A program made the position numbers and the translations under genes. This document shows, piece by piece, positions 1 to 64,000 of a DNA stretch of 64,000 bases (position 1 is the first letter of the stretch; each line of letters opens with the position of its first letter). The stretch is from an uncultured bacterium. GTDB lineage: Bacteria; Elusimicrobiota; Elusimicrobia; Elusimicrobiales; Elusimicrobiaceae. The notes beneath the pieces were generated by a model that did no database searches, was not told where the DNA came from, and worked only from the letters and a program-made list of their open reading frames with translations. The stretch covers positions 201,874 to 265,873 of the forward strand of contig CASEWB010000009.1 of the NCBI GenBank assembly GCA_949291545.1, given 5' to 3'.

Positions 1-1266
1 TGCGCTGCAGTGGCGGCAGTACCACACCGGAATGCGGTGCCCCCACCAAATCTGGCGGGAAATGCACCAATCCTGAATGTTTTTCAGCCAGTTTAAAAAC
101 GGGTTTTTCCAGTTGGCGGGGTGGAATTGCAATTCGCCCGATTCGGCCGCTTCAATGGCCGGCTTGGCAATTTCGTCCATTTTCACAAACCATTGTTCGC
201 TCATAAACGGTTCAATGGCGCTGTGGCAGCGGTAGCAGGTGGAAACGGCGTTGTTGTATTTTTCTTCTTTGACGAGTAATTCGGCGGCGTCCAAATCTTT
301 GACGGTTTCCTTGCGGCAGACTTCGCGGTCCATGCCCAAATATTTTTCAGGGCAGTTGACCATCTTGCCTTTGTCGTTGATGACCGTCATAATCGGCAGG
401 TTGTGGCGCTGGCCGACTTCGTAGTCGGTCGCGTCGTGCGCCGGGGTGATTTTTAAGGCGCCGGTACCAAAGCCCAGTTCTACGGCTTCGTCGGCAATAA
501 TCGGAATGGCGCGGTTGGCTAAGGGGATAATGACCTTTTTGCCCACCATATTTTTGTAGCGTTCGTCTTTGGGGTTGACGGCGATGGCGGCGTCGGCGTA
601 GATGGTTTCGGGGCGGGTGGTGGCAATTACAATGCCGTCCGAGCCGTCCTCGCCTTTATAGCGCAAGTACCACAATTTGCCGGCGTGTTGTTCGTGTTCT
701 ACTTCAATGTCTGACAGCGCGGTGGAACAGCGCACGCACCAGTTGATTAAGCGTTTGCCGCGGTAAATGTATTTTTTCTCCCACCATTGGCGGAAACATT
801 CGTATACGGCTTTGGCGCGTTTTTCGTCCATCGTAAAACGGATATCGGAAAGGTCCAAACTCCAGCCCATTTTGCGGAACTGGTTAAAAATGGCGTTGCC
901 GCATTCGTTGTACCAATCCCATACGGTTTTGACGAATGCTTCACGGCCCAAGTCGTGGCGGGATTTGTGTTCTTCTTTGGCCAGTTTCTTTTCAATGACG
1001 TTTTGGGTGGCAATACCGCCATGGTCCGTGCCGGGCACCCAGTAGGCGTCCTCCCCAAACATACGATGGGCGCGGATTAAAACATCCTGCAAGGTGTTGG
1101 TGGAAGCGTGCCCCATATGCAAGGCACCGGTAATATTCGGCGGCGGGATAACAATAACAAAGGGTTTTTTGTTTTTATCGGCTTTGGCGGCGAACAACTT
1201 GGCGTTTTGCCATTTGTCCGCGAGTTTTTGTTCTACTTCTTGCGGTTCATACGCTTTAGGTAACAT
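1..1266 (-). CDS. valS: Valyl-tRNA synthetase, N-terminal ~420 codons (rest runs off window start)
   Basis: Absent from the ORF track because it is open at the window edge. My minus-strand translation from ATG (cat 1264-1266) gives MLPKAYEPQEVEQKLADKWQ...VIPPPNITGALHMGHAS, the ValRS form of the HIGH motif, and later IATTRPETIYADAAIAVNPKDERY. Confidence 0.9.
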   Translation of the reverse strand, partial: MLPKAYEPQEVEQKLADKWQNAKLFAAKADKNKKPFVIVIPPPNITGALHMGHASTNTLQDVLIRAHRMFGEDAYWVPGTDHGGIATQNVIEKKLAKEEHKSRHDLGREAFVKTVWDWYNECGNAIFNQFRKMGWSLDLSDIRFTMDEKRAKAVYECFRQWWEKKYIYRGKRLINWCVRCSTALSDIEVEHEQHAGKLWYLRYKGEDGSDGIVIATTRPETIYADAAIAVNPKDERYKNMVGKKVIIPLANRAIPIIADEAVELGFGTGALKITPAHDATDYEVGQRHNLPIMTVINDKGKMVNCPEKYLGMDREVCRKETVKDLDAAELLVKEEKYNNAVSTCYRCHSAIEPFMSEQWFVKMDEIAKPAIEAAESGELQFHPANWKNPFLNWLKNIQDWCISRQIWWGHRIPVWYCRHCSA

Positions 1267-1342
1267 TGCAAGTCCTCTTTACTTGGTTTCTTCGCGTAAT
1301 GTGACGTTACGCGCTTAGCTATATTTTACCAATTTAAGAGGG

Positions 1343-1376
1343 GTAAAAACAGCCGCCCCGCACTGGGCGGGGCGGC
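1343..1376 (-). terminator. Rho-independent terminator after gldA
   Basis: 10-bp GC stem gccgccccgc (1352-1361) / gcggggcggc (1367-1376) with a 5-nt loop. On the minus strand it is followed by TGTTTTTAC. Confidence 0.7.
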
Positions 1377-1403
1377 AAATTTGGCGAACGGGAAGGCCGC
1401 CGC

Positions 1404-2489
1404 TTAAGAACCCAACTTGTCGGCCACTTTAATAGCGGCAAATACGTCCTCGGGCGTTACCTTAAAGGGCATATTGTGTATGGTTTCGCCTTCGGCACAA
1501 CTGGCCGCGGCCACTTTTTTAAGGTCTTCGTCCGACACGTCTTTGAGCCCCAGCGCAGCCAAGTTGGTAGGCAGGCCCACTTCCCGGCAGAAGGCAAGCA
1601 CTTCGTCAAACTCGGCTTTCGGCGCGTTTTCCAATGCCAGCTGCGCCAATAGGCCAAAAGCGACCTTTTCCCCGTGCATGGCTTCGTGCGTTTGCGGCAG
1701 CACGGTCAGCCCGTTGTGAATGGCGTGTGCCGCCGCCAGGCCGCCGCTTTCAAACCCAATGCCGCTCATATAGGTGTTGGTTTCCACAATGTCGTCCAAT
1801 GCACTGGACACGGCTTTGGCTTGCGCCGCCAGTTTGGCGCGCAGGCCGTTTTTAAACAAACTGTCGCGGCAGCCGCGGGCAATAGCCAAAGCGGACAAGG
1901 ACGAACGCCCGCCCGCCGTGGTGGCTTTGCCGGAAGCAAAGCAGGCGCAGGCTTCGTAGTAGGTGGCCAGCGCGTCGCCCATACCGGCCACCAGCATACG
2001 CACTGGGGATTGCGCAATGACGGCGGTGTCCACCAGCACGACGTCCGGGTTGTTGCGCAAAATTAAATAACTTTCGAAAGACCCTCCTTCGGTATAGATT
2101 ACCGACAGCGCGCTGCAAGGTGCGTCCGTGGACGCGATAGACGGCGCAATAATCACCGGCAGTTTGGCGTAGTAAGCGGACGCTTTGGCGGTGTCCAGCG
2201 TTTTCCCGCCGCCAATGCCAATTACAACCCCGCAGTTTTTTTCGTGGATTTCGTTTACGATGCGTTTGATTTCCGCCATCGAACATTCGCCCCCAAAGCG
2301 GTGTGCGTGCAGCGCAATGTTGCGGGCGGAAAAGCCCTTTTCCACCGTGGGCCAATAGTGTTTTAATACATGCGGCCCCGCCACGGCGTACGCACTTTGG
2401 GCGCCCAGTGCGGTGGCGTAATCGGCCAGCCGTTCCCACGCGCCGGGCCCTTGTACATATTTCATAGGCGAGTAGATTATCTTATCCAT
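1404..2489 (-). CDS. gldA: Glycerol dehydrogenase (iron-containing ADH family)
   Basis: 361 aa. Motifs GIGGGKTLDTAKA, APSIASTDAP, GMGDALATYYEA, AAHAIHNGLT and HGEKVAFG are typical of GldA. Confidence 0.85.
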   Translation of the reverse strand: MDKIIYSPMKYVQGPGAWERLADYATALGAQSAYAVAGPHVLKHYWPTVEKGFSARNIALHAHRFGGECSMAEIKRIVNEIHEKNCGVVIGIGGGKTLDTAKASAYYAKLPVIIAPSIASTDAPCSALSVIYTEGGSFESYLILRNNPDVVLVDTAVIAQSPVRMLVAGMGDALATYYEACACFASGKATTAGGRSSLSALAIARGCRDSLFKNGLRAKLAAQAKAVSSALDDIVETNTYMSGIGFESGGLAAAHAIHNGLTVLPQTHEAMHGEKVAFGLLAQLALENAPKAEFDEVLAFCREVGLPTNLAALGLKDVSDEDLKKVAAASCAEGETIHNMPFKVTPEDVFAAIKVADKLGS

Positions 2490-2613
2490 AAGTCCCCCTT
2501 GGTTTTTCTTTTATTGTATCTCTTTGCGAAAGAAAAACAAGCGCTAAAAATAGATTAGCTCCTAGTTATCTATCGGGTGGGAAAAACCACGCGGATTATG
2601 TCATAATATAGAT

Positions 2614-2877
2614 ATGGAAGAAAAGGAAATTATTCAGACCGAAGAAATTATTGAACCCGAAATTTTGGACGAACACGGAAATCCCATTCATGCTGGGCCC
2701 GCTAAAGATTCCGCCCGCCCCAAAGGCGATACGGGGGGAATTATCGGCGGGGTGTTTGTGCTGGCGTTTGGGTTTATTATGACGCTTTTAGTAGCGGTGT
2801 TTAGTATTTGCATCGTGCTGCCCCTGATGCTGTTGGGGCGTTTGTTGGGAATGCAAATTAAAACTTTCCGCCGGTAA
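2614..2877 (+). CDS. Small membrane protein, unknown function
   Basis: 87-aa ORF with an acidic N-terminus followed by a long hydrophobic stretch (GGIIGGVFVLAFGFIMTLLVAVFSICIVLPLMLLG). A terminator follows. Confidence 0.5.
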   Translation: MEEKEIIQTEEIIEPEILDEHGNPIHAGPAKDSARPKGDTGGIIGGVFVLAFGFIMTLLVAVFSICIVLPLMLLGRLLGMQIKTFRR

Positions 2878-2900
2878 GTGCACCAGCTTTAAACCTTACA

Positions 2901-2933
2901 AAAAAGCCCCCGTTTTGCGGGGGCTTTTGGTTT
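2901..2933. terminator. Bidirectional terminator hairpin
   Basis: aaaaagcccccg-tttt-gcgggggctttt has an A-run and a T-run on either side. It lies between convergent ORFs 2614-2877(+) and 2932-3687(-). Confidence 0.7.
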
Positions 2934-3687
2934 ACAGGTACAAAATTTTAAATCCTAGCATAAACTCCCAATCGTAGGAGTATTTGTTGCCGCCCAAGTG
3001 CCAGCCCCCGCGCACATACATAGAGGAGCCGACGTTAATCATGGTGCCAAGTTCAAACTCGCCAATGAGTTCCGCCTCGCCGGGGTTTTCGTAATCTACT
3101 GTGTAGCGCGGGTCAAATTCAAACCACCAACCGTCTGGGCCGATAATCCCAAAAATCATACGGTAGCGGCTTTCGTTGATGTCTTCCCGCCCGCTGCTGC
3201 CAGCAAAGGAAAAGATGTGGCGGTATTCCGCTTCCACAAAGAAATTGGGGCTTAATTTCCAAACGGTAAAGATTTCCGGTTCCGCCACCCATTTGCCGTC
3301 CCCCAGGCTGTGGTCTGTGGCGGTGGGAGTGGTAAGCTCCATAGCCAGCCCATACGAGAAAATTTTGTTGGGGCTGTAGTCTACATAACTGCCGGATACC
3401 ATAATGTCGCCCAAGCCTTTGGCGGAGTGTTCGTCGTTCCCCACGCGGGCTACCGGAATTTCGGCGCCGAATTTCCAATGGTGGTTTAACTTAAACGAAG
3501 GTTTAATTTCCAGGGTGGAAGAAATGTCGTTTTTGGCGTCATTTTTTGCTTTAAAGCGGGGTTTGATTTCCAGCGAAGTAATATTTTCCGTCGGCAAAAT
3601 GCCCAATACTTGCAGGTTTTCTTGCAACTGGGCGTGGCAGGGCAAGGCGCAAAAAAGCGCACACACAATAAGAATGCGTTTAACCAT
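2932..3687 (-). CDS. Outer-membrane beta-barrel protein (MetA/phenol-degradation-like OMP family, tentative)
   Basis: 251 aa with a signal peptide (MVKRILIVCALFCALPCHAQ). It shows alternating aromatic/polar beta-strand patterning and an aromatic-rich C-terminus (GFKILYL). Confidence 0.6.
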   Translation of the reverse strand: MVKRILIVCALFCALPCHAQLQENLQVLGILPTENITSLEIKPRFKAKNDAKNDISSTLEIKPSFKLNHHWKFGAEIPVARVGNDEHSAKGLGDIMVSGSYVDYSPNKIFSYGLAMELTTPTATDHSLGDGKWVAEPEIFTVWKLSPNFFVEAEYRHIFSFAGSSGREDINESRYRMIFGIIGPDGWWFEFDPRYTVDYENPGEAELIGEFELGTMINVGSSMYVRGGWHLGGNKYSYDWEFMLGFKILYL

Positions 3688-3715
3688 ACAACCTCACAAA
3701 AGGGGAATTTGCCCG

Positions 3716-3743
3716 CTAAAAAAGCCCCTTGAGGGGGCTTTTA
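3716..3743 (-). terminator. Terminator-like hairpin upstream of the OMP gene
   Basis: aaaagcccc-ttga-gggggctttt. On the minus strand the stem is followed by TTTTTTAGC, so it would stop a leftward transcript coming from 3744 onwards. Confidence 0.5.
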
Positions 3744-3835
3744 AATGGCGGAGAGCTGAATTTCCCTAGCCAAATGCTCTTTTGGCCCTTATCGCGCCTC
3801 CCTGCATAACAGGGAGAAAACAGGGGTCTTTTATA
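3744..3835 (-). ncRNA. Candidate small RNA (GC-rich, two hairpins plus the 3716-3743 terminator); identity unknown
   Basis: Minus strand reads ...CTCCCTG-TTATG-CAGGGAG...GGCCAAA-AGAGCA-TTTGGCT...GCTCTCCGCCA, then the terminator. There is no ORF. It sits at the GC/AT transition of the island. Confidence 0.2.
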
Positions 3836-3892
3836 ATAATAAATAATATATAATAATTAAAATAAAATGATACAGATTTAAGAGAATATCAA

Positions 3893-4936
3893 ATGCCATA
3901 CCACATAACCTCATCAGAAAAAACAAATGAACGGGCCTCCGATACGGAAACCAAAGCCTTATTATATTTGATGAATTTTTATAGAAATTGCGACGATATT
4001 GAATTTTTTGCTATTGATTTCTTTAATGACGTGACAGGTATCCATCGCTTACAAGACGAAGCCTATGACTTGCAATCTAAAGGAAATAGGAATATTAATG
4101 CAAAAAAAATCGGTAGATCTTTAATTACTCTTTTCAAAAATTATATTTCTGATTTAAATTTTAAGGATTTTATTCTATTCATAGGAGGCATTGCTCCTTC
4201 AGCACTGATAGATACCAATCTATCCGTATTTGATATTAATAATTTTACTACAAAAGCTCAACAAGCAATTAAGAGAGGATTAAAAGAAGAAGGAACGGAA
4301 AAAAGCTACATTGATAAATCTTCAATTACTGATGCTAATATAAACTCATTTTTATCTAAAGTTTCTTTTGTTATTGATGATAAATCTAAAGAAGATTACA
4401 TTAAAGGTATTATTCGGAATGAGAATATTATTATTGATGATGAAAAAGAATACTTGCAAAAAATATTTGAAGAAATTAGAGCTAAACAACATGCAAAAAA
4501 ACTGTCAAAAGTAGAAGGAATTTGTATTCATCAAATTTCTGAATTTTTCCATTACAGCCGCCATCTTTCTACAGGAGATATCAAATTAATGGTCTTAAGC
4601 AGATTAGTAAATAAAACGTCATTAATAGACGGAATTCCTCAAAGTTTTATGGAATATGCTTGTTCTATCAGGGAAAACAAGTTTGATAGACAGGAATTTA
4701 TTCAGTCTTGTCAAAATCAGCTATTCAGAATGGTCTGTGACAAAAACAATGCTCAGGCATATTGGCAACTCTTTGAAGACATTTACTATATAGCAAAAGA
4801 CCCTCTCAATAAAAATCAATCTCTTGAGGCTTTACTTAAGACAATTCCGCGGGATCATATCCTGAATGTACATCACTTAGATCGAGAGGCAGTTTTATAC
4901 TTTATTGCCTTACTCAAGGAGGCATTCGAGAAATGA
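3893..4936 (+). CDS. Restriction-fold nuclease-like effector (Cap4/DUF4297-like, LmuA-like) with helical C-terminal domain
   Basis: 347 aa. It has an N-terminal helix with Glu (SDTETKALLYL), then FFAIDFFNDV...(17 aa)...AYDLQSK, matching a D...D...QxK nuclease-core pattern. ATGA overlaps the next ORF. Confidence 0.5.
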   Translation: MPYHITSSEKTNERASDTETKALLYLMNFYRNCDDIEFFAIDFFNDVTGIHRLQDEAYDLQSKGNRNINAKKIGRSLITLFKNYISDLNFKDFILFIGGIAPSALIDTNLSVFDINNFTTKAQQAIKRGLKEEGTEKSYIDKSSITDANINSFLSKVSFVIDDKSKEDYIKGIIRNENIIIDDEKEYLQKIFEEIRAKQHAKKLSKVEGICIHQISEFFHYSRHLSTGDIKLMVLSRLVNKTSLIDGIPQSFMEYACSIRENKFDRQEFIQSCQNQLFRMVCDKNNAQAYWQLFEDIYYIAKDPLNKNQSLEALLKTIPRDHILNVHHLDREAVLYFIALLKEAFEK

Positions 4937-6546
4937 TTATTCTTAAAAAAGTAGCATTTGGAAGTGCAGAAGAAGCTTTTATTGAAAATTCATTACAACC
5001 AAACTGCAATATTATATACAGCCATGATAATAACAAAGGAAAAACAATTGTAACCCAATCTATTGGATACGTTTTAGGCAATGAACCAGCTTTTCCCAGC
5101 GGTTTTAGTTATAAACATCTTTACTTTTATCTTGAGTTGGAAACAAACCAAAGCATTCTAAAAATTTGCCGAAAAAATAATTCTTTTATTATTAAAAGAG
5201 GAAACCATTTCCATTTGTACGACTCCATATCAGAATTTAAACGTTTTTTTAGTCAATATATTTATTCTCTTCCATTAATTATAAAAGAAGGAGACAATAC
5301 ATTGAAGTTAGTTGATCCTGTTTTATTTACTCAACTCTTCTTTGTTGGTCAAGATGGGAGGAATGCTTCTTCAATCTTTAATGACTCATACTATACAAAA
5401 AAAGATTTTATCAATATGGTTTATGCGTGGAGTAAATGCTATACCTTAGACCAGAATACTAATCCCGATAAAATCAAGCATGAAATAGAAGAACTTAAAA
5501 AAGAAAAGAATTATTTAATCAAAAAAACTCATATTCTATCTGAATTATCTAACTCTATTGCTTATGCTAGTTATATCAAAAATCAAGAACAGATAGATGC
5601 AAAAATACAAAAATTAGAAGAAAAAAATGCAGAATTGAATAGTTTTAAGAAAAAAATTAATAGATTATACAGCTCCAAGATAAAGAATGAAAATCTACTG
5701 AATGAATTAAGATCACTAAATGCAGAATTGAAAGAAGGACGGCTAACATGTCTAGACTGTGGATCTTCGTGCATAGGATATGAAAATGCCCACCAGAATG
5801 TTACCTTTGATGTGTCCGATACAACAATCCGCGCCAATATTCAAAAGGCAATTCAGGAAAGGATTGATTCTGCCAAAGAAGACATTCAGCAATTTTCCAA
5901 AAAAATGTCTGATCTTCAAAATGAAATACGCAATCTAATGCAAGAAGAAGATGTTTCAATAGAAAGCTTGTTATTGGTTAAAAAAGAATTATTAAGTGTT
6001 GCAGACGCAGAAAAAGAAGTGCAACAAATAGATCAAAAAATTCTAAATCTTTCTAATAAACTACATAATTTATTAGAACAAATAAATATAATAAAAAACT
6101 CAAAAGAAGAAATAAAAAAACAACTTCTATTTTTTATGAATGAATTTTATAAAGAGGTTGACCCTTTCGGAAAACTTGATTTTGACTCTTTATTTGCTCG
6201 TAAAGATCAGACTTTTTCAGGAAGTGAAAACGCTGAATTTTATTTAGCCAAATTATATGCCTTAGTAAAAACATTGCAACATCCTTTTCCGATCATAGTT
6301 GATGGTTTCCGAGAGGGTGAGCTGTCAACACCAAAAGAAGCAATCGTGCTAAGTAAATTCTCTGCCCTTCCTAATCAAGTCATATTTACAACTACTTTAA
6401 AAAAACAAGAATCTAACAAGTATATTTCTATACAAAATATTAATGCTATCAACTATGATAGTAATTCGCCAAGCCATATTTTAAGCAATATATATTTAGA
6501 GGATTTTCGAAATATTTTAAAAGAGATAAATATAGTATTAAAGTAG
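4933..6546 (+). CDS. Rad50/SMC-like ABC ATPase with coiled-coil insertion and CxxC hook (LmuB/DUF3732-like)
   Basis: 537 aa. Motifs are Walker A HDNNKGKT followed by SIGYVLG, Q-loop FFVGQDG, signature-like FSGSEN and Walker B PIIVDGF. Residues ~175-400 are heptad/Lys-Glu rich, with LTCLDCGSSC at the midpoint. Confidence 0.65.
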   Translation: MIILKKVAFGSAEEAFIENSLQPNCNIIYSHDNNKGKTIVTQSIGYVLGNEPAFPSGFSYKHLYFYLELETNQSILKICRKNNSFIIKRGNHFHLYDSISEFKRFFSQYIYSLPLIIKEGDNTLKLVDPVLFTQLFFVGQDGRNASSIFNDSYYTKKDFINMVYAWSKCYTLDQNTNPDKIKHEIEELKKEKNYLIKKTHILSELSNSIAYASYIKNQEQIDAKIQKLEEKNAELNSFKKKINRLYSSKIKNENLLNELRSLNAELKEGRLTCLDCGSSCIGYENAHQNVTFDVSDTTIRANIQKAIQERIDSAKEDIQQFSKKMSDLQNEIRNLMQEEDVSIESLLLVKKELLSVADAEKEVQQIDQKILNLSNKLHNLLEQINIIKNSKEEIKKQLLFFMNEFYKEVDPFGKLDFDSLFARKDQTFSGSENAEFYLAKLYALVKTLQHPFPIIVDGFREGELSTPKEAIVLSKFSALPNQVIFTTTLKKQESNKYISIQNINAINYDSNSPSHILSNIYLEDFRNILKEINIVLK

Positions 6547-6549
6547 TAT

Positions 6550-7305
6550 ATGCACATCAAATTCCTATTGAAACGTTTGCCGGGAGTAAATATTCATACC
6601 CATCCGCCATATAAAGTGGTTACTAGCGGCCGGGCATTGGAAAATTATCCGGCTGGCTACAGGAAAGTGTCGTCGGAATTAATCTTTTTGGCCCGGACAA
6701 TCGTTCTTAATCAAGATTTTGTCCAATTTGTAAGAAATTTCCGTCAAAAACATGGTTTGCCTATCGAAGGATTTGAAACAGGACCTTGTCATTTCATACT
6801 TAGAGATAAAAAACACAAAAAACTCGCTAAATTAGCCCAACAAGTACAATGGGATTTAACTTCCAGTGAAGTGCATGGATATTATTCTATCCATTCGCTT
6901 TTAAAACCCCATCTTTTCTCTATTGTGTGGTGTAACATCATTGAACACCATATAGAACCAATTTCTATCTACTACGCTACACATGAGGAACCTTGGTTAA
7001 AAATCCATATTACCCACGACATCAAATTTTCAGAACTAATTGGATTTCTCCGCACCAAGAAAGCAGATATTGAAGCCAATTTAAAAGAATTACCCTCAAA
7101 ATATTTCACCAAAACCGATCTGGAAAACATCCGTTTAATTAGTTTACAAACCAAACGAATGACAGAAACCGATTTATTTGAAAGAGCTCAAAAAGACAAA
7201 GTATTAAGGAAATTAATCCCAAATTTAACCATTGATGCCTTCCACAAAAGATGCGGTCGAGCCAGAAAACTTGTAAAAAATCTCTTCATAGCTAAAAGGA
7301 CATAG
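6550..7305 (+). CDS. Hypothetical protein, third gene of the cassette (no recognisable motif)
   Basis: 251-aa ORF that starts 3 nt after the stop of the ATPase gene. It has a basic C-terminus (HKRCGRARKLVKNLFIAKRT). Confidence 0.5.
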   Translation: MHIKFLLKRLPGVNIHTHPPYKVVTSGRALENYPAGYRKVSSELIFLARTIVLNQDFVQFVRNFRQKHGLPIEGFETGPCHFILRDKKHKKLAKLAQQVQWDLTSSEVHGYYSIHSLLKPHLFSIVWCNIIEHHIEPISIYYATHEEPWLKIHITHDIKFSELIGFLRTKKADIEANLKELPSKYFTKTDLENIRLISLQTKRMTETDLFERAQKDKVLRKLIPNLTIDAFHKRCGRARKLVKNLFIAKRT

Positions 7306-7381
7306 TTTTCCACTTTTCGTGTCCTCGTAAGATACCTCTGTTATCACTATACTGTGTTATATTCCGATAACGGAGGTAAAT

Positions 7382-8632
7382 ATGAAAATTGAAAATATCC
7401 CTGTCGAAAAACTTAAGGCTTATTCTCGCAACACACGCATACATTCGCCCAAACAAATAGAACTATTGGCACGAAGTATTAAAGTCTTTGGTTTCAACAA
7501 TCCCGTGTTAATTGATAAAAACAATGTTATTTTGGCAGGACATGGCCGCGTTTTAGCAGCCCGAAAATTAAACTTAAAATCAATTCCCACGGTAAAAATT
7601 GAACATCTTACCCCACTTGAATTGAAAGCGTTTCGGATAGCAGATAACCGAATAGCCGAGCAAAGCAGCTGGGATAAGGCCTCCCTAAAGCTGGAATTTC
7701 AAGAGCTAGTCTCATGCCAGGACGAAATGGATGTCAATTTAACGGGTTTTTCTACCCCGGATATTGATTTACTCTTCCTTTCCGAAATAAATACATCAAA
7801 AGAAGAAACTTTGGACATTCCCCTCGATATCCCAAGGCGCGTCAAACCGGGCGATTTATGGAGTTTAGGAAGACACCGCCTTTTTTGCGGCAATGCGCTG
7901 GAATCCAGCAGTTACCGGGAACTATTAGGAAACCAAAAGGCCGATATGGTATTTACTGATGCCCCGTTTAATGTAAAAACGGACGGGCATATCTGCGGAA
8001 ACGGAAAATATAAGCACAAAGACTTTGCCATGGCTCACGGAGAGATGACTCCGCAAGAATTTACCGATTTCCTTTCGCAAACGTTCAAGAATTTGATTCA
8101 ATTCTCAAAAGACGGCTCGCTCCATTTTGTATGCATGGATTGGCGGCATATTTCCGAAATATCCACCGCCGGCAAAGCTTATACTGCTCTTAAAAACATC
8201 TGCGTATGGGATAAACAATGCGGAGGAATGGGGTCTCTGTATCGTTCCCAGCATGAATTTTTCTTCCTGTTCAAAAATGGCAACGCCACCCACATTAATC
8301 ATATTGATTTGGGGAAATATGGACGGAACAGAACAAATGTATGGAGTTATCCCGGCGTGAGGGTTTCCAACCCCGTAAACCGAAACGACTTAAAATTCCA
8401 TCCAACCGTTAAACCCGTAGGAATGATCGCTGATGCCATTTTGGACGTTAGCAACATCAGAGATATCGTTCTTGATTGCTTCGCGGGAAGCGGATCCACT
8501 TTGCTCGCCTGTGAAAAGACAAATCGCAAGGGTTACATGATGGAAATTGATCCGCACTACTGCGACGTTATTCTATATCGCTTTGAACAATTAACAGGTC
8601 AAAAAGCCAAATTTGAGGAGGTACTCGCATGA
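7382..8632 (+). CDS. ParB-like N-terminal domain fused to beta-class N6A/N4C DNA methyltransferase
   Basis: 416 aa. The ParB/Srx-type N-terminus is KLKAYSRNTRIHS...ILAGHGRVLAARKL. Motif IV-like is VFTDAPFNV and lies upstream of motif I DCFAGSGSTLLACE. An RBS ggagg lies 7 nt before the ATG. Confidence 0.8.
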   Translation: MKIENIPVEKLKAYSRNTRIHSPKQIELLARSIKVFGFNNPVLIDKNNVILAGHGRVLAARKLNLKSIPTVKIEHLTPLELKAFRIADNRIAEQSSWDKASLKLEFQELVSCQDEMDVNLTGFSTPDIDLLFLSEINTSKEETLDIPLDIPRRVKPGDLWSLGRHRLFCGNALESSSYRELLGNQKADMVFTDAPFNVKTDGHICGNGKYKHKDFAMAHGEMTPQEFTDFLSQTFKNLIQFSKDGSLHFVCMDWRHISEISTAGKAYTALKNICVWDKQCGGMGSLYRSQHEFFFLFKNGNATHINHIDLGKYGRNRTNVWSYPGVRVSNPVNRNDLKFHPTVKPVGMIADAILDVSNIRDIVLDCFAGSGSTLLACEKTNRKGYMMEIDPHYCDVILYRFEQLTGQKAKFEEVLA

Positions 8633-8949
8633 CATTACGTATCAAATGTAGACCTTATAAAGTAGGACCAGGACATCCGCCGAAAGAATTTCAGTTCAAA
8701 CCCGGACAATCGGGTAATCCCAATGGTCGGCCAGCAAACAGCCGAACGATGTATTCTCTTATGAAAGAAGAGTTCGGGCGTATGGTAACAGTAAGCGACG
8801 GAAAACAAAAAAGCGAAATTGCCGCCAAACAAGCACTGGCACGTAAATGGTTGCATGACGCTTTGCGAGGCAATATCAAAGCTTCAGAAATCGTACTGAA
8901 ATTTTTAACACGGGAAATGGACTCAGATCATACCTCTTTACCAATTTAA
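8629..8949 (+). CDS. DUF5681-like small protein (GQSGNPNGRP motif)
   Basis: 106 aa with an ATGA overlap to the methylase gene. KPGQSGNPNGRP is the motif I associate with DUF5681 proteins of phages and plasmids. Confidence 0.55.
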   Translation: MTLRIKCRPYKVGPGHPPKEFQFKPGQSGNPNGRPANSRTMYSLMKEEFGRMVTVSDGKQKSEIAAKQALARKWLHDALRGNIKASEIVLKFLTREMDSDHTSLPI

Positions 8950-8976
8950 AGGATATAGTGTGAATCTGGATTTATT

Positions 8977-9018
8977 ATTCGGACAGAAATTTGTCGTTTC
9001 TGTCCGAATTTGTTTTAA
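8977..9018 (+). terminator. Rho-independent terminator of the methylase operon
   Basis: Perfect 13-bp stem attcggacagaaa / tttctgtccgaat with a 7-nt loop, followed by ttgttttaat. Confidence 0.8.
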
Positions 9019-9096
9019 TAGAGTTGTAGTAGCAAGTTTGTGTGACTCGTTTTGGAGCCGTAAAGGCAACGATTTAGACGAATTTACCGTCTAAAT

Positions 9097-9181
9097 GGTG
9101 ATCAAGCCAAGATGAGGTCATGGTTTTGCTGTGCCCAGCTGGGCATGGTGGCGATGACCCATTTCTGAGCGTTTGATCACC
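9097..9181 (+). other. GC-rich nested-stem element containing a perfect 14-nt palindrome
   Basis: The outer stem is ggtgatcaa (9097-9105) / ttgatcacc (9173-9181) and the middle stem is ggtcat / atgacc. The apex is tgcccagctgggca (9132-9145). It sits in the non-coding gap upstream of the PD-(D/E)XK gene. Confidence 0.45.
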
Positions 9182-9222
9182 CTCAAAGTGCGGTCGTCGC
9201 TTTTTTATACCCTCTTTTTGAT

Positions 9223-9242
9223 AAAACGACCAACCTTTGTCG
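9223..9242 (+). promoter_or_regulatory. Leader motif AAAACGACC-N7-GTCG, copy 1 of 3 (candidate operator)
   Basis: aaaacgacc aaccttt gtcg lies 56 nt upstream of the ATG at 9279. The same motif and spacing precede the ATG at 14719. Confidence 0.5.
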
Positions 9243-9278
9243 CTTAATAGAGCTATACTATTGAAAAGGAGGATTTTT

Positions 9279-10508
9279 ATGAATAACTCCCAGCAAGAGC
9301 AACTTACCAGCCTGTACAATCTGATCAAAGATCCTAATTTGGCGATTTTAGAAAGCAAGTTACAAGAATTTAATATATTTTCAATTCTTAATTTAAGTCG
9401 CCAAGAAATACGCCATTCTACAATGCTGGCTTGGTTATTTAATCCCCAAGCAAACCACCATTTGGGGACAGCTCCTTTAAAAGGATTACTGTTACAATTA
9501 CCAGAAAACTATCAGCACGATGCTCTGCTACATATTTCCAACCTAAATCCTGCCGAAGTTGAAGTATCAACGGAAAGTGACACCGAAACAGGACGTATTG
9601 ATATATTAATCAAAGGAAAAGAATTTATTATTGGTATTGAAAATAAAATTGATACAACCGATGCCCCTGGTCAACTGGCTAAATATGCCCGATACATCAA
9701 CCAACAGTTTGCACACATACCATCTAAGTATTTATTATATTTAACACCTAATGGTTTACAGCCAAAAGAATCAGAAAATGAAATTATACAGTTATCATAT
9801 ACGGATATCACACACTTAGTTGAACATTTACTAATTACAATTCCTAATATGTCCACTCAAGTACAGACCTTACTTTTGCAATATCAACAATTAATTCAAA
9901 GAGAGATTACTATGGAAGATAATGAAATTAAAAAATTATGTTCTCAATTATATGAAGCTCATAAAGACGCGATCGAAACAATTCTTGAGTACAAGATAGA
10001 TATCCAAGCTAAAATTAGTAACCTTTTAAGCCAACGTCTTCAAACCGAAGGAAATGAAATTCACATTTATCGTGATAGCAAATGTTTTTTTAATTTTTCC
10101 CCTTCTTCTTGGGAAAAGTATGACTTTGCCCAAGTTCCTCAAGGAGTTTGGTTGAAAGATTGTAAAGACTTAATTCTATTTGAATTTTTTAACGACAAGA
10201 AAAATCTTCAAGTTAAATTAGTAGTGGGCCCTACCGGAGAAAGCAAAAAAGCAGAAGAAATCAAACAAAAATTATTAAAAAGAATACCAGACAATTTTAA
10301 AAAACGATCATCTGGCAAAAAATGGACCACGATTTACTCTAAACAATTATTACAATATAAAGACCTAAACATTACCGAGGAAACCGAAAATCACTTCAAC
10401 AATAAATTAGATCAATGGTTAAATGATGAATATCCCAAACTTGTTTCCCAAATTGATGAAATAATGCAGCAACTCCAACAGGACTATGAAAGAGAAAACG
10501 CTCAATAA
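9279..10508 (+). CDS. PD-(D/E)XK nuclease family protein (PDDEXK_4-like)
   Basis: Start chosen at the ATG 7 nt after aaggagg; the track ORF starts at TTG 9237. Motifs are FNIFSILNLSRQEIRHSTMLAWLFNPQANHHLG and GRIDILIKGKEFIIGIENKID (D...ExK). Confidence 0.7.
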   Translation: MNNSQQEQLTSLYNLIKDPNLAILESKLQEFNIFSILNLSRQEIRHSTMLAWLFNPQANHHLGTAPLKGLLLQLPENYQHDALLHISNLNPAEVEVSTESDTETGRIDILIKGKEFIIGIENKIDTTDAPGQLAKYARYINQQFAHIPSKYLLYLTPNGLQPKESENEIIQLSYTDITHLVEHLLITIPNMSTQVQTLLLQYQQLIQREITMEDNEIKKLCSQLYEAHKDAIETILEYKIDIQAKISNLLSQRLQTEGNEIHIYRDSKCFFNFSPSSWEKYDFAQVPQGVWLKDCKDLILFEFFNDKKNLQVKLVVGPTGESKKAEEIKQKLLKRIPDNFKKRSSGKKWTTIYSKQLLQYKDLNITEETENHFNNKLDQWLNDEYPKLVSQIDEIMQQLQQDYERENAQ

Positions 10509-11406
10509 ATTAACCCGTACGATTTACCTGCTTAATGTTTTGGACGGCGGGCATATTGATATCCCTCGCGAAGCAGAAGAACTGGGCGTAACCGTACGAA
10601 CAATTCAACGGGATATTCTTAATTTAGAAGCGGCGGGCATCCCGCTCTATAAAGTTAAACCGGGGACTTATAGTTTCACGGAAGGTTTTTCCTTAAAAAA
10701 ACTACAATTATCCAAGGAAGAACTATCCGCTCTTGTATTGCTTTCAGCACTGGCAAAACCGTTTGGCTCTCGGTTTGAAAACCTAATCTCTAATTTAAAT
10801 CAACGACTTATACGGCCTTTAAAGGAATCTCCATATTATTTCCAAATTACTTCTTCAACCTATGAAAAATCCCCCATCACGCAGGCATTAGAACAGGCCA
10901 TCAACACCCACACGGCCGTATATTTAACATTTGCGGCGGATCCCGCCAAAAAACTGAATTATTATCTGCAACCGCTCAAATTACTACACTCTGGCGGATT
11001 TTGGTATGTGTTTGGCTTAAACGACCGAACACAAATCAAAACATTACGTTTGGACCGCATTTTAGAGATCAAAAACACACAAGAGGCTTTCAAACCCTCC
11101 AAAACAGCGTTAGAAGCTTTAAAAGCAAGTACCAGCGTATTCTTTAACGAACAAGCAAAAACCCGCGTAATTTTGAAAATTGAGGGAACTATTGCCTCTT
11201 ATTTTGAGAAACGGAACTATTTTCCCAGACAAAAAATTTTAACCAAACATTCAGATGAGAGCCTAACACTTGAAACAACTATTTCCCAAAACGAAGAAGT
11301 ATTGCTTCCCCTAATGCCTTGGCTGCCTTACATTCATATTGTAGAACCCCTCTCTTTAAAGCATACGCTACATGATATGCTAAAGAAATATCTTCAACAG
11401 AATTAA
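10486..11406 (+). CDS. HTH + WYL-domain transcriptional regulator (YafY/BrxR/CapW-like)
   Basis: 306 aa. The N-terminal wHTH is LGVTVRTIQRDILNLEAAGIPL. The WYL-type core is HSGGFWYVFGLNDRTQIKTLRLDRI. It overlaps the nuclease gene by 23 nt. Confidence 0.75.
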   Translation: MKEKTLNKLTRTIYLLNVLDGGHIDIPREAEELGVTVRTIQRDILNLEAAGIPLYKVKPGTYSFTEGFSLKKLQLSKEELSALVLLSALAKPFGSRFENLISNLNQRLIRPLKESPYYFQITSSTYEKSPITQALEQAINTHTAVYLTFAADPAKKLNYYLQPLKLLHSGGFWYVFGLNDRTQIKTLRLDRILEIKNTQEAFKPSKTALEALKASTSVFFNEQAKTRVILKIEGTIASYFEKRNYFPRQKILTKHSDESLTLETTISQNEEVLLPLMPWLPYIHIVEPLSLKHTLHDMLKKYLQQN

Positions 11407-11414
11407 CTTGACTA

Positions 11415-11450
11415 TCCCTCCCATGTAAGCGGTAATATACGTGGGAGGGA
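11415..11450 (+). promoter_or_regulatory. Hairpin sequestering the Shine-Dalgarno of the DUF2924 gene
   Basis: tccctcccatgt (11415-11426) pairs with acgtgggaggga (11439-11450), giving 12 bp with one G-U. The right arm contains the SD GGGAGGG for the ATG at 11453. Confidence 0.5.
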
Positions 11451-11452
11451 AT

Positions 11453-11857
11453 ATGCAATATCCAAAAACACTAACAAACGAAGAATTGGTTAAAATCTGG
11501 GCCCAGTATATTAAAAAACCGATGCCCAATTTGCGAAACTCCTTGCTGATTAGATATATCACGTGGTATAAACAAGCCTACGAAAATAAAATCAATCCGA
11601 AGCATTTCTTCAGACGACTCGCTCAAGCACAGAAAAACCTAGAACAAGGTAAAACAGACATCCTACAAGAAAAAACTTTTCCCGTAGGCTCTTGCTTAGT
11701 GCGCTCTTATAAAGGCGTTCAGTACAAAGTGGAAATCGTTTCAAACGGCTATTTGTATAGTAGCAAAACATACAAGAGCTTATCCGCCATCGCTCGGGAA
11801 ATCACAGGCAAACAATGGAATGGGAAAGTATTTTTTGGAGTCAAAAATGATAAATAA
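11453..11857 (+). CDS. DUF2924 protein (recombinase-associated)
   Basis: C-terminal YKSLSAIAREITGKQWNGKVFFGVK matches the DUF2924 signature (SLSAIAR.ITG..W.G..FFG). It lies immediately upstream of, and overlaps, a serine recombinase gene, which is the usual arrangement. Confidence 0.75.
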   Translation: MQYPKTLTNEELVKIWAQYIKKPMPNLRNSLLIRYITWYKQAYENKINPKHFFRRLAQAQKNLEQGKTDILQEKTFPVGSCLVRSYKGVQYKVEIVSNGYLYSSKTYKSLSAIAREITGKQWNGKVFFGVKNDK

Positions 11858-13472
11858 ACCTATCCGATGCGCCATTTATACGCGAAAATCATCCGAAGAG
11901 GGGCTGGATCAGGACTTTAACAGCCTGCAAGCTCAACGGGAGGCATGTGAAGCGTATATCAAAAGCCAAAAATCGGAGCATTGGTTTTTGATTCCAACGG
12001 CCTATGACGACGGAGGATATTCCGGCGGCACATTGGAACGCCCAGCCCTGCAACAATTACTCGCGGACGTAAAAGCGGGGAAAATTGATATTATCGTCGT
12101 CTACAAAATAGACCGTTTAACCCGCAGTTTAATGGATTTCAGCAAAATTATAGAAGTGCTCGACGTCCACCAAGCGTCTTTTGTGTCTATTACACAACAC
12201 TTTAATACTACAACCAGCATGGGCCGCTTAACGCTTAACATGCTGTTATCTTTTGCACAATTTGAACGGGAAGTAACGGCGGAACGCATCCGGGACAAAT
12301 ACGCCGCCAGCAAAAAGAAGGGAATGTGGATGGGCGGATATCCCCCTTTTGGCTACGAACGCAAGGACAAGAAACTCATCCCCCACCCACAACAAGCCGC
12401 TATATTAAAGTCTTTGTTCAAACAATATCATTCATTAAAAAGCGTAGGGAAACTATTGGATTGGGTCCGGGAAAATAATGTTCAAACCTCTTTGGGTAAG
12501 CCCTTCACCAAGATTAACCTGCATCGCATCTTATCCAACCGGGTTTACATCGGGGAAGTTGGGCATAAAGGGACATGGTATCCGGGCCTGCATCAAGCAT
12601 TAGTCAGCACAGAGCTTTTCTCTTCCGTTCAGCAAATTATTGAAGACCACCAGGTAAATCGTGTGCGGCATGACACACACCCCAGTTTTTTAGCCGGCAA
12701 ACTGTTTGACGATAACGGGAACCGTATGAGCCCAAAAGCTAGCGGTTCCGGCAACAAGAAAAGACGGTACTATACCAGCCAAGCCATGATTAAGCAGGAA
12801 AGAGAAAAACTAGGCGTTATTACACAAGTTCCAGCTGGAGAGCTAGAAAATTTTGTTACCCAACGATTAAAAGAACTGTTAACTTCTCCGGCATTTTTAA
12901 CCCCGCTGTTATCAAACATCCATATATCCTTACAACAAGATATTGAAAAACAACTCCCACAGTTATCGCTATCTACTGAAACAAGAAGATTACTCGTTGC
13001 AAGAGTTGATTTATTTCCCAATACGTTAAAATTGACCGTATCTCCCGCCCAAATCAGAGAATTTTTACTCTCTTTAGCGGAAAACCGCCCGTTTAAACTT
13101 ATCCCCGCAGATTCGCTTGAAAGTTTCGAATATCCTTTCCAAATCAGACGGGCGTGCAAAGGAAAAAAGATTATTTTAGGAACTGAAAATCCTATCCCTA
13201 ATTATCCCAAAGAACCATTAGTTAGAATTATTTGTCAAAGTTATACTTTGCGGGAAAAACTATTCTCCGGCCAGGCCTCCTCTATTTTAGAATTGGCGAA
13301 GCAAGAAGGTTATACTGACAGCTATATATCCCGATTATTAGAAATATCCTTCTTACCCGCCAGAACTATTTTGGATATCCTATCCGGCGCTTCAAAAGAA
13401 GTTTTAAGCGTTAAAGATTTACTCAAGTTAAAAAACGACCGAAGGCTGTCGCGAGAGGATATTAAAATATAA
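11847..13472 (+). CDS. Large serine recombinase (resolvase/invertase N-domain + recombinase + C-terminal extension)
   Basis: IRCAIYTRKSSEEGLDQDFNSLQAQREACEAYI contains the catalytic Ser region. Also present are VVYKIDRLTRSL and SFAQFEREVTAERIRD. Start set at MINKP; the track ORF begins at 11820. Confidence 0.9.
   Translation: MINKPIRCAIYTRKSSEEGLDQDFNSLQAQREACEAYIKSQKSEHWFLIPTAYDDGGYSGGTLERPALQQLLADVKAGKIDIIVVYKIDRLTRSLMDFSKIIEVLDVHQASFVSITQHFNTTTSMGRLTLNMLLSFAQFEREVTAERIRDKYAASKKKGMWMGGYPPFGYERKDKKLIPHPQQAAILKSLFKQYHSLKSVGKLLDWVRENNVQTSLGKPFTKINLHRILSNRVYIGEVGHKGTWYPGLHQALVSTELFSSVQQIIEDHQVNRVRHDTHPSFLAGKLFDDNGNRMSPKASGSGNKKRRYYTSQAMIKQEREKLGVITQVPAGELENFVTQRLKELLTSPAFLTPLLSNIHISLQQDIEKQLPQLSLSTETRRLLVARVDLFPNTLKLTVSPAQIREFLLSLAENRPFKLIPADSLESFEYPFQIRRACKGKKIILGTENPIPNYPKEPLVRIICQSYTLREKLFSGQASSILELAKQEGYTDSYISRLLEISFLPARTILDILSGASKEVLSVKDLLKLKNDRRLSREDIKI
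13441..13461 (+). repeat. Leader motif copy 2 (aaaaacgaccgaaggctgtcg), inside the 3' end of the recombinase gene
   Basis: 20/21 identical to 14664-14684. It has the same AAAACGACC-N7-GTCG architecture as 9223-9242. Confidence 0.6.
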
Positions 13473-13661
13473 AAGAGAGATAAACAGAAATGTCCAAAAT
13501 GTTGAGAGTAAGAAGCTCTTTCAAATAATAAAAATTACCTAAATAAGCTCGTTATATTGCTTCGCAGGAGTAAATAGGAAATAAAGGCGGTCATTAAAAG
13601 GCATAAAGTTCCCCAACCTTACTGGAGAAACCAGCCACAGGACTGCAAACAGGGAGATTAT

Positions 13662-14483
13662 ATGTACTTTGTAGAAGAAATAGCTCACATGTATAGCAAA
13701 AAACTGCAAAACACTTGGCAAACGCTTAAAAAGCCCTCAAAAGAAACTATAAAATGTCCGAGTAAAAAGTTAGAAGAGTTTTTTACGGAATTTACCCTGG
13801 GGGAATGCTATCTTTTTGCCGGCAGTCAGCACTATATGGCATTTTCCCATTTTAGAGCTTGGTTACTACACTATTGTATGCAGCAAGTTTTAAATGTGGA
13901 AATTATTGGTCAGCAAATACGTCCCGAGGAAGATTTCAAGTGGCTTCTCTCTTTAGAGAGTGGTATTAGTTTTCCCAAACTTTCGTTTTTGGAAAAAGCA
14001 GATAAAGACAAACAAGAAATTATAGGCAAAGCTGTCAGCGCTCTCAGAACTAAAAAAGTTACCTGGTGCAATTTTAAAGGTGCATTTTATGAAACTAACA
14101 GTTCTGTTTTATTCTTTTCAGTTCCCTTAAAAGAATGGCAGAAAGGACGATATCATCTCTTTTCCAAAATAGCTAAGGAAACAAAGAAGTTAATTTTTGT
14201 TTTTATCTATATGGACCAGTTAAAAGATATGCGGCATGAAAATCCATATTATTTATCTTTATCAGATTTGTATAACGAAGATTTACCTCTTATTACGGAA
14301 GAATATGGAACATCTCTGGGGCTTATATATCCCAGCTGGCCTATGTGGAAAGAATCATGGTTAGAAGAAAAAACCTCTGACATTACACTTCAGCTACATG
14401 GTATTAGTCGGATCAAAAGGAATTATTTGTTCTTCTCTATTAATAAGCAAGAAAAATTAGAGGATTATGATAGTATAGACTGA
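13662..14483 (+). CDS. Degenerate DnaB C-terminal-domain-like protein (P-loop lost)
   Basis: 273 aa that can be aligned by eye with the next ORF. LGECYLFAGSQHYMAFSHF sits where GKLTFVASKPGQGKTAF (Walker A) would be. LIFVFIYMDQLKD sits where LVTIDYFQLIKG (Walker B) would be. Confidence 0.45.
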   Translation: MYFVEEIAHMYSKKLQNTWQTLKKPSKETIKCPSKKLEEFFTEFTLGECYLFAGSQHYMAFSHFRAWLLHYCMQQVLNVEIIGQQIRPEEDFKWLLSLESGISFPKLSFLEKADKDKQEIIGKAVSALRTKKVTWCNFKGAFYETNSSVLFFSVPLKEWQKGRYHLFSKIAKETKKLIFVFIYMDQLKDMRHENPYYLSLSDLYNEDLPLITEEYGTSLGLIYPSWPMWKESWLEEKTSDITLQLHGISRIKRNYLFFSINKQEKLEDYDSID

Positions 14484-14663
14484 TCAAAAAAATAAATCCC
14501 ATTACTTTATGTTTTCCAGAGAGCATCTAATTTGCCCATAGGCCTTCTTGTAATAAAAACTAACAAATTGGGGCAAAACCTATGCTGAAAAAGAGAAAAT
14601 AACTTAATAAGAATATCTATCACCAAGCTGTTTACTCTTGGTGCTGAAGATTTACCCAATTTC

Positions 14664-14684
14664 AAAAACGACCGAAGCCTGTCG
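14664..14684 (+). repeat. Leader motif copy 3 (aaaaacgaccgaagcctgtcg), 55 nt upstream of ATG 14719
   Basis: Near-perfect direct repeat of 13441-13461. Downstream, aaaaaggagga-N4-ATG mirrors the 9223 copy (gaaaaggagga-N7-ATG). Confidence 0.6.
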
Positions 14685-14718
14685 TAAAGACGATTCAAAC
14701 TGTAAAAAAGGAGGAAAT

Positions 14719-15465
14719 ATGCATATAAATAAACATTTTATCCCAACCGGTATCCAATCATTAGACGCCGCCATTGGCGGATTAAAAACAGGCAAGCTGA
14801 CCTTTGTAGCATCCAAACCGGGGCAAGGAAAAACGGCTTTCCTGGCAAATGTGGTAGCACACACTACCGTGTCGCAGCATATTCCGACGGTTATTTTCTC
14901 TATAGAAATGGGGAGGAACAGTCTTTATGAACGCTTAGTAGCCAAAATAAGCAAGATCAAAATTGAACTTTTAAGAAACGGTTATTTTTCCCGGGAACAA
15001 CACAAACGGCTTATTCAGCCGGCATTAGATAGTCTGCAGAAGTCCCCGTTGTATATTGATGATACAGCCGTTATCAACATGGAAGAGATTTGTCAGCGGA
15101 CACGCCGGCTATATAAAGAATTATCCCAGACGTGTGTAAAGCTTAAATTAGTGACTATAGATTATTTCCAATTGATTAAAGGGGCGCAAGCCGAAACAAA
15201 CCACATATTGGCACAACTGAGAGAGCTGGCCCGCGACCTGCAAATTGCCATTATAATTTCTATACAATGCAAACGCCATGAGGACAATATCCAACCGTCC
15301 TTGTCCGATATTCGCATCCCAACAATGGATATACAAAAAGAAGATAAAATTATTTTCCTATACGGGGACGCTAGCGATACGATTAATCTATCCGTCTACA
15401 CGGCAGAGCATATGTCCAACACCCTACAAATTCCATTTGATAAAGGCAGTGGGCACATGGGATAA
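14719..15465 (+). CDS. DnaB-family helicase C-terminal (RecA-like ATPase) domain only
   Basis: Start at MHINK after aaggagg. Motifs are TGIQSLDAAIGGLKTGKLTFVASKPGQGKTAFLANV, VIFSIEMGRNSLYERL, PLYIDDTAVINMEEI, LVTIDYFQLI and SLSDIR. The N-terminal DnaB domain is absent. Confidence 0.75.
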   Translation: MHINKHFIPTGIQSLDAAIGGLKTGKLTFVASKPGQGKTAFLANVVAHTTVSQHIPTVIFSIEMGRNSLYERLVAKISKIKIELLRNGYFSREQHKRLIQPALDSLQKSPLYIDDTAVINMEEICQRTRRLYKELSQTCVKLKLVTIDYFQLIKGAQAETNHILAQLRELARDLQIAIIISIQCKRHEDNIQPSLSDIRIPTMDIQKEDKIIFLYGDASDTINLSVYTAEHMSNTLQIPFDKGSGHMG

Positions 15466-15466
15466 T

Positions 15467-16030
15467 TTACTGTTTATTTTCCTTTTTTAGTTTATTAACA
15501 TACTTTTGCAAGTATCCTTCTATTTGGAAATAGCGCAAAACAGCGGATTTGCTTAAATCATAGCTACGTCTGGAGGCAAATTCTTTTAACTCATTAATAG
15601 CGGCTAAATATCGCTCATTTACCACCAATTCGAGTTGGATTTGCAGTTCTTCTTGCAGTTGCATTTGCACATCTTTGACCGCTTGCAATGCATTATATTT
15701 CGCCCCCATTTTTGACACTTTTACCACCGGACTCCATAACATATAGACTTTTCGAAAAGAAGGAAAATGGGCATCAATATAACTCTTATCTTTTTTAAAT
15801 TTCTGAATAAATTTATTCGTTGTATTGGGACGCTTTGTCTTCGTGTTTACATATTGTAAACCCAGGACATGTGCCGCCACCTCACAAACATATATAGTAT
15901 TCTGAGCCATTTGCAAACCGATAACGTCTATTTCAGTTTGATGAGGCCCCTTTACGTTATATTCCACAAAATCACATTTTTTGATGTGACGCAACCATTC
16001 CCCGGTTAATTCTTCCGCTATATTAGGCAT
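15467..16030 (-). CDS. Hypothetical protein, possible restriction-endonuclease-fold N-domain
   Basis: 187 aa. AEELTGEWL...TEIDVIGLQ...IYVCEVAAH resembles an E...D...ExK core but lacks the Lys. The stop codon is 1 nt from the stop of the convergent DnaB-like gene. Confidence 0.35.
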   Translation of the reverse strand: MPNIAEELTGEWLRHIKKCDFVEYNVKGPHQTEIDVIGLQMAQNTIYVCEVAAHVLGLQYVNTKTKRPNTTNKFIQKFKKDKSYIDAHFPSFRKVYMLWSPVVKVSKMGAKYNALQAVKDVQMQLQEELQIQLELVVNERYLAAINELKEFASRRSYDLSKSAVLRYFQIEGYLQKYVNKLKKENKQ

Positions 16031-16051
16031 AATCCTCTTCCTCTGATTAGT

Positions 16052-17035
16052 TTAGCAATAATCATCTATACCCTCAGGTCCTTGCCAAATTAAGCCTCTA
16101 TCAAGAGTTATTGTTTTTTCGGCTCCATTTCTTTCAAAAAATGAACCTAATGATATATGAACAAACCCCTTATCAAATATAATTTTTGATGCTGACCAAG
16201 GTTTCATATTTGTCTTATTTGAGCAAATAACCCAAATAGTGTTGTTATCTTCTGATATAACAAAATCTTCAAGAATAGACTCATACTGTTTGTTTCTGCA
16301 AAAAACTTTACCCACCTGAAGATTTTGCGCATAACTTAACAAAGGCTCCTGAATTTCTGTATTTACAGGACAGAGCGGAAATTCGGAAGGAATTTTCCAA
16401 TCTTCTTGAAAAGCTCCCGCCGTTAAAGAAGGCACTCGAAAGTCTTTTACTGGGGATTCTTGTTTTTTTGGGTCTTGAAAAATCCAATCTCCCAGTTTTC
16501 CTTTAGAAGCAGTCTGTTCTTTAGCTATCCATTTTTCCATATTGCGCAAACAATTAGCCGCCTCCTCTTTAGTTACCGTTCTCATCCAATTAAAATTAGG
16601 CTCTTCGTTACTTGGAGGCAACAATGCCGGGTTTTCCAAAAAAGCTTCTATACTGCCACAATAATATTCAATTTTTTTACGTGTATATGGATTTTTAAGA
16701 ACATTTTCCAAACGAGACAGCCAGCGAAGGTTCTCCGGCCGATTATTGCGTCGGTTAGTATCAATATGGTCAACTACATATTCTTTATTGGGAGGAATAC
16801 CATGAAATGCAGTAGCAACAATGCGATGAACCCGAATCGAAACTATTTCCATATAACCTGTTATTGCATTAGGTCTTCCAAAAGTCCATTGATTATCCAA
16901 GGGACGAATACGTTTGTTAGGCCGAGCATGCCGCATTATAGCACCATTATTCCGCACGGAATAATGCTCGCCTTCATATACGCAATCTTTCTCTTGAGAA
17001 AAATCATCTATATTTACTTGACTCATATTTGTCAT
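16052..17035 (-). CDS. HNH endonuclease (phage HNH_3/NUMOD4-like) with unknown ~170-aa C-terminal domain
   Basis: VHRIVATAFHGIPPNKEYVVDHIDTNRRNNRPENLRWLSRLEN is an H-N-H motif. The N-terminal YSVRNNGAIM is NUMOD4-like. Confidence 0.8.
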   Translation of the reverse strand: MTNMSQVNIDDFSQEKDCVYEGEHYSVRNNGAIMRHARPNKRIRPLDNQWTFGRPNAITGYMEIVSIRVHRIVATAFHGIPPNKEYVVDHIDTNRRNNRPENLRWLSRLENVLKNPYTRKKIEYYCGSIEAFLENPALLPPSNEEPNFNWMRTVTKEEAANCLRNMEKWIAKEQTASKGKLGDWIFQDPKKQESPVKDFRVPSLTAGAFQEDWKIPSEFPLCPVNTEIQEPLLSYAQNLQVGKVFCRNKQYESILEDFVISEDNNTIWVICSNKTNMKPWSASKIIFDKGFVHISLGSFFERNGAEKTITLDRGLIWQGPEGIDDYC

Positions 17036-17160
17036 TGTATATCAAATATCCAGTAGGAGCAACCCAAATTCCACTTCTTTTTTGGAAAACGGAGCATGGG
17101 CAAGCCGTTTCCCCGTTATTTTGTCCACATAACCCCATTGGGAGCAACTTTTAGTGGAAT

Positions 17161-17203
17161 AACGAAAAACTCCCCGACGGACAATTTTTCCGTTGGGGAG
17201 TTT
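17161..17203 (-). terminator. Terminator of tRNA-Ser
   Basis: aaactccccgacgg / ccgttggggagttt form a 14-bp stem. On the minus strand it is followed by TTTTTCGTT. Confidence 0.7.
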
Positions 17204-17227
17204 GCTCTAAAGGTTATAAAAAAGACA

Positions 17228-17314
17228 CGGAGAGGGAGAGATTCGAACTCTCGATACGGTTTCCCGTATGCAGTCTTTCCAGGACTGTGCCTTAAACCGC
17301 TCGGCCACCTCTCC
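17228..17314 (-). tRNA. tRNA-Ser (anticodon GGA), long variable arm, no encoded CCA
   Basis: The minus strand reads GGAGAGGTGGCCGAGCGGTTTAAGGCACAGTCCTGGAAAGACTGCATACGGGAAACCGTATCGAGAGTTCGAATCTCTCCCTCTCCG. It has a 7-bp acceptor stem, anticodon stem-loop CAGTC-CTGGAAA-GACTG, a variable arm and T-loop GTTCGAATC. Confidence 0.95.
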
Positions 17315-17385
17315 AAAAGTGTTGCGGACTAAGTACCTATTTATTATAGCAAATTAATGTTTAAGTGTGTATTTGCCGACAGAAA

Positions 17386-17646
17386 CTATTGTTCTGCCGA
17401 CGATTTTGCGTGGTGTTTTACTAACAAATCCCGTAGGGTTTCTACGGTGGCGGATTGACCGGATAATACCACTTCTCCGTCTATTATCAATGCGGGTGTG
17501 TGCAAAATGCCATATTGCACAATGGCGTTTAGATCGTCTATTTTTTCCACGGTTTCATTCCAGCCCAACGAGTTAAGGGCTTGTTGTGTGTGCTTACCGA
17601 GCAAATTGCATTTGGCACAGCCCATTCCCAATACTTTAATTTCCAT
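17386..17646 (-). CDS. Thioredoxin-fold redox-active disulfide protein 2 family
   Basis: 86 aa. MEIKVLGMGCAKCNLL contains a CxxC. It lies downstream of an ArsP-like permease, a recurrent operon. Confidence 0.75.
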   Translation of the reverse strand: MEIKVLGMGCAKCNLLGKHTQQALNSLGWNETVEKIDDLNAIVQYGILHTPALIIDGEVVLSGQSATVETLRDLLVKHHAKSSAEQ

Positions 17647-17655
17647 TGTTTCCTC

Positions 17656-18626
17656 CTATAAAATAGCGTTTAGCAAATATCCAACGGCCATAAACGCTGT
17701 AATTAAATACAGTAAAAACAGCCCAATCATTTTAGCGGAGAGTACTTTTTTTAACATCATCATCTCCGGTAAAGAAATAGCGGTAATGCTCATTAAAATT
17801 ACCAACGCCGTTCCCAGCGGTACACCCTTTAACAGCAAGGCCTGTATAACGGGGATTACTCCCGCGTGGTTGGCGTATAATGGCGCCCCTATAATGGAAG
17901 CCAATGGCACCGCCCACGGGTTATCGGCCCCCAGGTATTTGCTTAAAATTTCCACCGGCACGAACCCGTGTATGGCGGCCCCGACTAAAAGCCCCAAAAT
18001 AATATAGAGCCATAGGTTTTTAAGCGTGTCCCAGGCGAAATGATGTGCGTAACGCAGCAAATCTTGCACGCGTTGAGTGAGCGTTTGCCGCCCGCATGCG
18101 CACGCTGGCATGGCATGCGTGGGTGGGCGGTAGGTGCATAATTTTTCTAGATGCAGCCGGTCCGCCAGCCAGCCCCCTATTACGGCAATTATTGTGCCGC
18201 TGGCTACATACACACAGGCAACCCATAGGCCTGCGCCTTGCATGCTGATTAGCATAAAAGTTGCAATTTCGCTGACTAAGGGGGAGCTGATTAAAAATGC
18301 CATCGTAATTCCAAACGGAATTCCCGCCGTGATAAACCCAATAAAAAGCGGAATGGACGAGCAGGAACAAAACGGCGTTACGACGCCTAAAAATACAGCT
18401 AAAAAATATCCATACCACCGGTTTTTGCCGGCTAGGTAGTTGCGTATTTTTCGGGGGACAGCTGCGCACGAAAAAGCGAAATAACAAAAATGAGGACGTA
18501 AATTAAAACAAAAATCTTTGTTATATCCTCTATAAAAAAATGAACGGAGCTGCCCAATGGCGTTTGGACGCATAGCCCCATTTGCGCGGTAGCCCAATCG
18601 GCTAGGCGAGTAAAAATTTGAAACAT
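17656..18626 (-). CDS. ArsP/DUF318-type permease, reading frame interrupted near 18447-18451
   Basis: The 313-aa ORF carries GVVTPFCSCSSIPLF and multiple TM segments. The membrane N-terminus (FVLIYVLIFVISLFRAQLSPEK) is in a separate 64-aa ORF (18432-18626) in another frame. Confidence 0.75.
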
Positions 18627-18689
18627 AAAACCTCCAGATATTTATCTATATATCTAAATATATAGATGTATTTGCGCAAAAAAATTTCC

Positions 18690-18983
18690 CTATAGGGGAT
18701 TCTTTTTTTGCGTTTCCAACAAAGCGGAAATGTAATGTTGCATTTCGCGCAAGCCGGTATTTTTTAAAGAGTAATGAATCCAGCGCCCTTCTTTGCGGGC
18801 ACAAACGAGCCCGCTGTCACACAGAATTTTCATATGGTGCGAAAGGGTGGATTGCCCAATTTTCAGCTCTTGCTGTAAGTGGCAGGCACACATTTCCCCG
18901 CCGCGGAGCAATTGCACAATTTGTACACGGTGCTCATCGCACAGAGCCTTAAATAGGCGGGCTGTTTGGTGGGGTAAGTGCAT
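18690..18983 (-). CDS. ArsR/SmtB-family metalloregulator
   Basis: Start at MHLPHQ after aggagg. Motifs are LCDEHRVQIVQLLRGGEMCACHLQQELKIGQSTLSHHMKIL. Confidence 0.85.
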   Translation of the reverse strand: MHLPHQTARLFKALCDEHRVQIVQLLRGGEMCACHLQQELKIGQSTLSHHMKILCDSGLVCARKEGRWIHYSLKNTGLREMQHYISALLETQKKNPL

Positions 18984-19074
18984 GGTCTCCTCCTGCTTTA
19001 TTATAGCAAATATATCGATAAATATCAATGTATTTTAATAAAAAACACCCCCGGGGCCGGGGGTGTCGTTTGGA

Positions 19075-20406
19075 TTAAAACATATTGGCTAACATCAATA
19101 GCAGCAAGCCCAAAAACACGCAGCACAGCAGGAACTTGGAAAGCCCCAAGTGTTTTTTAAGCCAGCTGTTAAAAGTGGCCGATTCTTTGCCGCACAGCGT
19201 CAGCACAAAAACCAGCACCAGCGGCAGTACAAACATCAAGTTGTACATAATTAGATATTCGGCCGCTTTCCACGATTGGCTGCCCGCTTCTTTTAAAATG
19301 ACCACGCAGGTAGGCAGATAAACCTGCCCCGTGCATACGGCCTCCACGCCGGACACCACAAACCCTACGGCAAACGCGGCCAAGAGCAAGCGCCACATAG
19401 AGCTGTGTTTGTCGCGCAGGAAGAAACGCATCACTTTATGGATATATTCTTTATAGCTTTTGGGAAGCTGGAGGAGCATTTTTTCGGATTTTTTGGTCCG
19501 TTGGTACACAATAAAATCATACAAGCTAAGCGCCAGGAAAATCACACACAGCCCAATGGTTCCCCATTGCACGGCGAGCGTAACGTAGCGGAACCCCTTC
19601 ATGGCATACAGCGCATGGAAGGCCCCTAAGCCCATCAGCAGATAGGCCAAAAATACCGCTGTACAATAGGCCGTTCCAACAATGATAATTTCTTTTTTGG
19701 TGTATTTGTAAGCCGCCAAAAAGGAAACAAAAAATACAATCACTGCAAACGCACACGGATTGATCCCGTCGGCCAGCCCGGCGCCGATAATGGCCCACAG
19801 CGTAATTTGGCTGAACAAATTCTCGTGGGCTTGCATCTGGGCTTCTTCGGCTTGGGCGGCTATTTCTTCGGTGGAGGCGGGGGCCTCCTCCGCAGGCTCG
19901 GGTTGTGCAGCAGCCGTTTCTTCAGCCGCGGCCGGTTGTTTCGGTTGGGAGGTGCTTTCGGCCGGTTCTGCTGGGGTTTGGGCCTTAGCGGGGGCCTTTT
20001 CAATTGGCTTTAGGCCGGGCACGCGGGTAGTTTCGCCGTTGGCGATGGCTTTTTGGACGGCTTCGTCCGCCCCGGTGCCGATTTGCGTCGGGTAGCCTTG
20101 CAGAATCGTTTCGCCCACGACCAGCATCGGTATGCCGGCGGATTCCAGCTGGTACTCTTTTAAGGTTTGGAAGAACAGCACATTGTTGGCCTGTTCGGTT
20201 AAATCATATTCCAACAGCTCTACCTGGCCTTGGTGCTTTTCGCGGAACTGCTGGGGAAAGCCGTTCTGCTTTAAGTGGCGGCAATGCGGGCAGTAAGGCG
20301 AGGTGAACAGCACGGCCTGCACCGCGGGAGCGGCCCACAGGCTGGACCCCACCCCTACTAAAAGGGCGAGCGACAGAAACGGTTTTAAGAAACGACGGAA
20401 GGTCAT
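19075..20406 (-). CDS. Thioredoxin-fold domain fused via an Ala/Pro/Glu-rich linker to a CcdA/DsbD-type thiol:disulfide membrane transporter
   Basis: Signal/TM, then SPYCPHCRHLK (CxxC), then a low-complexity linker, then DGINPCAFAV and CTGQVYLP in a multi-TM domain. Start at MTFRRF with aggag upstream. Confidence 0.75.
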   Translation of the reverse strand: MTFRRFLKPFLSLALLVGVGSSLWAAPAVQAVLFTSPYCPHCRHLKQNGFPQQFREKHQGQVELLEYDLTEQANNVLFFQTLKEYQLESAGIPMLVVGETILQGYPTQIGTGADEAVQKAIANGETTRVPGLKPIEKAPAKAQTPAEPAESTSQPKQPAAAEETAAAQPEPAEEAPASTEEIAAQAEEAQMQAHENLFSQITLWAIIGAGLADGINPCAFAVIVFFVSFLAAYKYTKKEIIIVGTAYCTAVFLAYLLMGLGAFHALYAMKGFRYVTLAVQWGTIGLCVIFLALSLYDFIVYQRTKKSEKMLLQLPKSYKEYIHKVMRFFLRDKHSSMWRLLLAAFAVGFVVSGVEAVCTGQVYLPTCVVILKEAGSQSWKAAEYLIMYNLMFVLPLVLVFVLTLCGKESATFNSWLKKHLGLSKFLLCCVFLGLLLLMLANMF

Positions 20407-20417
20407 ACAAATAACTC

Positions 20418-20900
20418 CTAGCATTGATTTTGGCAAGAAGCCCAATTTTTTATTTCATTTTGAGAACGATTTTCCAGCAGGCTCCACGGGTCCTGCGGGT
20501 TAAATTCCGCACCGTCTTGGGTGCAGGTTTTGCGGGTTACGCGGGTGACGGGGTTTTCGTCGCATATCGTCAGCGTTTTGGTGCAAGAACAATCCTTCCC
20601 GTTGCATTCCAGCTGGGTGGAAATATGGAAACTCCCGTCCGCTTTTTTGCACTGTGCGTTCTGCAGGACCATCGGGGCGGGTTGTTCGGTCGGGCAGTGC
20701 AAATACGCGCTCCAGCGCACGCCGGCCCAACCGCCTAACAGCATAAATAAGGTCATGCATACGCCCCACGCCCACGCCCGTGCCGGGTGTTGGCGGGGCT
20801 GCCAGCCGTTTAACCGGGCCCACACCCGCTGCTGGGCTTTGGCTTGCGGGTCAAAATCCAGGCGGGAAGCTTTTTCTATCCAATCTTTTGGCATATTCAT
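20418..20900 (-). CDS. Putative anti-sigma factor, single TM, Cys-rich extracytoplasmic domain
   Basis: 160 aa overlapping the sigma gene (ATGA). It has one TM (WAWGVCMTLFMLLGGWAGV) and nine Cys after the TM. Confidence 0.55.
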   Translation of the reverse strand: MNMPKDWIEKASRLDFDPQAKAQQRVWARLNGWQPRQHPARAWAWGVCMTLFMLLGGWAGVRWSAYLHCPTEQPAPMVLQNAQCKKADGSFHISTQLECNGKDCSCTKTLTICDENPVTRVTRKTCTQDGAEFNPQDPWSLLENRSQNEIKNWASCQNQC

Positions 20901-21397
20901 ACAGGCTCCATATACCGGCGCAATTTTTGTACTGCCCGGTGCAACAGCGTGCCGACGTTTGTTTCCGTTAATTGGGTAACGGCGGCAATTTGGCGGTTAT
21001 TTAAGCCCGAATAAAATTTGAGGGAAATAAGGTCCCTTTCTTTATTGGACAACCGCCCCAACGCGTGTATTAATTGCGCGCGGAAGGCGTTTTCTTCCAG
21101 TTTTTCAAGCGGGGTTTGGTCCTGCCCGGGGAGGAGGTCTTCTTCCGCTTCGGGCAAAGAAAAAATATTTTTCACCCAAAACTTCCGCCAGTACATATTG
21201 GTTTCGTTGCGGGCAATGGTAAAAACCCACTGGGGAAAATCGCCTTTTTCAGGGTCAAAGGAAGCAAAATGTTCATAGCATTTTTTCCATACGGCGGCGC
21301 AGATGTCTTCGGCAGCGGCGCTGTTGCGCACGCGGGCAAATACATAGGCGTATACGGGTTTAAAATGCGTTTGGTACAAAGCTTCAAATGACATCAT
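20897..21397 (-). CDS. ECF (sigma-70 family) RNA polymerase sigma factor
   Basis: Region 2 is FPQWVFTIARNETNMYWRK. Region 4 is RDLISLKFYSGLNNRQIAAVTQLTETNVGTLLHRAVQKL. Confidence 0.85.
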   Translation of the reverse strand: MMSFEALYQTHFKPVYAYVFARVRNSAAAEDICAAVWKKCYEHFASFDPEKGDFPQWVFTIARNETNMYWRKFWVKNIFSLPEAEEDLLPGQDQTPLEKLEENAFRAQLIHALGRLSNKERDLISLKFYSGLNNRQIAAVTQLTETNVGTLLHRAVQKLRRYMEPV

Positions 21398-21495
21398 TCT
21401 ACTTATACTATGCGGCGGACGGAAAAGTATCACACTTATTTATTTTAACTTTTCTGAAATAGGAAAAATACTCCCCGGTTTGCCCGGGGAGTTGA

Positions 21496-22116
21496 TTAGG
21501 AGAGAGTGTTTAGCCAAGTGACGATTTTGTTGTCCACGGCGTGGTCGTATTGCGGGCCCAAGTTGTTGAAGCTGGCCCCTTTGAGCAAGCGGGCGTTTTG
21601 GGCGCGAGCGGCAAAGTCTTCAAAAAATGTGCCGTAGTTGCTTCCTTGGGTGGAAAAGGGAACCACCGTTTTGTGTTGGAAATCCATTTCCTGCAGGAAC
21701 TGCAGCACCGGGGTGGCCGCCGTGTACCACCAGATGGGCGAGCCGACAAACACCGTGTCGTAGCCGGACACGTCCGGCAAGGGGTGTTTGAGCGCTGGAT
21801 ATTTTTGCGTAGAGAGCTGGCGCTTGAGCGTGAGGTATATCCACGGTACCTTGGAAATGGGTTGCTGGGTTTCGATGCGGTATAAATCCGCTTGGGTGTG
21901 TTGGGCAATCCGTTGGGCGATGTCTTGCGTGTGGCCCGTCCAGGAATAATAAATGACCAGGGTTTTGCCCAACTGGGCGTTGTAAGAAACCGTCCCCGTT
22001 TGAAAGGGAGCCATTTCCGCTGTGTTGCGCCGGGCTACGCGCCACAGGTGCCACCCTCCGATTGCCCCTCCGACGACAGCTGCCGCCAAAATAACCAGCA
22101 AAAACGTTTTAAGCAT
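21496..22116 (-). CDS. Membrane-anchored flavodoxin-family protein
   Basis: Start at MLKTFLLVILAAAVV; the track ORF is longer. Motifs are LVIYYSWTGHTQDIAQRIAQ and VFVGSPIWW. Confidence 0.7.
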   Translation of the reverse strand: MLKTFLLVILAAAVVGGAIGGWHLWRVARRNTAEMAPFQTGTVSYNAQLGKTLVIYYSWTGHTQDIAQRIAQHTQADLYRIETQQPISKVPWIYLTLKRQLSTQKYPALKHPLPDVSGYDTVFVGSPIWWYTAATPVLQFLQEMDFQHKTVVPFSTQGSNYGTFFEDFAARAQNARLLKGASFNNLGPQYDHAVDNKIVTWLNTLS

Positions 22117-22783
22117 GCAAATCCTCCTGTTTAAAGCGCGGTTTGGCGCTAAGCCATTGAACCGCCTGATAGGTGATAAAAGCCAACCCAAATAAAATGG
22201 CGGTATAGTCCGCCAGCAGGACCCAGCTGTTGGTGCCCCGTCCCACATGCAGCGATTGCAGTAACAGCTTGTCTGCTAAGCCCAGCCGGATAAAGGCATA
22301 CAGCCCGTATAAGGTGCAGAGCACCCCCGCCGCGTAAGCCAGCCGCTTTACAGTGCCTTGCGCTTGCGGCGGAAAAAGCAATTTGATAAGCCCGCCGTTT
22401 AGCCCCAAGTGAAGGCCCATCAGCAGTAAACTCCAGCAAGCAAAAAAGGGGTGCAGCCGCCGCGCTTGAAAGGAACCGTCCAAGTGTAAAAACGAAAACA
22501 CCTCGTGCGATAGCATAATCCCGCTTATAATCATTCCGGCCATCATGGCCAGGAGCAGCACATTTACGGTTGTCAGCACGCTGCGAAAAAGCGTATATTT
22601 CCCGGCGAACAAATGCTGATACCAACTCCAGTTAAGGACGTTATGGGACAGTATGCAAAGGGCTAAGAAAGTGCCTAAAATTTCGTGCGGCAGGTTGCGA
22701 ATAAGCGGATAGTTAAGACATAACAAAAAGAGGACGGTCATAAGCGCGTCCACACTTAATTTTACATATAGTTTGGGTGCCAT
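22109..22783 (-). CDS. Polytopic membrane protein (DUF4405-like, tentative)
   Basis: 224 aa with about 6 hydrophobic helices and conserved His (LPHEILG, LSHNVLNW, LSHEVF). It sits between two flavodoxin genes. Confidence 0.5.
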   Translation of the reverse strand: MAPKLYVKLSVDALMTVLFLLCLNYPLIRNLPHEILGTFLALCILSHNVLNWSWYQHLFAGKYTLFRSVLTTVNVLLLAMMAGMIISGIMLSHEVFSFLHLDGSFQARRLHPFFACWSLLLMGLHLGLNGGLIKLLFPPQAQGTVKRLAYAAGVLCTLYGLYAFIRLGLADKLLLQSLHVGRGTNSWVLLADYTAILFGLAFITYQAVQWLSAKPRFKQEDLHA

Positions 22784-22813
22784 AGCCGTCCTCCTTTTTA
22801 AGTATTATAGCGT

Positions 22814-23410
22814 TTATTGAAGCAGTTTGTTTAGCCAGTTAGCCAGTTGCTTTTCGTCCGCCCCGCGGGAACGGCCCGGGAAAGTGGCCGCCTGCAAAAA
22901 ATGCGCTTGGGGCAGCTGTTTATGCATATCGCTTTCGCAATTTTGCATACCGCCTCCGCCGTGCGTAAAGAACGGAACCAGCTGCTTGCCGGAAAAGTCG
23001 TATTGCGCCAAGAACGACTTTACCGCCGGCGCATAAGTGGCCCACCAGTTTGGGGAACCGATAAACACAACTTCGTACTGTGCCATATTCGGTACGGTGT
23101 TTTTTAATTCCGGCATAAACCCGGCGCGGATTTCTTTTTGGGCCTGGGCCGTTAGTTGGTTGTAAGCGTCCGGATAGGTTTGCACCGTTTCGATGGCAAA
23201 TAAATCGCCTCCGACGGTTTGCGCAATTTGGCGCGCCACAGCTTGCGTATTGCCGGAGTGCGAATAGTAGGCCACCAACACCTTTTTGCCTTCAAACGGG
23301 TTCCCGGCCGGTTGGGCGGCGGTACTGGTGCCGGCATCGGCAGACGGGTTGCCACACGCGGCGCAGGTTATTAATAGGCCGGATCCGAGGAGTTGCGTAA
23401 ATTTGTTCAT
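22814..23410 (-). CDS. Flavodoxin-family lipoprotein
   Basis: Lipobox LLITCAACG. Motifs are VLVAYYSHSGNTQAVARQIAQ and VFIGSPNWW. Confidence 0.7.
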   Translation of the reverse strand: MNKFTQLLGSGLLITCAACGNPSADAGTSTAAQPAGNPFEGKKVLVAYYSHSGNTQAVARQIAQTVGGDLFAIETVQTYPDAYNQLTAQAQKEIRAGFMPELKNTVPNMAQYEVVFIGSPNWWATYAPAVKSFLAQYDFSGKQLVPFFTHGGGGMQNCESDMHKQLPQAHFLQAATFPGRSRGADEKQLANWLNKLLQ

Positions 23411-23432
23411 AAATTCCCTCCACTTGTTAAAA

Positions 23433-23924
23433 TTATTTGTATTGCTCGCCGGTTACCGGGTCCAGCCAGTCGGTTTTGCCGTTTTGGTGGGCGTTGGTTT
23501 CCAGCGAGATATGCACAAACCAGCTGTCCGGCGCGGCCCCGTGCCAATGAATGACGTTCGGTGCAATGCGGACGATGTCGCCTTTGTGCAGGATTTGCAT
23601 TTCTTTTCCTTTTTCTTGGTAGCGTCCTTCCCCGGCCAAGACGAGCAAAATTTGTCCGCCGTCGTGCTTGTGCCAATGGGTGCGGGCTCCAGGTTCAAAG
23701 GTTACGTTGCCGATAGGGGCGTTGAAGGTTTCGTCTTTGGGGCTGAGCATATTTAAATAAGTTTGCCCCGTAAAAAATTGGCCGTAGGGGTTGGGTTCCC
23801 CTTGGGCAAAAATGGTATCAATAGGTGCTTTTTTCATAGAATTCTCCTGATGTGGTTTGGCGGCCATAGCGGCGGTGAGCAGCACGGCAGCCATACAAAA
23901 AATAATCCATTTGGCGGGTTTCAT
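23433..23924 (-). CDS. Secreted cupin-domain protein
   Basis: Signal peptide. FEPGARTHWHKHDGGQILLVLAGEG...IAPNVIHWHGA are the two cupin motifs. Confidence 0.75.
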   Translation of the reverse strand: MKPAKWIIFCMAAVLLTAAMAAKPHQENSMKKAPIDTIFAQGEPNPYGQFFTGQTYLNMLSPKDETFNAPIGNVTFEPGARTHWHKHDGGQILLVLAGEGRYQEKGKEMQILHKGDIVRIAPNVIHWHGAAPDSWFVHISLETNAHQNGKTDWLDPVTGEQYK

Positions 23925-23933
23925 GCGCCCTCC

Positions 23934-24665
23934 TTATGCTTGCGTACGGCTGGATAATACCTGCTGGAGGGATTTTAATCCCTGGCGGGCTGTTTTGCGG
24001 CCGACGGCTTGTTTGACGACGGCCAAAATGCCTTCTATTTTGGCAGGTGTTACGCCTACATTTATGGCCATACCCATATGCGCTTGCAGCTGTGGGGCCA
24101 CATTGCCCAGCGCCGCCAGTGCAGCCACAGTTGCGGTTTCACGCTGGGAATAAGACAAAACCCCGCGTGCAAAAATATCGGCAAATAAGTGTTCCTTTAA
24201 GAAGGTGTCCGTTCCCTGGATAAACACGGGCGGGCGGCTGGGCAGTTCGGAAGCAACCAATACTTCCAGGTTCTTTTTGCCCAGTTCGTATTTATCCGTT
24301 CCCGCCGGGATTGCCTGTGCTTCGGGGCCGGTTAAATCACCTTTTTGGGCGGCTTGGCGTGCCTTGACCACTTGTTCCAATACGCCGGCTGCGTTTAAAC
24401 AACGCGGAAAACCGACATAGGCATACAACTGCAAAACCAATTCCTTCAGTTCGTTTATCGTTAAACCGTTGTTTAAAGCGCGGTCAAAGGCCGGGGCCAG
24501 TTTGTTTAAGTCGCCTACTGCAGCCAATGCGGCCGTTTCGGCGATGGACGCTTCTTGAGGGGAAAGTTCCTTGCGGGCGGATTTCCAATCGTAAGCGTGC
24601 AGACAGCTGCTGCCCAGCAGGCCGGCTGCCAACAACCCTGTAAAATGTTTGTGTGTAAGCTTCAT
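23934..24665 (-). CDS. Carboxymuconolactone decarboxylase (AhpD-like) family protein, two-domain, secreted
   Basis: 243 aa with a signal peptide. ELVLQLYAYVGFPRCLNA and ATVAALAALGNVAPQLQAHMGMAINVGVT are typical CMD-domain segments. Confidence 0.7.
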   Translation of the reverse strand: MKLTHKHFTGLLAAGLLGSSCLHAYDWKSARKELSPQEASIAETAALAAVGDLNKLAPAFDRALNNGLTINELKELVLQLYAYVGFPRCLNAAGVLEQVVKARQAAQKGDLTGPEAQAIPAGTDKYELGKKNLEVLVASELPSRPPVFIQGTDTFLKEHLFADIFARGVLSYSQRETATVAALAALGNVAPQLQAHMGMAINVGVTPAKIEGILAVVKQAVGRKTARQGLKSLQQVLSSRTQA

Positions 24666-24684
24666 ACAACCTCCTTGTTAAAAA

Positions 24685-24715
24685 AGTATACAGCTTGGAG
24701 TTGGCTCCAAGTCAA
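24685..24715 (-). promoter_or_regulatory. MerR-type promoter/operator (19-bp spacer) for the CMD-cupin-flavodoxin operon
   Basis: The minus strand reads TTGACT-tggagccaactccaagctg(19 nt)-TATACT. The dyad CTTGGAG-N4-CTCCAAG spans the spacer. Confidence 0.7.
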
Positions 24716-24779
24716 GGCCTAATTTTTCCATTAAAAAGGCGCGCGGGTCAGGCGCGCCGGAAAAAGCGGGCAAACGGGG

Positions 24780-25319
24780 TTAGCACTGCTTGCCGGCTTG
24801 ATAGGCTTCGTTAAAAGCCGGGGTGTTTTTGATTTCGCCCTTCTGCCAAGCGCCGGTGCCGTAAATGATGGCTTTTTCGTGCGCGTTATCCAGGCAGTCT
24901 TCGGTAAAGCCGCGCAGGGCTTCTACGGTGCGGGCGAGATTTTTCTTTTGTGTGTCGGCTGCGGTAAGGATAAAATAGAAATCCTTGTTGGAAATTTCCG
25001 TGTAGCGCGGGACGGTGCGGTCAATAAACGTTTTAAGCTGTCCGTCCATAGAATAAAAATACACCGGCGTAGCCAGCACAATTACATCGGCCTCAACCAT
25101 TTTATCCAGCAGGGCGGACATATCGTCTTTTTGTACGCAGCGGTGCGTTTCGTTGCAGACGCCGCAGCCCGTGCAATAATTTATTTTTTGTTCACACAGG
25201 GCAATTTTTTCCACGCGGTGCCCGGCTTCTTGCGCTCCTTTTGCAAATTGGTCGCACAACAAGTCCGAATTGCCGCCCTTGCGGGGGCTGGAAGAAATAA
25301 TCAGTACATTTTTAGCCAT
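24780..25319 (-). CDS. NAD(P)H-dependent FMN reductase / iron-sulfur flavoprotein-like
   Basis: MAKNVLIISSSPRKGGNSDLL, a Cys cluster YCTGCGVCNETHRC, and VLATPVYFYS. Confidence 0.75.
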   Translation of the reverse strand: MAKNVLIISSSPRKGGNSDLLCDQFAKGAQEAGHRVEKIALCEQKINYCTGCGVCNETHRCVQKDDMSALLDKMVEADVIVLATPVYFYSMDGQLKTFIDRTVPRYTEISNKDFYFILTAADTQKKNLARTVEALRGFTEDCLDNAHEKAIIYGTGAWQKGEIKNTPAFNEAYQAGKQC

Positions 25320-25329
25320 TTTTAAATCC

Positions 25330-25707
25330 TCACTTTAATAATTTTTTTTCACAGGCAACAATTCTTTCGTCATAAACGGAAATTTTGTAATTCAGCCGTT
25401 CCAGCGTTTGTTGCATTTGTTCAATCCGTTTTTTCAGGCGGTCCCGCTCGGCCACCAACAGGCTTTTGCGTTTTTGCAGGGTGCGGTTGCCTTTGGCGTA
25501 GAGGGTAATGTATTCCGTCAGTACTTCTATGGACAGGCCCGCCTCGCGCATACATTTAATAAATTCCACCCAACCGCAGTCCTCGGGGGTATAGTCGCGG
25601 ATGCCGTTTTCCTTGCGGTTGACGGGGGGAATGAGCCCTGCTTTTTCGTAATAGCGCAGGGTGTCCGGCGAAAGGCCGTATTTTTCACTCACTTCCGATA
25701 TAGTCAT
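25330..25707 (-). CDS. MerR-family transcriptional regulator
   Basis: MTISEVSEKYGLSPDTLRYYEKAGLIPPV is the HTH, followed by a coiled-coil dimerisation helix. Confidence 0.85.
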   Translation of the reverse strand: MTISEVSEKYGLSPDTLRYYEKAGLIPPVNRKENGIRDYTPEDCGWVEFIKCMREAGLSIEVLTEYITLYAKGNRTLQKRKSLLVAERDRLKKRIEQMQQTLERLNYKISVYDERIVACEKKLLK

Positions 25708-25726
25708 AAATTCCTCCGTTTGTTAT

Positions 25727-25757
25727 ATTGTAGTACTTGGAGTGAACTCCAGGTCAA
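25727..25757 (-). promoter_or_regulatory. MerR-type promoter/operator (19-bp spacer) for merR-FMN reductase
   Basis: The minus strand reads TTGACC-tggagttcactccaagtac(19 nt)-TACAAT. The dyad CTTGGAG-N4-CTCCAGG is nearly identical to the site at 24694-24711. Confidence 0.7.
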
Positions 25758-25817
25758 GCGGAAATTGCATAAAAAAGGCTCCCTCTTGGGAGCCTGGTAT
25801 ATTTTAATTTGATTAAG

Positions 25818-27053
25818 CTAGCAAACCGAGCCGGCGGCAGAGTCGGAGACGGGTTCTTTCCGGCGCACGGCGAATATTCCGCACAGGGTGGAACCTAATG
25901 CGCAAACAACAAAGGTAATACCGGTGGAAAGCATAATGTCGCCCATTCCCACCAACGGCGAAACAATGCTGCCAAACAGAAATCCGGCCGCTCCCAACAG
26001 GGCGGAACCGGTTCCGGCCTGCTCACGGGCGGCTTCCATAGCCAAGGTGGTAGCGGCGGTAAAAGTGAGCCCCATCGTAAAAAGCAAGACAATCAGGAGG
26101 CTTTCAAATACCAAAATGGACGCATCGTTGGCAAGTGCGGCATATACCAACAGGCTGCATACAAGCATTCCTGCACAGCTAGTTAAGATACAAGTTTCCT
26201 GCCGTTTAAATTTAACCGACAGCCCTGCCCCCGTTGCAATAGCCACCGAGTTTACCGCAAAAAATAAGCTAAACGCAAAAGGACTGAACCCATAATGTTG
26301 TTGGATAATAAACGGCGAGGCGGCAATGTATCCAAACAAAAGGGCTTGGGCAAAGGCCATCTGCAAAACGCATAACACATATTTGCGTTTTTGCAGGACG
26401 TTTTTAAACAAGCTTAGCGTGCGGGTGATTTTTTCTTTCGAGCGTTTTGCGTGGGAGAGCGATTCGTTAAAATGAACGCACGCGGTCGCCAACAGAATGC
26501 CTACTAGCAACAATATGCCAAACACCCCTTGCCAACCCGTCACCTTCAGTACGGCTCCGCCCACTACTGGCGCGGCCACCGGAGCAATCCCGTTAATAGC
26601 TCCGATAATCGCTAACGCTTTGGCTAGGTTTGCGCCTTTGAATTTATCCGTAGCAATCGAGCGGGAGATTACAATTCCGCCTGCCGCCGCTATGCCTTGC
26701 AGCAAGCGCAGTGTAATAAAGATTTCTATGGTCGGCGCAAAAATACACGCCAGCGTGGAAGCCAAGAACAACCCCATAGAAACAAGCAGTGGGAGCCGGC
26801 GGCCGAATTTATCGCTTAGCGGGCCAAATAAAATCTGGCCGGCGGCCAACCCCAACATAGAGGAAGTCAGCCCCAGCTGAACCAGCGAAGTGCTGGCATT
26901 AAAATACGAAGTCATAGCCGGAAGGCTGGGCAAATACATATCGGTTACAAACGGGCCAAACGCGGTAAGCATGCCCAAAAAGACAAAAATAAAAAAGGCC
27001 GAATTGCGCCTTTTTTTGGAGGTTCCCTGCCAGGTTTTTTGGGTTTGTTTCAT
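25818..27053 (-). CDS. MFS transporter, Bcr/CflA (DHA1) drug-resistance type
   Basis: 411 aa with 12 TM segments. Motifs are FGPFVTDMYLPSLPAM and GPLSDKFGRRLPLL. Confidence 0.8.
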   Translation of the reverse strand: MKQTQKTWQGTSKKRRNSAFFIFVFLGMLTAFGPFVTDMYLPSLPAMTSYFNASTSLVQLGLTSSMLGLAAGQILFGPLSDKFGRRLPLLVSMGLFLASTLACIFAPTIEIFITLRLLQGIAAAGGIVISRSIATDKFKGANLAKALAIIGAINGIAPVAAPVVGGAVLKVTGWQGVFGILLLVGILLATACVHFNESLSHAKRSKEKITRTLSLFKNVLQKRKYVLCVLQMAFAQALLFGYIAASPFIIQQHYGFSPFAFSLFFAVNSVAIATGAGLSVKFKRQETCILTSCAGMLVCSLLVYAALANDASILVFESLLIVLLFTMGLTFTAATTLAMEAAREQAGTGSALLGAAGFLFGSIVSPLVGMGDIMLSTGITFVVCALGSTLCGIFAVRRKEPVSDSAAGSVC

Positions 27054-27177
27054 CTCTTTTATTGTATCTTTTTAGGAGAGAAATTCAAAATTTACGTCTA
27101 TTTAAAAAAACTGTAAAAATAAAAAATTTCAGGGGGTTATCTTGCCTGCATTTTGGATAAAAAAGTAAAATATATAT

Positions 27178-28134
27178 ATGAGTTTTATGCGCCGTTTTCT
27201 CTTACCTTTAGCTGTGGCGCTGGCAAGCGGTATGTGCCCTTGCCCAGTGCAGGCTCAGAAAAATGTATTTTTGTTGGAGCGTGCTTCCCAGCGGGCGTCT
27301 GCCTCTTTGTTTTCGGCCCGTTTGCTGCAGGAAACTTCTTTCTTGCGCTCTTTTAGCGTGCAGGCAGCTGCCGCCAGCCGGGTTTTGGGTGGAAAACCGG
27401 CCGGGGTGCTTTCCCCCATGCGGGTGGATATTTCCCGTGCGGCATTGCGCAAAAGCTTGCAGCAAAAAATTAATGTTTTCCCTAATAAAAATAAAATAGA
27501 TGCCGTGATTTTTGATTTGGACGGTACTTTGCTGGATTCGCTTTCGGCGTGGGATAATTCCGGCGTGAACTTTTTGCGAAGCCGCGGCATAGAACCGCCG
27601 CCCGGTTTACAGGAAAAGCTGGTCAAAATGTCGCTTATGGACGGAGCGCGCTATATTAAAAACACTTATGGCTTTGCCGAACCCGCCGAAGAATTGCTGC
27701 GCCAGACCTTGCAGCCTATATGCGCCCGCTACTACCGGGATATTCAGCCCAAGCCCGGCATTGTGCAAGCCGTACATTTTTTGCGTGCCCAAGGAGTAAA
27801 GTTGTGCGTGGCGACCGCCTCGGACCGGAAATTGACCGAAGCCGCTTTAAAAAGGCTGGGGCTATTGGACGCGTTTGACTTTATTATCACTTGCGATGAA
27901 GCCGGCGCCGGCAAACAAAGCCCGGCCGTATACGAGGAGGCTCTTAAAAAACTAGGCACTTCCAAAGAACGAACCTTGGTGGTGGAGGACGCTCTTTATG
28001 CCCTTAGGACGGCCCAAAAAGCGGGGTTTATCACCGCCGCCGCGGCCGATGCCCACTCCGCCGCCGACCAAGTGAATTTGTTTAAAGAAGCGGACTATTA
28101 TATCCTTTCCTTTTCAGAAGTGGAATTTAAATAA
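27178..28134 (+). CDS. HAD-superfamily hydrolase (subfamily IA) with N-terminal signal/extension
   Basis: AVIFDLDGTLLDS is motif I. VATASDR and GAGKQSPAVYEEA...VVEDALYAL are motifs II-IV. Confidence 0.75.
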   Translation: MSFMRRFLLPLAVALASGMCPCPVQAQKNVFLLERASQRASASLFSARLLQETSFLRSFSVQAAAASRVLGGKPAGVLSPMRVDISRAALRKSLQQKINVFPNKNKIDAVIFDLDGTLLDSLSAWDNSGVNFLRSRGIEPPPGLQEKLVKMSLMDGARYIKNTYGFAEPAEELLRQTLQPICARYYRDIQPKPGIVQAVHFLRAQGVKLCVATASDRKLTEAALKRLGLLDAFDFIITCDEAGAGKQSPAVYEEALKKLGTSKERTLVVEDALYALRTAQKAGFITAAAADAHSAADQVNLFKEADYYILSFSEVEFK

Positions 28135-28290
28135 TTTGTGTTGCAAACCATACTGCCGCCCTTGGCCGTGCGCCGGGGCGGTTTTTTGATATAGGAAACG
28201 GCACACAACTTGCCAAAAGGGCGTTCTATAAGGGCTTGCAATATGGTATAGTAAAGGGGAAGGAAGTACCATATTTAAGGAGGGGATTTT

Positions 28291-29505
28291 ATGTGGGAAA
28301 AAGACATTAATATTAATGAAGTGCGCGAAATTCGCAGCCGCACCTTGGTGTATTTTGGGGTAGGTGCCATTGCGAAAATTTCGGACATTTGCAAGGACTT
28401 GAAATCTAGGGGGATTACCAAGCTGATTGTAATGACGGGCCGCGGCGCGTATAAAAAAACCGGCGCGTGGGACCACGTCACCAAAGCGTTTGCCGAAAAT
28501 GGGATTGAATACGTTCACTACGATAAAGTAACCCCGAACCCGAACACGCACCACGTCAACGAAGCGGCCAAAATGGCGGCCGACTTTGGCGCCCAGGCGA
28601 TGTTGGCCATTGGCGGCGGTTCCGCTATTGATGCCGGCAAGAGCGTGGCTATTTTGATGAAGAACCCCGGTCACAGCGCAGAAGACCTATATGAATTTAA
28701 ATTTACGCCGACCGAAGCCGCTCCGATTATTGCCATCAACCTCACGCACGGCACCGGTTCCGAAGCCAACCGCTTTGCGGTGGTAAGCATCGAAGAAAAG
28801 AATTTCAAACCTGCCATCGCCTACGATTGCATCTATCCGCTTTATTCCATCGACGACCCGGCCTTAATGACCGGCTTGGCCGAAAACCAGACCCGCTATG
28901 TATCTATCGACGCCGTCAACCATGTCGTGGAAGCCGCCACAACCAAAGTAGCTTCTCCGTATGCGATTGATTTGGCTGTAGCTGTGGTGAAACTGGTCAG
29001 CGAATATCTGCCCGTGGCGCTTAAAGACCCGGCCAACTTGGAAGCGCGCTACTTCCTGGCGTATGCGGCGTTGATTGCCGGCATCAGCTTTGATAACGGC
29101 ATGCTGCACTACACGCACGCTTTGGAACATCCGCTTTCCGGTGTGAACCCGAACTTGACCCACGGCTTAGGCTTGGCGATGTTGCTGCCGGCCGTAATCA
29201 AGAACATTTACGCCGCCAAACCGGCCACGCTGGCCGACGTGTTGGCCCCGATTGTGCCCGGTTTGACCGGCTGCGCCTGCGAAGCTGAAAAAGCGGCCTT
29301 GGGCGTGGAAAAATGGTTGTTCTCGGTGGGCGCTACGCACAAATTGGAAGACGAAGGCTTTAAAGCCGCCGACGTGGATAAACTCGTGGACTTGGCTTTC
29401 AACACGCCTTCCTTGGGCGGCTTGTTGGGCATTGCTCCTACCCAGGCCACCCCGGAAGCGGTCCGCGCGATTTACACCGAATCGCTCAAACCGTATAACA
29501 AATAA
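28291..29505 (+). CDS. Iron-containing (group III) alcohol dehydrogenase
   Basis: 404 aa. Motifs are MLAIGGGSAIDAGKSVA, INLTHGTGSE and HYTHALEHPLSG. Confidence 0.85.
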   Translation: MWEKDININEVREIRSRTLVYFGVGAIAKISDICKDLKSRGITKLIVMTGRGAYKKTGAWDHVTKAFAENGIEYVHYDKVTPNPNTHHVNEAAKMAADFGAQAMLAIGGGSAIDAGKSVAILMKNPGHSAEDLYEFKFTPTEAAPIIAINLTHGTGSEANRFAVVSIEEKNFKPAIAYDCIYPLYSIDDPALMTGLAENQTRYVSIDAVNHVVEAATTKVASPYAIDLAVAVVKLVSEYLPVALKDPANLEARYFLAYAALIAGISFDNGMLHYTHALEHPLSGVNPNLTHGLGLAMLLPAVIKNIYAAKPATLADVLAPIVPGLTGCACEAEKAALGVEKWLFSVGATHKLEDEGFKAADVDKLVDLAFNTPSLGGLLGIAPTQATPEAVRAIYTESLKPYNK

Positions 29506-29523
29506 CTTTGGGCTAGAACCCAC

Positions 29524-29556
29524 AAAAACCCCGGTCTATTCGGCCGGGGTTTTTTG
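29524..29556. terminator. Bidirectional terminator
   Basis: aaaaaccccgg-tctattcgg-ccggggtttttt lies between convergent genes. Confidence 0.75.
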
Positions 29557-29558
29557 TG

Positions 29559-30200
29559 TTAAAACTTGTAAAATAAACCAGCCGAGTAAGAAATATAACT
29601 GGCTTGAGGGAAAAGTTTTACATATTCTTGCTGTGCGGTAAATTTGCTTGTTTTAAACCGGTTGTAATTATACCGGGCTTCCGCATTCAATCCTATATGC
29701 GCCGAAACCATATATTCCATTCCTAACCCTATGGAAGCGGCCCAATTGGTATCTTGGAATTGTTCCGCTTTTTCCATTTCTATACTCGTGCGCGTGTTGG
29801 CTATGCCAAGGCCTAACGGCAGGTAAAACTGCAGGGAATTTTGAGGATTGAGGTAAATCCGGGAGAGCAACATATAGTGTAAGCTCTGGGTATTTACGTT
29901 TAGTTCCAGCCCGCTGGCCCGGTCCGTCGGAAAATAATCATACCCGAAAGAAAGCCCCAAGGCAACTCGCTGGGATAAGAAATAGAAACCGTGGATATTG
30001 AATCCGAGGCTTGGGTCTCCCAGTTTAGCGTCGTGTTCTACGCCGGTGGTAACATTGACGACATTAAATTCACCCCAATCGCTTCCCAAGCACGGAATAG
30101 CCGTGTTCAAGGATATGCCTAATGTTTTATCGCCTGATTGATAGGCAAACGATAGCGTATGCAACAAAATAAGACTGAAGAACAATAGATACTTTTTCAT
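29559..30200 (-). CDS. Outer-membrane beta-barrel protein (OmpW/OmpA-barrel-like)
   Basis: Signal peptide, alternating strand pattern and a C-terminal ...AGLFYKF. Confidence 0.65.
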   Translation of the reverse strand: MKKYLLFFSLILLHTLSFAYQSGDKTLGISLNTAIPCLGSDWGEFNVVNVTTGVEHDAKLGDPSLGFNIHGFYFLSQRVALGLSFGYDYFPTDRASGLELNVNTQSLHYMLLSRIYLNPQNSLQFYLPLGLGIANTRTSIEMEKAEQFQDTNWAASIGLGMEYMVSAHIGLNAEARYNYNRFKTSKFTAQQEYVKLFPQASYISYSAGLFYKF

Positions 30201-30213
30201 TAATACTGCCTCC

Positions 30214-32223
30214 TTATCGCTTTAATTTTTCTACATCTAAAAGGCTATGAAGCATTCCGCCCAGCGGATGAAGATGCGGTGCGTTGGAAAAAATGTTGGC
30301 GAGTTTTTCCGGATCCGCTTCTTCGGCCGGCAACGGGTGGAGCTGGTTAAAGTCAAAGGCGGGATATATTTCCACCGGGTCCAGCGCATTGGGGCGGAGC
30401 AATACAAAATAATGTTCGTCTGCAAAGGCTACATCGCGGGAAAAACAACGGTAGTCCACAAAACAGCCGGAGGTAATAACTATACGGTTGGTTTGATCTT
30501 CGAACAGGCTGCGCCCGGTGAAATCTTCCCGCTCAAAGGCAGGCGGCTGGCCGGTCAGCAAAGATGCCAAATGTAAAATGGTAGGGATTAAATCCGAAGT
30601 GCTGACATAACGCTTTTGGTTTTGCACAAAATGGTTCCAGTTGGTAGCCGGAATTTGCTGTTGCAACGCCGGCGGAATATACCAAATAAAAGGTACTCTG
30701 ACTGATTCTTCATGCAAATCTTGGTTATGGAAATAAGCTCCGTGTTCATAAAATCCTTCGCCGTGATCGGAAGTGAGGACGACAATCGTCCGCTGGAGGT
30801 CTATTTCGTTTAACAAATTTGCTTCCAGGTGGGATAAATAATAAATGGCATTGTCGTAGCAGTTAACAGAGGCTTGCGGCCAATGGGCGCGTTCAGTTTC
30901 ACACGGTTGGAAAGGGGTAAATCCTTCCTGTTGGTAGTATGGAAAATGCATACTGTTGGCGTGAAAAACACCCACAAAACGGGGGTGTTGCTTAATGGCT
31001 TTTGCCAAATGGCGGATAGCTGATTCATCGGGGATATAATCCAGGGAATCTTTTTGGTTATTGTCATCGGCGGCACTCCAGACGTACTTCATATTAAACG
31101 AATTAAAAAATTCGTCCAAACGCGCCCATTTCTTGCCAGCGGTTAAAATATAGAAGGTAAAAAATGGTTGGGGGAAATAGTCCCATAGCGTAAGAGAATC
31201 TTTAATGGCGGAAGGGTGCCGCTGCGGGCCTTGGCCGGTAAAAAGTGCGGGAATAGCGGTATCGGTATAATTGGCCGGCGAGAGTGCTTGAAAGATGTAG
31301 GACTTCTGATAGAAAGATTTTAGCGGGCGGTCGGGGTAGCGGTCGTATCCGTAGGCTCCCATATTGCGGGCCCGCTGGGCGTCGTTAACAATGACCAGCA
31401 CATTAAATGGAATATCCGGGGCCTGGAAAGTTTTGTATTTGGCAGAGGCGGCTTCGGACTGTTTAAGGCTTTTATCCCGTTCCGGGCTGAAGAGGCTGTC
31501 AAAAATTTCTACCATAAATTGGGCATCAAATGCTAAGCGCGGAACTTGATTTTTGAGCGGCCCTCCTAGCAAAGCGAAAAAAAACGCACTCAAGCTAAAT
31601 CCGCTTATGAAAAGGATTTTAAGGGAGCGTTGTTTGCTCTTGACTATAAATGCAAGGAAAGACACTGTTCCAAATAGGCCCGCTATATACAAACTGCGGG
31701 TGAATACCTGGTGCAGATCGTATTTGAAGCACCATTTCATTTGTATGAGCCATATTATTAGGGCGGGCAGCCAGATAAACCATTTTTTAAATAAAGCAAA
31801 GGGCTGTTGTTTTTCCCCTTTAAATAACGGGCGCAGGCACCAACAGGAAAAGAAAGCAAGGGCGCTTCCAGCCAGAATAATCCAACCCGCATAGGGCAGC
31901 AGTTGCATTTTGAGCGTAGCAAGCAAAAAAAGCGGCTCACGCATCAAAGCGGTAAGCAGCTGGGAAGGAATAAAGGCACCGTAATTTTGGTAATAAAAGA
32001 AATTAAGCAGTGGCAAAGCGACCGCCAGTGAGCATAGCATCGCCCAGCCACGACCATATTTGCAAAGAAATAGCGAGGAAACAAATACGGAGAATGTGCT
32101 GTACAGACAAAGCGAAAAACACCAAGAAACCATTAGCCAGGGTTGAAAAACCGGCTGTAAAACAAACTGTAAAACGGCAAAAAGAAAGACGAAAGAAACT
32201 GCCCAAAGCAGATTTTTTTTCAT
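30214..32223 (-). CDS. Membrane-anchored sulfatase-family enzyme (phosphoethanolamine/phosphoglycerol transferase-like)
   Basis: 669 aa. The N-terminus has multiple TM segments. The C-terminal domain carries NVLVIVNDAQRA and VVLTSDHGEGFYEHG. Confidence 0.7.
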   Translation of the reverse strand: MKKNLLWAVSFVFLFAVLQFVLQPVFQPWLMVSWCFSLCLYSTFSVFVSSLFLCKYGRGWAMLCSLAVALPLLNFFYYQNYGAFIPSQLLTALMREPLFLLATLKMQLLPYAGWIILAGSALAFFSCWCLRPLFKGEKQQPFALFKKWFIWLPALIIWLIQMKWCFKYDLHQVFTRSLYIAGLFGTVSFLAFIVKSKQRSLKILFISGFSLSAFFFALLGGPLKNQVPRLAFDAQFMVEIFDSLFSPERDKSLKQSEAASAKYKTFQAPDIPFNVLVIVNDAQRARNMGAYGYDRYPDRPLKSFYQKSYIFQALSPANYTDTAIPALFTGQGPQRHPSAIKDSLTLWDYFPQPFFTFYILTAGKKWARLDEFFNSFNMKYVWSAADDNNQKDSLDYIPDESAIRHLAKAIKQHPRFVGVFHANSMHFPYYQQEGFTPFQPCETERAHWPQASVNCYDNAIYYLSHLEANLLNEIDLQRTIVVLTSDHGEGFYEHGAYFHNQDLHEESVRVPFIWYIPPALQQQIPATNWNHFVQNQKRYVSTSDLIPTILHLASLLTGQPPAFEREDFTGRSLFEDQTNRIVITSGCFVDYRCFSRDVAFADEHYFVLLRPNALDPVEIYPAFDFNQLHPLPAEEADPEKLANIFSNAPHLHPLGGMLHSLLDVEKLKR

Positions 32224-32627
32224 AGAGCTGACCTCGTTATTATTTCAATCTCAAAAATAACAGGCCAGCACGAGAAAAGAATAAGCGGTAGCGACGAGGA
32301 GGGCGGTACAAGGCAGTAAAAAACGGCTGTTAAATTTGAGCCAGCTCTAATAACCCAAATATAAACAGCCGTGGCTTTCTGCCATATAATATGGCAGAAA
32401 GCACTCGGCACGGCATATTTAAGGGATCAGTTTAAATATGCTGTGCCTAAAACGACTGCTTTTGGATTAGAGCTGTGCCGTTGGTTTCCCAACAGCGCAC
32501 CGTATTCTTCATACGGTTCCAAAAACAGATTTAAATTGTATATAAGCCACGTTGAAGGCTTATTTGTTTTAAAAACTCCTTTATTGAATAATAGTTATTA
32601 TAAAAAATTTTAATCTGCTTTTCAGTT

Positions 32628-33941
32628 TTAATTTAAGCGGCGGCTGCCGCGGACGTATTCAAAAAATTGTTTTACGCGGCCGTCGCACAAAATGTCTTTG
32701 ACGGAAATTTCCTTCTTTAAATGCACTCCCGCCAAGGTGCGGCAGCGGCTAAGCGCCACATACGTCTGCCCGGGGGCAAACGCGCCGCGGCCGATGTCCA
32801 AATAAATGCTGTCAAACGTCAGCCCCTGGGATTTATGGATCGTAATGGCCCAGGCTAATTTTAACGGATACTGCTTGAAAAATCCTTTTACCTTAGGCTG
32901 GAGTTTTTGCATCAGCGGGTTAAATTCGTAGCGCACATCTTCCCACACATGCGGTTCCACTTGGTAGATGGCGCCTTTTAGTTCCACCTTAATAAAATCC
33001 GGGCCCAAATCGTAGACGGTGCCGATGTCGCCGTTTACCCAGTTATCGTCGTTGACGAGCATCATAATTTTGGCGCCTTTTTTTAGGCGCAGCACAGGGT
33101 CCGCCGGCGGTGTTTTGGTCTGGAAAGATTCGTCTGCCGTGGCGGTATAGGTGAACTCTTGCCCCGGCAGTTGGGAAAGATAGTGCACGTTGCGCCAAGC
33201 GGCGTCGCGGTTGGTGGGGGCTAAGATAATACTGTTTTCAAATGTTTCGGGCAGTTCAAACGTTTTATGCGTGTTGAGCAGGGCGTCCAGCTCCGGTTGG
33301 GTGGCTTGGCCTTCGCGTATCAAGTTAAGCAAGCGGGTAAAATCGCGGTCCTCTTGTTGGCGGAAAATGCGTTGCAGTTCAAACACTTCCGTTGGCAGGC
33401 GGCGCAGCACATGCGCTTCAAAAAAATACGGGCTGGGGTATATTTCCCGGAAGTAATCAAACAGCCCGCCCGAGGGTTGCTCCTCTACCGGCGGCAGTTG
33501 GAATAAATCGCCAAACAATACAATTTTTTTGCCGCCGAAAGGTTCTTCCGAATAAGTGGAAATTTGCAAAATGTGGTCAATGGCGTCCAGCAGATCGGCG
33601 CGGAGCATGGAGGCTTCGTCAATAATAATCGTATCCACAGCGTCCACCGTTTTGCGCGGCAATCGCTTGAGGTTACTTTTGTCCAACAGATTGCCCGGTT
33701 TTAACCGGAAGAAAGAATGCACCGTCTGCCCGCGCACATTAATAGCTGCCAGCCCTGTGGTAGCCAGCACGACGGTATTTTGTGCGGTATGTTCGGCAAA
33801 GTAGCGCAAAAGCGTGGTTTTGCCGGTGCCCGCCCGGCCGGTGATAAAGATAAGCGGTTTTATGGGCGGTTTTGCTTCCAAAAGGTTTAGGGCGTCTTTA
33901 AATTCGTCGGTTAAAATGATGTTGGGTTTTCCAGCGGGCAT
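32628..33941 (-). CDS. Pif1/RecD-like SF1 DNA helicase
   Basis: ITGRAGTGKTTLL (Walker A), TIIIDEASML (Walker B), ITIHKSQGLTFD and TYVALSRCRT. Confidence 0.8.
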   Translation of the reverse strand: MPAGKPNIILTDEFKDALNLLEAKPPIKPLIFITGRAGTGKTTLLRYFAEHTAQNTVVLATTGLAAINVRGQTVHSFFRLKPGNLLDKSNLKRLPRKTVDAVDTIIIDEASMLRADLLDAIDHILQISTYSEEPFGGKKIVLFGDLFQLPPVEEQPSGGLFDYFREIYPSPYFFEAHVLRRLPTEVFELQRIFRQQEDRDFTRLLNLIREGQATQPELDALLNTHKTFELPETFENSIILAPTNRDAAWRNVHYLSQLPGQEFTYTATADESFQTKTPPADPVLRLKKGAKIMMLVNDDNWVNGDIGTVYDLGPDFIKVELKGAIYQVEPHVWEDVRYEFNPLMQKLQPKVKGFFKQYPLKLAWAITIHKSQGLTFDSIYLDIGRGAFAPGQTYVALSRCRTLAGVHLKKEISVKDILCDGRVKQFFEYVRGSRRLN

Positions 33942-34033
33942 ATCTTTATTATAGCAATTCGCGTTTTAGCGCGGGGCCGCTCCCAAAAGCATAGGTGCTG
34001 TGCTCCGGGGGCGGTTTTTGGTATAGTATTCCT

Positions 34034-34807
34034 ATGGAAACTTCTATTTTTACTGCATTTACACTCAGTTTTTTGGCGGGCGCGGCAACTGCTGTGGGCG
34101 GTGCGCTGGCGTTTGTAATTAAAAAGGAAAATTTATCTGCGCTCTCGTTGGGGTTGGGGTTTTCGGCCGGGGTAATGATTTATGTGTCGTTTATGGAAAT
34201 TTTGCCCCAGGCCACGCAGTCCCTGGGGGCGCTTTACGGGCAACACCCTGGCGCTTGGGCGGCTACGGGGTTGTTTTTCTTGGGTATTGTGCTGGCGTGG
34301 TTGATTGATACCTTGCTTCCCTCCCACCATGTGGAAGAACATACCTTAGACCAGTCCGCCAAATTAAAACATTTGGGCTTGTTTACCGCGCTGGCGCTTG
34401 CCATACACAACTTTCCCGAAGGATTAGCCACGTTTATGGCTTCTATGCAGGAGCCCGCTTTGGGCGTTTCCATTGCGGTAGCGGTGGCTATCCACAATAT
34501 TCCCGAGGGGGTGGCCGTGGCCCTGCCTATTTACCACGCTACCGGCAACCGCGCGCAGGCGTTTTGGTACAGTGCCGGTTCCGGCTTGGCCGAACCGGTA
34601 GGGGCGGTGCTGGGGTTTTTCCTGCTTAAGGCATTTTTGCACGAGGCCGCCTTTGGGGTATTGTTTGCCTTGATTGCGGGGATTATGGTCTATATCGCTT
34701 TAGACGAACTGTTGCCTACCGCGCACGAATATGGCGACGGGCACAAAGTTATTTGGGGCGTTGTGGGCGGTATGATGGTGATGGCGGTTTCCCTGCTGTT
34801 ATTTTAG
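34034..34807 (+). CDS. zupT: ZIP-family zinc transporter
   Basis: LAIHNFPEGLA and VAIHNIPEGVAVA. Start at METSIF. Confidence 0.85.
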   Translation: METSIFTAFTLSFLAGAATAVGGALAFVIKKENLSALSLGLGFSAGVMIYVSFMEILPQATQSLGALYGQHPGAWAATGLFFLGIVLAWLIDTLLPSHHVEEHTLDQSAKLKHLGLFTALALAIHNFPEGLATFMASMQEPALGVSIAVAVAIHNIPEGVAVALPIYHATGNRAQAFWYSAGSGLAEPVGAVLGFFLLKAFLHEAAFGVLFALIAGIMVYIALDELLPTAHEYGDGHKVIWGVVGGMMVMAVSLLLF

Positions 34808-34872
34808 TTTGTGATACTTTTTGCTTTGCCGGATAATATAGGTGCAGGCAACCTTACAGGCAAGAGCGTGTT

Positions 34873-35367
34873 ATGAATTTTGACGAAACATATAACCGTT
34901 TATTTAAACCGGTATTGGCGTATGTGCAAAGCCGTGTGCAAAACGCGGCCGCGGCGGCAGATATTGCCTCGCGCGTGTGGCAGAAAGCGTTTGAGCACCA
35001 AGGCCAATACCGGCCGGAAAAGGGCCTGGCGGACCAGTGGATATTCGGCATTGCGCGAAATGAAGTGAACAAATATTTTGGTTTTTGGGAAATAAAGCGT
35101 TTCTTGTCGCTTACGGCGCAGGAAGAAGTTTTCCAATCCCAAGAAGCGCTCCCGCCGCAGCAACTGGAACGCCAGGAATTAAACCGGCGCCTGCTGGGTG
35201 CTTTGCAGCGGCTGGCCAGCCGGGAGCGGGATTTGGTGTCGCTTAAGTTTTATGGCGGGTTTAACAACCGCCAAATCGCGCACTTGACGGGATACAGCGA
35301 GTCCAATGTAGGCACAATACTCAGCCGGGCGGTTCAAAAACTGCGTACGCTGTTGGGGGATTTATGA
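34873..35367 (+). CDS. ECF sigma factor
   Basis: DQWIFGIARNEVNKYF and RDLVSLKFYGGFNNRQIAHLTGYSESNVGTILSRAVQKL. Confidence 0.85.
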   Translation: MNFDETYNRLFKPVLAYVQSRVQNAAAAADIASRVWQKAFEHQGQYRPEKGLADQWIFGIARNEVNKYFGFWEIKRFLSLTAQEEVFQSQEALPPQQLERQELNRRLLGALQRLASRERDLVSLKFYGGFNNRQIAHLTGYSESNVGTILSRAVQKLRTLLGDL

Positions 35368-35675
35368 AACTGTCTGATAAAAAATTAGAAACCTTGTATA
35401 GGCAAATGGACCTAGACCCAAACGGCGTGTTGCAGCAGGCGGTCTCTCGCCGGTTGCAGGCCCGCCCCAAACGTTCTTGGCGGCGGGTGGTATGGGCGGC
35501 GTGTGCGGCGGCGGTGTTGGCGCTGTGTGCCGTGCCGGTATGGCAAACGCTGCACCGTGCGGAAGAAATCCCGGTGTTGGCTGCGCCTCAGTGGTTGGCG
35601 GAACAGGCGGATTTTTCTATGTACCTGTCCCCCAATGGAGAACTGTTGGTGCCTTCCCCCAGGAGAAAAATATGA
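35364..35675 (+). CDS. Putative anti-sigma factor (single TM)
   Basis: ATGA overlap with the sigma gene. The TM segment is VVWAACAAAVLALCAVPVW. Confidence 0.5.
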   Translation: MKLSDKKLETLYRQMDLDPNGVLQQAVSRRLQARPKRSWRRVVWAACAAAVLALCAVPVWQTLHRAEEIPVLAAPQWLAEQADFSMYLSPNGELLVPSPRRKI

Positions 35676-36424
35676 AAATGTTAAAAACGATCAGTTTATT
35701 GGCCGTTCTGTTGTTGTGTGCAGTCGGTTTAAATGCGCAAGCACAGCCCCAATCCGGTTTGCCCAAATTGAAACCGCTTGGCGAGAATAAGTACGAAAAA
35801 CAAAGGCAGGCCATTATTGCCTTGGATAATGAAGTGGCGGATTTAGATGCGCGCTATTGGGCCAGCCGGGTAATAAACGACAAAGATGTCACCTTGGAAG
35901 AACTGCGGCGGTATTCCAAAAATTGGGTGGGGGACGGCCCCCAGCAATACCGGCGAATTGAAGCGGTGGTAAAATCCGGCAAGGTGCAGCCCTTAACCCC
36001 CGAAGAACACCGGCGCTTGGACGAAAAACGCCTGAAAGTGCGTGCGGTATTAAACCCGGAGTGGCAAGATAAAAAATTGATGGCTTCGCTTACCCAGCAG
36101 GAGTGTGCCGAGCTGGAAGCGCGGATGTGGGCTTACCGTGCCTTGCACGACACGGAAAAATGGTACAAGCCGGGCTGGGAAGACGGCCTGCTGCTGCCGG
36201 AAAAATATCGCTTGGAGTCGGGCGATTTGGTGGAAAATTTGCCGCGTAACATTGAACGCAAGAAAGAAGTGCGCCGGTTGTTTTTAAAATATATGAAAAA
36301 CAAAAACCCTACGCCTCTTTCCGATACGGAAAACTCCCGCTTAAACGGCTGCTCCTACTTTGACGACCAAGTCTATTCCATTACCCGCTATCCGACGTAT
36401 GAGTTTACAGGCGAAGCAAAATAA
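35672..36424 (+). CDS. Secreted hypothetical protein
   Basis: Start at MKMLKTISLLAVLLLCAVGLNAQA (signal peptide), overlapping the previous stop. The track ORF extension upstream is out of context. Confidence 0.55.
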   Translation: MKMLKTISLLAVLLLCAVGLNAQAQPQSGLPKLKPLGENKYEKQRQAIIALDNEVADLDARYWASRVINDKDVTLEELRRYSKNWVGDGPQQYRRIEAVVKSGKVQPLTPEEHRRLDEKRLKVRAVLNPEWQDKKLMASLTQQECAELEARMWAYRALHDTEKWYKPGWEDGLLLPEKYRLESGDLVENLPRNIERKKEVRRLFLKYMKNKNPTPLSDTENSRLNGCSYFDDQVYSITRYPTYEFTGEAK

Positions 36425-36456
36425 AAAAACCGGGGTTTTAAAACCCCGGTTTTTTG
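36425..36456. terminator. Bidirectional terminator
   Basis: aaaaaaccgggg-ttttaaaa-ccccggtttttt. Confidence 0.75.
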
Positions 36457-36466
36457 TGTTATATTG

Positions 36467-37225
36467 CTAGAAAATCAACGGCGCCAGCAGGAAAGAAACA
36501 ATCATGCCCAACGAATAACTGGTGACGTTGGTGGTTAAGCAAAGCATAAAAGCGTCGTACAATGAAATTTTCCGCAGGTTCATCAGTCGGACGACCAACG
36601 TTTCAACTGCCAGGCAGAAGAACCATAAAAAGGCGGTTTCTTTCACATACATAGCCAAAATCAGCCACGAAACGGCCGTGGTTAGTAAATTAGCTACGCC
36701 TACACTGTACAAAATGGTAAAACTCTTTTTCCGGTAGGAAAGATACGCCGCCGCCGCTAACAGCTCGATAATCAGCACCAACGCAAGCGATATCCACGCG
36801 TCCCGCCGGGCCCAGGCACGGCTGTCGGCTTTTTGGGCGGAAGGTTCTACGGTTAAATCGTCCTCGTTTACATATACATTAAACCGCGCACGCAGGGTGT
36901 TGGGCGACGCAAAAACATTGCTTTCGCGGGTGGTCCCGTCCGTGAACGCAATAATCAGTTTCTGGTAATTGTCATAATCGTACGCGATAGAAAAGCACCC
37001 TTCCGGCTGGCAGTAGAGCTTTTGCAGGCCGTATACGCCCAGGGGTTTGCTTTCTATGCATTGGTTGTCGCTGCATTGGATTTGCTCGCTGTGCAGGGGG
37101 TCTATGGGCGTTTTTTGTGCCGTATTATAGATAAAGGCAAATTCCATTTCCGGCTTGGGGGATACGTCTGCCCACAAGGGGGAAAATAAACAGGAAAAAA
37201 GCGCTAATAAGAGTAGTTTTTTCAT
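36467..37225 (-). CDS. Membrane protein: secreted N-domain + 3-4 C-terminal TM helices, unknown function
   Basis: 252 aa. Signal peptide MKKLLLLALFSCLFSPLWA and a hydrophobic C-terminal half. Confidence 0.5.
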   Translation of the reverse strand: MKKLLLLALFSCLFSPLWADVSPKPEMEFAFIYNTAQKTPIDPLHSEQIQCSDNQCIESKPLGVYGLQKLYCQPEGCFSIAYDYDNYQKLIIAFTDGTTRESNVFASPNTLRARFNVYVNEDDLTVEPSAQKADSRAWARRDAWISLALVLIIELLAAAAYLSYRKKSFTILYSVGVANLLTTAVSWLILAMYVKETAFLWFFCLAVETLVVRLMNLRKISLYDAFMLCLTTNVTSYSLGMIVSFLLAPLIF

Positions 37226-37287
37226 TTTTTTCTCTCGGTATGCTTTATTTGGTATTATAACATTAATGAACGAAAGGGGGAACCAAA

Positions 37288-38493
37288 ATGTTTTTTACCA
37301 AAATACAAAATGAAAAATACGCCGATGTAATGATTTGGGCCCTGGAAACCGCCCGCCGCAATGGGAAATTTAAACCCTACGATGCGGTGCTGCTGCGCAG
37401 CGATTTATCGGCCCTGCCGCTGGCCCGCGCCATCTATGCCAAACTGCTAAAGCGCCGCTATCAGGTGCTCCTGCGCCTGAACACCCCGGAAGATTTTACA
37501 AAAGAGTTTTATCTAAACGCCGACGATAAACAGCTGGCTTTTGTGGCCCCGGGGGAAAAAGAATTCCAAGGCGGCCTTAACGGCTTGATTTCTCTGCGTG
37601 CGCCGGAAGATTTGACGCATTTAAAAAAAGCCGATCCGGCCCGCATTGCCAAAAGCGCGGTGGCGCGTAAGCCCCTGCGGGAAATTTTGGACGTGCGCGA
37701 GCAAAAGGGGCTGTTCTCCTGGACGTTGTGCAATTATCCCACCGAAGAACTCGCCAAACGGGCGGGGCTGTCGGGCAAGGAATACGCCAACCAGGTGGCC
37801 CGCGCGTGCTTTTTAAACGAAAAAGACCCCGTCCAAAAATGGCAGGAAGTAACACGCCAGATTACCGAAATTGGCCGTTGGCTTTCCGCGCTGCCCATTC
37901 ATACGCTTCGAGTAGAGTCGGAACATATGGATTTTGAAGTACTGCTGGGGGAAAAACGCAATTTTATTGCCGGGGGCGGGTGCAATGTGCCGTCGTTTGA
38001 AATTTTTACCTCGCCCGATTGGCGCGGAACGCGCGGTGTGTACTATGCCGATTTATCCTCCTACCGCAGCGGCAATTATGTAAAAGGCGTCCGGCTGGAG
38101 TTTAAAAAAGGACGCGTGGTAAAAGCTACTGCCCAGCAGGGGCAGGAGTTCGTGCGCAAAATGCTGGCTATGGATAAGGGGGCGGCGCAGATTGGGGAGT
38201 TTTCGTTGACGGACCGCCGGTTCTCAAAAATTACCAAATTTATGGCCGATATTTTGTACGACGAAAACTTTGGCGGCAAATACGGCAATTGCCACATAGC
38301 CGTAGGCGCCAGCTACGCCGATACTTTCGCCGGCCCGCAAAGCAAACTGGATAAAAAACTGAAAGAAAAACTTGGCTTTAATGATTCTTCCCTGCATTGG
38401 GACTTAATTAATACCGAGAATAAAATTGTTACCGCCCGGCTGAAAGACGGTTCCAGCCAGGTCGTTTACGAAAAAGGCCAGTTTTGCTACTAG
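37288..38493 (+). CDS. M29-family aminopeptidase (AmpS/PepS-like)
   Basis: 401 aa. Motifs are PSFEIFTSPDWRGTRG, GEFSLTD and YGNCHIAVGASY. Confidence 0.75.
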   Translation: MFFTKIQNEKYADVMIWALETARRNGKFKPYDAVLLRSDLSALPLARAIYAKLLKRRYQVLLRLNTPEDFTKEFYLNADDKQLAFVAPGEKEFQGGLNGLISLRAPEDLTHLKKADPARIAKSAVARKPLREILDVREQKGLFSWTLCNYPTEELAKRAGLSGKEYANQVARACFLNEKDPVQKWQEVTRQITEIGRWLSALPIHTLRVESEHMDFEVLLGEKRNFIAGGGCNVPSFEIFTSPDWRGTRGVYYADLSSYRSGNYVKGVRLEFKKGRVVKATAQQGQEFVRKMLAMDKGAAQIGEFSLTDRRFSKITKFMADILYDENFGGKYGNCHIAVGASYADTFAGPQSKLDKKLKEKLGFNDSSLHWDLINTENKIVTARLKDGSSQVVYEKGQFCY

Positions 38494-38507
38494 ACTGTTT
38501 GAAAAAT

Positions 38508-38552
38508 GAGCCATAAGACCTAGCAGGGCCTAGGTCTTATGGCTCTTGTTGT
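38508..38552 (+). terminator. Rho-independent terminator
   Basis: 16-bp stem gagccataagacctag / ctaggtcttatggctc, followed by ttgttgtgtg. Confidence 0.75.
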
Positions 38553-38607
38553 GTGTTACGCGATAACCTATCATATAAGTAAGAAAATTTTTGCAAAGGA
38601 GCCCATA

Positions 38608-39381
38608 ATGAAAAAACTATTTGTGTGGAGTTTGTTGGTAGTGTTGACGCCCTGTGTGTTTGCCCAAGAAGGGGTAAATGTCTCCGCCATTGCGCGTGCC
38701 GTCAAGGCGGGGCAGGCCAAACAAGCGGCCCGGGTGACTGCTTCGGAAAAGCAAGTACTGGAGGCTTGGGAACAATTTAAAAAGCAAGCGGCTACTTTTA
38801 ATTATTACGATTACAACTGGATGTTCTTATCTTTAGATGGCGTCCGTCAGGCTTATATGGAACTGCGCGAGAAATCTGTTTCCGCGGCCCGCAAGTGTGC
38901 GGCGGAGCTGACGAAACCGGTTTCGATTGCGGATGGAAAACGTTCTATTAAAGTGGTTTCCTATGTAAATATGGAAAGCTGCAATTTGTGGCAAACGGAA
39001 CAAGCCAAATTTGACGTGTTCGCCCGCACCTTGCAGGAAGATGCGGCCGCAGCACAGCAGCAAAGCGCGGCGGCTTCGTTGCCGGTGGAATTTACTCAGG
39101 CACTTTCGTCTTTCCGCCAATATGTGCAACGCAGCAAAGAAATGCATTCTTCCTGGGTGTTGCAAAGCTTGATGCCCGCAATGGACGCTTTTAACCGCCA
39201 AATGAAGAAAGATCCTTCCGTGGGCCCTGCAATGGCTAAAGAATTGCAAAAACCCATTTCGGCCGGCTGGGGAGGCAAAGTGGTGGCGTCTAATTTTATT
39301 AAACACCATTCCAGCGAAGTATTTTCTATGCAATACGAGCTGGACGCCTTTGCCAACCAATTGGAACGCTTGGCTAAATAA
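38608..39381 (+). CDS. Secreted hypothetical protein
   Basis: Start at MKKLFVWSLLVVLTPCVFAQ after aaggag. The longer track ORF begins inside the terminator. Confidence 0.55.
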   Translation: MKKLFVWSLLVVLTPCVFAQEGVNVSAIARAVKAGQAKQAARVTASEKQVLEAWEQFKKQAATFNYYDYNWMFLSLDGVRQAYMELREKSVSAARKCAAELTKPVSIADGKRSIKVVSYVNMESCNLWQTEQAKFDVFARTLQEDAAAAQQQSAAASLPVEFTQALSSFRQYVQRSKEMHSSWVLQSLMPAMDAFNRQMKKDPSVGPAMAKELQKPISAGWGGKVVASNFIKHHSSEVFSMQYELDAFANQLERLAK

Positions 39382-39400
39382 GTTTAACAGTTTTTAAAAT

Positions 39401-39436
39401 ACCGCCCGGGTGTATACCCCGGGCGGTTGTTTTTTG
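39401..39436 (+). terminator. Rho-independent terminator
   Basis: accgcccggg-tgtatac-cccgggcggt followed by tgtttttt. Confidence 0.8.
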
Positions 39437-39550
39437 GAAAAACTGGCAAGTTCTCAAGCTTTTGGCACAGCTAGAGCAGGGGGAAAAAGAGCAAAAACTC
39501 AATAAAAAACCCGGCCAATGGCCGGGGAAAATAAAGAAAACAAAACAAAT

Positions 39551-40174
39551 TTATAATTCTTTGTGCAGAACTTTTAAAGCGGCTTTTTCTTTGGCGACGG
39601 GCAGGCATTCTTGCACGCGGTAATTTTTCCCGTCCACTAATTGGGAAATAGCGGCGATATCGGCATCGGTCAGCACTTCTTTATCGTAAGTGGTGCGGAA
39701 TTCGTACCCAATGCCCGCCTGGCGAATAAGGTCCATCGACTCGCGTAAAACGGCCGGGTTAAACTCCACCCCGGTAATTTGTACATATTTTTCCAACGGA
39801 GCTTTTAGGTCCATTGCAATAAAATCCACCAGTTTCTTTTGGATAAGCTCTTTCAGCATTTCCGGGCGGGTGCCATTGGTGTCTAATTTAACGGCATAGC
39901 CCATCGATTTTAACTTAGCCAAAAACTGAGGTAAATCGTCATACAAAGTGGGTTCCCCACCGGAAACCACCACCCCTTCCAAGGTGCCTTGGCGGCGTTT
40001 TAAAAATGCGTCTATTTCCTCTTCGGCAACGGGTTCTGCAAACATATGCGGGTACACCAATTCCGGGTTGTGGCAGTAGCGGCAGCGGAAGTTACAACCC
40101 TGTGTAAAAATCACAGCAGCTGGCCGGCCCGGGAAGTCAATCAGTGTAAATTTAATCAGTCCGCCTATTTTCAT
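39551..40174 (-). CDS. nrdG: Anaerobic ribonucleotide reductase activating protein (radical SAM)
   Basis: FTQGCNFRCRYCHNPEL is the CxxxCxxC motif. Also GVVVSGGEPTL. Confidence 0.85.
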   Translation of the reverse strand: MKIGGLIKFTLIDFPGRPAAVIFTQGCNFRCRYCHNPELVYPHMFAEPVAEEEIDAFLKRRQGTLEGVVVSGGEPTLYDDLPQFLAKLKSMGYAVKLDTNGTRPEMLKELIQKKLVDFIAMDLKAPLEKYVQITGVEFNPAVLRESMDLIRQAGIGYEFRTTYDKEVLTDADIAAISQLVDGKNYRVQECLPVAKEKAALKVLHKEL

Positions 40175-40204
40175 ATACAGTACCCGTTGCCCGAAAAGAG
40201 AAAT

Positions 40205-40405
40205 TTATTTGTCGCAGCCGCAGCCCAAGTGCATGGTTTTTCTCATGGCAAATTCTTCTTTTTTGCCTTTGTTCCAGTTTTGGACGGGGCGCAAATAGCC
40301 CACTACGCGAGAATAAACTTCGCATTTGGAACCGTGAACTTCGTTCATTTCTTTTTTGAGTTCCGCAATTTTGTTTTCTACTACTTGTCTTTCCTGTGCA
40401 GTCAT
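40205..40405 (-). CDS. Stand-alone glycyl-radical domain of class III RNR (NrdD C-terminal fragment)
   Basis: 66 aa. EVYSRVVGYLRPVQNWNKGKKEEF matches the RxxGY glycyl-radical loop plus WN.GK..E that normally ends NrdD. An RBS aggag lies upstream. Confidence 0.65.
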   Translation of the reverse strand: MTAQERQVVENKIAELKKEMNEVHGSKCEVYSRVVGYLRPVQNWNKGKKEEFAMRKTMHLGCGCDK

Positions 40406-40558
40406 GGTTATGTCTCCTAGCTGTATTACGACCGTTAAAACGGCTTGGGCCCGTGAAAACCCGTTACTTTATTATGGCACTTTGCCACTGCCGTTTCAAC
40501 CGCTTTTTTGGGTTAGGTTGTTGGGCAATCTAACCCAAAAAAGATATATTGCGAAGAA

Positions 40559-42619
40559 CTATTTGCTGTAAAGCTGTTCTTCCAAAAGTTTTACTTGGCG
40601 TTCCAGCTCCTGCATGCGTTCGGCTTTGCATTTGGGGCATTCGAAATGTTCGCCTTCGATGTAGCCGCATTTGGGGCAGACGCTGAACGTCGGCGTGATG
40701 GAGAAGTACGGTAAAGTGTATTTCTCGCACACGGTTTTGATGAATTTCTTCATCGCTTCCAAATCTTTAATCTTTTCGCCGGTAAAGATATGCTGTACCG
40801 TGCCGCCGGTGTACTTGGACTGGATGTTGCTTTGCAAGTCCAGCATTTCAAACACGTCGTCGGTATAGTTTACAGGCAGCTGCGACGAGTTGGTATAGAA
40901 AGGCTGATGGCCTTGTTTGTACAGCTCTTCGTTGGCGCATTTGATTTCCGGATAGCGTTCTTTATCCAGTTTGGCCAAGCGGTACGAAGTACCTTCGGCC
41001 GGGGTGGCTTCCAAGTTATAGTTGTTGCCGGTTTCTTCCTGGAATTTTACCAGCGTTTCGCGCATAAACGTAAGCACTTTTTCGGCAAACGCGCGGCCTT
41101 TTTCGGAACCGATGTCTTCCCCGATCAGGTTGACGGCCGCTTCGTTGAGGCCCACTAACCCAATGGTGGAAAAGTGGTTTTTCCAAAACTCGTTAAAACG
41201 CTGGCGTACCGAACGCAGGTAGAAGCTCATATACGGGTAGAGGTTCCCTTTGGTGAAGCGTTCAATAACTTTGCGTTTAATTTCCAAGCTGGTTTTGGCC
41301 ACTTCCATACGGTCTTTTAAATTGGCGAAGAATTCTTCTTCGTTCTTGGACAAGTATCCCAAGCGCGGCAGGTTGATGGTTACCACGCCGATAGAACCCG
41401 TCAGCGGGGCCGAGCCGAACAAACCGCCGCCGCGTTTTCTCAGTTCGCGGTTGTCAATGCGCAAGCGGCAGCACATGGAGCGGGCGTCCTCGGGGTTCAT
41501 ATCCGAGTTGATAAAGTTGGCAAAGTACGGGATACCGTATTTGGCCGTCATTTCCCACAGCGGGGTGAGTTTGGGGTTGTCCCAATCAAAATCTTTGGTG
41601 ATGTTATACGTCGGGATAGGGAACGTAAACACACGGCCTTTCGCGTCGCCCGCGAGCATCACTTCGCAGAAAGCGCGGTTGAGCATATCCATTTCGTTTT
41701 GGAATTCGCCGTACGTTTTGTCCTGCAGTTTGCCGCCGATAATGACCGGTTGGTCCTTATAATAAGAAGGCACCGTCAAGTCCAGCGTCAAGTTGGTAAA
41801 CGGCGTTTGGAAGCCCACGCGGGTGGGGACGTTTACGTTAAACAAAAATTCCTGCAAGGCTTGTTTTACTTCGTCGTAAGAGAGTTTATCGTAATAGATA
41901 AACGGCGCCAAAAGCGTATCAAAGTTGGAAAACGCCTGCGCGCCGGCGCTTTCGCCTTGCAGCGTATAGAAAAAGTTGACTACCTGCCCCAAAGCGGTGC
42001 GCAGGTGTTTGGCCGGTTTGCTTTCCGCTTTGCCGACCACGCCCGTAAAGCCGCTTAACAGCAAGTCCTGCAAGTCCCAGCCGACGCAGTAAGCGCCCAA
42101 CAGGCCCAGGTCGTGCAGGTGAAAATCCCCTTCCGTGTGCATACGGCGCACATTGTCCGGGTAGATTTTATTGAGCCAGTACACTTTGCTGATTTCGGAC
42201 GAAATATAGTTGTTCAGCCCCTGCAAAGAGTAGCCCATATTGCTGTTTTCGTTTACCTGCCAGTCGATTTTTTGGAGGTACTGGTCTACCAGGTCCACAT
42301 TAAATTTGGAAGAAATTTCGCGCATACGGGCATGTTGGTCGCGGTACAAAATATACGCTTTGGCCGTTTTGTGGTAGTTGGAGGTCAGCAAGACGTCTTC
42401 CACAATATCCTGTACGTTTTCCACGTTTGGAACCGTATCCGAATAGAGCTGCTGGATAATGTTAATGGCGCGAATCGTCAGTTTTTTAGCGGTTTCCAAG
42501 TCAAATTCGCCGGTGGCTTCGGCGGCTTTGGCAATGGCCTTCGTTATTTTTTTAGAATCAAAACGTTGGGTGGTACCGTCCCTTTTGACGATATGAGTGA
42601 TAACTTCAGAGTTTTCCAT
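40559..42619 (-). CDS. nrdD: Anaerobic ribonucleoside-triphosphate reductase large protein, lacking the glycyl-radical tail
   Basis: 686 aa. It has an N-terminal ATP-cone (HIVKRDGTTQRFDSKKI) and the NrdD core. It ends with the Zn ribbon CPKCGYIEGEHFECPKC followed by a helical tail, ERMQELERQVKLLEEQLYSK. Confidence 0.85.
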   Translation of the reverse strand: MENSEVITHIVKRDGTTQRFDSKKITKAIAKAAEATGEFDLETAKKLTIRAINIIQQLYSDTVPNVENVQDIVEDVLLTSNYHKTAKAYILYRDQHARMREISSKFNVDLVDQYLQKIDWQVNENSNMGYSLQGLNNYISSEISKVYWLNKIYPDNVRRMHTEGDFHLHDLGLLGAYCVGWDLQDLLLSGFTGVVGKAESKPAKHLRTALGQVVNFFYTLQGESAGAQAFSNFDTLLAPFIYYDKLSYDEVKQALQEFLFNVNVPTRVGFQTPFTNLTLDLTVPSYYKDQPVIIGGKLQDKTYGEFQNEMDMLNRAFCEVMLAGDAKGRVFTFPIPTYNITKDFDWDNPKLTPLWEMTAKYGIPYFANFINSDMNPEDARSMCCRLRIDNRELRKRGGGLFGSAPLTGSIGVVTINLPRLGYLSKNEEEFFANLKDRMEVAKTSLEIKRKVIERFTKGNLYPYMSFYLRSVRQRFNEFWKNHFSTIGLVGLNEAAVNLIGEDIGSEKGRAFAEKVLTFMRETLVKFQEETGNNYNLEATPAEGTSYRLAKLDKERYPEIKCANEELYKQGHQPFYTNSSQLPVNYTDDVFEMLDLQSNIQSKYTGGTVQHIFTGEKIKDLEAMKKFIKTVCEKYTLPYFSITPTFSVCPKCGYIEGEHFECPKCKAERMQELERQVKLLEEQLYSK

Positions 42620-43040
42620 AATATATTGTCCTGGTAGAAATAATTGGCCGTTTTGGGAACATCAACGACTTTTAAAATTTTGGCAAAAACAGACCGAAAT
42701 TGCAAATCCCGTCTAAAAATAGTTTTGAAAGGGAAGCCAAAAAATGTTTCTTCCGTCGAGAAAAATCCTTTTTTTGTTTCCGCGGCAACAGAAAAGAGCC
42801 TTGTTGCTTATTAGTAATTATTACTAATAACAAGCATCTTGTCAATTTTTTTAAGGTCCTAGGTGCGATATTTCCCTAAAAAATAAGGGATAAATATAAA
42901 AAGGTCCTAGATGTTTAAAAGGGGCGGAAACGCTCGGTATGCAGTCCGGGAGGGGGCAGCGGGGCAAATAATCTAATTCGGGGCTTGACGGAGGCGGGGG
43001 AAGTGGCTACAATAAGAAAAAGAGAAAAAGGGGGCCGGAT

Positions 43041-43298
43041 ATGGATTTCTATCAATGGTGTGTATTAGTGGCAGTGATTGCATTTGTCGTGTTTGTGGTA
43101 TTTGCGGTGCGGGCGTTTTTGCAAATTACACGCACAGCAGAGGCGGTGGAATATTTGGCTGTATCCACGGCCGAAAATGTGGACAAAACCAAAAGTGCGT
43201 TTGATTTAATCGACAATGTTTCCACCTTATTAGATTCCACGTTTTATAAAATGATGAAGTTTGGAGTGGACTTGGTGAAGCATTACCGCGCCAAATGA
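43041..43298 (+). CDS. Small membrane-anchored protein (DUF948-like, tentative)
   Basis: 85 aa with an N-terminal TM followed by a helical segment. Confidence 0.4.
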   Translation: MDFYQWCVLVAVIAFVVFVVFAVRAFLQITRTAEAVEYLAVSTAENVDKTKSAFDLIDNVSTLLDSTFYKMMKFGVDLVKHYRAK

Positions 43299-43366
43299 CT
43301 TGTTTTACTAGACGGATAAAAAAGCCCTCTTATGCAAGAGGACTTTTTTATCTGTTGGCAAGATTG

Positions 43367-43840
43367 CTAGGCGTTCAGTATCCATACGCCGGCGTTTAGA
43401 TAAGCGGCAAACAGCAACCACAGCCCGTACGGGGCAAGCAGCCACGCCGCGGCCCGGCTTTTGTGCCACAGCACCCGCGCCAGCCAAATGCCTTCCGCCA
43501 CAATGACTGCCAGCAAAAGCAAGGCAGCCCCCGGGCGGTGGTTCCCAAAAAACACCGGGGTCCATAAAGCATTCAGGGCCAGTTGTACAATAAATAAAAT
43601 AAGGGCTTTGCGGGCGGATTTAAGCCCGTGGCCAAAAGCCAAAAAAGCCGCCACGCCCAGCAGCACATACAGCACGCTCCAGGCTAAGCCGAATATCATA
43701 TCCGGCGGCATAAAAGGCGGCATTTGCAGAGAATGGAACCATTCCAAGTTGGGGCTTACGGCGCCTGCGCCCGCCAAGCCCGGCAGCTGGCATAGCACCA
43801 GCCAAAAAAGCAGCTTCAAAAATGCAATCATGTATTTCAT
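43367..43840 (-). CDS. tspO: TspO/MBR tryptophan-rich sensory protein
   Basis: 157 aa with 5 TM segments. Motifs are PPFMPPDMIFGLAWSVLYVLLG, NALWTPVFFG and YGLWLLFAAYLNA. Confidence 0.8.
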   Translation of the reverse strand: MKYMIAFLKLLFWLVLCQLPGLAGAGAVSPNLEWFHSLQMPPFMPPDMIFGLAWSVLYVLLGVAAFLAFGHGLKSARKALILFIVQLALNALWTPVFFGNHRPGAALLLLAVIVAEGIWLARVLWHKSRAAAWLLAPYGLWLLFAAYLNAGVWILNA

Positions 43841-43972
43841 ACTCTCACGCTAGCATTTTACTAATGGTATGAAAACCTAAAAAAAGGATTAGAGCCTGCC
43901 CGCTATACTGTTTAGCTGTAAAAATGGTAAAATAACTAAAACGTATTTTTAACCTTTCAATCCGAGGGAATT

Positions 43973-44347
43973 ATGGACACGAAATTAATTACGGAAGTAA
44001 CCGAATGGCTCAAAACTACCGATTTGGCCGAATTTTGCTACGAAAAAGACGGCGATTGCATTGAAGTAAAAACCGCCGAAGCGCTGCCCGAGCCGGCGCA
44101 TTTTTCCTGCTCGCTTACAGCGGTTACCGCGCCCGCAATTGGGACCTATCACGCCGCGGATAAAGGCAAAAATTTGGTGCTTAAAGAAGGCCAATCCGTA
44201 AAAGAAGGCGACGTGCTGGGCTTGGTGCAGACGGTTTCTAAAAAGCATCCCATTACGGCCCCCGTGTCCGGTAAGCTGCGGGTAGTAACGGCGCAGGAAG
44301 GCGCCCCGGTTGAATTTGGCCTGCCGTTGTTTTTTATCGAGAAATAG
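43973..44347 (+). CDS. Biotin/lipoyl-attachment-domain protein (AccB-like) without canonical AMKM
   Basis: 124 aa directly upstream of accC. The C-terminal barrel-sandwich pattern is VTAPAIGTYH...GDVLGLVQTVSKKHPITAPVSGKL. Confidence 0.6.
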   Translation: MDTKLITEVTEWLKTTDLAEFCYEKDGDCIEVKTAEALPEPAHFSCSLTAVTAPAIGTYHAADKGKNLVLKEGQSVKEGDVLGLVQTVSKKHPITAPVSGKLRVVTAQEGAPVEFGLPLFFIEK

Positions 44348-44356
44348 GGGTTCTAT

Positions 44357-45748
44357 ATGGCTGCTAACATTACCGTTACTCCTTTTAAAAAAGTTCTTAT
44401 TGCCAACCGCGGCGAAATTGCCCTGCGTGTAATCCGCACGCTGAAAGAAATGGGCATTCAGTCCGTGGCCATTTATTCCGAAGCCGACCGCAACAGCCTG
44501 CATGTGCGCATGGCGGACGAAGCGGTGTGCATTGGGGCGGCGCCGTCTCCGGTAAGCTATTTAAATATTGACGCTATCGTAACGGCTGCCAAAATTACTG
44601 GGGCGGATGCGGTTCACCCGGGTTATGGCTTTTTGTCGGAAAATGCCGACTTTGCCGATGCCGTGACCAAAGCCGGCATGACGTTTATCGGGCCGACGGC
44701 GCAGGCTATCGAGATGTTGGGCGTCAAATCCACCGCGCGCGAAATTGCCGTCAAAGCCGGCGTGCCGATCACTCCCGGTTCGGACGGCGTGGTGGGCAAG
44801 GATTACCGCGAAGTAGCCCGCAAAATCGGTTTTCCGATTATGATTAAAGCTTCTTTGGGCGGCGGCGGCAAGGGTATGCGCGCGTGCCTGAAAGAAGAAG
44901 ACTTGGATTTGATGATGAAAACCGCCCAGGGCGAAGCCAAAGCCAACTTTGGCGACGACCGCGTGTACTTTGAAAAACTCGTTTTAAATCCGCGCCATAT
45001 TGAAGTGCAGGTGGCGGGGGATAATTATGGTAATGTAGTGGCCTTTGCCGAGCGCGACTGCAGCATGCAGCGCCGCCACCAAAAATTGGTGGAAGAATCT
45101 CCTTCCCCGTTTGTGGACCCTGTTACCCGCCAAAAACTCCAGGAAGCGGCGTGCAAGCTGGTCAAAGCAGCCCAATACCGCGGCGTAGGCACGGTGGAAT
45201 TTTTGATGGCGCAAAATAAAGAATTTTATTTTATGGAAGTAAACACCCGCCTGCAGGTGGAACACCCGGTGACGGAGTCCGTTTGCGGGCAGGATTTGGT
45301 CAAGATGCAAATCCAGATTGCCCAAGGCGAACCGCTGCACATTACGCAGCAGGATGCGGCCGTGATTAAATGCCACGCCATCGAGCACCGCATTAACGCC
45401 GAAGACAGCGAACATAATTTTACTCCTTGCCCCGGCACGATTGAAGAATGGATTCCCGCCGGCGGATTAGGCGTGCGGGTGGACAGCCATATGTATACCG
45501 GCTACACAATCCCCAGCTATTACGACAGCTTGATTGCCAAGTTGATTGTAACCGCGCCGGACCGCGAGCATCTGCTTGCGCGCAGCCGCCGCTGCTTGGG
45601 CGAATTTTTGGTGGGCGGCGTAAAGACGACCATTCCCTTCCACCAAAAAATCGTAAATAACGAAGATTTTATCCGCGGAAATATGGATACGGGCCTGATT
45701 GAACGTATGATGGCCCAAGAGAAGGAAGCCCGTGAAAGCCAAAAATAA
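44357..45748 (+). CDS. accC: Biotin carboxylase subunit of acetyl-CoA carboxylase
   Basis: [36 protein letters not shown] and [14 protein letters not shown]-like ([14 protein letters not shown]). Confidence 0.9.
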
Positions 45749-46196
45749 AATTTTGGGCCCGCGTGCGCTCAAGAAATTTGTAGAAGAAGCCCGCCGGGAA
45801 GGCCGTAAAATTGTTTTTACCAACGGATGCTTTGATATTCTGCACGCCGGGCATGTGAGCGTGTTGGAATTTTCGCGTTCCAAAGGGGACGTGCTGGTAG
45901 TGGGTTTGAACAGCGACGCTTCCGTGCGGCGCTTAAAAGGGCCCACCCGTCCGGTGAACTGCCAGGAGGACCGGGCTTTGGTACTGGCAGGGTTGGAGAG
46001 TGTGTCGGCGGTAAGTATTTTTGACCAAGACACGCCCTACGAAATGATTAAACTCGTCCGCCCGGACGTATTGGTTAAAGGCGGCGATTATAAAACCGAC
46101 GAAATTGTCGGCCGCGAATTTGCAAAAAAAGTGGTGCGTTTTCCTTTATTAAAGGGGCGCTCTACTACGAATATAATTAAAAAGGTTAGTAAATAA
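45732..46196 (+). CDS. D-beta-D-heptose-1-phosphate adenylyltransferase (RfaE domain II type)
   Basis: [20 protein letters not shown] and [21 protein letters not shown]. Confidence 0.8.
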
Positions 46197-46257
46197 CCGC
46201 CTGCGGCTTCCACTGGGAAGACCGCCGGGCGGGTTGTTGCGCCACGAGGATAAAAAT

Positions 46258-47448
46258 ATGTCTGATATTTTTGAGAAATGCAGAAATTACAAGGACGCCA
46301 AACTGGCCATGCGCATGGGTATTTACGGCTATTTCCAGCCGATTGAATCCGCGCAGGGGCCGGAAATTGTGTTGGGCGGTAAAAAATACATTATGGCCGG
46401 TTCCAACAACTACTTAGGGTTGGCGGACGATCCGGAAATGAAAAAAGCCGCCAGCGAAGCCGCTTTGAAATACGGCACAGGCTGCGCCGGTTCGCGCTTT
46501 TTGAACGGGAATACTAAAGCCGCCGACGAATTGGAAGCCCGGATTGCCCGGTTTAAACGCAAAGAAGCGGGTTTGATTTTCTCTACCGGATATCAGATGA
46601 ACTTGGGTGTAGTGTCGTGCCTGGTTAAAAAAGGCGACTATGCCATCGTGGATAAGCTGGACCACGCCAGCATTTTGGACGGCGTGAAACTTTCCGACGG
46701 CGAAATGATACGCTTTAAACACAATGACCCGGCCGACTTGGACCGCGTGTTGTCCAAATTGCCCGAGGAATCCGGCAAGCTTATTATTGTAGACGGCGTG
46801 TTTAGTATGGAAGGGGATATCTGCCCCTTGCCGGAAATTGTCAAAATTGCCAAAAAATACGGGGCCCGCATTATGGTGGACGATGCCCACGCAACGGGTA
46901 TTATCGGCAAAACGGGCCGCGGCACCTGCGAGTACTTCGGTTTGGAAAACGGCGAAGTCGATTTGGTAGTTGGTACTTGTTCCAAAACGTTTGCCACGGT
47001 AGGCGGCTTTGTGGTGGGCGATGCAGACATCATTCACTACATTCGCCACAATGCCCGCAGCCAGATTTTTTCCGCTGCGCTGCCGCCGGCTTCCGTAGCT
47101 TCCATCACCAAGGCGTTGGAACTAATTGAAAACGACACCTCCCGCCGCGACAATCTGTTCCGCTTGACGGCCAAACTTAAAAAAGGGCTGGAAGATTTAG
47201 GCTACAATTTGGGCACCAGCACCACGCCTATTTTGCCTGTGCATATGGGCACCAATGAAACCTGCTTTAAAATGTGGCGCGCCCTGCACGAACTGGGTAT
47301 TTTCTCTAACCCGGTGGTCAGCCCGGCGGTGCCGCCCGGCCACGCCTTGATGCGCTTGACGCTTATGGCTACCCATACCGACGAACAAGTGGATAAAATT
47401 ATTGAGGCGTATGCCCAAGCTGGTCGTTCCATCGGTATCATTAAATAG
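46258..47448 (+). CDS. PLP-dependent alpha-oxoamine synthase family (BioF/KBL/serine palmitoyltransferase-like)
   Basis: GSNNYLGLADDP, DDAHATGIIG and GTCSKTFATVGGF (PLP Lys). Start at MSDIFEK. Confidence 0.75.
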   Translation: MSDIFEKCRNYKDAKLAMRMGIYGYFQPIESAQGPEIVLGGKKYIMAGSNNYLGLADDPEMKKAASEAALKYGTGCAGSRFLNGNTKAADELEARIARFKRKEAGLIFSTGYQMNLGVVSCLVKKGDYAIVDKLDHASILDGVKLSDGEMIRFKHNDPADLDRVLSKLPEESGKLIIVDGVFSMEGDICPLPEIVKIAKKYGARIMVDDAHATGIIGKTGRGTCEYFGLENGEVDLVVGTCSKTFATVGGFVVGDADIIHYIRHNARSQIFSAALPPASVASITKALELIENDTSRRDNLFRLTAKLKKGLEDLGYNLGTSTTPILPVHMGTNETCFKMWRALHELGIFSNPVVSPAVPPGHALMRLTLMATHTDEQVDKIIEAYAQAGRSIGIIK

Positions 47449-47519
47449 TTGTTTTTTCAAAACCCCGTTCTATCTGCCGTTTGTTAGACCGGGGTTTTCT
47501 TTTTACAGAGAGGTGCTTT

Positions 47520-48629
47520 ATGGCTGTAACTGTGCGGGAACTTTCCGATAAAGAATTAGACGCGTTTGTAGATTTTCCTTTTGAACTGTATAAAAACGAC
47601 CCATATTGGGTGGGGGAACTAAAAGCGGACACGAAACACCTGCTTCGGCAGGACAATATTTTTTGGACGCACGGCCGGCGGGCATTGTTTATGGCCTATC
47701 AAAATGGGAAAGCGGTCGGGCGGATTATGGCGCTGGTCAACCAGGCGCATAACGACTATCACCACGAAAATATTGGCTTTTTTGGCTTTTTTGATTGTAT
47801 AGACGACCCGGAAGCCGCCCAAGCCCTTTTTGCCGCAGCCGAAAATTGGCTCCGCGCGCAAGGCGTCAGTGCGGTGCGCGGCCCGGCGAACCCTTCCAGC
47901 AACCACGTTTACGGGTTGCTGGTGGACGGGTTTGACAGTATGCCGGCTATTATGATGCCTTACAACTATCCGTATTACGAACAGCTTATCACGCACGCCG
48001 GGTTTGAAAAGGTCAAGGATTTGCTGGCTTTCCACCGCACCAAAGACGACCAATTTTCCGAACGGTTTTTAAAAGTGTGTGCGCGCTGTTCCCGTGCGCA
48101 AGGGATTACGCTAAGACGGCTGAATTTAAAGAAAATCGACGAAGAAGCCGAAATTATCCGTAAAATTTATAACGAAGCCTGGGCCGAAAATTGGGGTTTT
48201 GTGCCCATGAGCCAGCAGGAAATGGCCGATGTGGTAAAAGAACTTAAACTGATTGTACGCCCCGAAGGTACCTGCGTGTTGGAAGAAAACGGCGTGCCGG
48301 CGGGATTCTATATTTTAATCCCCAATATGAACCATGTGCTCCAGGTGTTGAAAGGTTCGCTTACAAACCCGTGGCGGTTGGTTAAGGCGCTGTGGGCTTG
48401 GCGTAAAATTAAAGACGCGCGTATGATTATGCTAGGGGTTTCTCCGCAGTTTCGAAAGCGCGGGATTGATTTAATTTTGATTAAGCACATTATCGACCAC
48501 GGCGTAGCCGTGTGGAATGAGGCGGAACTTTCGTGGGTGCTGGAGGACAATGACGGAATTATCCGTGGCATTACGGAATGTGGCTGCCATTTGAGCAAAC
48601 GCTACCGGTTATATCAAAAAAGTTTATAG
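47520..48629 (+). CDS. GNAT-like acyltransferase-fold protein, function unknown
   Basis: About 370 aa. IGFFGFFDCIDDPEAAQALF...VRGPANPSSNHVYGLLVDGF and a second half with QFRKRGIDLIL. The family assignment is tentative. Confidence 0.4.
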   Translation: MAVTVRELSDKELDAFVDFPFELYKNDPYWVGELKADTKHLLRQDNIFWTHGRRALFMAYQNGKAVGRIMALVNQAHNDYHHENIGFFGFFDCIDDPEAAQALFAAAENWLRAQGVSAVRGPANPSSNHVYGLLVDGFDSMPAIMMPYNYPYYEQLITHAGFEKVKDLLAFHRTKDDQFSERFLKVCARCSRAQGITLRRLNLKKIDEEAEIIRKIYNEAWAENWGFVPMSQQEMADVVKELKLIVRPEGTCVLEENGVPAGFYILIPNMNHVLQVLKGSLTNPWRLVKALWAWRKIKDARMIMLGVSPQFRKRGIDLILIKHIIDHGVAVWNEAELSWVLEDNDGIIRGITECGCHLSKRYRLYQKSL

Positions 48630-48643
48630 CAAAAACTATAATT

Positions 48644-48672
48644 AAAAAGCGGAGCTTCGGCTCCGCTTTTTG
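48644..48672 (+). terminator. Rho-independent terminator
   Basis: aaaaagcggagc-ttcg-gctccgcttttt. Confidence 0.85.
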
Positions 48673-48733
48673 TGTTGTGTAGTGGGCAAAAATCATTTGG
48701 CGGCGGAAAAGTTGCCGCCCACATAAGAAAGGT

Positions 48734-48779
48734 GTAAAAATAAAAAAGGCCCTGTTCTTCCCACAGAAACAGGGCCTTT
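48734..48779 (-). terminator. Orphan Rho-independent terminator (minus strand)
   Basis: 12-bp stem aaaggccctgtt / aacagggccttt. On the minus strand it is followed by TTTTTTATTTTTAC. No CDS ends here. Confidence 0.65.
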
Positions 48780-49127
48780 GTAGCAGTTGCCGGACGGGCG
48801 AGTCCCCACTCGCGTCCGGACGGATAAAAACGGCGGTTTTTCCAATCAGCCAAGCAAAAACGGGCCGGGTAAAAATATGGGGCAAGCACTTCTTTTATAA
48901 CATAAAAGTTTTGGCGTCCGTTGGAAAGCCTAAAAATAGATTAGTTTAGAAAAGAGTTTCTCTGGGGGAAAAGCGCCTGCCCGCGGCCTGGCTTTAGGTT
49001 TGAGAGGGACAACGCTTTTAAAGCGGGGAAGATCCGCCCGTTGCGTTGACGGAATAGGAACGTGAGGGGCCGCCGGCTGAACAGAAAAATTGTATGGGCT
49101 GGCAGACTATCAAATATGGTTCGTGAA
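48780..49127 (-). ncRNA. Candidate non-coding transcription unit bounded by two minus-strand terminators; identity unknown
   Basis: About 350 nt without a credible ORF. It lies between the rluD terminator (49128-49159) and the orphan terminator (48734-48779). There are several GC-rich hairpins, for example ccggacgggcgagt-cccc-actcgcgtccgg. Confidence 0.3.
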
Positions 49128-49159
49128 ATATAAAAAATGCCCGGCGGGATAAGCCGGGC
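49128..49159 (-). terminator. Terminator of the rluD-containing operon
   Basis: gcccggc-gggataa-gccgggc. On the minus strand it is followed by ATTTTTTATATTT. Confidence 0.7.
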
Positions 49160-49177
49160 GGGATTTGAAGAACGGAA

Positions 49178-50089
49178 TTACTTTTTGTCTTGTGTTACGC
49201 GCTTCCACGCCGCCAAAAAATCCGGCGGGACGGGCGCTTCAAACATTAATTTTTTGCCTGTCAGCGGGTGTTTAAATTCTATACGCCGCGCGTGCAGCAT
49301 CAAACGGTCCGCCGTGGCGCCGCGGTACAGCCAGTCCCCCAGTACAGGGTAACCCAGCCAGCTCAAATGCACGCGCAGCTGGTTGGTGCGGCCTGTGCGC
49401 GGATAAAGCTCAATATAAGTAAATCCATTTTTGCGCTCCAGCACTTTGTAGTCCGTCACGGCTTCGCGCCCGACGTCGGACGCTTTTATCTTGCCGCCCG
49501 CCACACGCCCGATGGGCACGTCGATGGTGCCTTCGTCGTCCGGCACTTCGCCGCAGGCAATGGAGTGATACGTTTTATGCACTTCGCGGTTGGCAAACAG
49601 GGCCACCATTTCGGCTTGAAATTCCGCGTTTTTGGCTACTAACATTACCCCGCTTGTTTCGCGGTCCAAACGGTGCACCAGGCCCGCCCGCGGCATGGAC
49701 GTGTCAAACCCTTTGGGGGGATTGGCCAGGATGACGGACACCAAAGTTTCTTCGGTAGAGAAGACCGCCTCCGGGTGTTCTTCCCACACGGGGCTTTGCG
49801 GGTGCACGAGCATACCCGCAGGTTTAATGAGTACAAAAAAGTCCTTCGCGTCGTGAATGATTAAATCTTTTAAATCGGTTTTGGAGCTTGCTTCGGGCAG
49901 TTCAATTTCCACCACTTCACCCCGGGTAAGCGGCCAGGAAGGTTTTACCTTTTTTCCGTTGACGGTAATTTTGCCGTCCTTAATCATTTTTTGCACGATA
50001 GCGCGCGAAAAATCCGCCAGTTCGTCGGCGGCGAAGATATCTAAGCGGCGGGAATATCCGTCAAAAACGATTTTTTTAGTTTTAGCCAT
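49178..50089 (-). CDS. rluD: RluA-family 23S rRNA pseudouridine synthase (RluD-like, S4 domain + catalytic domain)
   Basis: GLVHRLDRETSGVMLVAKN contains the catalytic Asp. Also RTGRTNQLRVHL. Confidence 0.8.
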   Translation of the reverse strand: MAKTKKIVFDGYSRRLDIFAADELADFSRAIVQKMIKDGKITVNGKKVKPSWPLTRGEVVEIELPEASSKTDLKDLIIHDAKDFFVLIKPAGMLVHPQSPVWEEHPEAVFSTEETLVSVILANPPKGFDTSMPRAGLVHRLDRETSGVMLVAKNAEFQAEMVALFANREVHKTYHSIACGEVPDDEGTIDVPIGRVAGGKIKASDVGREAVTDYKVLERKNGFTYIELYPRTGRTNQLRVHLSWLGYPVLGDWLYRGATADRLMLHARRIEFKHPLTGKKLMFEAPVPPDFLAAWKRVTQDKK

Positions 50090-50867
50090 TTTGTGTATCC
50101 TTTTTCAAACGTATCCATAATACAAAGGCGACGGCCGCCGCCAACAAGGCGATTGCTTGCGAGGGGGAAAACCACAGCAAGTATTCACCCCGAAAGTCGC
50201 CGCGGAAAAATTCAATTATAAACCGCATTAAACTGTATCCACAAATATATTCTACCAGTATTGTTCCGGCCCGGTGCGGTTTTTTGTAAGCGGCGTGCAG
50301 CAGGAAAAATAAAATTAAGTTGCCTGCGGCTTCGTAAAGTTGGGTTGGGTGAAGCGCTACGTCCAGCAATTCCGGCGGTACCAGCGAATGCGGGTTTGTA
50401 AATACGACCCCCCAGGGCATTTCCGTCGGGCGGCCGTAACAACAGCCGGCTAAAAAGCAACCAATGCGCCCAAACGCGTGCCCCAGCGGCAGGCCCACAA
50501 TCAAAAAATCAGCCGTTTTAAGCAGGGGCAGTTTTTTCTTTCTAATGTACCAGACCAACGCCCCAACCGATACAATCATTCCGCCAAAAAACACAAACCC
50601 ATAGCGTATATCGCGCACGATATTGGTTAGTTTTTCGGCCAGCGTGGCGCCCAGCTGCGGCCAGGAAACAATAATGTACAGCAGTTTGCTGCCGGCTAAA
50701 GCACCGATAAAGGCGATAAAAATGAGGTTCCAAAAAGTGTCCTGGTCCAGCCCCACTTTTTTAAGGCGCGGCAGTAAATACAACGCCGCCGCCGCATAGC
50801 CCAGGGCGGTCATCAGCCCATAGCTGGCCAGCTCAAAAGAACCAATATGCAAAAATACCGGGTGCAT
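50082..50867 (-). CDS. lgt: Prolipoprotein diacylglyceryl transferase
   Basis: 261 aa, polytopic. Motifs are GRIGCFLAGCCYGRPT and HPTQLYEA. Confidence 0.85.
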   Translation of the reverse strand: MHPVFLHIGSFELASYGLMTALGYAAAALYLLPRLKKVGLDQDTFWNLIFIAFIGALAGSKLLYIIVSWPQLGATLAEKLTNIVRDIRYGFVFFGGMIVSVGALVWYIRKKKLPLLKTADFLIVGLPLGHAFGRIGCFLAGCCYGRPTEMPWGVVFTNPHSLVPPELLDVALHPTQLYEAAGNLILFFLLHAAYKKPHRAGTILVEYICGYSLMRFIIEFFRGDFRGEYLLWFSPSQAIALLAAAVAFVLWIRLKKDTQNG

Positions 50868-51475
50868 TAGAGCGCGTCCTTATCGCGGATGGCGTTTCGC
50901 ATAAACGGGTTTTTCAGCCGTTCATAGCCGATGGTGGAGCTGCATTTGCCGCCGTAGCTGTGCCCGGCGAAAATCTGCGTGTCTTCGGGCAGTTCGGAAA
51001 GTTTGAGTAAACTTTTGCGCATTTCGCGCGGGTTGGAAGAAGGCAAATCCACGCGCCCGCACGCACCGGGGAACAGCGTGTCGCCGGTGAAAACGGCATT
51101 GCCGATTTTAATGCACACGCCGCCTGCCGTGTGGCCGGGGGTGGGGATGATTTCCGCCTCAAACGGGCCGATGTGCAGGTGTTGGGCGCCTTCATAGGCG
51201 TTTAACATATGCGGGTCTATGCCGCAGAGCACGACGTCCTTTTTCTCAATATAGGCTTTTAGGTGGTGGTTTTCCAGTAGTTGCTGGGCGAATTTGACGT
51301 GGTCAAAATGGCCGTGTGTAAAAAAAACGGCCAGTAGATTTAAATTTTTTTCTTTTAAAGTGTGTTCCAAAAAATTTATGTCCCAGGCCGGGTCAATGAG
51401 CAAAGCGTCCGTCCCTTCGCTAACGAGGTACGTGCAGTTGTCCATCGGGCCCAGGTTAATAGCGTCTATATTCAT
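50867..51475 (-). CDS. MBL-fold metallo-hydrolase (glyoxalase II-like)
   Basis: VFFTHGHFDHV, PGHTAGG and GDTLF. Confidence 0.8.
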   Translation of the reverse strand: MNIDAINLGPMDNCTYLVSEGTDALLIDPAWDINFLEHTLKEKNLNLLAVFFTHGHFDHVKFAQQLLENHHLKAYIEKKDVVLCGIDPHMLNAYEGAQHLHIGPFEAEIIPTPGHTAGGVCIKIGNAVFTGDTLFPGACGRVDLPSSNPREMRKSLLKLSELPEDTQIFAGHSYGGKCSSTIGYERLKNPFMRNAIRDKDAL

Positions 51476-51482
51476 AAATCCT

Positions 51483-51782
51483 CTAATCTTGCGGTATGCG
51501 GAATTGTATTTCGCCGGGTTTTACCATATTGTATTGCGTTCGGGCGACTTCTTCCAGGTAAGCGGTGTCCTTTTTTTTAAGCAAGTCCATCTTGCGCAGC
51601 AGTTCTTGGTGTTGTTCGTCCAACAACGCGCTTTGGCGCGTCAGTTTGCGCATTTCCAATTTGTTGTGTACTAAGCTGTGGAAACTGCTTCCCAAAAAAA
51701 TCACAACCACTATTATGAGTCCGACGGCCCATAATAGTGGTTTTTGATGCCGGATTAAAATATCTTTTATTTCCTGCGCCAT
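51483..51782 (-). CDS. ftsB: Septum formation initiator (FtsB/DivIC family)
   Basis: 99 aa with one TM followed by a coiled coil. It lies immediately downstream of eno, which is conserved synteny. Confidence 0.6.
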   Translation of the reverse strand: MAQEIKDILIRHQKPLLWAVGLIIVVVIFLGSSFHSLVHNKLEMRKLTRQSALLDEQHQELLRKMDLLKKKDTAYLEEVARTQYNMVKPGEIQFRIPQD

Positions 51783-53053
51783 TATTTTTTAAATGCCGTC
51801 CCGCGGGCGTATACGGCTTTGTCGCCCAGTTCCGCTTCAATTTGCAGCAGGCGGTTGTATTTGGCCGTCCGTTCCGCACGGGCCGGAGCGCCGGTTTTGA
51901 TGGCGCCGGCGTTGGTGGCTACCGCCAAATCGGCGATAAATGTGTCTTCCGTTTCGCCGGAGCGGTGCGATACAATGCACGAATAACCGCTCTTTTTGGC
52001 CAGTTCCATTACGTCAATCGTTTCGGACACGGTGCCGATTTGGTTGACTTTAATTAAAATGGAGTTGGCGGCTTTTTCCGCAATGCCTTGTTCCAGGCGT
52101 TTGATGTTGGTGACGAACAGATCGTCCCCCACCAAATTGATTTTTTTGCCGAGTTTTTTGGTAATCAGCTTCCAGCCGTTCCAATCGTCCTCCTGCAGGG
52201 GGTCTTCGATGGAAATCAGCGGATAGGCATTGCACCAGGCTGTGTACAGGTCCGTCATTTGTTCGGCGGTGTGCATTTTGCCTTCAAAACGGTAGGCACC
52301 TTCGTGGTAGAATTCACTCGCGGCGCAATCCATCGCCAAAGACATTTCCGGGTGGCCGGCTTTTTTGGCGGCGGCCAAAATGGTTTTCAGCACGTCTTCG
52401 TGCTTGGTGATTTTCGGCGCAAAGCCGCCCTCGTCGCCCACAGCAATCACCATACCTTGTTCTTTAAGCAGGCCGCGGAGCGCGTGGTATGTTTCGCTCG
52501 CTTCGCGCAGGGCTTCGGCGAATGTTTTGGGGGCGGTGGGGACAATCATAAATTCTTGTACGTCCAGGCCCGAATCGGCGTGTTTGCCGCCGTTAATGAT
52601 GTTGAGCATCGGGGCGGGAATGACGTAATTGTCGTAATGCAGGCCGTATACGTTGCGGATATGCTGGTACAAAGGCAGTTTGGCGCTGTGGCAGCCGGCA
52701 CGCAATACCGCCATCGAAACCGCCAACATAGCATTGGCGCCCAAGCGGGATTTGTTTTCCGTGCCGTCCAGGGCAATCATACTTTCGTCTACCAAGCGGA
52801 TATCAAACGGGTCCATACCGGCCAACTGCTGGGAAATACGTTCTACATTGGCTACGGCTTGCAACACGCCCTTGCCGTTGTAGCGTTCGCCGCCGTCGCG
52901 CAGTTCCAGCGCTTCGTGCGACCCGGTGGACGCGCCGCTGGGTACGGCGGCCGTGCCGGTGTTGCCATCGTCTAGCATTACGTCTGCCGCTACGGTAGGA
53001 TAACCGCGCGAGTCCAAAATTTCTCTTGCTGTAATTTTTCTAATACGAGCCAT
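51782..53053 (-). CDS. eno: Enolase
   Basis: MARIRKITAREILDSRGYPTV, GDDLFVTN, IKVNQIGTVSET and SHRSGETED. Confidence 0.95.
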   Translation of the reverse strand: MARIRKITAREILDSRGYPTVAADVMLDDGNTGTAAVPSGASTGSHEALELRDGGERYNGKGVLQAVANVERISQQLAGMDPFDIRLVDESMIALDGTENKSRLGANAMLAVSMAVLRAGCHSAKLPLYQHIRNVYGLHYDNYVIPAPMLNIINGGKHADSGLDVQEFMIVPTAPKTFAEALREASETYHALRGLLKEQGMVIAVGDEGGFAPKITKHEDVLKTILAAAKKAGHPEMSLAMDCAASEFYHEGAYRFEGKMHTAEQMTDLYTAWCNAYPLISIEDPLQEDDWNGWKLITKKLGKKINLVGDDLFVTNIKRLEQGIAEKAANSILIKVNQIGTVSETIDVMELAKKSGYSCIVSHRSGETEDTFIADLAVATNAGAIKTGAPARAERTAKYNRLLQIEAELGDKAVYARGTAFKK

Positions 53054-53085
53054 ACAAATCCCCCTTCGGCCGGCTGGGCCGAGTG

Positions 53086-54573
53086 TCAGACAATACTGTC
53101 TATAATCTTTTTGCCTTCTTTAATGAGTGCGGCCGGCAGTTTTTCGTCCTGCGATTCCGCATACATACGGATAAGTCTTTCGGTGCTGGAAGGGCGTATC
53201 GCCAACCAGCTGCCGCCTTTTAAGATAAACTTAAAACCGTCGGTAGAGTCAATGCGCCAGACGGAAGTTTTATTAATGGACAAAGGCGGGCGGATATCCA
53301 ACCGTTCCATAATCCGGTTGATTTCCGTTTCCGTTTTGGGAATACTGACTTTTTGGTCGAACAGCTGTTTGTATTTTTTATAGAAATCTTTCCGCAGTTG
53401 TTTGAAGGTTTTCCCTTCTACGGCCAGCATATCCACCACCAGCAGGCAGGCCAACAGGCCGTCCTTATCCGGGATATGGTTGGCTACGGCAATCCCGCCG
53501 GACTCTTCCATCCCCATAATATACTGCCCGGTGGTCATTAATTCGGTGATGTATTTGAACCCTACCGGTGTTTCGCGCAGCATAAGCCCGTTGGTTTTGG
53601 CCACTTGGTCAATGAGGTTAGACGTAATCACGCTGCGGCATACACGGCCTTTTAGCTTTTTGTTGCGGACCATATGTTCCAACAGCATGGGTGCAATTTC
53701 GTTGGGAGAAACCCATTTCCCGTCGGCGTCAATAATGCCGAATTTATCGCAATCCGGGTTGCAGGCAATACCCAAGTGCATTTTTTTAGAGGTTACCAGT
53801 TTGCTTAAATCCGTTAAGCTTACCGGGCCGGCGTTGGGGGTATGCCCGCCGAAGAGGACGTCGTCCCCTTCGTGGATCCCTTCCACCGTTACGCCGTATT
53901 TTTCCAAAAAATCGCGGAAGTAATTTTTGGCCGTGCCGAACAGCGGGTCTATGGCGATTTTGAGTTTTGCTTTCTTTAACGCTTTGACGTCAATCATTTT
54001 TTCCAAGCGCGCCAAATACCCTTTGCGCAGGTCTTTGGTTACGACGGCCGCCGCGTTTAAATAGCCAAACTCGGTAGAAGAAGCTTTTAAAATTTGGGCA
54101 CTGGGGGAGGGAATGCGTTTTTCGATATCTTCCACAATTTCGTTGTTGGCAATGCCTCCGTAGTAGGAAATCCATTTTACGCCGTTTACATAATACTCGG
54201 CTTCGCTGCCGGTAATAACAATCGCTCCCACGGCGCATTCATTTAATACAGCCCATTCGGCCACCGGGGTGGGGAGGGGCAGTTCGGCTACTTTGACGGT
54301 AATCCCGCTTTGCACCAAAGCGTTTGCGGCGATATAGGCAAATTGTTTTGAGAAAAAACGAGTGTCAAACCCCACCAACACGAGGGGCTTTTTGGGTTTT
54401 TTGCCTTGCGCGGCGCAGTGCTTGCGGTATCCTTCACCTTCAAAACCATAAAAAGGATGTTCCAAAATATGTTCGGAAATCCCGTAAGCCAAACGTTGTA
54501 CGGACTGGGCGGTAAGCCCGTCTGCGGTGACGGCCCGAAAGCCGGCGGTGCTAAACTTGATATCTTCACTCAT
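53086..54573 (-). CDS. Alpha-D-phosphohexomutase family protein (PGM/PMM-like) with divergent active-site loop
   Basis: 495 aa with the four-domain pattern. GIACNPDCDKFG is the metal loop (D.D.D variant) and GMEESGG is the sugar loop. TGSEAEYYVNGVK replaces the usual TASHNP..YNGIK. Confidence 0.7.
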   Translation of the reverse strand: MSEDIKFSTAGFRAVTADGLTAQSVQRLAYGISEHILEHPFYGFEGEGYRKHCAAQGKKPKKPLVLVGFDTRFFSKQFAYIAANALVQSGITVKVAELPLPTPVAEWAVLNECAVGAIVITGSEAEYYVNGVKWISYYGGIANNEIVEDIEKRIPSPSAQILKASSTEFGYLNAAAVVTKDLRKGYLARLEKMIDVKALKKAKLKIAIDPLFGTAKNYFRDFLEKYGVTVEGIHEGDDVLFGGHTPNAGPVSLTDLSKLVTSKKMHLGIACNPDCDKFGIIDADGKWVSPNEIAPMLLEHMVRNKKLKGRVCRSVITSNLIDQVAKTNGLMLRETPVGFKYITELMTTGQYIMGMEESGGIAVANHIPDKDGLLACLLVVDMLAVEGKTFKQLRKDFYKKYKQLFDQKVSIPKTETEINRIMERLDIRPPLSINKTSVWRIDSTDGFKFILKGGSWLAIRPSSTERLIRMYAESQDEKLPAALIKEGKKIIDSIV

Positions 54574-54695
54574 TGTGCTGGTATTATACTAAAAAACAGG
54601 GCTTTTTTCACGCCAGGGGAAAAAACGGTATAAAAAGGAAAGAAGGCCCGCGGCAAAATGCTAAAATATATATAATCCATAATAAGGAAAGAAAA

Positions 54696-55718
54696 ATGAA
54701 TTTTGACTTTGTAAAACAATACATCAAAAACGCCGGCCTGCCCAACTTCCGCATTGCGCAAGTGCAGGAGGCTATTTTCAAAAAGGGCATTTCTTCGTGG
54801 GACGAAGCCACCACACTCCCCGCGCCCCTGCGCGAACAACTGAAAAAAGATTGCCCGCTGCTTAGCTTTGAAGTAACCGAAATTACCTGTTCCAAACACG
54901 ACAAAGTGGCCAAGGCCCTCCTGACGCTTAAGGACGGCTGGTGCATCGAAACTGTTTTGCTAAAGCCGCAGGATTCCTGGAGCGTGTGTGTGTCCAGCCA
55001 GGTGGGCTGCCCGCTGCGCTGTTCGTTTTGCAGTACGGGCAAAATGGGCTTTAAGCGCGATTTGACGCAGGAAGAAATTACCGACCAAGTGCTGATGTGG
55101 TACCAATATATCCGCCGGGAAAAACTGGGCGAGCGGATTTCCAGCGTGGTGTTTATGGGTATGGGCGAGCCGTTGCTAAACTATCTAAACGTTATCAAAG
55201 CGGCCAAGGATTTGTCCAACCCGGATTACTTAAACATCGGCGCGCGCCATATTTCGGTTTCCACGTCCGGCATTGCGGACAAATTGCATAAATTGGCGGT
55301 AGATTTGCCACAAGCCAATTTGGCGGTTTCCTTGCATAATGCCGACAATGCCGAGCGCAGCCAGATTATGCCCGTCAACCGTAAGTTCGATTTGGACGAT
55401 TTGAAAAAAGCACTGGAAGAATACATCGCTATGACGGGGCGGCAAGTGTTTTTGGAATATTCTGTGATAGAAAACGTCAACAGCCGCCCGGAGCATATCC
55501 GCAAACTGGCAGACTGGATTTACAGCATTAAAGACAATTACCTGCTGCACGTTAATTTAATTGCGTGCAACCTGGGCCGCGGCGAAAAGACCGACGACCG
55601 GGTTGTAAAAGATTTTGCCGCCGGCCTAAAAGCCATGGGCATAGGCGTTACTATCCGCAAGAGTATGGGCAACGATATTTTGGCCGCTTGCGGGCAGTTG
55701 GCTTCTCAAAAAAAATAG
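54696..55718 (+). CDS. rlmN: 23S rRNA/tRNA A-C2 methyltransferase RlmN (radical SAM)
   Basis: SSQVGCPLRCSFCSTGKMG, MGMGEPLLN and AACGQL. Start at MNFDFVKQ. Confidence 0.85.
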   Translation: MNFDFVKQYIKNAGLPNFRIAQVQEAIFKKGISSWDEATTLPAPLREQLKKDCPLLSFEVTEITCSKHDKVAKALLTLKDGWCIETVLLKPQDSWSVCVSSQVGCPLRCSFCSTGKMGFKRDLTQEEITDQVLMWYQYIRREKLGERISSVVFMGMGEPLLNYLNVIKAAKDLSNPDYLNIGARHISVSTSGIADKLHKLAVDLPQANLAVSLHNADNAERSQIMPVNRKFDLDDLKKALEEYIAMTGRQVFLEYSVIENVNSRPEHIRKLADWIYSIKDNYLLHVNLIACNLGRGEKTDDRVVKDFAAGLKAMGIGVTIRKSMGNDILAACGQLASQKK

Positions 55719-55726
55719 GAGGACAT

Positions 55727-56164
55727 ATGAAAAAATTTTTAGCTTGGGGTTTGTGCGCCCTATTGGTAACCGGGTGCGCTACATTGGAACAAAGCAATTT
55801 GGATTGGATCCCGATAGGGCCTGATTTCCCGGCCACAAAAGCCAAAAATGTGGAAATTGTAGGCAGCAAGAGCGAGATCACCCGCCCGTATGGCAACTTG
55901 GGGCTTTTGCGTATTAAAAATTTAAAGCCGGACCGCGACGTGCTGAAAATGGGGGTAGAAAAAGGCCGCCGGTTTGTAGCCAGTAAAGGGGCGGACGCGA
56001 TGCTTATTGGCCAATATAACAGCGCCGAAGACGGCGCGACCGACCCGCGCGTGACGTTGATTATCTATGCCATTAAATATGTGGATAATCTGACGGAAGA
56101 AGACGAAAAAGCTATCGAAGATTTTAAAGTATTGGGGATTTTAAATGAATATTCTGGTCGCTAA
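55727..56164 (+). CDS. Lipoprotein, unknown function
   Basis: MKKFLAWGLCALLVTGCA is a lipobox. Start set inside the longer track ORF. Confidence 0.6.
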   Translation: MKKFLAWGLCALLVTGCATLEQSNLDWIPIGPDFPATKAKNVEIVGSKSEITRPYGNLGLLRIKNLKPDRDVLKMGVEKGRRFVASKGADAMLIGQYNSAEDGATDPRVTLIIYAIKYVDNLTEEDEKAIEDFKVLGILNEYSGR

Positions 56165-57938
56165 AAGTATTGCGGAATGTGAACAATGGGAAGATATTGC
56201 CGTGGTGGTGGACGTGCTCCGCACCGCTACGACGGCCTGCGCCCTTTTGCAGCGCGGGAAAAAAGAACTGTTGGTATTTGATGACCCCGCCCGGGCAGAT
56301 GTGTTTTTGCAGACGCATTCCCAGTTTGAAGTATATTCCGACGTGCAGTTGGCGGCCCCGCATAAAGACAACTCCCCTTATTTGGCTTCCAAGGCCGATG
56401 CCCGCACTCCGGCACTTTTAGTCACGCATTGCGGCACCAAAGCGATAATGAACCTGCAAAAGGCTTCTGCCGTATTATTGGGGGGATTTTGCAATTTTGA
56501 CGCCTTGGCCGATGCCTTAAGCGGACAAACCAAAGATGTCCTGCTGATTCCGGCTGCGCTGTATGGCACGTCGGACGATGTAGAAGACGGCCTGTGCGTG
56601 GCGGCGCTAAAAGACTATATCCAAGGTGTGGGCAAGCCGCAAAACGCTATTATGGAATTCCATAATACGATGCGGTATGTGGAATTTACCAAGCAAGGTC
56701 CCAAAACTGCGGATAAAGATGCCAAATTGGCTTTTAAATTAAACAGCTTGCCCGTTCTTGCGCAGGTAAGCTTTTCTAAAGACGGTTTTGGCGTATGCCA
56801 CTTGGCAGGGCAAGCGGCCCCGGCCCAATGGTTGGGAAGCACTGCGGCCGCTGCCGAACCGGCCTCAATGCCCGCTATGCCGGAAGCCCCTGCGGACCCT
56901 GTGTCCGAAGAAACCCCGGACAACCAACCCGTGCAGCAAGCGGCGCTGAAAACTTCCGCCTCTACCCGCATTAAAAGCCTGTTTAGTGATATTTTAAAAG
57001 TGGTAAAAGAAGAAAAAGCCGAGTTGGAACAAGACGCCGCTGCCTTGATGCACAAAAACGGCAAACCAACCGCTGCCACGGCGGAAGAGGAACCCCAGTC
57101 GGAAGATTTGCTGGATTCGGTATTAAAAAAATCCGCCAAGGAAAGCCACCCGCAGCCGGCCGCTCCGGCGCGTGCGCCGCAGCAAGCTGAGCCGGAAACC
57201 CCGGCCTTGCAAGAAGACAAAGCCAGCGTAACGCTTTCTAAACCGCTTGCTTCGTCTGGAGCTGACCGGAAGAAAAAAGCGATTGTGCTTTTTTCGGGCG
57301 GATTGGATTCTACCACTTGTTTGTATTGGGCGCTGGCGCACGGATATACTTGCGAAGCGCTGACTGTATCCTACGGGCAGCGGCACGACCGTGAAGTACT
57401 GGCCGCGCAAATGATTGCCCGCAATTTGGGAGTAAAGCACCACCTGATTACGCTTAATTTGCCGTGGCTGGAATGCTGCTCTTTGGTGGACAAAAACAAA
57501 ACCCTGCCGGATATAGCGGTGGAAGCTATCCCGCACGAGGGGATTCCCTCTACCTATGTACCGGGGCGGAATTTGATGTTTTTGTCTATTGCGGGGTCGT
57601 TGCTTGACGCCGTAGGCGCCGATGCTATTATTGCTGGGCCGAACGCGGTGGATTTTTCGGGATATCCGGATTGTACGCCTGCGTTTTTCAAAGCCGCCGC
57701 CGAAGCCTTAAACCGCGGTACCAAAACCGGCGTAAGCGAAGGAATTGAAGTGCTGGCCCCGTTGATGCGGTTGTCCAAGGCGCAGATTGTCAAGCTGGGT
57801 GCCCAATTAAAAGTGCCGTTTGAGCTGACCTGGAGCTGCTACGCCGGCGGCAAGAAACCGTGCGGCCATTGCGACTCCTGCAAACTGCGCGCCAAAGGCT
57901 TTGCCGAAGCGGGTGTGCACGATACGGCTTTGGACTGA
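56145..57938 (+). CDS. queC: Fusion: ComB-like (2-phosphosulfolactate phosphatase family) N-domain + low-complexity linker + 7-cyano-7-deazaguanine synthase QueC
   Basis: The N-domain has VVVDVLRTATTACALLQRG. The linker is Ala/Pro/Glu/Gln-rich over ~150 aa. The C-domain has KKAIVLFSGGLDSTTCLYWA, SYGQRH and CGHCDSCKLR. Confidence 0.75.
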   Translation: MNILVAKSIAECEQWEDIAVVVDVLRTATTACALLQRGKKELLVFDDPARADVFLQTHSQFEVYSDVQLAAPHKDNSPYLASKADARTPALLVTHCGTKAIMNLQKASAVLLGGFCNFDALADALSGQTKDVLLIPAALYGTSDDVEDGLCVAALKDYIQGVGKPQNAIMEFHNTMRYVEFTKQGPKTADKDAKLAFKLNSLPVLAQVSFSKDGFGVCHLAGQAAPAQWLGSTAAAAEPASMPAMPEAPADPVSEETPDNQPVQQAALKTSASTRIKSLFSDILKVVKEEKAELEQDAAALMHKNGKPTAATAEEEPQSEDLLDSVLKKSAKESHPQPAAPARAPQQAEPETPALQEDKASVTLSKPLASSGADRKKKAIVLFSGGLDSTTCLYWALAHGYTCEALTVSYGQRHDREVLAAQMIARNLGVKHHLITLNLPWLECCSLVDKNKTLPDIAVEAIPHEGIPSTYVPGRNLMFLSIAGSLLDAVGADAIIAGPNAVDFSGYPDCTPAFFKAAAEALNRGTKTGVSEGIEVLAPLMRLSKAQIVKLGAQLKVPFELTWSCYAGGKKPCGHCDSCKLRAKGFAEAGVHDTALD

Positions 57939-57939
57939 T

Positions 57940-58275
57940 ATGTGGAAGTATTATTTGTTCCTGGCCGGAGCCATCGTGTGCGAAATTGCCGGAACCAGCG
58001 CTTTGAAAGCTTCGCGCGGGTTTACGGTGCCCGCGTGGGCGGTGCTCACCGCGGCGGCCTATGGTTGTTCTTTTTGGTTGTTGGGGCTTACGCTTAAGGG
58101 AATGTCTTTAGGGGTAGCCTATGCCATTTGGGCCGGGGTAGGTATGGTGCTGACGGCTTTGGTGGGGATGGTGGTTTTTAAAGAACGGCCGGACTTGCCG
58201 GCTTTATTAGGGATAGGTTTAATTTTAATTGGGGTAGCTGTTATTCATTTATTTTCTAAAACAGTATCACATTAA
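57940..58275 (+). CDS. SMR-family small multidrug/quaternary-cation transporter
   Basis: 111 aa with 4 TM segments. AIVCEIAGTSALKAS contains the essential membrane Glu. Confidence 0.8.
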   Translation: MWKYYLFLAGAIVCEIAGTSALKASRGFTVPAWAVLTAAAYGCSFWLLGLTLKGMSLGVAYAIWAGVGMVLTALVGMVVFKERPDLPALLGIGLILIGVAVIHLFSKTVSH

Positions 58276-58286
58276 AAGGAGAATGT

Positions 58287-58781
58287 ATGAAAAAACTTAT
58301 TTTAACGTTACTGTTATGTGGGGTAGGCAGTATGGCTTTGGCTGCGGATTCTTCCGCCGGTGCCGTATCAAAAACGGACGTTCAAACGCCTGCGGCCGAA
58401 GCGGCTGAAAAGCCCGCCAAAAAAATGACGCGCGCAGAACAGAAAAAAGCTTTTGAGGCCCGCCGCAAACTGGTTAAGAAACTGGTTAAACAATACCGCA
58501 AAGCTTCCGACGAGCAAAAGCCTGCAATCAAGGCCCAGCTGACGGAGGTGGTGTCCGAAAGTGTAGACGCCAATTTGGCCTACATCAAAGAACGCATTGC
58601 GGCGGAACGTGCCAATTTGGATAATTGGGAAAAGAAAATACAAGAAAGCGAAAAGGACTTGGACGCTGTAAAAGCGCGCCGGGTGGAGGATTTGCTCTCC
58701 GGCGAAGCCAAACGCCAACATAAAGCCGCCCAAAAAGAATGGAAAAAGCAGATGAAAGAAGCGGAAAAACAAATGCAATAA
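58287..58781 (+). CDS. Secreted Lys/Glu-rich coiled-coil protein
   Basis: 164 aa with a signal peptide and a highly charged helical sequence. Confidence 0.5.
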   Translation: MKKLILTLLLCGVGSMALAADSSAGAVSKTDVQTPAAEAAEKPAKKMTRAEQKKAFEARRKLVKKLVKQYRKASDEQKPAIKAQLTEVVSESVDANLAYIKERIAAERANLDNWEKKIQESEKDLDAVKARRVEDLLSGEAKRQHKAAQKEWKKQMKEAEKQMQ

Positions 58782-58797
58782 CTTTTATAGCTCTTCT

Positions 58798-58829
58798 AAA
58801 AAAGCCCGGCTTAGCAGCCGGGCTTTTTG
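58798..58829. terminator. Bidirectional terminator
   Basis: aaaaaagcccggc-ttagca-gccgggcttttt lies between convergent genes. Confidence 0.8.
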
Positions 58830-58844
58830 CTTTGGCTTCAAAAG

Positions 58845-59255
58845 TTAATTAAACAGCCCGGAAGATTCCAGTGCATTTAAAGCTTTGGTAATATCGTTTA
58901 CCACAATAATCCAACGGGTGTCCGAGCCGGCCCCGGCGGTGCCGTAAATGGTGGTAATGTTAATGCCGTGGCCCGAAAGTACTGCCCCAATATCCCGCAC
59001 CAGCCCTACGCGGTTGGGCGCGTCCAAACAAATGGCATCTGTCTTGACGCTGGTAAAGCCGGCCTTGGTCAGCGCGTGGCTGATTTCTTCGTCGTATTTA
59101 ACGGCTAAGCGCACCACGGCTGCGTCGTAGCGTACGTCCTGCGAGATGGCAATCACGTCCACATTCTCGCGCACGAACAGCTCGGCGAAATTTTTCAGCG
59201 CGCCTGGTTCATTAATCAAGAACACGCTGTATTGTTTCACTACACTAATAGCCAT
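58845..59255 (-). CDS. ACT-domain protein (tandem ACT)
   Basis: 136 aa. YSVFLINEPGALKNFAELF and LDAPNRVGLVRDIGAVL are typical ACT beta-alpha starts. Confidence 0.6.
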   Translation of the reverse strand: MAISVVKQYSVFLINEPGALKNFAELFVRENVDVIAISQDVRYDAAVVRLAVKYDEEISHALTKAGFTSVKTDAICLDAPNRVGLVRDIGAVLSGHGINITTIYGTAGAGSDTRWIIVVNDITKALNALESSGLFN

Positions 59256-59355
59256 TCAAACCCCTTTACAACAAAGTTCCTACTAAAATTATATCAAACT
59301 GCCGCGCTTGGCAAACGTAAAAAGCCGGGCTGTTTGGCTGCCGGCCTTGCGCCGC

Positions 59356-60147
59356 CTAAGGCTGAGGGTCTGTCTTGCGCAGGACAGCAAGCATTTGGGA
59401 ATGGATTTTGCCGTTACTGGCCACCAGGGTGCGGCCGTAGGCGGAAATATTTTTGTATTTTTTCCCGCTGAAATCCGTCACTTTCCCGCCGGCTTCCTGC
59501 AAAATAAGCACGCCCGCGCTTACGTCCCACGGGTTTAAAGCGTCTTCCCAGTAGCCATCCGCCCGTCCAGCCGCCAGCCAGCACAAATCCAACGCGGCTG
59601 AACCCAGCCGGCGCACATCGTGGCAGGCGTTTAAAAAAGAACCAAAACGGTTAAGCAGCTGCGGCATACGCGTAAAACGGTCGTAAGGAAACCCGGTTAT
59701 GAGGAGGGATTGTTCCAAGCGGGGGGTTTTAGAAACGTGAATTTTCTTTCCGTTTAGCGTAGCGCCCTTGCCTTTTTGCGCCAAAAAAGTTTCTCCGGTG
59801 GCGGGGTTTACTACGCCGCCCAGTACCGGTTCGTTTTTGTAAAACAGCGCAATGGAAACCGAACATTGCGGAAAGGTATGGGCAAAATTGGTGGTGCCGT
59901 CTATGGGATCAATTACCCAAGTATAGTCTGCGCCGGTTTGCTTGGTGCCGTTTTCTTCGGCCAGGTAGTCGTGTCCCGGAAAGTTTTTGCGGATAATGGA
60001 CAAGATTGCTTTTTGACTGGCTACGTCGGCCTTAGTGACCAGGTTGGCCTTGCCTTTCAGTTCGTAGCCTACTTTGCCAAAGTGGCGGCGCACAACGCGC
60101 GCGGCCGTTTGCAGGCATTCTTGCAGGACGGCAAATTCTTTTTTCAT
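59356..60147 (-). CDS. suhB: Inositol monophosphatase family protein
   Basis: YLAEENG, WVIDPIDGTTNF and WDVSAG. Confidence 0.8.
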   Translation of the reverse strand: MKKEFAVLQECLQTAARVVRRHFGKVGYELKGKANLVTKADVASQKAILSIIRKNFPGHDYLAEENGTKQTGADYTWVIDPIDGTTNFAHTFPQCSVSIALFYKNEPVLGGVVNPATGETFLAQKGKGATLNGKKIHVSKTPRLEQSLLITGFPYDRFTRMPQLLNRFGSFLNACHDVRRLGSAALDLCWLAAGRADGYWEDALNPWDVSAGVLILQEAGGKVTDFSGKKYKNISAYGRTLVASNGKIHSQMLAVLRKTDPQP

Positions 60148-61634
60148 TTTTTAAACTCCAGCACTTCGGCGGCTTTAAGTTTGTTTTCCAAGTCCAGCAT
60201 AGCTTTGCAGTCGTCTTCGTTATACATCAATACTTTGGAAAGCAGTTCGTCATTGCCGGTTTTTAGCCAGTTGGTAAAATAAACCATACTGTCCATAGCG
60301 CCGCAGTCGTCCTGGCGCCAGTTGAACCCAAAGGCGGGCGCGGCGGCTTTCAGCGAAAAGCTGGGCGCGGGCAGATAAAATTGTTTATTGACGGCTACTT
60401 TTAAGTCGTAGCAAATGGAACACAAAGCTTTTAGTTTTGCCTCGTCCTGCGGGTTTTTGGCGGCGAGGTTTTTCATCTTTTTTACCTCGTATTCCGTCCA
60501 ATGGTACAGGGCTGTGTCGGAAAAATCCTGGATATAATCGTAAAATTGTTCAAAGATTTTGATTTCTTCTTCCGGCGTTTTGGCCACAAAACTGACGTAT
60601 TTGTTTTGTTCTTTGTCCCAGATTCCAATCAGGTAGACAAAGGAAACATTGTCCTTGGTAAAGGTTTCGGTGGCTTCAAAGTCAAAGTACAGATTGTATT
60701 TTTTTACGGGCGGCGGAAAGTGCCCCGCTTCGCGCAGGACGGGTTTATGATGCAGATAGGCCAGCGCATTATAATAGGAATCGGTGGCGTGGGGCTCTTC
60801 TAAAATCCCGCGCAGTTTTTCCAATCCGGCGTGTGCTACCTCGTCCGTTGTATAGATACCATTTATTTTTAAGCACTGGCGCATTTCGGTATTCAGGCCG
60901 GGGAGCATCAGCAAATCTTTGCTTTCGGCCACGGCTTTATTGGCGTATATGCGCCAGGGGGAAGCAGCCGCCTTGGGCGGTTTGTGCGCTTCGGGCTTGG
61001 CCTGGCCGTCGCGTATCGCGCACCAAAAGGCCAATTCCCGCTCCAGGCGGGATTGATGGTCCGTATACAAAACGTCCAAGGTACGGTCCTTTAAAAACAC
61101 GCGCGTGCTGGCCGGGGTATACCGTTGGGCCTTGCCCAACATATGGTTCAGCAAGCACACTTGCAGGGCATAGTGTTCCTTTAAATCGTGGGCGCGCTTA
61201 AATTGATAAATATGGTAATGAAAAGGGCCAAACGCACTGGGGGCCGCGTCCGAGCGTACCAGCAGGTTTACGCTGCCATAGGTGCTTTCGGGCAGGTTCC
61301 ACAACAGCCCGTTGGCAATAGCGCTTTCCCCTTTGGCCATAGCAGACAACGTATTTTTAAAACGTTCGGATTCGCTTTCGCCCGATACAAATACCACGCC
61401 GGGAAATTCGTTTTTTATCCACTGGTCGCGGGTGCTGCGGTCGGTACGGATTTTTAAATTTTCGTATCGGTTGGGTTCCGGCACGGCGGCTTCTTTGGGG
61501 GCGTGGAAAGAACACCAGATGCTAAACGGGTCCTCCAGCAGGGAAAACATTTTGGAAGCGTTAAAATCTTGTTTGCCGGGCGTGCGTCCGGCGGAAAGGG
61601 TATCAAATAAAGCTTGTATTTCGTTGTCTGTCAT
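60144..61634 (-). CDS. TM0106-type RecB-like nuclease with C-terminal RNase-H-like exonuclease domain (tentative)
   Basis: 496 aa. The C-terminal part has YFDFEAT...YLIGIW...YHWTEYE...YNEDDCKAM, a DEDD-like pattern. Confidence 0.5.
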   Translation of the reverse strand: MTDNEIQALFDTLSAGRTPGKQDFNASKMFSLLEDPFSIWCSFHAPKEAAVPEPNRYENLKIRTDRSTRDQWIKNEFPGVVFVSGESESERFKNTLSAMAKGESAIANGLLWNLPESTYGSVNLLVRSDAAPSAFGPFHYHIYQFKRAHDLKEHYALQVCLLNHMLGKAQRYTPASTRVFLKDRTLDVLYTDHQSRLERELAFWCAIRDGQAKPEAHKPPKAAASPWRIYANKAVAESKDLLMLPGLNTEMRQCLKINGIYTTDEVAHAGLEKLRGILEEPHATDSYYNALAYLHHKPVLREAGHFPPPVKKYNLYFDFEATETFTKDNVSFVYLIGIWDKEQNKYVSFVAKTPEEEIKIFEQFYDYIQDFSDTALYHWTEYEVKKMKNLAAKNPQDEAKLKALCSICYDLKVAVNKQFYLPAPSFSLKAAAPAFGFNWRQDDCGAMDSMVYFTNWLKTGNDELLSKVLMYNEDDCKAMLDLENKLKAAEVLEFKK

Positions 61635-61728
61635 TATAAATATTTTAGCTTTTTTACCCGGGGAATAAAAGGTGTTTGGCGGCTTGCCAGGGTTGCGGGT
61701 TATTTGCTACCATAAAAAATTGTAGAGT

Positions 61729-62196
61729 ATGTCACAAAACGAACAAACTAAAATGAGCCTGGGGCGGTTGATTGCGCCGTCGCGTGTGTTGGTGGCGGAT
61801 AAGTACCCGGGCAAAAAAGAATTAATCGAGGCATTGGTTCAGGCCGTTTGCCGGGATTACCCGCAGCTGGACCCTGCTTATGTAGCCTCCCAGGTGCTAA
61901 AGCGCGAAGAAGGCATCAGCACTACGCTGGATACGGGGTTGGCTATTCCGCATGCGCGCTTGGAGGAATTGACCGATTTTGCCGCGGCGGTGGCTGTTTT
62001 GCGCCAACCGCTGGCCGGGGAAAACGAATTGCCTATCCGGGTGATGTTTTTGTTCCTTTCGCCCGCCAAGCCGACTTTCTTCCAGCAGCATTTGCAAATT
62101 CTTTCCGCGCTGGCAGAAACATTCAAGCCCGAATTTATTGAAGAATTGGTTTCCCTCCAGGACTCCCGGGAAATCGCCGCGCGTTTGGTGCGCTAG
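61729..62196 (+). CDS. PTS EIIA(Ntr/Fru)-type domain protein (PtsN-like)
   Basis: REEGISTTLDTGLAIPHARL contains the phospho-His context. Confidence 0.7.
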   Translation: MSQNEQTKMSLGRLIAPSRVLVADKYPGKKELIEALVQAVCRDYPQLDPAYVASQVLKREEGISTTLDTGLAIPHARLEELTDFAAAVAVLRQPLAGENELPIRVMFLFLSPAKPTFFQQHLQILSALAETFKPEFIEELVSLQDSREIAARLVR

Positions 62197-62204
62197 CTGG
62201 TTGC

Positions 62205-64000
62205 ATGAAAAACGCTTCTGAAACGTCTGCCGGTTTATCCCGCGTGAAAAAGGTGGTCGTACTGACGACCGCTATGCTTACCTTTATTCCCTTTTGGAAA
62301 GCCGCCGCCGTAGTGCTGTGCGATTTTGGTTCCAGCGCTTTTTATGCGGGCGGCATAGCCATGCGCGCCTTTGGGCCGGCGTTCCCGTGGTATATTTTGG
62401 CGGTGATGTTGTTTTCCGGCCTGCTTTTAATGCTGGAGCTGGAGGCGTGTTCGTTGTTTGTGCGCGGGGGAGCGTATAAAATCGTGCGTGAAGGGCTGGG
62501 CGATACGGCCGCCAAGCTGGCAGCCTCTGCCTTGATTTTTGACTTCATTTTAACGGGCCCTATCAGCGCCGTGACGGCGGGGCATTATTTGTGCGGGTTA
62601 ATCAATTCTTTTTTGGAACTGGCCGGATTTGGCCTAGAACTGCCAGAGAGCGTAGTGTCGGTGGCGTTTGGTATGTTGGTCACCTTGTATTTCTGGCGGC
62701 AAAACGTAAAAGGGATAGAAGAATCCAGCTCCAAGAGCGCTAAAATTATTGCATTTTCTTTAGCGGTATGTTTTTTGTTGGCCATTTGGTCTTTTATTAC
62801 AATTGCCCTGCACGGTGCACATCTGCCGCCGACCGAGCTGCATTTTTCGCGCGAGGCGCTGGGCTGGGCCGGGCATATCGATTGGATGCAAACCATCGGT
62901 TTAGTGGGGATGATTATGGCGTTTGGGCACAGCGTGTTGGCGCTCTCGGGCATCGAAACGCTTTCGCAAGTGTACCGGGAAATTGAATATCCCAAAGCGA
63001 TTAACCTTAAAAAAGCCGCGTGGCTGATTTTTGGCTTTGCCCTGTTGTTTACGGGCGGGCTGACGTTTTTATCCGCGGTGATTATTCCGCCCGATTTGAT
63101 TGCTACCAAATACTATGATAACTTGCTTTCCGGTTTGGCGATGAGCTTGGCGGGACCGAACTTTTTAAAATTGCTGATGCAGGCGATGATTGTGGTGTGC
63201 GGCGTGGCGATGCTTTCGGGCGCGGTGAATACCTCGCTTATCGGTTCCAACGCGTTGATGAACCGCATTGCCGAAGACGGTATTTTGACGGATTGGTTCC
63301 GCAAAATCCACCGCCGCTATGGCACCACTTACCATATTATCCATTTAATAGCCGCTGTGCAGCTGGTAGTGATTTTGCTCTCCCGCGGCAATGTGTATTT
63401 GCTGGGCGAGGCGTATGCCTTTGGGGTGATGTGGTGCTTTGTGTTTGAAGTGTCGGCCATTATCCGCCTGCGTTGGAAGAAAGCCGCCCAAAAGCGCGAT
63501 TTTATGTTCCCGCTGAATATCAAATACGAAAATTATTATATTCCCGTGGGACTGATTTTATTGTGCGGCGCTTTGCTGACGGTGGCGTTAGTCAATTTGA
63601 CCACCAAGCAAGTGGCCACGGTGGCCGGGTTGGGCTTTACGGCGTTTTTGTTTGCGGTGTTTTCCTTGTCGGAGCGGTTAAACGCCAAACGGGCCAACAC
63701 AATGTTTGAAGAAGGCTACCGCGAACGCATCAATGCCGAAACCGTGGACGATTTAAAAGAAGCCTTTGCCGATTTGGATCGCCCGCACCGTATTTTGGTG
63801 GCGGTAAAGGACCCGGAAAACTTGTACCATTTGGAAGAAGTGCTAAGTAACGTAAATGCCGATGATACCGACGTGATTGTGTTGTATTGCAAGCCAGTGG
63901 AAAACGTGCTCTACCGCCAAGATATGCGTTCGGCCGCGGTGGACGAGCAGGAAGTGTTTACGGCGGTAATTTTTATGGCGGAAAAATACGGTTTGCCCGT
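62205..64000 (+). CDS. APC-superfamily amino-acid permease with C-terminal USP-like domain (3' end outside window)
   Basis: Not in the ORF track because it is open at the window edge. My translation from ATG 62205 gives MKNASETSAGLSRVKK..., then about 12 hydrophobic segments, then RILVAVKDPENLYHLEEVL. Confidence 0.7.
   Translation, partial: MKNASETSAGLSRVKKVVVLTTAMLTFIPFWKAAAVVLCDFGSSAFYAGGIAMRAFGPAFPWYILAVMLFSGLLLMLELEACSLFVRGGAYKIVREGLGDTAAKLAASALIFDFILTGPISAVTAGHYLCGLINSFLELAGFGLELPESVVSVAFGMLVTLYFWRQNVKGIEESSSKSAKIIAFSLAVCFLLAIWSFITIALHGAHLPPTELHFSREALGWAGHIDWMQTIGLVGMIMAFGHSVLALSGIETLSQVYREIEYPKAINLKKAAWLIFGFALLFTGGLTFLSAVIIPPDLIATKYYDNLLSGLAMSLAGPNFLKLLMQAMIVVCGVAMLSGAVNTSLIGSNALMNRIAEDGILTDWFRKIHRRYGTTYHIIHLIAAVQLVVILLSRGNVYLLGEAYAFGVMWCFVFEVSAIIRLRWKKAAQKRDFMFPLNIKYENYYIPVGLILLCGALLTVALVNLTTKQVATVAGLGFTAFLFAVFSLSERLNAKRANTMFEEGYRERINAETVDDLKEAFADLDRPHRILVAVKDPENLYHLEEVLSNVNADDTDVIVLYCKPVENVLYRQDMRSAAVDEQEVFTAVIFMAEKYGLP

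Follow-up and report, generated by a model that had tools for sequence, protein, structure and literature searches.

Type I Lamassu, represented by BcLmuAB of Bacillus cellulasensis (PDB 9ux7; clade S, short Lamassu), is a two-gene operon of an effector followed by an ATPase, without lmuC, in which LmuB is ca. 540–560 aa long and the effector combines an N-terminal Cap4-type nuclease with a helical C-terminal domain. In BcLmuB, the coiled coil is kinked at residues 210–225 and 351–357, and the zinc hook is 285CQYC288 (bioRxiv 10.1101/2025.06.23.660979). The Walker B motif of short LmuB has the form hhhhD[Q/S/T/E], and the type II protein VcLmuB is without a zinc hook (PMC12663957). A 2:1 LmuB:LmuA complex, sensing of DNA ends and activity against phages have been described for BcLmuAB and VcLmuACB, activation of LmuA as a tetramer has likewise been described, and the catalytic K57 has been mutated in both BcLmuA and VcLmuA (bioRxiv 10.1101/2025.06.23.660979; PMC12663957). 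Type II Lamassu, DdmABC and ABC-3C systems contain a homologous LmuB-type ATPase and an LmuA-fold nuclease, and additionally have a small LmuC as middle component (LmuA-LmuC-LmuB). PDC-M22, in turn, is a phage-defence candidate predicted by "guilt-by-embedding" without an assigned mechanism (Payne et al., bioRxiv 10.1101/2024.01.29.577857). It is annotated in RefSeq as "hypothetical protein", and a link to type I Lamassu, to a zinc hook or to the Cap4 fold is not stated in the searchable literature.

The locus under study is located in a window of 64,000 nucleotides (the whole stretch of DNA analysed) and comprises three closely spaced genes:

3893–4936, + strand: ORF1, 347 aa, PDC-M22A, LmuA-like effector
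4933–6546, + strand: ORF2, 537 aa, PDC-M22B, LmuB-type Rad50/SMC-like ABC ATPase
6550–7305, + strand: ORF3, 251 aa, the gene with which the island backbone begins, outside the defence pair

The coordinates bear out the ATGA overlap of ORF1 and ORF2 at 4933–4936 and the 3-nt gap between ORF2 and ORF3, from which an earlier note on this DNA had deduced a single operon. The note read the operon as a compact, possibly undescribed three-component variant or as an ABC-3C-type conflict system. We consider it likely that ORF1 and ORF2 by themselves make up a two-gene defence module that lacks LmuC and is a divergent type I Lamassu relative, carried as cargo on a genomic island, to the backbone of which ORF3 belongs. 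The two adjacent genes matched both PADLOC PDC-M22 models over their full length and are a member of that candidate system, so that the pair was already catalogued and is not undescribed. No new category of system is opened by it; instead, PDC-M22, which PADLOC lists separately from type I Lamassu, is placed within the type I lineage and obtains testable predicted catalytic residues, i.e. K63 in ORF1, and K37 and C273/C276 in ORF2.

ORF2 is an LmuB homologue and a Rad50/SMC-like ATPase. In PADLOC searches it matched PDC-M22B (2.5e-180) and LmuB (PDLC00254, 1.7e-23), each over the full length, and among 40 members of its family all matched PDC-M22B and 39 matched LmuB (best 3.9e-32). The family profile retrieved type I LmuB from the PDB (9ux7_A, 2.8e-10), which was also the best structural match in Foldseek (3e-20), followed by type II LmuB and by SMC and Rad50/SbcC heads, with an identity of only ~16% between ORF2 and BcLmuB. 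The AlphaFold model (pLDDT 82.5) has the order head, coiled coil, head, with the following elements:

5020–5046, + strand: Walker A/P-loop, S30-HDNNKGK-T38, aligned to GNTKGKS of BcLmuB
5464–6159, + strand: antiparallel, kinked coiled-coil arm, aa ~178–409, from AlphaFold secondary structure and pLDDT
5749–5760, + strand: zinc hook C273-L-D-C276 at the coiled-coil apex
6214–6228, + strand: ABC signature motif, F428-SGSE
6289–6303, + strand: Walker B, P453-IIV-D457, followed by G

The SMC/Rad50-like character proposed earlier holds. S30, N33, G36, K37 and T38 of the P-loop, Q140 of the Q-loop, S429 and G430 of the signature motif, and D457 were invariant in the 40 homologues (E432 in 38 of 40), and the insertion of ~230 aa in heptad pattern corresponds to the modelled coiled-coil arm. 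ORF2 shares with type I LmuB a P-loop of the form NxKGK[ST] with Y-x-LG after it, one CxxC zinc hook at the equivalent position, and breaks in the coiled coil (aa 207–216 and 338–353 in the model) that fall where the BcLmuB kinks fall. Both cysteines, C273 and C276, were conserved in 40/40 family members and aligned on the type I hook in the profile comparison with 9ux7_A, in contrast to the hookless VcLmuB of type II. The CxxC motif had been overlooked in the earlier note. As in type I LmuB, the Walker B aspartate is not followed by glutamate; the next residue was S, A, Y, G or C throughout the ORF2 family and never acidic, and the glycine at this position suggests that ATPase turnover may be unusual. 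The size of ORF2 lies in the type I range, and its description as "miniature" was overstated (537 aa versus 562 aa in the LmuB of 9ux7). The proposed search with Pfam DUF3732 produced no match at E≤1 for ORF2 or for the 40 family members.

Similarity of ORF2 to Rad50/SbcC and SMC heads, observed by Foldseek and weakly with NCBIfam Rad50/SbcC models (13–18 bits against cut-offs of 700–1000), together with the proposed origin of Lamassu from SbcCD (PMC12663957), could point to a non-immune function, i.e. a DNA repair/processing or addiction module resembling a small SbcCD/Rad50-Mre11 in which a Cap4-fold nuclease replaces SbcD. The frequent presence of the pair on mobile elements and prophages is compatible with such a role, and the assignment of PDC-M22 to defence is a prediction. 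We regard this explanation as quite unlikely. Although ORF2 and Rad50/SbcC are structural neighbours, both being SMC-like ABC ATPases with a zinc hook and a coiled coil, the nearest relative of ORF2 in both sequence and structure is LmuB and not SbcC, its coiled coil (~230 aa) is much shorter, its Walker B is non-canonical, and its partner is a Cap4/LmuA-type effector and no Mre11/SbcD phosphoesterase. Moreover, the PADLOC prediction was derived from embedding within defence systems, the pair is patchily spread over distant phyla at 38–50% identity, and bona fide defence systems occupy the same slot in sister elements, as described below.

In ORF1, the relationship to Lamassu is suggested by the fold. 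PADLOC PDC-M22A was matched over the full length (4e-118) and by 43/43 family members, whereas LmuA gave a weak match (9e-4) in ORF1, with a single hit at 9e-4 among the 43; the family profile did not find LmuA in the PDB, and Pfam DUF4297, the search suggested earlier, was absent at E≤1 from ORF1 and the 43 members. The pair is thus without Pfam DUF3732 and DUF4297, on which the original domain-based definition of type I Lamassu relied, and the ORF1 family, apart from the one hit, is without detectable sequence similarity to LmuA. The AlphaFold model of ORF1 (pLDDT 89.9), however, contains an N-terminal alpha/beta domain of the Cap4/DUF4297 fold (roughly aa 1–175) and a helical C-terminal domain (roughly aa 185–347), a domain order resembling that of the type I effector. 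Foldseek matched it to LmuA (9hr5, 3.5e-5; 9nxx) and further to HerA-DUF4297 (9c1m), Cap4 (6vm5/6wan) and HamA (8zue), and a possible homology of the C-terminal domain with the LmuB-binding domain of LmuA is suggested by a full-length alignment at a low TM-score of 0.38–0.40. The predicted catalytic motif, noticed earlier, is situated in the N-terminal domain:

4016–4081, + strand: AIDFFNDV...YDLQSK, with D42, N45-D46 and D59-x-Q61-x-K63

These six residues were invariant in 43/43 homologues (27–58% identity), and K63 is near the position of K57 in BcLmuA and VcLmuA. Fold and motif together support the earlier reading of ORF1 as a predicted nuclease of the LmuA/Cap4/DUF4297 type, and with the LmuB matches of ORF2 they sustain the proposed relationship to Lamassu. 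The statement that ORF1 is shorter than classic LmuA went too far (347 aa versus 372–391 aa in solved LmuA chains).

By analogy, the mechanism is most likely that of known Lamassu, and the sequestration of an effector that is released upon DNA-end sensing is presumably shared with type II Lamassu, DdmABC and ABC-3C. Two ORF2 molecules would, by homology, dimerise by way of the coiled-coil arms and the CxxC hook, and the dimer would hold one inactive ORF1 monomer via the helical C-terminal domain of ORF1. Contact of the ATPase heads with free ends of phage or plasmid DNA, or with replication intermediates of these invaders, would release ORF1, which would oligomerise and degrade DNA with its Cap4-type nuclease (D42, D59, Q61, K63), aborting the infection. 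With 347 and 537 aa, the pair could serve as a minimal model of a zinc-hook LmuB restraining a Cap4 nuclease.

A survey covered 87 loci with an ORF2 relative, of which 77 were scored for pairing with ORF1 and 64 for the presence of ORF3. An ORF1-like gene was located upstream of the ORF2 relative in 76/77 loci, and the two were adjacent on the same strand in 75/77. No recurrent third gene accompanied the pair across the surveyed loci, and an ORF3-like gene was present in one of the 64, a locus representing the same element. The families differ in size, with at least 107 clusters for ORF1, 338 for ORF2, and only 11–12 for ORF3 in two protein libraries (5.8 and 1.84 billion sequences).

ORF1 and ORF2 are cargo of an island of ~13 kb that encodes a serine recombinase and adjoins a tRNA-Ser gene; the slot that they occupy lies at its left end. 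The host, to judge by cluster names, is a gut Elusimicrobiota (Candidatus Avelusimicrobium). The island comprises, on the basis of Pfam, PADLOC and NCBIfam matches for the backbone and ARAGORN for the tRNA:

3743–3825, no strand assigned: conserved left island segment, just before the cargo slot
3826–6548, + strand: variable cargo slot, 2.7 kb in this copy, carrying only ORF1 and ORF2
7382–13472, + strand: conserved island backbone beyond ORF3, i.e. the six genes below
7382–8632, + strand: ParB_N-N6_N4 methyltransferase
8629–8949, + strand: DUF5681
9237–10508, + strand: PDDEXK_4/PDC-S26
10486–11406, + strand: WYL regulator
11441–11857, + strand: DUF2924-like protein
11820–13472, + strand: large serine recombinase
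17227–17315, − strand: tRNA-Ser(GGA), flanking the right island end

The backbone was collinear with three other island copies (L001, L005, L009) at 77–88% nucleotide identity. The left segment, which includes a hairpin (CTCCCTG-CATAA-CAGGGAG, 3798–3816), was 83–90% identical to L001 7767–7841 and L009 5096–5172, and partly to L005 4374–4442, and the DNA downstream of it was different in each of these loci. Homology to the other copies ended at 3825 and returned at 6526–6549, i.e. at the ORF3 start codon or some 25 nt ahead of it. The slot lengths in L001, L005 and L009 were 137 nt (empty), 3.5 kb and 2.8 kb, respectively; where filled, other copies carried Gabija, Thoeris or a DUF3800/PD-T7-3-like pair, often on the strand opposite to ORF3. 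The GC content of ORF1 (0.31) and ORF2 (0.29) was below that of the backbone (0.36–0.43) and of the host (~0.50), and ORF3 differed from the pair in both GC and codon usage. This natural swapping of PDC-M22, Gabija, Thoeris and an empty slot is independent genomic evidence for a defence role of the pair.

These observations also bear on the three-component reading, according to which ORF1, ORF2 and ORF3 work together as a variant of Lamassu or of ABC-3C, in which ORF3, encoded after the ATPase, is an accessory subunit that takes the part of LmuC. The short gap and common strand agree with it, and ORF3, in which nothing had been recognised, indeed had no match in Pfam, PADLOC (LmuC included), NCBIfam or PHROGs, and no annotation contradicts an LmuC-like role. 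A search of the ORF2/ORF3 junction found no terminator-like site, which makes read-through into ORF3 plausible; together with the short distance of 3 nt, this makes co-expression of ORF3 with ORF1 and ORF2 probable in this copy. Of the single-operon claim, then, the tight spacing and shared strand stand, but a conserved three-gene cassette does not, ORF3 being part of another unit. Homologues of ORF3 were directly upstream of the ParB-methyltransferase in every locus, whether the slot was empty or contained Gabija, Thoeris or other cargo; the ATPase family, conversely, lacked an ORF3-like gene in 63/64 loci, and the differences in family size, in composition and in the point at which inter-copy homology begins all speak against a subunit. 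The ABC-3C interpretation fails because an LmuC-like gene is absent; no gene lies between ORF1 and ORF2, whose reading frames share 4 nt, unlike in the type II arrangement. The three-component reading is extremely improbable. ORF3 is an island backbone gene and not a subunit of the defence pair, and its abutment on ORF2 is only a consequence of how this cargo was inserted; tight spacing in an operon does not equal a functional system.

P4-like satellites and PICIs contain a fixed slot beside a conserved backbone gene, in which alternative defence systems are found between copies. The present slot resembles these hotspots in its exchangeable contents (PDC-M22, Gabija, Thoeris, a PD-T7-3-like pair, or nothing), but differs in the backbone, which consists of ORF3, ParB-methyltransferase, DUF5681, PDDEXK_4, WYL, DUF2924 and the large serine recombinase, and in the host phylum, Elusimicrobiota. 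Within this arrangement, ORF3 might be a backbone-encoded regulator or insertion-site factor (a transcription factor, an anti-defence/immunity protein or a landing-pad protein) that interacts with any cargo and is not a subunit. Its position next to the variable slot, kept even in relatives found only by profile search, and its basic C-terminus (HKRCGRARKLVKNLF) would suit such a function, to which we give little probability: the four databases offered no domain or homology match for ORF3, and its place as first gene of the methyltransferase/DUF5681 module explains the position equally well.

DUF5681 precedes a terminase in one related locus (L025), and from this single basis the island is inferred to be satellite-like. 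A wider proposal, which appears rather doubtful, is that PDC-M22 would be an independent minimal Lamassu branch, its effector diverged past sequence recognition, with a non-acidic successor of the Walker B aspartate and a nuclease sequestered and released unlike in BcLmuAB; and that, separately, the ORF3-led slot would be an undescribed defence hotspot on a satellite-like Elusimicrobiota island, where ORF3 would influence the slot as a regulator or landing-pad factor. The tRNA-Ser gene at the right end of the island also flanked the element in two other loci (L005 and L006).

Three open reading frames follow one another on the forward strand of the window, exactly at the coordinates proposed in an earlier note made from the sequence alone:

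3893..4936, + strand, ORF1, LmuA-like nuclease gene (PDC-M22A), 347 aa
4933..6546, + strand, ORF2, LmuB-type ATPase gene (PDC-M22B), 537 aa
6550..7305, + strand, ORF3, 251 aa

ORF1 and ORF2 are joined by an ATGA overlap, and the gap between ORF2 and ORF3 is 3 nt. The motifs quoted in the earlier note are present and are not due to chance, with key residues invariant in alignments of 43 ORF1 and 40 ORF2 homologues, and the reading of ORF1 and ORF2 as a Lamassu-like nuclease and ATPase was borne out by PADLOC, profile and fold matches. Both observation and interpretation thus stood in part: the pair was upheld, and the proposed third component was not.

In the 40 homologues of ORF2 (39–49% identity), the Walker A residues N33, G36, K37 and T38 were invariant, together with Q140 (Q-loop), S429 and G430 (signature), and D457 (Walker B). 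A CxxC motif (C273 and C276), overlooked in the earlier note, occupies the middle of the coiled coil and was invariant in 40/40 sequences. The position following the Walker B aspartate was occupied by S in 17 members, A in 10, Y in 7, G in 5 and C in 1, never by an acidic residue, a pattern that resembles the short LmuB Walker B, hhhhD[Q/S/T/E], and goes somewhat beyond it. Among PADLOC-DB models, PDC-M22B matched ORF2 over its full length (2.5e-180), and several LmuB models were also matched, the best at full length (1.7e-23); this same LmuB model was matched by 39 of the 40 family members. The ORF2-family profile returned one significant sequence from the PDB, "Lamassu protein LmuB" 9ux7_A (562 aa, E = 2.8e-10), in an alignment spanning residues 19–491, where the family CxxC falls on CQYC. 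The AlphaFold model (pLDDT 82.5) consists of an N-terminal head half, an antiparallel coiled coil of ~230 residues (about 178–409) with arm breaks at residues 207–216 and 338–353, and a C-terminal head half. Its best Foldseek match was 9ux7_A, from the complex of type I LmuAB with DNA (E = 3e-20, TM ~0.52), followed by type II LmuB proteins and then by SMC and Rad50/SbcC heads. In the published type I LmuB structure, 285CQYC288 forms the zinc hook and the kinks lie at 210–225 and 351–357; ORF2 has its hook and kinks at the same positions. In addition, the N-terminal head (aa 20–107, window 5020–5250) was matched by the PADLOC candidate PDC-M46B in 39 of the 40 members (best 1.3e-17), which suggests that another, uncharacterised ATPase family is related.

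ORF1 has seven invariant residues, E19, D42, N45, D46, D59, Q61 and K63, in the alignment of its 43 homologues (27–58% identity), and K63 is positioned close to K57, the catalytic lysine mutated in BcLmuA (Bacillus cellulasensis type I) and VcLmuA. The PDC-M22A model matched at full length (4e-118, PADLOC-DB). The structural model was confident (pLDDT 89.9, pTM 0.84), and its best Foldseek matches were the Lamassu LmuA nucleases 9hr5 (3.5e-5) and 9nxx, with further matches to a HerA-associated DUF4297 nuclease, Cap4 and Hachiman HamA. By sequence, the family showed almost no link to LmuA, with a weak PADLOC match (9e-4) in 1 of 43 members, and the ORF1-family profile gave no match in the PDB. 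On the basis of these sequence and structure matches, the B subunit (ORF2) is a clear LmuB homologue, and the A subunit (ORF1) resembles LmuA only in fold, domain order and catalytic motif. Searches of ORF1–3 against Pfam, NCBIfam and PHROGs gave no informative match, and single-sequence phmmer against the PDB returned nothing useful. Pfam DUF4297 and DUF3732, the domains which the earlier note had expected, were found neither in the window proteins nor in any of the 83 family members scanned.

Relatives of ORF2 were collected from 87 metagenomic and viral loci (31–97% identity). Of these, 77 extend 1 kb or more upstream, and 76 of the 77 have an ORF1-like gene there, adjacent and on the same strand in 75. 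The downstream side reaches 900 nt or more in 64 loci; a single one, L026, has an ORF3-like gene, and it is a further copy of the window's element. Clustering of flanking genes produced no other recurrent partner or hidden third gene near PDC-M22 pairs. Gene-by-gene inspection of four distant contexts showed a different downstream neighbour in each: one has an unknown 579-aa protein, 610 nt away; another, within a prophage, a ParB-methyltransferase; and the remaining two HipA, encoded on the other strand, and UDP-glucose dehydrogenase. Since linkage to the ORF1-like gene is kept, an ORF3-like gene is rare and downstream genes differ, the conserved unit is two genes, ORF1 and ORF2. When genome contigs were scanned with ORF2, the only additions, L013 and L014, were copies of the window's element and do not count as independent evidence. 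The PDC-M22 pair is also carried by phages, as seven ORF2-family loci were in IMG/VR viral contigs. A pair 44–45% identical is located in a prophage (L017/L018, 3992–8115), with no ORF3 between its flanking SAM synthetase and ParB-methyltransferase genes, and with GmrSD and GpA terminase nearby.

ORF3 itself belongs to a tiny family, with 11 clusters in a word-indexed search of 5.8 billion sequences (ORF1 at least 107, ORF2 at least 338) and 12 small relatives, none annotated, in an exhaustive HMMER profile search of 1.84 billion representatives; a scan of viral contigs with the ORF3 family found no relative. In every locus, a ParB_N-N6_N4 methyltransferase gene directly followed the ORF3 homologue, and in nearly all of them DUF5681 was called next; close copies then carry PDDEXK_4, a WYL regulator, DUF2924 and a large serine recombinase. 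The gene content upstream of ORF3 varies, with identities confirmed by PADLOC models.

Content of the cargo slot upstream of ORF3 in the window and in other loci compared
Window: ORF1 and ORF2 (PDC-M22), + strand
L001: empty, 137 nt
L005 and L006: Gabija (GajA 1.7e-202, GajB 1.2e-102) and one unknown gene, opposite strand
L009 to L012: DUF3800 protein and PD-T7-3-like protein, opposite strand
L023: Thoeris (ThsA 7e-51, ThsB 1.5e-57), opposite strand
L025: two unknown genes and a WYL gene; CBASS set beyond

BLAST of the window against the other loci delimited a conserved left segment of ~80 nt (3743–3825) and a backbone homology which restarts at 6526–6549 and extends to 13477, the 2.7 kb between them being specific to the PDC-M22 cargo. 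GC content is 29–31% in the cargo, 36% in ORF3, 43% in the methyltransferase gene and about 50% in the host. The three-component reading is thus rejected, as ORF3 is linked to the backbone whatever the slot holds, and ORF3 stands outside the ORF1–ORF2 pair. Because 18 promoter-like sites were counted against a shuffled expectation of 17.4, no promoter of its own can be claimed for ORF3. The defence hotspot beside ORF3 is the most useful by-product of the analysis and offers natural evidence for PDC-M22 acting in defence.

With regard to class, the pair agrees with type I Lamassu in most of the features examined, namely LmuB fold, LmuB sequence homology, zinc hook, gene order and lack of LmuC, and falls outside the original Pfam-domain definition of Lamassu. 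As LmuC is absent, the pair is not type II, nor is it of the ABC-3C type suggested earlier. It was not undescribed either, being a bona fide member of PDC-M22, one of 145 PADLOC candidates predicted by "guilt-by-embedding"; PDC-M22 is named in no paper of the literature collection searched, and the close (≥90% identical) homologues of both proteins in Candidatus Avelusimicrobium stercoris are labelled "hypothetical protein" in RefSeq. The pair accordingly belongs to a known kind, as a diverged clade that resembles type I Lamassu and is listed in the catalogue as a candidate. Homology and architecture were observed directly; by analogy, the ATPase heads would bind DNA ends and release ORF1, which once freed would oligomerise into an active Cap4-type nuclease, and infection would be aborted.

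The pair resides in a low-GC island of ~13.4 kb (approximately window 3743–17140), which bears a large serine recombinase and adjoins tRNA-Ser(GGA). After the cargo slot its genes encode ORF3, ParB-methyltransferase, DUF5681, PDDEXK_4, WYL, DUF2924, large serine recombinase, a 273-aa protein, DnaB_C-like ATPase, a 187-aa protein and an HNH protein. A large terminase comes after DUF5681 in the related locus L025, an order that points tentatively to descent from a phage or satellite. The PDDEXK_4 protein (region 9237–11406) matched the PADLOC candidate PDC-S26 (3.5e-81), and its gene overlaps that of the WYL/HTH/WCX regulator. This pair was present in the close island copies examined (L001–L006, L009–L011) and in L023, where the PDDEXK_4 gene is split in two, and may constitute a second, fixed candidate defence module. 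Near the right end, a second variable region (15467–17035) holds on the minus strand the 187-aa protein and an HNH_3 homing-endonuclease-like protein (PADLOC HEase, 4.7e-12); L005 has a different gene there (248 aa).

In a comparison for terminal repeats, BLAST of the left against the right island end produced only chance-level matches of 7–10 nt. At 3719–3755, where the left segment starts, the sequence TGGCGGAGAG corresponds in reverse complement to a 3′-end of tRNA-Ser type with CCA added, and a terminator hairpin follows this remnant on the minus strand; the match to the real tRNA-Ser is only 7 nt. A displaced tRNA-Ser 3′-end is a possible reading, unsupported because the remnant differs in L005 despite an identical tRNA.

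Between tRNA-Ser and the host flank common to L005, the window carries thioredoxin-like, ArsP-type permease and ArsR regulator genes (17386–19028, minus strand), which are not at this position in L005. Window regions 2784–2877 and 19075–21971 correspond to L005 16663–16756 and 1124–3995, and with respect to the same host flanking genes the block made up of left segment, island and tRNA-Ser is turned round in L005; the related host genomes differ here by an inversion or rearrangement. Finally, the MAG contig of L013 (CAKSUD010000012.1), labelled "uncultured Clostridia bacterium", shares both the element and its flanking genes with L014 and L009, which are Elusimicrobia loci, and is probably mis-binned.
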